Positions 1-64,000 of a stretch of DNA of 64,000 bases are shown here, piece by piece (the stretch's first letter is position 1; every line of letters starts with the position of its first letter). The DNA is taken from NCBI GenBank assembly GCA_002269645.1, contig NIVC01002516.1, positions 1 to 64,000 on the forward strand, written 5' to 3'. Under the pieces are notes generated by a model. That model was given only the letters and a program-made list of their open reading frames with translations, searched no databases and was not told where the DNA came from. The translations under genes and the position numbers were made by a program. The stretch comes from Macrostomum lignano (Eukaryota).

Positions 1-26696
<26,696 letters not shown>

Positions 26697-26763
26697 TTCA
26701 ATGCTTCGCTGAGAAGCGGCTTAGCCGTGCTCTCTGGTTGCGTCTCTTGGTCTGGCACGCGGG

Positions 26764-26770
26764 TTTTATA
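26764..26770 (-). promoter_or_regulatory. Candidate TATA box of the cubilin gene
   Basis: TATAAAA on the minus strand ~68 nt upstream of the inferred ATG. Position only; not verified. Confidence 0.35.
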
Positions 26771-26959
26771 TTCCTGTTTGTGCCAGGCGTGAATTTCACC
26801 CTGATTTAAACGCCTACCAGCTCCCGGTAATGAGATGCAACCATGCCCTATAAAGTTGATATTATTGTTTAGAAATTAGTTTAACAAAACGCGTGGAGTT
26901 TTACGCCTACAGATCTGGAGTGGAAATTAAACATAAGCTATGAGATAGACTCTGAACCT

Positions 26960-27490
26960 TAGTGACCTATCTGAACCTTAGTGACCGATCTGAACTTTTG
27001 TGACCGATCTGAACTTTTGTGACCGATCTGAACTTTTGTGACCGATCTGAACTTTTGTGACCGATCTGAACTCTTGTGACCGATCTGAACCTTTGTGACC
27101 GATCTGAAACTTTGAGACCTATCTGAACCTTTGTGACCGATCTGAAACTTTGAGACCTATCTGAACTTTTGTGACCGATCTGAACTTTTGTGACCGATCT
27201 GAACCTTTGTGACCGATCTGAAACTTTGAGACCTATCTGAACCTTTGTGACCTAAGTGAATCTTTGTAGCCTATCTGAACTTTTGTAACCTATCTGAACC
27301 TTTGTGACCGATCTGAAATTTTGTGACCGATCTGAACTTTTGTGACCGATCTGAACTTTTGTGACCGATCTAAACTTTTGTGACCGATCTGAAACTTTGA
27401 GACCGATCTGAAACTTTGAGACCTATCTGAACTTTTGTGACCGATCTGAACCTTTGTGACCGATCTGAACCTTTGTGAACCTTTGTGATG
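26960..27490. repeat. 19-bp minisatellite
   Basis: (gaccgatctgaacttttgt)n. Confidence 0.95.
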
Positions 27491-28029
27491 TTTGTGAAAC
27501 TTGCTGTACCTTTGTGGCCTTTCTAAACCTTTTTGAATCTCTCCAAATCTTTCTAAACATGTGAAGACTTCCTTGTGAACCTTGCTAAAGTACCTACTAA
27601 AGAGTTAATCAACCAAAGTTTAATCGATAACACTAACCGTGTACTGCCATTTTTGTGGTACAAACAGAAAAGCTGAGCTTCCACTCCAGACGCTGTGTAT
27701 TTGAACTCCCCTACCTAGAGTCTGATAAGTTTTGACTTGATTTTTTTCGGCTGCTATTAACTAGCAGAAGTAGCCAGTTTGCTACCTGCGCAGGCGGTAA
27801 ATTAATGCAAGCTGTGACGAATATAATTTGCATTTTTAGTGGACTAAATTCTGCAGTGATATGCAACACTCGCGCACAGGCTGCTGCAACACCTCCCTCG
27901 ATCGTCAACACGCGTTTCGCAAACGTATCAAGTTGAGTGAGTTAAAGGTTTTCGAGTTTCAATTTCAGCGGACAAGCTAATTATTCTTTTTTAATTAAAT
28001 TAAATTTGGAATTAGACTGAGCTTTGCTA

Positions 28030-29145
28030 TCTCAATTTCCCGCCTCAGCCAAAACTTCATGCTAGCTAGATTAACTTTCCTCCTTAGCCAAAACTTCATG
28101 CTAGCTAAATCAACTTCCCGCCTTAGCCAAAACTTCATGCTAGCTAAATAATGAACTTCCCGCCTTAGCCAAAACTTCATGCTAGCTAAATAATGAACTT
28201 CCAGCCTTAGCCAAAACTTCATGATAGCTAAATAATGAACTTCCCGCCTTAGCCAAAACTTCATGATAGCTAAATAATGAACTTCCCGCCTTAGCCAAAA
28301 CTTCATGCTAGCTAAATAATGAACTTCCAGCCTTAGCCAAAACTTCATGATAGCTAAATAATGAACTTCCCGCCTTAGCCAAAACTTCATGATAGCTAAA
28401 TAATGAACTTCCCGCCTTAGCCAAAACTTCATGCTAGCTAAATAATGAACTTCCCGCCTTAGCCAAAACTTCATGATAGCTAAATAATGAACTTCCCGCC
28501 TTAGCCAAAACTTCATGCTAGCTAAATAATGAACTTCCCGCCTTAGCCAAAACTTCATGCTAGCTAAATAATGAACTTCCCGCCTTAGCCAAAACTTCAT
28601 GCTAGCTAAATAATGAACTTCCCGCCTTAGCCAAAACTTCATGCTAGCTAAATCAACTTCCCGCCTTAGCCAAAACTTCATGATAGCTAAATAATGAACT
28701 TCCCGCCTTAGCCAAAACTTCATGATAGCTAAATAATGAACTTCCCGCCTTAGCCAAAACTTCATGATAGCTAAATAATGAACTTCCCGCCTTAGCCAAA
28801 ACTTCATGCTAGCTAAATCAACTTCCCGCCTTAGCCAAAACTTCATGCTAGCTAAATCAACTTCCCGCCTTAGCCAAAACTTCATGCTAGCTAAATAATG
28901 AACTTCCCGCCTTAGCCAAAACTTCATGATAGCTAAATAATGAACTTCCCGCCTTAGCCAAAACTTCATGATAGCTAAATAATGAACTTCCCGCCTTAGC
29001 CAAAACTTCATGCTAGCTAAATAATGAACTTCCCGCCTTAGCCAAAACTTCATGCTAGCTAAATAATGAACTTCCCGCCTTAGCCAAAACTTCATGATAG
29101 CTAAATAATGAAATTCCCGCCTTAGCCAAAACTTCATGATAGCTC
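28030..29145. repeat. 42-bp minisatellite with 39-bp variants
   Basis: (aacttcccgccttagccaaaacttcatgctagctaaataatg)n. Confidence 0.97.
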
Positions 29146-29474
29146 CTTGCATGCACCTTACGCTCGGCTTGAATCTTAAAAACGAATGAAAAAATAGTCA
29201 TGTCACATAAACTTTTGTACCTTAGAGGAACAAAAGACCCAGGTGCAAGATTTGCAGTCGCAGAAGAAAATTATGCCTTCTACACGGAAGCTATAGTTCA
29301 ATTTTCCTTCAGCAAAGATGTTAATAAGAAAAGTAAAAATAATGCTTTTTTGAAAATATGCGACTGCAGTGTTGATGCCCCTTCCTTGACTTTTGATGTC
29401 ATATCATACTCGCCAATCGGTAAATTGCAAAAACAGCTGGGCAATGAATTCGCGATTGAATTTTGGGACGTTTT

Positions 29475-29695
29475 TCATATTGTACATTTAGACAGATTCT
29501 GATATTGTACATTTAGACAGATTCTGATATTGTACATTCAGACAGATTCTGACATGTACATTTAGACAGATTCTGATATGTACATTTTGACAGATTCTGA
29601 TATGTACATTTAGACAGATTCTGATATGTACATTTAGACGGATTCTGCTATGTACATTCAGACAGATTCTGCTATGTACATTTAGATGGATTCTG
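29475..29695. repeat. 24/25-bp satellite, left block
   Basis: (gtacatttagacagattctgatat[t])n, same unit as 31966-36300. Confidence 0.95.
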
Positions 29696-30118
29696 GATGG
29701 AGCTCTGGGTCCGGACGAGGTGCCCATCGAGGCGCTGCGACTCGACTGTGTGGCCAGCGAGGTCGTCAGTGTGATGAACAGCGTGCTTTTCGATGAGGCG
29801 GCACCCAACGAATGGACCCCGGCGCACATCGTCGCTATTCCGAAGAAGCCGTGCACCACACGGCTTGAGGAGCACCAAGGTATCTGCCTGCAGTCCTGCG
29901 TTGCGAAGTTGTTCAACCGGATGCTGTTATCGCGGTTGCCGCCCGTGCTGGATCCGTACCTTCGTCCTGAGTAGAACGGGTTCCGGCCCCATCGCGGCAC
30001 AGTGGCGCAGATCCTGGCTCTTCGCCGAGTCATCGAAGAAGCGCGGACCCACCAGTGGAGCCTGATTGCTCTCTTTATTGACTTCAGGAAGGTTTTCGAC
30101 GCGGTCGTGAGGGCCGTA

Positions 30119-31464
30119 CGAGGTGTATTCAAAAAGTTCTTTTCGGTGCCCTACAAAACTGAACACAAAACAACTGGAACTATGAAAACACTGTTAGATT
30201 GCTTAACATGATTCGGTCACTCAACATATTCACCGCCAATGTCTTTGCACTTCTGCCAGCGATTTACCAGGCCTCTGATTCCGGAACTCACACCACTCGC
30301 GTCCGTTTGGCGAACAGCTTGATTGCATGCAGCCTCAATGTGCTCGACGCTGTCGAATCGAATGCCCCGAAGGTGCTTCTTCACAGATGGAAATAAGAAG
30401 AAGTCGCACGGCGACAAATCAGGCGAATAGGCTGGATGTTGGAGCACTTCCCATCCCCATTTGCTCAGGAGTTCCACGACGTTGTGCTTGCGATGTGCTG
30501 GCGCATTGTCGTGCAGCAGGATCACGCCAGATTACAGCAGATCAGGGCGCTTCTTTCGTATTGCTGGGCGCAGCTTCTCCTGCAGAATCCACTTGTAGTA
30601 GTCCCCATTGACGGTGGTTCCTTGTGGGACTGCCCAGTTCAGCAGGATTCCTTGGGAATCAAAAAACATGACGTGCATGATCTTCATCGCGCCCTGCTTC
30701 CTGATGGCCTTCTGAGGTCTTGGAGAATGTGCTGGAAGCCATTCGGCAGACTGGGCCTTTGTCTCAGGATCCCAGCTGTAAACCCACGTCTCGTCTCCAG
30801 CTACAATTCTTGATAGAAAATCCTCCCCTTCTCGATGGAACCGACGCAGGTAGCTGCTTGAAGCCAGAGTTCACTGCATCTTTTGCTCACCTGTCAGCAG
30901 GTGTGGCACCCACTTGCAAAACTTTTTCTGCAGGTGAAGACGCTCCGTCAGAATGGTGTGGACGCTTCCTACTGACACACCAACGTCTTCTGCCAACTCT
31001 TCGCAAGTCCGTCGCCGATCATCATCCAGGAGCTCTTGCACTTTCTTCACAACAGTCTCGTTGGTTGCAGTCATCGGCCTTCCAGAGCGATCATTGTCCT
31101 CAACGCTCTCTCTTCCCTCAGCGAACAGCCGGTACCATTTTCGAACTGTCTGCTCAGTTGGTGCACATTTGCCAAGCACTTGCTGAAGCTCCCTAAACAT
31201 ATCCGGTGGCTTTTTTCCTTGCAGAAACTGAAACTTCATCAAGCTTCGAACGTCTTACTTTGAAAATGATTCAGCCATGGCCAAGAAATTGAGTGGTAGC
31301 TGATAGAAATGTTCGCTGCTCTAACATAGTTGCAAACTGAGACTTAAAACCCTAGGAACGTTTAGGCCATAGACATAACTTGGTGAAATCGCTAAAATTC
31401 TGTTTACAAGGCTTTTTAAAAATAAATGCCAAAGGACCGAAAAGAACTTTTTGAATACACCTCG
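30119..31464 (-). mobile_element. Full-length mariner (DD34D) element, 1346 bp
   Basis: Perfect 29-bp TIRs cgaggtgtattcaaaaagttcttttcggt; TA TSD at 30117-30118 and 31465-31466. Confidence 0.97.
30217..31278 (-). pseudogene. Mariner transposase with three premature stops
   Basis: One frame, MAESFSK*DVRSLMKF..WVPHLLT..Q*..IVAGDETWV..LL*SGVILLHDNAPAH..HPAYSPDLSPCDFFLF, showing the WVPHLL, GDETW, HDNA and YSPDL motifs. Confidence 0.93.
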
Positions 31465-31965
31465 TACTCCCAATGGTGCTTCGTGTGTACAACGTGCCAG
31501 AGCAGCTGATTTCCGCTGTCATGGCGCTGTATCACGGCACGAACGCTGCTGTGCTGACACCGGACGGCCTGTCGGATTTCTTTGAGACATCCTCTCGGGT
31601 GCTTCAAGGAGATACGCTTGCGCCGTTCCTGTTCGTTCTGGTGCTTGACTGGGTGCTGCGGACTGCTCTCTCTTGTAACGACGACGGCTTATTGCTGCAG
31701 CGACTCGTGGGTCGACACCAACCGGAGAGGCGGCTCAGCATGCTTGGCTACGCCGACTATCTCGCCCGGCTGTCCTCGACCGTCGAGGGCGCCAGCGCCA
31801 GCTGGACCGGCTGGTCGAGTTTCGGCCTGGTGGTCAACACGCAGAAGACCGTCGTGCTATGCGTCCTGGACGACATCAAGGCTACAATTTTCTGCCGAAG
31901 CGCTGACAGACAGGTGACGAGGCTTCTGTGCTGTCAGCAGTTTGTCTACCTCGGCGGTCTGGTGC

Positions 31966-34900
31966 TGCAGATTCTGATACTGTACATTTAGACAGATTCT
32001 GATATTGTACATTTAGACAGATTCAGATACTGTACATTTAGACATATTCTGATATTGTACATTTAGACAGATTCTGATATTGTACATTTAGACATATTCT
32101 GATATTGTACATTTAGACAGATTCTTATATTGTACATTTAGACATATTCTGATATTGTACATTTAGACAGATTCTTATATTGTACATTTAGACATATTCT
32201 GATATTGTACATTTAGACAGATTCTGATATTGTACATTCAGACAGATTCAGATTTTGTACATTTAGACAGATTCTGATACTGTACATTTAGACATATTCT
32301 GATATTGTACATTTAGACAGATTCAGATTTTGTACATTTAGACAGATTCTGATACTGTACATTTAGACAGATTCTTATATTGTACATTTAGACAGATTCA
32401 GATATTGTACATTTAGACAGATTCTGATATTGTACATTCAGACAGATTCAGATTTTGTACATTTAGACAGATTCTGATATTGTACATTTAGACAGATTCT
32501 GATATTGTACATTCAGACAGATTCTGATATGTACATTTAGACAGATTCTGATATTGTACATTCAGACAGATTCTGATATGTACATTTAGACAGATTCTGA
32601 TATTGTACATTTAGACAGATTCTGATATTGTACATTCAGACAGATTCTGATATTGTACATTTAGACAGATTCTGATATTGTACATTCAGACAGATTCAGA
32701 TTTTGTACATTTAGACAGATTCTGATATTGTACATTTAGACAGATTCTGATATTGTACATTCAGACAGATTCTGATATTGTACATTTAGACAGATTCTGA
32801 TATGTACATTTAGACAGATTCAGATATGTACATTTAGATGGATTCTGATATGTACATTTAGACAGATTCTGATATTGTACATTCAGACAGATTCAGATAT
32901 GTACATTTAGACAGATTCTGATATTGTACATTTAGACAGATTCTGATATTGTACATTCAGACAGATTCTGATATGTACATTTAGACAGATTCTGATATTG
33001 TACATTCAGACAGATTCTGATATGTACATTTAGACAGATTCTGATATTGTACATTTAGACAGATTCTGATATTGTACATTCAGACAGATTCTGATATTGT
33101 ACATTTAGACAGATTCTGATATTGTACATTCAGACAGATTCAGATTTTGTACATTTAGACAGATTCTGATATTGTACATTTAGACAGATTCTGATATTGT
33201 ACATTCAGACAGATTCTGATATTGTACATTTAGACAGATTCTGATATGTACATTTAGACAGATTCAGATATGTACATTTAGATGGATTCTGATATGTACA
33301 TTTAGACAGATTCTGATATTGTACATTTAGACAGATTCTGATATTGTACATTTAGACAGATTCAGATATGTACATTTAGACAGATTCTGATATTGTACAT
33401 TTAGACAGATTCTGATATTGTACATTTAGACATATTCAGATATTGTACATTTAGACAGATTCTGATATTGTACATTCAGACAGATTCAGATTTTGTACAT
33501 TCAGACAGATTCTGATATTGTACATTCAGACAGATTCAGATATGTACATTTAGACAGATTCTGATATTGTACATTTAGACAGATTCTGATATTGTACATT
33601 TAGACATATTCAGATATTGTACATTTAGACAGATTCTGATATTGTACATTCAGACAGATTCAGATTTTGTACATTTAGACAGATTCTGATATTGTACATT
33701 TAGACAGATTCTGATATTGTACATTTAGACAGATTCTGATATGTACATTTAGACAGATTCTGATATTGTACATTTAGACAGATTCTGATATGTACATTTA
33801 GACAGATTCTGATATGTACATTTAGACAGATTCTGATATTGCACATTCAGACAGATTCTGATATTGTACATTTAGACAGATTCTGATATGTACATTTAGA
33901 CAGATTCTGATATGTACATTTAGACAGATTCTGATATGTACATTTAGACAGATTCTGATATGTACATTTAGACATATTCAGATATTGTACATTTAGACAG
34001 ATTCTGATATTGTACATTCAGACAGATTCAGATTTTGTACATTCAGACAGATTCTGATATTGTACATTCAGACAGATTCAGATATGTACATTTAGACAGA
34101 TTCTGATATTGTACATTTAGACAGATTCTGATATTGTACATTTAGACATATTCAGATATTGTACATTTAGACAGATTCTGATATTGTACATTCAGACAGA
34201 TTCAGATTTTGTACATTTAGACAGATTCTGATATTGTACATTTAGACAGATTCTGATATTGTACATTTAGACAGATTCTGATATTGTACATTTAGACAGA
34301 TTCTGATATGTACATTTAGACAGATTCTGATATTGTACATTTAGACAGATTCTGATATGTACATTTAGACAGATTCTGATATGTACATTTAGACAGATTC
34401 TGATATTGCACATTTAGACAGATTCTGATATTGTACATTTAGACAGATTCTGATATGTACATTTAGACAGATTCTGATATGTACATTTAGACAGATTCTG
34501 ATATGTACATTTAGACAGATTCTGATATGTACATTTAGACAGATTCTGATATGTACATTTAGACAGATTCTGATATGTACATTTAGACAGATTCTGATAT
34601 GTACATTTAGACAGATTCTGATATGTACATTTAGACAGATTCTGATATGTACATTTAGACAGATTCTGATATGTACATTTAGACAGATTCTGATATGTAC
34701 ATTTAGACAGATTCTGATATGTACATTTAGACAGATTCTGATATGTACATTTAGACAGATTCTGATATTGTACATTTAGACAGATTCTGATATTGTACAT
34801 TTAGACAGATTCAGATATTGTACATTTAGACAGATTCTGATATTGTACATTTAGACAGATTCTGATTTGTACATTTAGACAGATTCTGATATTGTACATT

Positions 34901-36300
34901 TAGACAGATTCTGATATGTACATTTAGACAGATTCTGATATTGTACATTTAGACAGATTCTGATATTGTACATTTAGACATATTCTGATATTGTACATTT
35001 AGACAGATTCTTATATTGTACATTTAGACAGATTCAGATATTGTACATTTAGACAGATTCTGATATTGTACATTTAGACAGATTCTGATTTGTACATTTA
35101 GACAGATTCTGATATTGTACATTTAGACAGATTCTGATATTGTACATTTAGACAGATTCTGATATGTACATTTAGACAGATTCTGATATTGTACATTTAG
35201 ACAGATTCTGATATGTACATTTAGACAGATTCTGATATTGTACATTTAGACAGATTCTGATATGTACATTTAGACAGATTCTGATATTGTACATTTAGAC
35301 AGATTCTGATATGTACATTTAGACAGATTCTGATATGTACATTTAGACAGATTCTGATATGTACATTTAGACAGATTCTGATATGTACATTTAGACAGAT
35401 TCTGATATGTACATTTAGACAGATTCTGATATGTACATTTAGACAGATTCTGATATGTACATTTAGACAGATTCTGATATTGTACATTTAGACAGATTCT
35501 GATATTGTACATTTAGACAGATTCTGATATTGTACATTTAGACAGATTCTGATATTGTACATTTAGACAGATTCTGATATTGTACATTTAGACAGATTCT
35601 GATATGTACATTTAGACAGATTCTGATATGTACATTTAGACAGATTCTGATATGTACATTTAGACAGATTCTGATATTGTACATTTAGACAGATTCTGAT
35701 ATGTACATTTAGACAGATTCTGATATGTACATTTAGACAGATTCTGATATGTACATTTAGACAGATTCTGATATGTACATTTAGACAGATTCTGATATGT
35801 ACATTTAGACAGATTCTGATATGTACATTTAGACAGATTCTGATATGTACATTTAGACAGATTCTGATATGTACATTTAGACAGATTCTGATATGTACAT
35901 TTAGACAGATTCTGATATGTACATTTAGACAGATTCTGATATGTACATTTAGACAGATTCTGATATGTACATTTAGACAGATTCTGATATGTACATTTAG
36001 ACAGATTCTGATATGTACATTTAGACAGATTCTGATATGTACATTTAGACAGATTCTGATATGTACATTTAGACAGATTCTGATATTGTACATTTAGACA
36101 GATTCTGATATGTACATTTAGACAGATTCTGATATGTACATTTAGACAGATTCTGATATGTACATTTAGACAGATTCTGATATGTACATTTAGACAGATT
36201 CTGATATGTACATTTAGACAGATTCTGATATGTACATTTAGACAGATTCTGATATGTACATTTAGACAGATTCTGATATGTACATTTAGACAGATTCTGA
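31966..36300. repeat. 24/25-bp satellite, ~4.3 kb block
   Basis: (gtacatttagacagattctgatat[t])n; source of the NVHIRICL and YQNLSKCT ORFs. Confidence 0.99.
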
Positions 36301-37570
36301 GATAGACAATAGATCAATATCTTTAGAAAATTCCAAAACCTCAATTTTATGCAGCCCATTCAATTTATTCAATCGATTTGATGGCTAACACTGGTTTTCC
36401 TGTTTACTCCACCACCTGTCATGGCTGCTTAATTTTTTAGAAAATTCATCTCGGCTTCAGGAAGCCATTCTAATTAAGAAGATCGTTGCAGTTTGAAATC
36501 CAGTTAATTATTCATTTCTGCCTTTCTCCACTATGGTAATCTTATTTAATTCTCTGCAGTTTCTCGCATGCATCTTATTTAAATTGACGGAGACTAGCTC
36601 GTTGCGTGCAAGAGGTCTAAAGCTAATTCTTTTTTGCCTAATTCCTCTGCCGGGTCGTGTTCGTTTCGATTAGCTCGGCTCGGGGGAAAATAAGAATCCG
36701 ATTCTTGCAGCGCCGATGGCGACCATGCTGCAGTAATCCTCCGTGCTGCTTCTTCCGCATTTCCAATTTGTTTGAGCTTCTCCGCCATATCCGCTCGCAG
36801 TAATCAACGACTAAAGTTAGAAGAAACTCGTTGTCTGCATTCCTTGATTGGCAATTAAAAACTGTTTTGTTCCTTTGTTCCTACACTGGAGAAATAGTCG
36901 ATTGATGACGCAGAAGCAGGGTCTTTCGCGGAAACATCATTTTGAAATTCAATTTTTCATCTTACGCTCGTAATATCAAATTCAGAAATCGTGACGGAAA
37001 CGTTGTTTCAAAGCCTGAAGGTTTTAGAAAGATTTTTATGCACTTATATGATCAGCCAGTCTAGCTACTCTTCAACTCTCAAATTACTTGCACCTGACAT
37101 TGTGTGTGGGCTTTACACCCTTCGCGTGCTCTGCGAACCCATATGTTTCTGCGCCTAGCCAGTCCAAATGCGTGCCCCGAACAGGGCTTAAGCTGTTTTC
37201 GAGCTTTCGAGCTTTACAAAATTTTCTGTACGCTCCGCTCCCCCTGATACGCTGTACTGGTTTGTATGTTTGTGTGTTTGTTTGTGCGTGCGTGTGCAAA
37301 CCCTCGCTAGCGAGCACACGCTGTTTGAACAGGCTGGGGGAGAGGTCAGTGACGGTCAAGGGGGTCAGGCCGATGCTCAGCAGATCCTCCGTGAGTGGCC
37401 CGCAGAGTGGTGGTGCGGGCTTGGCCTCAATGCAGGGGCTCCGTCGGGTCGTGAAGCATCAGGGAGGCCGAGGGAAGGCGTCCCGCGGACCATGGCTACG
37501 GAGGCAGTGGCAGTGGCAGTGGTTGGTGCTCAGAGACGGTGCTTGCGCGGATGCAGTTATTAAACATTAT

Positions 37571-37984
37571 TGTGGTGACTTGGCTGGGCTAATTGTTGTT
37601 AGTGTTGTTAGCATGTACTTTATTCATTGTTTTGGAGGTGGTGTTTTTACCCGTTTCACTACGTGCGTCTTTCGAAAATATGTTCGTTCTTACTCATGTA
37701 CGCTCTTTATTCTAGCCGCTCTTGCTCTCCACCCCTAAGCCTTATCCACCCAATGTATCGTGCTCAACAATTACAGTATAAATCGCAGTCACTTGACTCA
37801 TATCAAGCGTATATCGTTCTACAATCTAAAGTGAAATCTTTACACTGGCGACGATCCATGAGCTTGTTGGGCTCAATTGAACCCTTTGAAGAGGGGACTG
37901 AAAAATGGCAGCAATATCAAGCCAGACTGGAGCACAGTTTTTCGAGGCGAACGACATCAAACCTGAAGAGCAGCGTGCGGTCCT
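37571..37984 (+). mobile_element. LTR-like segment, PBS and gag start of a Gypsy-type element (truncated)
   Basis: TG-initial segment ending tttaca, followed by TGGCGACGAT (37846-37855) and ATG 37858 MSLLGSIEPFEEGTEKWQQYQARLEH/FFEANDIKPEEQRAVL (one frameshift), a typical gag N-terminus. Confidence 0.65.
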
Positions 37985-38187
37985 TGTGGTAACTTGGCCT
38001 GCGTGCGCGCCGGGGGCGGGTGCTGTGTGTGGGTTAAGTTGTTTTTGATCTCTCGCAACTCTGGCTGAATGTACTTTGCTAGCGCGGGGTGGGTGGTTAG
38101 GGTGAGTCAGACGATCGATAATAAATTGTTTCAGTATAAAGCTGGCTTTTCAGCCTGCAAAGTTGTTTGTGTTTTTGTGTCACAACA
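37985..38187. mobile_element. LTR-like segment interrupting the gag start
   Basis: TGTGGT...ACAACA ends with internal aataaa and tataaa. No TSD identified. Confidence 0.35.
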
Positions 38188-38519
38188 AAGTTCGGACTTG
38201 ACTTTATTTCAGTCCTTCTGAGCGTCTGTGGCAGGAAGACCTACCTTTAGGGCTTTTATAAACAACCACCTGAGTTCGATTGCTCTGAACCTCTTAGCCA
38301 ATTTCTGTAATTCGCTTACATGTATATGAAATTTCGCTCGAAAAGTCTAGAAGAACCACGGATGAAAAATCTCATCGGTAAACTTTTGCGGGAAAATTTC
38401 TACAGGAAACTCCCATGCTCCCCCGTCCGTCCGCCCCCCGACAGCAGATTCCTCAATCGTTGCCAGGCCTTCTGTGATCTTCACTGCATGATGAGCCGAG
38501 TCGGAGTCAGTCTCAGGGT

Positions 38520-40720
38520 CGCAGCTTTCAAAACTGAGTCTGACAAAGCGTCTGCATCTTGAGTTTTCCTTCCTGGCCCATATTCGATCTCATAGTCATT
38601 AGCCGACAATCTCAAGTCCACTGGGTCAATCTGGCTGAAATCATCTTTGGAAGATTTTTGCTTGGGTTTAGGATGTATTTTAAAGGCTCATCAGTCTGAA
38701 GAGTGAATTTTTTTCGAGCCCGTTCAACAGCCCAATCTATCGCCAACGCTTCCCTCTCGATGTTCGAATAGTTGGTTTCTGCTTGTGAGAGCGCCCTGGA
38801 CATGAACATTTACGATGTTACGGGATGGCCCGACTGGACGAGCACAGCACCCAAAGATTTCTCACTAGCATCGACCCTAAGACAGACTGGTAAGCAGACA
38901 TCAAACGGCTTGATGCATGGATTGAAACCCAGATTTTCTTGACATCAGCGAATGCCGATCAGCACATCATCCTGGTAAACTATCACACATCTCCAATAAG
39001 CTTCTCCGTTTCGCGTTGAAAAATTGAGGTGACACCTTGATATCATAAGGCAGCCGAGTGTTAATCGTTATTACTGCCTTGGACTCTTCATTCAAAGGAA
39101 TCTGGTAGTAAGCATCCGACAGAATGGCTTTTTGTTGGCCATCTTAGAGAAGGCTGCTTCTATTGATGGCGTTAGGTAAATCTGGTCCTGCACCCATCGA
39201 TTAACCACTGAATAGTCTCCACAGATTCTCACAGATGCTAGGTCAGACTTCGCTGCTACGACAATTGGACTGCCCCATTCAGAAGACGTTACCTTTTCAA
39301 CAATTCCAGCACCTTCCATCAGATTCAACTCCTTCTTATCTAAATGCCTCAACGCTAAAGGAGTTCCCTGGCTGGCAGGAAGATTGGTTTCACTCCAGCG
39401 CAAAGGCAAATTTCTTCCATAGCACCAGAAATTCCCAACAAGCTCTCACACCTGTCACTGGCCGCTGGTTCTGCAGAGTTTGCATGGTGCACTGTTGTGG
39501 GAGTCTGCAGATTCTGGCCGAGCAACCCGAACTCTTGTTGACAGTCAATGACGGCAGCTCGGTAGTCCTGAATTGGCTTTTGCTGCCGCCGGTCTCCACC
39601 AGGCACTCCAGAACGCTCAGCTGTCTCATCACATGTTCGTCGTAGGCCAACATGCGCGGCTTCGCCATTTTAAGAGGTGCCCTTCCGAGCTCATTCCAGA
39701 TCCTCCGGGAGATCAACGAACAGGAGGCACCACCGTCTTTCTCCATCCTCATTTCCTTGTTTCCTTGTTTTCCTTGTCAAAACACGAGCTCATCACATCG
39801 GCCTTTTGAGCTCAACTGGATGCCAGTGGCTTCAATCGGCGCCGCAATGTGGGTCCTGGCGCTCCGGCACACGCATGAGAAGTGATCTGGCTTTCCGCAC
39901 TGATGGCAGGTGGCCCTCAGGACGTGGCAGTCGGCTGGATTGTGGTGCGACCACTGCCCACAACGCTGAAAACGCTGAGATTGTAAGTTCCTCAGTTTTT
40001 GCTTCTCCACGGCATTCACACAGTCTGAACCTTAAAGATTGTTGAGAGCATCAGCAGCAGAGACTGGCGCTTGGGTTGACGGCGACCTGGCCCGGTGCAC
40101 CAACGAATCCACCGAAGCAGCGATCGCCATATGCTCGGTAGAAAATTTGCTGACCATCAGTAACTGCTGCACATCGTCGTTGACTTGATCGACTGACAGC
40201 TCCTGATTCACTTCACGCTCCAGCACCTTGTTCCTGATGTCCTGGTTGGCCAGGCCGGCAATGAGCCGCAATTAAATGAGCTATTCTGCTGGATCCGCTC
40301 TCTTGACTTTCAGTTTCTCAAACTTGCACGTGACAGCTTGCTCCGTCAGACGGGCAGCACTGCTGGCGACAGTCTCACCTTCGGCTTGGTGCATAGACAC
40401 GAAGGAGGTCCGTTCGGCGATCAGCAACTAATTCTTGGGCTTCATGAACAGCAGCAGACTTGCCTTGATAGCAGACCATTTGAGCTCAGACACGGTCTTC
40501 GGAGTCACCAGTTGTTTAACTTTAACCCACCAGAAAGGCATCTGTCAGCGCTGGTCTTTCATCGGTGTCTTCAATTCCTTTCGATCTGGCTTGTGCATCA
40601 AAAACTGATCCATGCAGAAAGCTCTTCTGTGTTGTTTATCGGCAACGTTTCTCTCAGTTTGATACTCGTCCTGCTTATGACTACGAGCGTAGACAAACTG
40701 ACAAGTTTAGTCATATTTGC
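38520..40720 (-). pseudogene. Decayed Ty3/Gypsy gag-pol (gag, twin Zn knuckles, protease, RT, RNase H)
   Basis: RLIAGLANQDIRNKVL; CGQW..H..DC..ATCHQCGKPDHF..C; protease-like DGGASCSLIS; SEWGSPIVV..VRICGDY; YQDD; VDAS; YSNIEREALAI. Many frameshifts and stops. Confidence 0.9.
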
Positions 40721-41699
40721 AAGCGAAAAAAACCAGTGATCAAACGATACAAGCTCGTAACTCATAGGCAAAACCTTTTTATTGATAATTTTCAGGTGCA
40801 TAGTAAATACTCAATGGATAATATTTGGGGCTTAAGATCATACACGAATGTGCAGGTGCAAACAAGAAAATGAAAGGGCATAAAGCTAGAATTAGAGAGA
40901 AAAGAGTACAGCATGCACTCAGAGCAAAACCAAAACACAAACCCAACAGAAAGTGCTTTTATTCCAAAGTATCCATGTCACCTGCCTGTAGTAACAGCAA
41001 GATATTAACACGCACTGGACGATTTGAGCCACCAAATTCGGAGAAGTGTGTCTCAATTTCTGAACCTGTCGAGCCTTTGCTCAGTGCATTTCTGTCGAAC
41101 AACTGTGCAGTCCTGAGAAGAGGGAGAGTTATTTAGAATGAGGCGACTTTGAACTCAAGCAGTGCTCTCCTTGCGTGCTATTGTTCACGCTCGCCTTTCG
41201 AGCTGCGAGCCTGCTTGCGCCTGGAGGTGGGCTTGCCATCGTCTGCCTGCCAAGGTCAACCAGTCTGTTCCGGTCTGTTTCGAGCGCTGAGCTGGCTAGG
41301 GGCCGTTTCAGATGAAGGTCTTAGAATGTGAGCACACATTTCCAGCGCTTGCATTCCTGAAAGTCAGGGTCGCTACACACCCTGTGAGTGAGTATATGCT
41401 GCAATACCATGCTTAACTGTATTGAGAAGTAATAAATAACTAATTAACTCATAAAAATTCTAATCCACTTTCAATAAGCTTTTTGATCAGATTGCTTATT
41501 AGTGCAGCAAAATAACTTTGCTGCGCAGGCTGCATATGACGCGTGAGGCTGCATAATAGAGATTTGAACTGGAACTGCGGCCAGGTCGTGAAGGTGTGAA
41601 GCAACTGTAATTTTTTTAGGCTGTCTGGCTAAACTTGATTTCGATGTAGAAATTAAATCAATACCTGATGGACGTAGGCAGTCCCTAGTTAATTACTTA

Positions 41700-41880
41700 A
41701 GTCCTGTCGCGACTTTCTTAGTCATTTCTTAGTTCATCTGCACTCGTCTCTGTTGACTGTTTTCTCTCCCTCTCTGTCTAGTTCAGTCTTGTTATTCTTC
41801 GTATCTCTCTTCCTCGCTGCCTTCTGATTGGCTCTTCAATCTCGCTTCTTTCCTTAAGTCGCGCACTCCACCCCTCCTTG
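41700..41880 (+). repeat. Dispersed repeat shared with 17320-17505
   Basis: Colinear similarity, e.g. gccttctgattggctc.tcaatctcgc and agtcgcgcactccacccctcctt in both copies. Confidence 0.75.
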
Positions 41881-42604
41881 TGTTATGCGAGTACTGACAT
41901 AAATATACGCTCGTACCCGCTGGGGCCCTAGCCGAGTCCCACTTACTTTTCCGTCGGTTTTGTTTTCAACTATAATTGTAGTAGGGCATTAATTTAGCGG
42001 GTGAATTCAAATACGCTTTTTCACTACTATCAGTAGTTTTAGCCAGGGAAAATAATTAGGGCAGGGGTAGATCGCGAATTTTGGGACTTCATTACTAGTA
42101 AAGAGCAGTTGGGCTCTTGGATCCGTTTGCGTCGCTTCTAACTTAGAAATTTTATCAAGGAATTCAAGGTAAAAAGGGAAAAATTGGGAAATAAGAATAC
42201 GAATAAGAATTAGCTTGCACAAGAGGAGTCTTGCCTCGAAACATTGAGAGTCTTGCCCAAAACCACATAAGGAAACTAATGTAAACAACAACTTTTGTAT
42301 AACTAACGATAACTAATTCTTTTTTTCATAAACTTGTGTTGAAATTTTCAATCGGTGTCCTGACTCACTTCTTTAATATCTAAATACTAGAATTAGGGAA
42401 ATCAGGGACCTGGTGGCAGCGAATCTACCAAACTACCAGATAATCCACGAGAATAATAAGTTACTAAGCTAAATAAAACCAGTAGCCTAAACCGCGAGAC
42501 CACGACTTGTCCATAATTAAATACTCGCAGTTTATTGATATTCTTGACAAGTCCCAACCGACTACAGCCACAAATGGGTTGAAATTGAATAAGATATAAT
42601 ATGA

Positions 42605-43020
42605 TAACAACAACAGCAGCAAAAACAACAAATTACGCCGTCCCGCATGCAAAGTCACAGTTAAAGCAGGGCGCGTCAAATGGCGCGCCGCAGAGACTGA
42701 GAGCGGACAAAGTCCGTGCCGTTGGCAGTGTCGGGCGCCCCAGCGTCGCATAGGAGGCAGTCCACGTATCGACGGGTTCGGGCCTGACCCCGCCTGAACG
42801 GGCCCTACAAGGTGAGCAGCAGGACGTCCTGAGCAGGTTGAAGGCAGTAGCCCTCGGCCCGGATCACGTGACCCGCCAGTTGAAGTCGCCGCCGGCGCAG
42901 GATGATGGACGAGCGCTGTAGCTTGGCCCGATCGTACAGGGCCTCGGTCCCGACGTTCTCGTCAGCTCGAAAGGCCGCATGGAGCAGCCCTGAGTGCGCC
43001 GAGTCCAACTGACATACTGA
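42605..43020 (-). mobile_element. 3' end of an RTE-like LINE
   Basis: ALYDRAKLQRSSIILRRRRLQLAGHVIRAEGYC, resembling the C-terminal region of RTE ORFs, followed on the minus strand by a (TTG)-rich tail. Confidence 0.7.
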
Positions 43021-43429
43021 TAACAAATGCTGAACAGCCTATATTTGAATTTAACTAAAAGCTAATTAATCCGATTCCTTCTGCCAAATACTCTACTCGA
43101 TAAAAATCAAGCATGGCCTTGACACAAAACTGTGAAGTTTTGAGGTTGTGAAGATGCAATGTGAAATTTTGGGAATGTGAAATGCGCCTTGCAAAAAAGA
43201 GTTTAAGATTCGTCCCCGCAACAACTGCAGTAATATACCTACAAGACTTGAATAGAAAATAGCCGTAAACAGCTAAGCGTGTCGACTTTAAAGGGACTGA
43301 CGGCGCAGTGTCGGATGATAAAGGCAGACGGAGACGGTCCTAAGCCTCTAAGCCACGAGAAATTTGTTGCATTGCATAAAAGAAAGTAACAAATGTGACA
43401 AATTCTGAAGCATTTTTTAGACTCAGAGT

Positions 43430-43830
43430 CCAGAGCACTGACACACCAAGCTATCCAGGACACAGACAGTCCTGTGCAGAGACAGACCCCACAGTCTGGG
43501 GCACTGACACACCAAGCTATCCAGGACACAGACATTCCTGTGCAGAGACAGACCCCACAGTCTGAGGCACTGACACACCAAGCTATCCAGGACACAGACC
43601 TCACAGTCTGAGGCACTGACACACCAAGCTATCCAGGACACAGACCCCACAGTCTGAGGCACTGACACACCAAGCTATCCAGGACACAGACATCTTGTGC
43701 AGAGACAGACCCCACAGTCTGAGGTACTGACACACCAAGCTATCCAAGACACAGAGATTCCTGTGCAGAGACAGAACCCACAGTCTGGGGCATTGACACA
43801 CCAAGCTATCCACAACACAGACAACATACA
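43430..43830. repeat. 33/53-bp composite minisatellite
   Basis: gcactgacacaccaagctatccaggacacagac with an optional ~20-bp insert. Confidence 0.9.
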
Positions 43831-44699
43831 ATCTACTCGTAGTTTATGACTTTGTTCTAGACGCTGAAAATCAGCTCTCCAATGTCTAGTGTTCCAAACG
43901 CTTTCCATGTACTTAATAATTCGCAAAAGTTTCCCTCACCCTGCAGTGTCAGTTTGAATTCCGTTCAAAACTGACCGCACACGAGGTGCCCCCCGACCGC
44001 CTTATCACGCTCTGCTGGTTCTTACTCAGCTGTCGCTTAGTATTTTGTTGACTTACTGGCTCAGACTCTGCCAATGCGCTCAGATGGCAGCAGAAAAGCC
44101 TGGTTTTAATCTTCTAAACTATATAATTCCCTAGCTATTGCTGTACGACTATAGAGTTAAATTTGCTCCCTGGTTGCACTTTTGCTCCTTTTCTTGTTTG
44201 TTCTTTGCGCTGAATTTATTGAAACTCCGTATATCATAATTATCACCATCGCCTAAAATGTACTTTTCGAGTACAGCATTTGCTCATCATTCTTCTGCAC
44301 GCAGGTTTTTTGCTGAATTGGGATATTAAACTCTCCTGACCTTGCATAGCACAAGGCGACTCATTTAAGCTCACTCAATATCCGTGCTGTCCATGCCTTC
44401 CGCCGCGGGTTGCTAGCACAGCAAGACATAGTTGGCCAGGCATGCCACTAGTACGCAGCAGGGTCCGCTGCAGAAAGATTCTCCAACAATCCGACGATCG
44501 AATTATCAATGAAAGAGTGCAGTAACAAGATTTTTACATTAGCTATTGATCTCTCTCCCTGTCTCGCAGGTCCCTTCCGCAAAAGTCACAAAAGTTCATC
44601 GATTTTATCGCGCGATTTCTTTGCTGCATTTAATCGTGATTTAGCAGCAGCTCAGCTAGGATACGACCGTAGATTCACCTCTGTACGCTGAACTAATCA

Positions 44700-45289
44700 A
44701 GGAATAGAAATATAAAAGTGAAGATCAACATAGATTACATTCTTTCGACGCGTTTCGGTCCAACAAGGGCCATCTTCAGGTCTGGTGTATTTTTAGTCAC
44801 ACAACAACTTTTATAAGAGATAAGCGAACAAATGTTTACTGTATAGTCCAAGGGGCATATCATGGGCAGAATTTTCAAAGTAAATGAGCAGCAGATTACG
44901 AGTACATTGTTCAGGTTTGTGCCTTCACTTAGAACATCTTGAGCAAATGGCCCGCACCACTATGGGAGAGCTGAATATTCAGATTTGGTTTTTGGTTTTT
45001 AATAGTGTACATGGATTCAAGTATATGAAGCCTAAAGTCAGTCCTACACCGATAAATAATTTTGAACTGCTGAGTTTGCTCAATTTCGCAACAACTGTTG
45101 CAACAGAGCAGGTGGTCTTGGATAGCCGACCTTTTCAACCAATGCTCTCTGACTCTGGTGTAAAAGTGCCTTTTAGTTTTACCTAAATTTCGCAACAACT
45201 GTTGCAACAGAGCAGGTGGTCTTGGATAGCCGACCTTTTCAACCAATGCTCTCTGACTCTGGTGTAAAAGTGCCTTTTAGTTTTACCTA
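44700..45289 (-). mobile_element. 3' fragment of a Penelope-like retroelement (GIY-YIG endonuclease C-terminus and 3' UTR)
   Basis: GKTKRHFYTRVREH..SAIQDH..C..C..FKII..LHILESM.I..QKPNLNIQ*, followed by the typical ctgaagatgg..ccgaaacgcgtc motif. Confidence 0.8.
44747..44779 (-). ncRNA. Minimal hammerhead ribozyme motif of Penelope type (stem I degenerate)
   Basis: CTGAAGA-tggcccttgttggacc-GAAA-CGCG-TC: conserved core, imperfect stem II, palindromic stem III and a GUC cleavage triplet. Confidence 0.6.
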
Positions 45290-45510
45290 CTAGCAATCTA
45301 CGCCCCCCGTTGGGGAGCCAAAGAAATGCAATACACGTTTTTTTAATAAGCTACATGTATCCTTGAAATCTTAAAAAATCTCCTGTCAAACCTTGTAAGC
45401 CTTGACATGTCAGTTATCCCCCCACAAGCTTTAACATATCAACTTCCCCCCTTGACATCTCAGCAATGCCCCCAATAAGCCTTGGAAATCTAAAAATATC
45501 TGTCAACCTT

Positions 45511-45572
45511 CTAACCCTAACCCTAGCCTAACCCTAACCCTAACCCTAACCCTAACCCTAACCTAACCCTAA
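45511..45572. repeat. Interstitial telomeric (CCCTAA)n tract; also at 50738-50778, 55757-55818, 59999-60032
   Basis: About 5-10 direct CCCTAA units at the equivalent position in each complete Helitron-like unit. Confidence 0.95.
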
Positions 45573-46489
45573 AGCATTGAAATTTCAGTAATTCTCCCCA
45601 AGAGTCATTATAGCACTACTACAGCATTATAGCGATTCCTTGCAAGCCTCAACATCGTAGGGATTCCCAAATGAATCTCTTAACTTCGACATGAAGCTTC
45701 TTTTATTTTTTACATTACGCTTTTTTATCAGCGATCCCTCCCCTGAGGAGGCATCAAATAATGTAATAAAAAGTTTTCAATAAACTACATGTAGCTTCTG
45801 ACTTTAGCCTTGAAATCTCATTTATACCCCCGTGAGCCTTGACATCTCAGCTATTCCCCCCGTAAGCCTTGACATGTCAGCAATGGCCCCCATAAACCTT
45901 GAAATCTAAAAAATCCCCTGTTAACCTTGAAACCCGATAAAATATAACCCTCAACCCACACCTGACCTAAACCTAACTTTAACCCAACCTAAAGCCTTGA
46001 AATCTCAGCAATTCTTCTCCCCTAAGCCTTAACATTTTAGTGATTCTTTCTTTAAGAATCACAGCACTATAACGATTTCCACCAAGCTTTGACATCGTAG
46101 CAATTCCCAAATGAATCTTTTAACTTCGACATGACTTTTCTTTTATGTATACATAGTGCTACTTTTATTTTTTACATGACTTTTCTTCTATCAGCGCCCC
46201 CCCCCGTGACGAGCCAACAAAGAATGCAAAAAAAAATGGAGTAAAGTGCATGAACTTTGAAGTAGCTTCTGACTTTTGCTTTGACATCTCAGAAACCCCC
46301 CCGTAATCTCAGTTATTCTCTGAGAGCCTTGACGTCTCAGTTTTTCTCCCCAGCACAGCATTATAGTTGCATTTAATTTTTACATGAACCTTTCATGTCT
46401 GACATGACGTTTCTTTTATTCTACCGTGACGCTTCCTAATTTTTTAAATGACACTTTCATTAGTTTTTAAATGAGGCTTCTATGATTTT

Positions 46490-49400
46490 TTCTTGACGCT
46501 TCTATGATTTTTACATGACGCTTCTATGATTTTTTACATGACGCTTCTATGATTGTTTACACGACGCTTCTATGATTTTTATATGACGTTTCTATGATTG
46601 TTTACATGACGCTTCTATGATTGTTTACATGACGCTTCTATGATTGTTTACAGTACGCTTCTATGATTTTTTCTTGACGCTTCTATGATTTTTACATGAC
46701 GCTTCTATGATTTTTTACATGACGCTTCTATGATTGTTTACATGACGCTTCTATGATTTTTATATGACGTTTCTATGATTGTTTACATGACGCTTCTATG
46801 ATTGTTTACATGACGCTTCTATGATTGTTTACAGTACGCTTCTATGATTTTTTACATGACGCTTCTATGATTGTTTACATGACGCTTCTATGATTGTTTA
46901 CATGACGCTTCTATGATTTTTTACATGACGCTTCTATGATTGTTTACATGACGCTTCTATGATTGTTTGCATGACGCTTCTATGATTGTTTACATGACGC
47001 TTCTATGATTGTTTACATGACGCCTCTACGATTTTTTACATGACGCTTCTATGATTGTTTACATGACGCTTCTATGATTGTTTACATGACGCTTCTATGA
47101 TTGTTTACATGACGCTTCTAAGATTTTTTACATGACGCTTCTATGATTGTTTACATGACGCTTTTATGACTTTTTACATGACGCTTCTAAGATTCTTTAC
47201 ATGACGCTTCTAAGATTTTTTACATGACGCTTCTACGATTGTTTACATGACGCTTCTATGATTGTTTACATGACGCTTCTATGATTGTTTACATGACGCT
47301 TCTAAGATTTTTTACATGACGCTTCTATGATTGTTTACATGACGCTTTTATGACTTTTTACATGACGCTTCTAAGATTTTTTACATGACGCTTCTAAGAT
47401 TTTTTACATGACGCTTCTACGATTTTTTACATGACGCTTCTATGATTTTTTACATGACGCTTCTATGATTTTTTACATGACGCTTCTATGATTTTTTACA
47501 TGACGCTTCTATGATTTTTTACATGACGCTTCTATGATTTTTTACATGACGCTTCTATGACTGTTTACATGACGCTTCTATGATTTTTTAATGACGCTTC
47601 TATGATTTTTACATACGCTTCTATGATTTTTACATGACGCTTCTATGATTTTTTAAATGACGCTTCTATGATTGTTTACATGACGCTTCTATGATTGTTT
47701 ACATGACGCTTCTATGATTGTTTACATGACGCTTCTATGATTTTTACATGACGCTTCTATGATTGTTTACATGACGCTTCTATGATTGTTTACATGACGC
47801 TTCTATGATTGTTTACATGACGCTTCTATGATTTTTACATGACGCTTCTATGATTGTTTACATGACGCTTCTATGATTGTTTACATGACGCTTCTATGAT
47901 TTTTTACATGACGCTTCTACGATTTTTTACATGACGCTTCTATGATTGTTTACATGACGCTTCTATGATTGTTTACATGACGCTTCTATGATTGTTTACA
48001 TGACGCTTCTAAGATTTTTTACATGACGCTTCTACGATTTTTACATGACGCTTCTATGATTGTTTACATGACGCTTCTATGATTGTTTACATGACGCTTC
48101 TAAGATTTTTTACATGACGCTTCTACGATTTTTTACATGACGCTTCTATGATTGTTTACATGACGCTTCTATGATTGTTTACATGACGCTTCTAAGATTT
48201 TTTACATGACGCTTCTACGATTTTTTACATGACGCTTCTATGATTGTTTACATGACGCTTCTATGATTGTTTACATGACGCTTCTAAGATTTTTACATGA
48301 CGCTTTATGATTTTTTAATGACGCTTCTACGATTTTTTACATGACGCTTCTATGATTGTTTACATGACGCTTCTATGATTGTTTACATGACGCTTTTATG
48401 ATTTTTACATGACGCTTCTATGATTGCTTCATGACGCTTCTATGATTGTTTACATGACGCTTCTATGATTGTTTACATGACGCTTCTATGATTGTTTACA
48501 TGACGCTTCTATGATTGTTTACATGACGCTTCTATGATTGTTTACATGACGCTTCTATGATTGTTTACATGACGCTTCTATGATTGTTTACATGACGCTT
48601 CTATGATTGTTTACATGACGCTTCTATGATTGTTTACATGACGCTTCTATGATTGTTTACATGACGCTTCTATGATTGTTTACATGACGCTTCTATGATT
48701 TTTACATGACGCTTCTATGATTGTTTACATGACGCTTCTATGATTTTTACATGACGCTTCTATGATTTTTACATGACGCTTCTATGATTGTTTACATGAC
48801 GCTTCTATGATTGTTTCATGACGCTTCTATGATTGTTTACATGACGCTTCTATGATTGTTTACATGACGCTTCTATGATTGTTTACATGACGCTTCTATG
48901 ATTTTTACATGACGCTTCTATGATTGTTTACATGACGCTTCTATGATTGTTTACATGACGCTTTTATGATTTTTCATGACGCTTCTATGATTGTTCATGA
49001 CGCTTCTATGATTGTTTACATGACGCTTCTATGATTGTTTACATGACGCTTCTATGATTGTTTACATGACGCTTCTATGATTGTTTACATGACGCTTCTA
49101 TGATTGTTTACATGACGCTTCTATGATTGTTTACATGACGCTTCTATGATTGTTTACATGACGCTTCTATGATTGTTTACATGACGCTTCTATGATTGTT
49201 TACATGACGCTTCTATGATTGTTTACATGACGCTTCTATGATTGTTTACATGACGCTTCTATGATTTTTACATGACGCTTCTATGATTGTTTACATGACG
49301 CTTCTATGATTTTTACATGACGCTTCTATGATTTTTACATGACGCTTCTATGATTTTTACATGACGCTTCTATGATTGTTTACATGACGCTTCTATGATT

Positions 49401-49900
49401 GTTTACATGACGCTTCTATGATTGTTTACATGACGCTTCTATGATTGTTTACATGACGCTTCTATGATTGTTTACATGACGCTTCTATGATTGTTTACAT
49501 GACGCTTCTATGATTGTTTACATGACGCTTCTATGATTGTTTACATGACGCTTCTATGATTTTTAATGACGCTTCTATGATTGTTTACATGACGCTTCTA
49601 TGACTGTTTACACAACGCTTCTATGATTTTTTTAAAAATGACGCTTCTATGATTTTTATATAACGCTTCTACGATTTTTTACATGGCGCTTCTATGATTT
49701 TTTAAATGACGCTTCTATGATTGTTTACATGACGCTTCTATGATTGTTTACATGACGCTTCTATGATTTTTTACATGACGCTTCTATGATTTTTTACATG
49801 ACGCTTCTATGATTGTTTACATGACACTTCTATTATTTTTTACATGACGCTTCTATGATTTTTATATGACGCTTCTATGATTTTTTACATGATGCTTCTT
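46490..49900. repeat. 23-bp satellite in unit 1
   Basis: (atgacgcttctatgattgtttac)n with 22/23-bp T-run variants. Confidence 0.99.
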
Positions 49901-50509
49901 TTTAAAAAGTCTTTTAGTTTTCCTGACGTTGAAAAGCTTTAATTAAAAAAATTGTACTCTATGAAAATTCGAACCATCGTCGCTGCATTTGGCAGTTCAG
50001 TTTGTTCACCTCTAGGCTAGCTCTCATCGTTTTGATAACATCAAATTTTGCACTTATATAATTCAACACTTTAAAATCCAAGCATAGAGTAAATCACACG
50101 AAGCAGTTATGACATAATCAGTTTCTCAGTCAGTCAGTATCAGTTAACAATATGGTTACGCAATTTAAATCAAGTCTGGTGCTACGCTTCCACACTGTAT
50201 TTTCAATTCAAGTCGGAGGTACAATTCAGTTATGATGCAATCTATTTCAGAATCAGAATTCAACCAGTCAGTTTTTTCTCTAGCATTCTTACAATGCATT
50301 TCAAGTCGAAAGAGCTGCTTGACCTTTGCAAGAAAGCATGTTTTTCGAATATTTAATGCCTTTAGCATCGAGCAATTTCTTAGCCACGATGCATGTACAG
50401 TCACGGGAAAATTTCTGATCGAACAGTGCAAGTTCGAACAAAATCGGTCCAGCCATTTTTTCTCTAATCGATTACAAGCAAGCAAGATTTTCATTTTTAG
50501 TATATTGGA

Positions 50510-53500
50510 CTAGCAATCAGCGCCCCCCGTTGGGGAGCCAAAAAATACAGCACAAGTTTTTTAATAAACTACATATAAGCGTCTCTTTGCATTATACCTC
50601 AGCAACCCCTTGTAAGCCTTGACATGCCAGCAATTCCTCCCCCCCCCCACAAGCCTTAGCATATCAACTCCCCCTTGACATCTTAGCAATTCCCCCCATA
50701 AGCCTTGAAATCTTAAAAAATCTGTTAACCTTCTAAACCTAACCCTAACCCTAACCCTAACCCTAACCCTAACCCTAAAGCATTGACATTTCAGTAATTC
50801 TCTCCGAGAGTCATTATAGCACTACAGCATTATAGCGATTCCCTGCAAGCCTCGACATCGTAGGGATTCCCAAATGAATCTCTTAACTTCGACATGAAGC
50901 TTCTTTTATTTTTTACATTACACTTTATCTATCAGCGATCCTTCCCGTGAAGAGCCAATAAATAATGAAAACATTTTTCAATAAACTACATCATCTACAT
51001 GTAGCTTGTGAATTTAGCCTTGACATCTCGGTTATTCCCCCGTGAGCCTTGACATCTCAGCTATTCCCCCCGTAAGCCTTGTCATGTTAGCGATGCCCCC
51101 ATAAACCTTGATATCTTAAAAATCCCCTGTTAATCTTGAAACCCGCTAAAATCTAACCATCAACCCAAACCTGACCTAAACCTAACTTTAACCCAACCTA
51201 AAGCCTTAAATCTCAGCAATTCTTCTCCCCTAAGCCTTGACATTTTAGTGATTCCTTATTTAAGAATCACAGCACCATAGCGATTCCCTCCAAGCCTTGG
51301 CATCGTAGCAATTCCCAAATGAATCTTTTAACTTTGACATAATGACTCTTCTTTTATGTATACATAGTGCTTCTTTTCTTTTTTACATGACTCTTCTTCT
51401 ATCAGCGCCCCCTCCCCCGTAGCGAGCCAACAAAGAATGTAATAAAAAATTAAGTAAACTACATGTACTTTGAAGTAGCTTCTGACGTTTGCTACTTTGC
51501 TTCTCTGGCATCTCAGAAACCGCCTCCCCAAAATCTCAGTTATTCTCCGTGAGCCTTGACATCTTAGTAATTCTCCCCAGCACAGCACAATAGCTTCTTT
51601 TAATTTTTACATGACACTTCTTTCATGTCTGACATGACGCTTCTTTTATTCTTCCATGACGCTTCTATGATTTCTCAAATGACACTTCCATTAGTTTTTA
51701 TATGAGGCTTCTATGATCTTTTGATGACGCTTCTATGATTGTTTACATGACGCTTCTATGATTGTTTGCATGACGCTTTATGATTTTTACATGACGCTTC
51801 TATAATTGTTTGCATGACGCTTCTATGATTTTTACATGACGATTCTATGATTGTTTACATGACGCTTCTATGATTGTTTACATGACGCTTCTATGATTTT
51901 TTACATGACACTTCTATGATTGTTTACATGACGCTTCTATGATTGTTTGCATGACGCTTCTATGATTTTTTCATGACGCTTTTATGATTGTTTACATGAC
52001 GCTTCTATGATTTTTACATGACGCTTCTATGATTGCTACAAGACGCTTCTATGATTTTTTGCATGACGCTTCTATGATTTTTTCATGTCGCTTCTATGAT
52101 TTTTACATGACGCTTCTATGATTGTTTACAAGACGCTTCTATAATTTTTTACATGACGCTTCTATGATTTTTATATGACGCTTCTACGATTTTTTACATG
52201 ACGCTTCTATGATTGTTTACATGACGCTTCTATGATTTTTTACATGACGCTTCTATGATTGTTTATATGACGCTTCTATGATTTTTTACATGACGCTTCT
52301 ATGATTGTTTACATGACGCTTCTATGATTTTTTACATGACGCTTCTATGATTTTTACATGACGCTTCTATGATTTTTTTCATGACGCTTCTATGATTTTT
52401 ACATGACGCTTCTACGATTGTTTGCCTGACGCTTCTATGATTGTTTGCATGACGCTTCTATGACTGTTTACATGACGCTTCTATGATTTTTACATGACGC
52501 TTCTATGATTGTTTACATGACGCTTCTATGATTGTTTATATGACGCTTCTTTGATTTTTACATGACGCTTCTATGATTGTTTACATGACGCTTCTATGAT
52601 TTTTTACATGACGCTTCTATGATTGTTTACATGACGCTTCTATGATTGTTTACATGACGCTTCTATGATTTTTTTAAAAGACGCTTCTATGATTTTTACA
52701 TGACGCTTCTATGATTTTTACATGACGCTTCTATGATTTTTACATGACGCTTTTATGATTGTTTACATGACGCTTCTATGATTGTTTACATGACGCTTCT
52801 ATGATTGTTTACATGACGCTTCAGTGATTGTTTACATGACGCTTCTATGATTTTTTACATGACGCTTCTATGATTGTTTACATGACGCTTCTATGATTGT
52901 TTACATGACGCTTCATGATTGTTTACATGACGCTTCTATGATTTTTTACATGACGCTTCTATGATTGTTTACATGACGCTTCTATGATTTTTTACATGAC
53001 GCTTCTATGATTGTTTACATGACGCTTCTATGATTGTTTATATGACGCTTCTATGATTTTTTTAAAAGACGCTTCTATGATTGTTTATATGACGCTTCTA
53101 TGATTTTTTTAAATGAAGCTTCAGTGATTGTTTATATGACGCTTCTATGATTTTTTACATGACGCTTCTATGATTTTTTACATGACGCTTCTATGATTTT
53201 TTACATGACGCTTTATGATTGTTTACATGACGCTTCAGTGATTGTTTATATGACGCTTCGATGATTTTTTACATGACGCTTCTATGATTGTTTACATGAC
53301 GCTTCTATGATTGTTTACATGACGCTTCTATGATTGTTTATATGACGCTTCTATGATTTTTTCATGACGCTTTTATGATTTTTACATGACGCTTTTATGA
53401 TTGTTTACATGACGCTTCTATGATTGTTTACATGACGCTTCTATGATTGTTTACATGACGCTTCAGTGATTGTTTACATGACGCTTCTATGATTTTTACA

Positions 53501-55534
53501 TGACGCTTCTATGATAGTTTACATGACGCTTCTATGATTGTTTACATGACGCTTCATGATTGTTTACATGACGCTTCTATGATTGTTTACATGACGCTTC
53601 TATGATTGTTTACATGACGCTTCTATGATTGTTTACATGACGCTTCTATGATTGTTTACATGACGCTTCTATGATTGTTTATATGACGCTTCTATGATTT
53701 TTTTAAAAGACGCTTCTATGATTGTTTATATGACGCTTCTATGATTGTTTACATGACGCTTCTATGATTGTTTATATGACGCTTCTATGATTTTTTAAAT
53801 GACGCTTCTATGATTTTTTACATGACGCTTCTATGATTTTTTACATGACGCTTCTATGATTTTTTACATGACGCTTCAGTGATTGTTTATATGACGCTTC
53901 GATGATTTTTTACATGACGCTTCTATGATTGTTTACATGACGCTTCTATGATTGTTTACATGACGCTTCTATGATTGTTTATATGACGCTTCTATGATTT
54001 TTTCATGACGCTTTATGATTTTTACATGACGCTTTATGATTGTTTACATGACGCTTCTATGATTGTTTACATGACGCTTCTATGATTGTTTACATGACGC
54101 TTCAGTGATTGTTTACATGACGCTTCTATGATTTTTACATGACGCTTCTATGATTGTTTACATGACGCTTCTATGATTGTTTACATGACGCTTCAGTGAT
54201 TGTTTACATGACGCTTCTATGATTTTTTACATGACGCTTCTATGATTGTTTACATGACGCTTCTATGATTTTTTACATGACGCTTCTATGATTGTTTACA
54301 TGACGCTTCTATGATTGTTTATATGACGCTTCGATGATTTTTTTAAAAGACGCTTCTATGATTGTTTATATGACGCTTCTATGATTTTTTACATGACGCT
54401 TTTATGATTGTTTACATGACGCTTCAGTGATTGTTTATATGACGCTTCGATGATTTTTTACATGACGCTTCTATGATTGTTTACATGACGCTTCTATGAT
54501 TGTTTATATGACGCTTCTATGATTTTTTCATGACGCTTTTATGATTTTTACATGACGCTTCTATGATTGTTTACATGACGCTTCAATGATTGTTTACATG
54601 ACGCTTCTATGATTTTTTCATGACGCTTTTATGATTTTTACATGACGCTTCAATGATTGTTTACATGACGCTTCTATGATTGTTTATATGACGCTTCTTT
54701 GATTTTTACATGACGCTTCTATGATTGTTTGCATGACGCTTCTATGATTTTTTACATGACGCTCCTATGATTGTTTACATGACGCTTCTATGATTGTTTA
54801 CATGACGCTTCTATGATTTTTTAAAAGACGCTTCTATGATTTTTACATGACGCTTTTATGATTTTTGACATGACGCTTCTATGATTTTTACATGACGCTT
54901 CTATGATTTTTACATGACGCTTCTTTTTAAAAAGTCTTTTAGTTTTCCTGACGTTGAAAAGCTTTAATTAAAAAAATTATACTCTATGAAAATTCGAACC
55001 ACCGTCGCTGCATTTAGCAGTTCAGTTTGTTCACCTCTAGGCTAGCTCTCATCGTTTTGATAACATCAAATTTTGCACTTATATAATTCAACACTTTAAA
55101 ATCCAAGCATAGAGTAAATCACACGAAGCAGTTATGACATAATCAGTTTCTCAGTCAGTCAGTATCAGTTAACAATTATGGTTACGCAATTTAAATCAAG
55201 TCTGTGCTACGCTTCCACACTGCATTTTCAATTCAAGTCGGAGTTACAATTCAGTTATGATGCAATCTATTTCAGAATCAGAATTCAACCAGTCAGTTTT
55301 TTCTCTAGCATTCTTACAATGCATTTCAAGTCGAAAAGTTTGCTTGACCTTTGCAAAAAAGCATGTTTTTCGAATATTTAATGCCTTTAGCATCGAGCAA
55401 TTTCTTAGCCACGATGCATGTACCGTCACGGGAAAATTTCTGATCGAACAGTGCAAGTCTCATAAAAATCGGTTAAGCCATTTTTTCTCTAATCGATTAC
55501 AAGCAAGCAAGATTTTCATTTTTAGTATATTGGA
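50510..55534 (-). mobile_element. Non-autonomous Helitron-like unit 2
   Basis: Same termini; CTAG|TC junctions on both sides. Confidence 0.85.
51720..54925. repeat. 23-bp satellite in unit 2
   Basis: Same monomer. Confidence 0.99.
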
Positions 55535-56719
55535 CTAGCAATCTACGCCCCCCGTTGGGGAGCCAAAGAAATGCAATACACGTTTTTTTAATAAGCTACA
55601 TGTATCCTTGAAATCTTAAAAAATCTCCTGTCAAACCTTGTAAGCCTTGACATGTCAGTTATCCCCCCCACAAGCTTTAACATATCAACTTCCCCCCTTG
55701 ACATCTCAGCAATGCCCCCAATAAGCCTTGGAAATCTAAAAATATCTGTCAACCTTCTAACCCTAACCCTAGCCTAACCCTAACCCTAACCCTAACCCTA
55801 ACCCTAACCTAACCCTAAAGCATTGAAATTTCAGTAATTCTCCTAAGAGTCATTATAGCACTACTACAGCATTATAGCGATTCCTTGCAAGCCTCAACAT
55901 CGTAGGGATTCCCAAATGAATCTCTTAACTTCGACATGAAGCTTCTTTTATTTTTTACATTACGCTTTTTTATCAGCGATCCCTCCCCTGAGGAGGCATC
56001 AAATAATGTAATAAAAAGTTTTCAATAAACTACATGTAGCTTCTGACTTTAGCCTTGAAATCTCATTTATACCCCGTGAGCCTTGACATCTCAGCTATTC
56101 CCCCCGTAAGCCTTGACATGTCAGCAATGGCCCCCATAAACCTTGAAATCTAAAAAATCCCCTGTTAACCTTGAAACCCGATAAAATATAACCCTCAACC
56201 CACACCTGACCTAAACCTAACTTTAACCCAACCTAAAGCCTTGAAATCTCAGCAATTCTTCTCCCCTAAGCCTTAACATTTTAGTGATTCTTTCTTTAAG
56301 AATCACAGCACTATAACGATTTCCACCAAGCTTTGACATCGTAGCAATTCCCAAATGAATCTTTTAACTTCGACATGACTTTTCTTTTATGTATACATAG
56401 TGCTACTTTTATTTTTTACATGACTTTTCTTCTATCAGCGCCCCCCCCGTGACGAGCCAACAAAGAATGCAATAAAAAAATGGAGTAAAGTACATGAACT
56501 TTGAAGTAGCTTTTGACTTTTGCTTTGACATCTCAGAAACCCCCCCGTAATCTCAGTTATTCTCTGAGAGCCTTGACGTCTCAGTTTTTCTCCCCAGCAC
56601 AGCATTATAGTTGCATTTAATTTTTACATGAACCCTTCATGTCTGACATGACGTTTCTTTTATTCTACCGTGACGCTTCTTAATTTTTTAAATGACACTT
56701 TCATTAGTTTTTAAATGAG

Positions 56720-57610
56720 GCTTCTATGATTTTTTCTTGACGCTTCTATGATTTTTACATGACGCTTCTATGATTTTTTACATGACGCTTCTATGATTGT
56801 TTACATGACGCTTCTATGATTTTTATATGACGTTTCTATGATTGTTTACATGACGCTTCTATGATTGTTTACATGACGCTTCTATGATTTTTTACATGAC
56901 GCTTTTATGATTTTTACATGACGCTTCTATGATTTTTTACATGACGCTTCTATGATTTTTACATGACGCTTCTATGATTTTTACATGACGCTTCTATGAT
57001 TTTTACATGACGCTTCTATGATTTTTACATGACGCTTCTATGATTTTTTACATGACGCTTCTATGATTGTTTACATGACGCTTCTATGATTGTATACATG
57101 ACGCTTCTATGATTGTTTACATGACGCTTTTATGATTGTTTACATGACGCTTCTATGATTTTTACATGACGCTTCTATGATTTTTACATGACGCTTCTAT
57201 GATTTTTACATGACGCTTCTATGATTGTTTACATGACGCTTCTATGATTGTTTACATGACGCTTCTATGATTGTTTACATGACGCTTCTATGATTGTTTA
57301 CAGTACGCTTCTATGATTTTTTACATGACGCTTCTATGATTGTTTACATGACGCTTCTATGATTGTTTACATGACGCTTCTATGATTGTTTACATGACGC
57401 TTCTATGATTGTTTACATGACGCTTCTATGATTTTTACATGACGCTTCTATGATTTTTACATGACGCTTCTATGATTTTTTACATGACGCTTCTATGATT
57501 GTTTACATGACGCTTCTATGATTTTTACATGACGCTTCTATGATTGTTTACATGACGCTTCTATGATTGTTTACATGACGCTTGTATGATTGTTTACATG
57601 ACGCTTCCAT
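56720..57610. repeat. 23-bp satellite in unit 3
   Basis: Same monomer, shorter array. Confidence 0.98.
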
Positions 57611-57764
57611 AATTTTTTTGTCTTGGCGTTAAAAGGCTTTAATTAAAAAAACTCTACTCTCTAAAAATTCGAACCATCGTCCCTGCATTTAGCAGTTTAG
57701 TCTGTTTACCTCTAGGCTAGCTCTCATGAATTTTAGTCATTACCCCTAAATAGAAAATATTCCC

Positions 57765-58930
57765 AAGACAGCAAGCATCCCCCAGTAGCAAGCATCCCCT
57801 AATACTCCTAGCAAGCATCCACCCAGATAGCAAGCATCTGCAGATAGCAAGCATCTTGCAGATAGCAAGCATCTTTCAGATAGCAAGCATACCCCAAATA
57901 ATGTAGAAGCATCCTTCCAGATAGCAAGCATCCTGCACATAGCAAGAATCCCTAAATAGCAAGCATCCCTGGATAGAAATAATCCTATACATGTAGCCAA
58001 GCTTATCAAGCGCAGTAATCCTTGGCTATCGAGTGCAGTAATCCTTGGTTTATTAATAGCAATAATCCATGGCTTATCGAGTGCAGTAATCCTTGGTTTA
58101 TTAATAGCAATAATCCTTGGCTTATCGAGTGCAGTAATTCATGGTTTATTAATAGCAATAATCCTTGGCTTATCGAGTGCAGTAATCCTTGGTTTATTAA
58201 TAGCAATAATCCATGCCTTATCGAGTGCAGTAATCCTTGGTTTATTAATAGCAATAATCCTTGGCTTATCGAGTGCAGTAATCCTTGGTTTGCCAAGTGC
58301 ATAATCCTTGGTTTATTAATAGCAATAATCCTTGGTTTATCGAGTGCAGTAATCCTTGGTTTATTAATAGCAATAATCCTTGGCTTATCGAGTGCAGTAA
58401 TCCTTGGTTTATTAATAGCAATAATCCATGGCTTATCGAGTGCAGTAATCCTTGGTTTGCCAAGAGCAATAGTCCTTGGCTTATCGAGTGCAGTAATCCT
58501 TGGTTTGCCAAGAGCAATAGTCCTTGGTTTATTGAGTGCAGTAATCCTTGGTTTATTAATAGCAATAGTCCTTGGTTTATTGAGTGCAGTAATCCTTGGT
58601 TTATTAATAGCAATAATCCTTGGCTTATCGAGTGCAGTAATCCTTGGTTTGCCAAGTGCATAATCCTTGGTTTATCGAGTGCAGTAATCCTTGGTTTATT
58701 AATAGCAATAATCCTTGGCTTATCGAGTGCAGTAATCCTTGGTTTATTAATAGCAATAATCCATGGCTTATCGAGTGCAGTAATCCTTGGTTTGCCAAGA
58801 GCAATAGTCCTTGGCTTATCGAGTGCAGTAATCCTTGGTTAATTAATAGCAATAGTCCTTGGTTTATTGAGTGCAGTAATCCTTGGTTTATTAATAGCAA
58901 TAATCCTTAGCTTATCGAGTGCAGTAATCT
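57765..58930. repeat. tagcaagcatc ~20-bp array followed by 48-bp (2x24) higher-order array in unit 3
   Basis: ttatcgagtgcagtaatccttgg alternating with tttattaatagcaataatccttgg. Confidence 0.96.
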
Positions 58931-60989
58931 AAGTGTTTTTATTTAGTCCTTTAATAAAAGCTTTTAATAAAAAATTTTACACTACTACTTTTAAACTACT
59001 TAGATTCGAACCCAGGTCGCTGCATTAGCAGTCTGGTCTGCTCAGCTCTAGGCTAGCTCTCATCGAAGTTATCAGTGAATTTGTACCACTTATATAATTC
59101 AACACTCACACCAAGTCAGGTAGAGTAAAAAGTCACACGAAGCAGTTATGACATAATCAATTTCTTAGGCAAGTCAGTACCAGTGTCTATGAAAGTTAAC
59201 AATATGGTTACGTAATATAGATTCAGTACTGCACTATACTTTCACCCTCAAAGCTGTGACGCAATTCAATTGAGTGTCAAATTCAGCCAGTACACAGACG
59301 ATAAATAAAGTGTATTGTGATGCAATCTATTTCAGAATCAGAATTCAACCAGTCAGATTTTTCTCTAGCATTCTTACAATGCATTTCAGGTCGAAAGAGC
59401 TGCTTGACCTTTGCAAAAAATCATGTTTTTCGAATATTTAATCCCTTTAACATTGAGCAATTTCTTAGCCAATATGCATGTACCGTCCCGGGAAAATTTC
59501 TGATCGAATGGTGCAAGTTTGAAGAAAATCGGTTGAGCCGTTCGGGAGAAAATCAATTACAAGCAAGAAACCAAGCATTTCATTTTTAGTATATTAGACT
59601 AATCGATTACAAGCAAGCAAGATTTTCATTTTTAGTATATTAGAAGACTAGCAATCTAGCGCCCCCCTTCGGGGTGGCCAATAAGCAAGGGACGAATCCT
59701 TTAAAATGAAAAAAAATTCTTAGGGAGGGGGGCTAGGAATCGAATTCTCATTTTAATTCCAGGCTTATGTACCAATAAAACATGCTTGTGCAGAATTTTA
59801 TAACAGACATTGAAATTCAACCATACTTGCCTTCTTTCAGAGCTACTTCTACCAGTATGCTTCAGTACGCTACCAGTACCCTTGTAAGCCTTGACATGTC
59901 AGCAATCCCCCCCCACAAGCCTTAACATATCAACTCCCCCCTTGACATCTCAGCGATGCTCCCATAAGCCTTGAAATCTTAAAAAATCTGTCTACTTTCT
60001 AACCCTAACCCTAACCCTAACCCTAACCCTAAAGCATTGAAATTTCAGTAATTCTCTCTAAGAGTCATTATAGCACTACTACAGCATTATAGCGATTCCC
60101 TGCAAGCCTCGACATCGTAGGGATTCCCAAATGAATCTCTTAACTTCGACATGAGGCTTCTTTTATTTTTTACATTACGCTTTTTCTATCAGCGATCCCT
60201 CCCGTGAGGAGCCAACAAATAATGTAATAAAAAGTTTTCAATAAACTACATGTAGCTTCTGACTTTAGCCTTGACATCTCAGTTATTTCCCCATGAGCCT
60301 TGACATCTCAGCTATAGATAGATAGATAGATACGAGTAGATTCCCCTCGTAAGCCTTGACATGTCAGCGATGCCCCCCATAAACCTTGAAATCTAAAAAA
60401 TCCCCTGTTAACCTTGAAACCCGCTAAAATATAACCCTCAACCCAAACCTGACGTAAACCTAACTTTCACCCAACCTAAAGCCTTGAAATCACAGCAATT
60501 CTTCTTCCCTAAGCCTTGGCATTTAAGTGATTCCTTCTTTAAGAATCACAGCACTATAACGATTCCCTCCAAGCTTTGACATTGTAGCAATTCCCAAATG
60601 AATCTTTTAACTTTGACATGACTTTTATTTTATGTATACATAGTGCTCCTTTTATTTTTACATGACTCTTCTTCTATCAGCGCCCCCCCCCCACCGTGGA
60701 AAGCCAACAAAGAATACAATAAAAAAACTTAAGTAAAGTACATGTACTTTGAAGTAGCTTCTGACTTTTGCTTTAACATCTCAGAAACCCCCCTGTAATC
60801 TCAGTTATTCTCTGTGAGCCTTGACGTCTCAGTAATTCTCCCCAGCACAGCACTATAGCTTCATTTAATTTTTATATGACACTTCTTTCATGTCTGACAT
60901 GACGCTTCTTTTGATTTTTAAATTACGCTTCTTTTATTCTTCCATGAAGCTTCTTAATTTTTTAAATGACACTTTCATTAGTTTTTATA

Positions 60990-61745
60990 TGAGGCTTCTA
61001 TGATTTTTTCATGACGCTTCTATGTTAACATGACGCTTCTATGCTTGTTTACATGACGCTTCTATGATTGTTTACATGACGCTTGTATGATTGTTTACAT
61101 GACGCTTCTATGATTTTTTACATGACGCTTCTATGATTTTTACATGACGCTTCTATGATTTTTACATGACGCTTCTATGATTTTTTCATGACGCTTCTAT
61201 GATTTTTACATGACGCTTCTATGATTTTTACATGACGCTTCTATGATTTTATACATGAGGCTTGTATGATTGTTTACATGACGCTTCTATGATTGTTTAC
61301 ATGACGCTTCTATGATTTTTTATGACGCTTTTATGATTTTAACATGACGCTTCTATGATTTTTTTACATGACGCTTCTATGATTGTTTACATGACGCTTG
61401 TATGATTGTTTACATGACGCTTCTATGATTGTTTACAGTACGCTTCTATGATTTTTTACATGACGCTTCTATGATTGTTTACATGACGCTTCTATGATTG
61501 TTTACATGACGCTTCTATGATTGTTTACATGACGCTTCTATGATTGTTTACATGACGCTTCTATGATTTTTACATGACGCTTCTATGATTTTTACATGAC
61601 GCTTCTATGATTGTTTACATGACGCTTCTATGATTGTTTACATGACGCTTCTATGATTTTTACATGACGCTTCTATGATTGTTTACATGACGCTTCTATG
61701 ATTGTTTACATGACGCTTGTATGATTGTTTACATGACGCTTCCAT
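60990..61745. repeat. 23-bp satellite in unit 4
   Basis: Same monomer, shorter array. Confidence 0.98.
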
Positions 61746-61899
61746 AATTTTTTTGTCTTGGCGTTAAAAGGCTTTAATTAAAAAAACTCTACTCTCTAAA
61801 AATTCGAACCATCGTCCCTGCATTTAGCAGTTTAGTCTGTTTACCTCTAGGCTAGCTCTCATGAATTTTAGTCATTACCCCTAAATAGAAAATATTCCC

Positions 61900-63115
61900 A
61901 AGACAGCAAGCATCCCCCCAGTAGCAAGCATCCCCTAATACTCCTAGCAAGCATCCACCCAGATAGCAAGCATCTGCAGATAGCAAGCATCTTGCAGATA
62001 GCAAGCATCTTTCAGATAGCAAGCATACCCCAAATAATGTAGAAGCATCCTTCCAGATAGCAAGCATCCTGCACATAGCAAGAATCCCTAAATAGCAAGC
62101 ATCCCTGGATAGAAATAATCCTATACATGTAGCCAAGCTTATCAAGCGCAGTAATCCTTGGCTATCGAGTGCAGTAATCCTTGGTTTATTAATAGCAATA
62201 ATCCATGGCTTATCGAGTGCAGTAATCCTTGGTTTATTAATAGCAATAATCCTTGGCTTATCGAGTGCAGTAATTCATGGTTTATTAATAGCAATAATCC
62301 TTGGCTTATCGAGTGCAGTAATCCTTGGTTTATTAATAGCAATAATCCATGCCTTATCGAGTGCAGTAATCCTTGGTTTATTAATAGCAATAATCCTTGG
62401 CTTATCGAGTGCAGTAATCCTTGGTTTGCCAAGTGCATAATCCTTGGTTTATTAATAGCAATAATCCTTGGTTTATCGAGTGCAGTAATCCTTGGTTTAT
62501 TAATAGCAATAATCCTTGGCTTATCGAGTGCAGTAATCCTTGGTTTATTAATAGCAATAATCCATGGCTTATCGAGTGCAGTAATCCTTGGTTTGCCAAG
62601 AGCAATAGTCCTTGGCTTATCGAGTGCAGTAATCCTTGGTTTGCCAAGAGCAATAGTCCTTGGTTTATTGAGTGCAGTAATCCTTGGTTTATTAATAGCA
62701 ATAGTCCTTGGTTTATTGAGTGCAGTAATCCTTGGTTTATTAATAGCAATAATCCTTGGCTTATCGAGTGCAGTAATCCTTGGTTTGCCAAGTGCATAAT
62801 CCTTGGTTTATCGAGTGCAGTAATCCTTGGTTTATTAATAGCAATAATCCTTGGCTTATCGAGTGCAGTAATCCTTGGTTTATTAATAGCAATAATCCAT
62901 GGCTTATCGAGTGCAGTAATCCTTGGTTTGCCAAGAGCAATAGTCCTTGGCTTATCGAGTGCAGTAATCCTTGGTTTGCCAAGAGCAATAGTCCTTGGTT
63001 TATTGAGTGCAGTAATCCTTGGTTAATTAATAGCAATAGTCCTTGGTTTATTGAGTGCAGTAATCCTTGGTTTATTAATAGCAATAATCCTTAGCTTATC
63101 GAGTGCAGTAATCTA
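61900..63115. repeat. Same two arrays in unit 4, one extra 48-bp unit
   Basis: The offset between units 3 and 4 changes from 4136 to 4184 bp across this array. Confidence 0.96.
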
Positions 63116-63831
63116 AGTGTTTTTATTTAGTCCTTTAATAAAAGCTTTTAATAAAAAATTTTACACTACTACTTTTAAACTACTTAGATTCGAACCCAGG
63201 TCGCTGCATTAGCAGTCTGGTCTGCTCAGCTCTAGGCTAGCTCTCATCGAAGTTATCAGTGAATTTGTACCACTTATATAATTCAACACTCACACCAAGT
63301 CAGGTAGAGTAAAAAGTCACACGAAGCAGTTATGACATAATCAATTTCTTAGGCAAGTCAGTACCAGTGTCTATGAAAGTTAACAATATGGTTACGTAAT
63401 ATAGATTCAGTACTGCACTATACTTTCACCCTCAAAGCTGTGACGCAATTCAATTGAGTGTCAAATTCAGCCAGTACACAGACGATAAATAAAGTGTATT
63501 GTGATGCAATCTATTTCAGAATCAGAATTCAACCAGTCAGATTTTTCTCTAGCATTCTTACAATGCATTTCAGGTCGAAAGAGCTGCTTGACCTTTGCAA
63601 AAAATCATGTTTTTCGAATATTTAATCCCTTTAACATTGAGCAATTTCTTAGCCAATATGCATGTACCGTCCCGGGAAAATTTCTGATCGAATGGTGCAA
63701 GTTTGAAGAAAATCGGTTGAGCCGTTCGGGAGAAAATCAATTACAAGCAAGAAACCAAGCATTTCATTTTTAGTATATTAGACTAATCGATTACAAGCAA
63801 GCAAGATTTTCATTTTTAGTATATTAGAAGA

Positions 63832-64000
63832 CTAGCAATCTAGCGCCCCCCTTCGGGGTGGCCAATAAGCAAGGGACGAATCCTTTAAAATGAAAAAAAA
63901 TTCTTAGGGAGGGGGGCTAGGAATCGAATTCTCATTTTAATTCCAGGCTTATGTACCAATAAAACATGCTTGTGCAGAATTTTATAACAGACATTGAAAT
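63832..64000 (-). mobile_element. 3' end of Helitron-like unit 5 (runs off the window)
   Basis: Matches 59648-59816. Confidence 0.85.

What the first reader, a model, noticed from the sequence alone, without database searches (positions are those of the whole stretch)
45290..64000. Head-to-tail concatemer of at least five non-autonomous Helitron-like elements
Seen: four junctions at 50509/50510, 55534/55535, 59647/59648 and 63831/63832 read ...CTAG|TC... on the minus strand with no host DNA between them. Each 3' end has a GC hairpin ~12 nt before CTAG, and the outermost CTAG is followed by T. The hairpin is preserved through sequence change (GCTCCCC-AAC-GGGGGGC versus GCC-A-CCCC-GAA-GGGG-GGC). 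The 5' region carries an (A/T)GGCT.(G/A)ACCGATTTT motif like that of Lep1/DINE-type rolling-circle elements. Established: TC...hairpin-CTRR termini, A|T insertion and no TSD define Helitrons, and rolling-circle replication can yield tandem arrays. Inference: this is an uncatalogued 4-5 kb non-autonomous family amplified as a macrosatellite that carries three kinds of satellite, telomeric repeats and Pol III-like boxes. No RepHel ORF is present, so mobilisation would be in trans.
Basis: partly seen in the sequence, partly recalled or inferred. Interest (0 to 1): 0.85.

Follow-up and report, generated by a model that had tools for sequence, protein, structure and literature searches.

The report
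Tandem array of satellite-carrying Helitron elements
The last 18.7 kb of the window is a head-to-tail row of non-coding 4-5 kb repeat units whose ends look like those of Helitron rolling-circle transposons; both such arrays and satellite-carrying Helitrons are already known, so this is a probable new family of a familiar kind, not a new kind of element.

Summary
On the minus strand, four complete units (5220, 5025, 4113 and 4184 nt) and a fifth partial one abut directly as ...CTAG|TC.... The array stops exactly at CTAG|T at 45290.

Three features mark this junction as a discrete terminus, not an arbitrary repeat phase:
- The array edge coincides with it.
- The last ~34 nt (hairpin, 8-9 nt, CTAG) are conserved in three otherwise unrelated subterminal contexts.
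- The 5' end is duplicated over 49 nt, starting right at the junction.

There are no terminal inverted repeats, Pfam domains or Rfam/tRNA matches.

Each unit has a 5' region, one or two satellites, and three degenerate ~460-nt modules with G-rich 30-mers, TTAGGG repeats and a terminus-like hairpin.

Unit identities are mosaic. U1 and U3 3' halves are 99-100% identical at 10.2-kb spacing, across a unit that is 81-91% identical. The array was therefore also reshaped by unequal exchange.

Not supported: the Lep1/DINE motif claim, the Pol III boxes, and true compensatory change in the terminal hairpin.

Not testable here: dispersed copies at A|T sites, and a RepHel partner. No public collection searched held this sequence.

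Helitron tandem arrays and satellite-carrying Helitrons are published, so this is a probable new member of a known kind.

The parts
45290..50509 (-). Unit U1 (type A, 5220 nt): TC...CTAG, the outermost unit at the array edge
50510..55534 (-). Unit U2 (type A, 5025 nt); its last 120 nt are 82% identical to U1
55535..59647 (-). Unit U3 (4113 nt), a recombinant: 5' 1.9 kb is type B (96-100% to U4) and 3' 2.1 kb is type A (97-100% to U1)
59648..63831 (-). Unit U4 (type B, 4184 nt), with a different subterminal 3' region of 196 nt
63832..64000 (-). Unit U5, only the 3' 169 nt, 100% identical to the 3' end of U4; cut by the window end
45290..45323 (-). 3' terminal island of U1: TTGG + hairpin GCTCCCCAACGGGGGGC (45302-45318) + GTAGATTG + CTAG. 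The same island lies at 50510-50543 and 55535-55568; the B variant with a bulged hairpin lies at 59648-59683 and 63832-63867
50464..50509 (-). 5' terminal ~46 nt, TCCAATATACTAAAAATGAAAATCTTGCTTGCTTGTAATCGATTAG; the same in U2 at 55489-55534
59599..59647 (-). Extra 49-nt copy of the 5' end in type B, ending TTAG|TC and followed by a second 5' end; the same at 63783-63831
50225..50455 (-). About 230-nt 5' block conserved between types A and B, starting with the GGCTNNACCGATTTT motif (50440-50454); no conserved ORF and no Pfam match
49939..50028 (-). Loosely tRNA-like segment with GGTTCGAA, placed just 5' of a satellite. Also at 54964-55053, 58975-59064 and 63159-63248, with second copies near 57675 and 61810 in type B
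   Evidence: negative
46430..49896 (-). 23-bp satellite of U1, about 150 copies (minus-strand unit CATAGAAGCGTCATGTAAAAAT.). Also about 51540-54924 (U2), 56620-57617 (U3, 44 copies) and 60868-61752 (U4, 39 copies)
58003..58929 (-). 24/48-bp satellite, type B only; also at 62139-63113. Followed by an 18/59/94-bp repeat at 57761-57969 and 61945-62104
45290..46340 (-). 3' composite region made of degenerate ~460-nt modules (46340-45806 aligns with 45880-45398 at 68% over 554 nt). The modules end in the terminus-like TTGGCTC..C.ACGGGG..CGCTGAT at about 46188, about 45726 and 45290; only the last carries TTGCTAG
45526..45572 (-). (TTAGGG)n on the element strand. Also at 50738-50778, 55772-55818 and 60003-60032; a decayed copy lies in the preceding module at about 45960-46010
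45806..45907 (-). G-rich 30-mers (GGGGG..ATTGCTGAGATGTCAAGGCTTAC). There are 10 matches to the core, all inside the array, against 0 expected
45082..45289 (-). 3' flank: an exact 2.0-copy tandem duplication of 104 bp. It begins at the first base after CTAG, and each copy ends in the hairpin GCAACAGTTGTTGC + GAAATT

Best explanation
This is a tandem array of non-autonomous, canonical-type (TC...hairpin...CTAG) Helitron-derived elements in a metazoan genome.

Inferred life cycle, following the Helraiser model (PMC4778049):
- A RepHel transposase supplied in trans nicks 5' of TC.
- It unwinds the TC...CTAG strand, pauses at the subterminal hairpin, and cuts after CTAG.
- It joins the ends into a circle whose junction is CTAG-TC. 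That is the junction seen four times here.

The first head-to-tail copies arose in one of two ways. Termination may have been bypassed on such a circle or on a dimer. Alternatively, a new copy may have inserted into the A|T dinucleotide formed by the host A and the resident element's first T; that also gives CTAG|TC with no host DNA.

Shown here: the array was afterwards remodelled by unequal exchange or gene conversion. This produced a recombinant unit (U3) and a two-unit periodicity of 10.2 kb.

Each element is itself layered. It has a 5' end region, captured or expanded satellites, and three decayed copies of a ~460-nt module that already carried G-rich 30-mers, TTAGGG repeats and a terminator-like hairpin. 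This implies an older round of the same multimerisation or 3'-end renewal.
For: 1. TC/CTAG junctions and CTAG|T at the array edge.
2. The hairpin-plus-CTRR-plus-T signature is expected at about 2e-5 per position, yet it sits exactly at the array edge.
3. The last ~34 nt are about 85% conserved between the U1 and U4 ends. The 65-196 nt upstream of them cannot be aligned, and there are three subterminal variants: U1=U3, U2, and U4=U5. This fits constraint on a terminus.
4. A 49-nt duplication of the 5' end starts at the junction.
5. No inverted repeats span the junctions.
6. The units are non-coding.
7. Internal terminus-like modules exist. One of them shows a compensatory pair, CTCC/GGAG against CTTC/GAAG in U2.
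8. Identities are mosaic: U1-U3 3' parts 99.4-100%, U1-U2 81-91%, U3-U4 5' parts 100%.
9. Literature: the canonical definition, and tandem Helitron arrays in Myotis and Bombyx ascribed to bypassed termination (PMC4067079); arrays in Xenopus (PMC12001565); precise CTAG-TC circle junctions (PMC4778049).
Against: - No copy outside the array was seen, so mobility is not shown. The other 45 kb of the window has none, and no public collection searched contains the sequence.
- The 5' flank lies beyond the window, so the A of the A|T target and the absence of a target duplication are untested.
- No RepHel partner was found.
- The hairpins are C-run/G-run pairings with weak z-scores.
- All junctions pair like with like (A3'|A5' or B3'|B5'), so the junctions are not independent events.
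- If the 104-bp flank repeat continues on the far side of the array, the target would be T|T, not A|T.
Confidence: 0.72

Rival explanations
1. This is an ordinary macrosatellite: a 4-5 kb complex repeat amplified only by unequal crossing-over, unrelated to Helitrons. The TC/CTAG/hairpin match would then be a coincidence.
For: Mosaic identities and the 10.2-kb periodicity show recombination-driven dynamics. The whole window is unusually rich in tandem repeats. No dispersed copy was seen. Hairpin z-scores are weak.
Against: The array edge, the conserved 34-nt island in three unrelated contexts, and the 5'-end duplication all pick out the same junction. That junction carries a signature expected at about 2e-5 per position, and the next unit starting with TC adds a further factor of 1/16.
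Confidence: 0.13
2. This is a non-autonomous Helentron/Helitron2 (HINE, DINE-1-like) element, as the reader's Lep1/DINE comparison implies.
For: It carries central tandem repeats and a microsatellite-like tract, as DINE-1/HINE and bivalve elements do (PMC4067079, PMC8268682). If the 104-bp repeat junction ...AAATT|TAGG... is a paralogous empty site, the target would be T|T.
Against: No terminal or subterminal inverted repeat is shared across unit types; the only match is a 10-nt AT-rich one in type B. The ends are TC and CTAG, with a single hairpin 12-13 nt from the 3' end, which is the canonical Helitron pattern.
Confidence: 0.06
3. This is an assembly artefact: a single element, or a few, was expanded into an array by misassembly of satellite-rich reads.
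For: Long identical stretches exist: U1/U3 3' 1.25 kb at 99-100%, U3/U4 5' 334 nt at 100%, and U4/U5 169 nt at 100%. Satellite-rich regions are error-prone.
Against: The units differ in length, satellite content and subterminal sequence. There are two architectures and three 3' variants, and neighbouring units are 81-96% identical. Collapse or false duplication would give identical copies.
Confidence: 0.05

Closest known systems
Tandem arrays of canonical Helitrons (Myotis lucifugus Helibat, Bombyx mori, Xenopus laevis Heli1Xen1/Heli2Xen, plant centromeric Helitrons)
   Same: Head-to-tail copies joined end to end and ascribed to bypassed termination in rolling-circle transposition (PMC4067079; PMC12001565; Xiong et al. 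2016, as cited in PMC8268682). The ends are TC/CTAG with a 3' hairpin.
   Different: Xenopus monomers are 121-1996 nt in 2-7 copies. Here the units are 4.1-5.2 kb, of two architectures, and each carries kilobase satellites. The plant model yields truncated units lacking 3' ends, whereas these units are complete. The present array also shows clear recombinational remodelling.
Helraiser circle junction (reconstructed bat Helitron)
   Same: The 5' TC is joined precisely to the CTAG 3' end, and the hairpin acts as a termination signal about 10 nt from the end (PMC4778049).
   Different: That junction was seen in extrachromosomal circles in an experiment. Here it is chromosomal, repeated, and has no known transposase.
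Satellite-carrying non-autonomous Helitron/Helentron elements of bivalves and Drosophila (Cg_HINE, Helitron-N_Cgi, DINE-1/DINE-TR1)
   Same: Short conserved end boxes flank internal tandem repeats. In Crassostrea gigas, satellite DNAs with ~2-kb monomers are annotated as Helitron (PMC8268682).
   Different: Those elements have subterminal inverted repeats and T-rich targets (PMC4067079). No such repeats are present here. They usually carry ~160-bp satellites of about 6 monomers, not 23-24-bp satellites of 40-150 copies.
Lep1 non-autonomous Helitrons
   Same: Lep1 has a nested 3' structure: an original CTRY terminus followed by acquired sequence that ends in a new CTRR (PMC4038834). This recalls the internal terminus-like hairpin + CTGA|T modules here.
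   Different: No sequence similarity could be tested.
Paramecium telomere-capping Helitrons
   Same: They are Helitrons rich in satellites and higher-order repeats, and they are associated with telomeric repeats (PMC13085455).
   Different: There the telomeric repeats flank the ends, because insertion is into telomeres, and the elements encode a distinct RepHel clade. Here the TTAGGG repeats are internal, about 230-350 nt from the 3' end, and the elements are non-coding.

Membership tests
Canonical Helitron (Helitron1) | 5' terminus TC | tested here: met
   All four visible 5' ends start with TC (TCCAATATAC / TCTTCTAATATAC), and so does the second 5' copy in type B.
Canonical Helitron (Helitron1) | 3' terminus CTRR | tested here: met
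   All five visible 3' ends are CTAG.
Canonical Helitron (Helitron1) | 16-20 nt palindrome/hairpin about 10-12 nt from the 3' end | tested here: met
   A 17-18 nt hairpin with a 7-bp stem ends 12-13 nt from the end. Its stability is modest against shuffles (z -0.9 to -2.0).
Canonical Helitron (Helitron1) | Insertion between A and T without target-site duplication | tested here: inconclusive
   T follows the outermost CTAG. The 5' flank is beyond the window. The 104-bp repeat junction AAATT|TAGG hints at a possible T|T site if it is a paralogous empty site.
Canonical Helitron (Helitron1) | No terminal inverted repeats | tested here: met
   No inverted repeat between the 5' and 3' end regions is shared by the junctions.
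Canonical Helitron (Helitron1) | Dispersed copies, polymorphic or paralogous empty sites (evidence of mobility) | not testable with these tools
   No copy lies in the other 45 kb of the window. There were no matches in the metagenome, GTDB-genome or viral collections, or in the literature text. The source genome is not available.
Canonical Helitron (Helitron1) | Autonomous RepHel-encoding partner with the same termini | not testable with these tools
   The array has no ORF of 110 aa or more apart from satellite read-throughs and no Pfam domain in its translated unique regions. The source genome could not be searched.
Helentron / HINE / DINE-1 | Subterminal inverted repeats, with palindromes at both ends | tested here: not met
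   One search found only a 10-nt AT-rich match in type B and none in type A.
Helentron / HINE / DINE-1 | Insertion into TT | tested here: inconclusive
   Only the 3' flank (T) is visible.
   ARAGORN found 0 genes. Rfam had no match at gathering score or at E<=1 over the array, and no tRNA match at E<=10 on the segment alone. Only a B-box-like GGTTCGAA is present.

The most novel reading that the evidence does not exclude
The array may be part of a chromosome-end or subtelomeric architecture built by a self-targeting Helitron family. New copies would insert into the A|T formed by the host A and the resident 5' T, so the array grows from its 5' side. The elements point away from the nearby chromosome end, as Paramecium's telomere-capping Helitrons do. 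The internal TTAGGG tracts and G-rich 30-mers on the displaced strand would then be relics of, or substrates for, telomerase or telomere-protein interaction. This would be a metazoan counterpart of Helitron-structured chromosome ends.
Probability: 0.07. Interest if true: 0.6.

Novelty: new member of a known kind. Interest (0 to 1): 0.3.

Why it matters
If confirmed genome-wide, this family would be a clean natural example of three steps in one locus:
- a Helitron picking up and expanding short-unit satellites;
- renewal of its 3' end by module multimerisation;
- seeding of a macrosatellite that then evolves by unequal exchange.

That is one route from transposon to satellite DNA. The internal TTAGGG tracts also make it a possible source of interstitial telomeric sequences. 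None of this changes current models; it adds a well-resolved case.

Tried and rejected
- Exact-pattern scans with two element motifs found nothing in JGI metagenome contigs, GTDB genome contigs or IMG/VR. One motif was the conserved 5' block and the other the G-rich 30-mer core.
- Identifying the host failed. An EGF exon gave no homologues. The mariner fragment gave only a 61% hit from an unnamed ENA contig. Four exact-protein look-ups of window ORFs, including two satellite ORFs of the element, were not on record.
- Four element strings were not found in the full-text library.
- Rfam (gathering score; E<=1 on the array; E<=10 on the tRNA-like segment) and ARAGORN gave no RNA family.
- Pfam on the translated unique regions found nothing. 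These were the element-strand frames of the U1 and U4 5' and 3' regions, plus the opposite-strand frames of the U1 5' region.
- The Lep1/DINE 5' motif is not in the texts of PMC4038834 or PMC4067079.
- A paper linking Helitron and TTAGGG (manatee, PMC9323068) proved irrelevant.
- A Helitron-like 3' signature at 44448 on the minus strand, 840 nt beyond the array, is within chance expectation and has no other element feature.
- A 52-codon ORF in the conserved 5' block of type A has no ATG in type B, and its A/B differences are mostly amino-acid changing, so I rejected it as coding.

Full report
**Observation**

Window positions 45290-64000 are AT-rich (GC 0.33-0.38, against 0.43-0.54 for most of the rest). 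The region is organised as long direct repeats spaced 4.1-5.2 kb apart.

GACTAG on the plus strand occurs at 50508-50513, 55533-55538, 59646-59651 and 63830-63835, and only once elsewhere in the window. The units are:
- U1: 50509->45290 (5220 nt)
- U2: 55534->50510 (5025 nt)
- U3: 59647->55535 (4113 nt)
- U4: 63831->59648 (4184 nt)
- U5: a 169-nt stub cut by the window end

Nothing lies between the units. Homology stops exactly at ...GATTGCTAG|T at 45290, after which unrelated DNA follows.

**Is the junction a real terminus or an arbitrary phase?**

Three observations that do not depend on each other point to the same spot.

1. The edge of the array falls on it. A loose Helitron 3' signature (GC-rich hairpin, 4-12 nt, CTRR, T) is expected about 2.4 times per 64-kb window on both strands, about 2e-5 per position. 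That the next unit starts with TC adds a factor of 1/16.
2. There are three different subterminal contexts: U1=U3, U2, and U4=U5. The last 120 nt are 100%, 82% and 68% identical respectively.
   - In U4 the 196 nt upstream of the hairpin are unrelated to the 65 nt at the same place in U1.
   - Both nevertheless converge on the same final ~34 nt: TTGGC(T/CA)CCCC(AAC/GAA)GGGGGGCG(C)TAGATTGCTAG.
   - Conservation confined to the tip is what a cis-acting terminus shows.
3. Type-B units carry an extra 49-nt copy of the 5' end. It begins right at the junction and ends TTAG|TC before the second 5' end.

The hairpins fold as 7-bp stems ending 12-13 nt from the end. Their z-scores are weak (-0.9 to -2.0) because C-runs and G-runs also pair in shuffles. 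The difference between the two terminal variants is one-sided, not compensatory.

**Anatomy**

Type A (U1, U2) has the following order:
- a 5' region of about 610 nt;
- a 23-bp satellite of about 3.4 kb;
- a 3' region of about 1.25 kb.

Type B (U3, U4) has its own 5' region, then a 24/48-bp satellite (~0.95 kb), then an 18/59/94-bp repeat. After that it continues with an A-like cassette: the tRNA-like segment, about 1 kb of 23-bp satellite, and the 3' region.

The 5' region holds a ~230-nt block conserved between A and B. It starts with GGCTNNACCGATTTT, which is found only in the array.

The 3' region is itself a degenerate tandem of ~460-nt modules (68% identity over 554 nt). Each module has G-rich 30-mers (10 core matches, all in the array), TTAGGG repeats that are intact in the last module and decayed in the one before, and a terminus-like 'TTGGCTC..C.ACGGGG..CGCTGAT'. 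Only the last module has the TTGCTAG tail. One internal hairpin shows a compensatory pair, CTCC/GGAG in U1, U3 and U4 against CTTC/GAAG in U2.

No inverted repeats link the two ends. The array has no ORF of 110 aa or more other than satellite read-throughs, no Pfam domain in the translated unique regions, and no Rfam or tRNA match.

**Array history**

Unit identities are mosaic:
- The 3' 1.25 kb of U1 and U3 are 99.4-100% identical at 10,245-bp spacing. U2, which lies between them, is 81-91% identical to both.
- The 5' ends of U3 and U4 are 100% identical over 334 nt.
- U3 is a B-5'/A-3' recombinant, with the switch inside the 23-bp satellite.

The latest events were therefore a two-unit duplication or conversion and an unequal exchange, not unit-by-unit rolling-circle copying. 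All junctions pair like with like (A3'|A5' or B3'|B5'), so they are not independent insertion events.

**Interpretation**

The features match the published definition of canonical Helitrons: 5' TC, 3' CTRR, a 16-20 nt palindrome about 11 nt from the end, an A|T target, and no TSD or TIR (PMC4067079; PMC13085455).

The CTAG-TC junction is the one found in Helraiser circles. In that system the hairpin acts as the termination signal, and read-through creates new 3' ends (PMC4778049).

Tandem Helitron arrays are reported in Myotis, Bombyx, Xenopus and plants, and are ascribed to bypassed termination. A second route follows from the target rule: insertion into the A|T made by the host A and the resident element's first T also gives CTAG|TC. 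This second route is my inference.

Satellite-carrying Helitron/Helentron elements are well documented, as are kilobase 'satellites' annotated as Helitron in oyster.

**Limits**

Several things could not be tested:
- mobility, that is solo copies and empty sites;
- the 5' target base;
- a RepHel partner.

The host is a metazoan. The evidence is CUB and calcium-binding EGF exons on the minus strand at 0.4-25.4 kb, a mariner HTH fragment, and TTAGGG repeats. It is absent from every collection I could query. I could not compare the element with Repbase or Dfam, so 'uncatalogued' remains unverified.

**Verdict**

The Helitron reading is well supported by structure (confidence about 0.7) but is not proven by mobility evidence. 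The Lep1/DINE, Pol III and covariation claims are not supported. This is a probable new member of a known kind, of modest interest.

Noticed in passing
window 45082-45289: An exact 2.0-copy tandem duplication of a 104-bp unit begins at the very first base after the element's CTAG. Each copy ends with the hairpin GCAACAGTTGTTGC followed by GAAATT. The coincidence of the duplication boundary with the Helitron end (roughly 1 in 100 by phase) is unexplained. If the repeat continues beyond the array's 5' edge, the insertion site was T|T.
   Followed up: partly
window 400-25400, minus strand: These are exons of a multi-domain CUB / EGF / calcium-binding EGF gene (Pfam CUB E=1e-7 to 5e-8; cEGF and EGF_CA E=5e-10 to 2e-9). 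They are separated by introns packed with minisatellites of 12-42-bp units in 13-62 copies, and by long microsatellites: (ATC)131 at 6059-6451 and (TGTC)175 at 24534-25227, the latter abutting an EGF exon ORF.
   Followed up: partly
window 29481-36300: A 25-bp satellite (176 copies, 4.3 kb, GC 0.29) lies at 31968-36300, and the same unit recurs at 29481-29695. Between them are a mariner HTH fragment (30871-31242, minus strand, HTH_48 E=2e-8) and a weak reverse-transcriptase fragment (31473-31991, plus strand, RVT_1 E=1e-3). The satellite appears to have been split by transposon insertions.
   Followed up: partly
window 49939-50028, 54964-55053, 57600-57675, 58975-59064, 61740-61810, 63159-63248 (minus strand): A ~70-nt segment with a B-box-like GGTTCGAA sits immediately 5' of each satellite block inside the elements. 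From memory, its layout resembles a tRNA-Ser(GCT) gene. ARAGORN and Rfam do not call it; it may be a decayed tRNA-derived (SINE-like) capture.
   Followed up: partly
window 46430-49896 and the other 23-bp satellite blocks: Every 23-bp monomer carries TGACGC (plus strand), a bZIP/CRE-like half-site. That gives about 380 copies within 18 kb. This may be chance and was not examined.
   Followed up: no
window 37600-40050: Short ORFs on both strands look like LTR-retrotransposon gag and aspartic-protease remnants (for example DGGASCSLIS). Pfam gave no match at E<=0.01, so this rests on appearance only.
   Followed up: partly
window 25290-25370, plus strand: Another isolated GGTTCGAATC (B-box-like) lies next to the (TGTC)n tract. 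ARAGORN does not call it as a tRNA.
   Followed up: no
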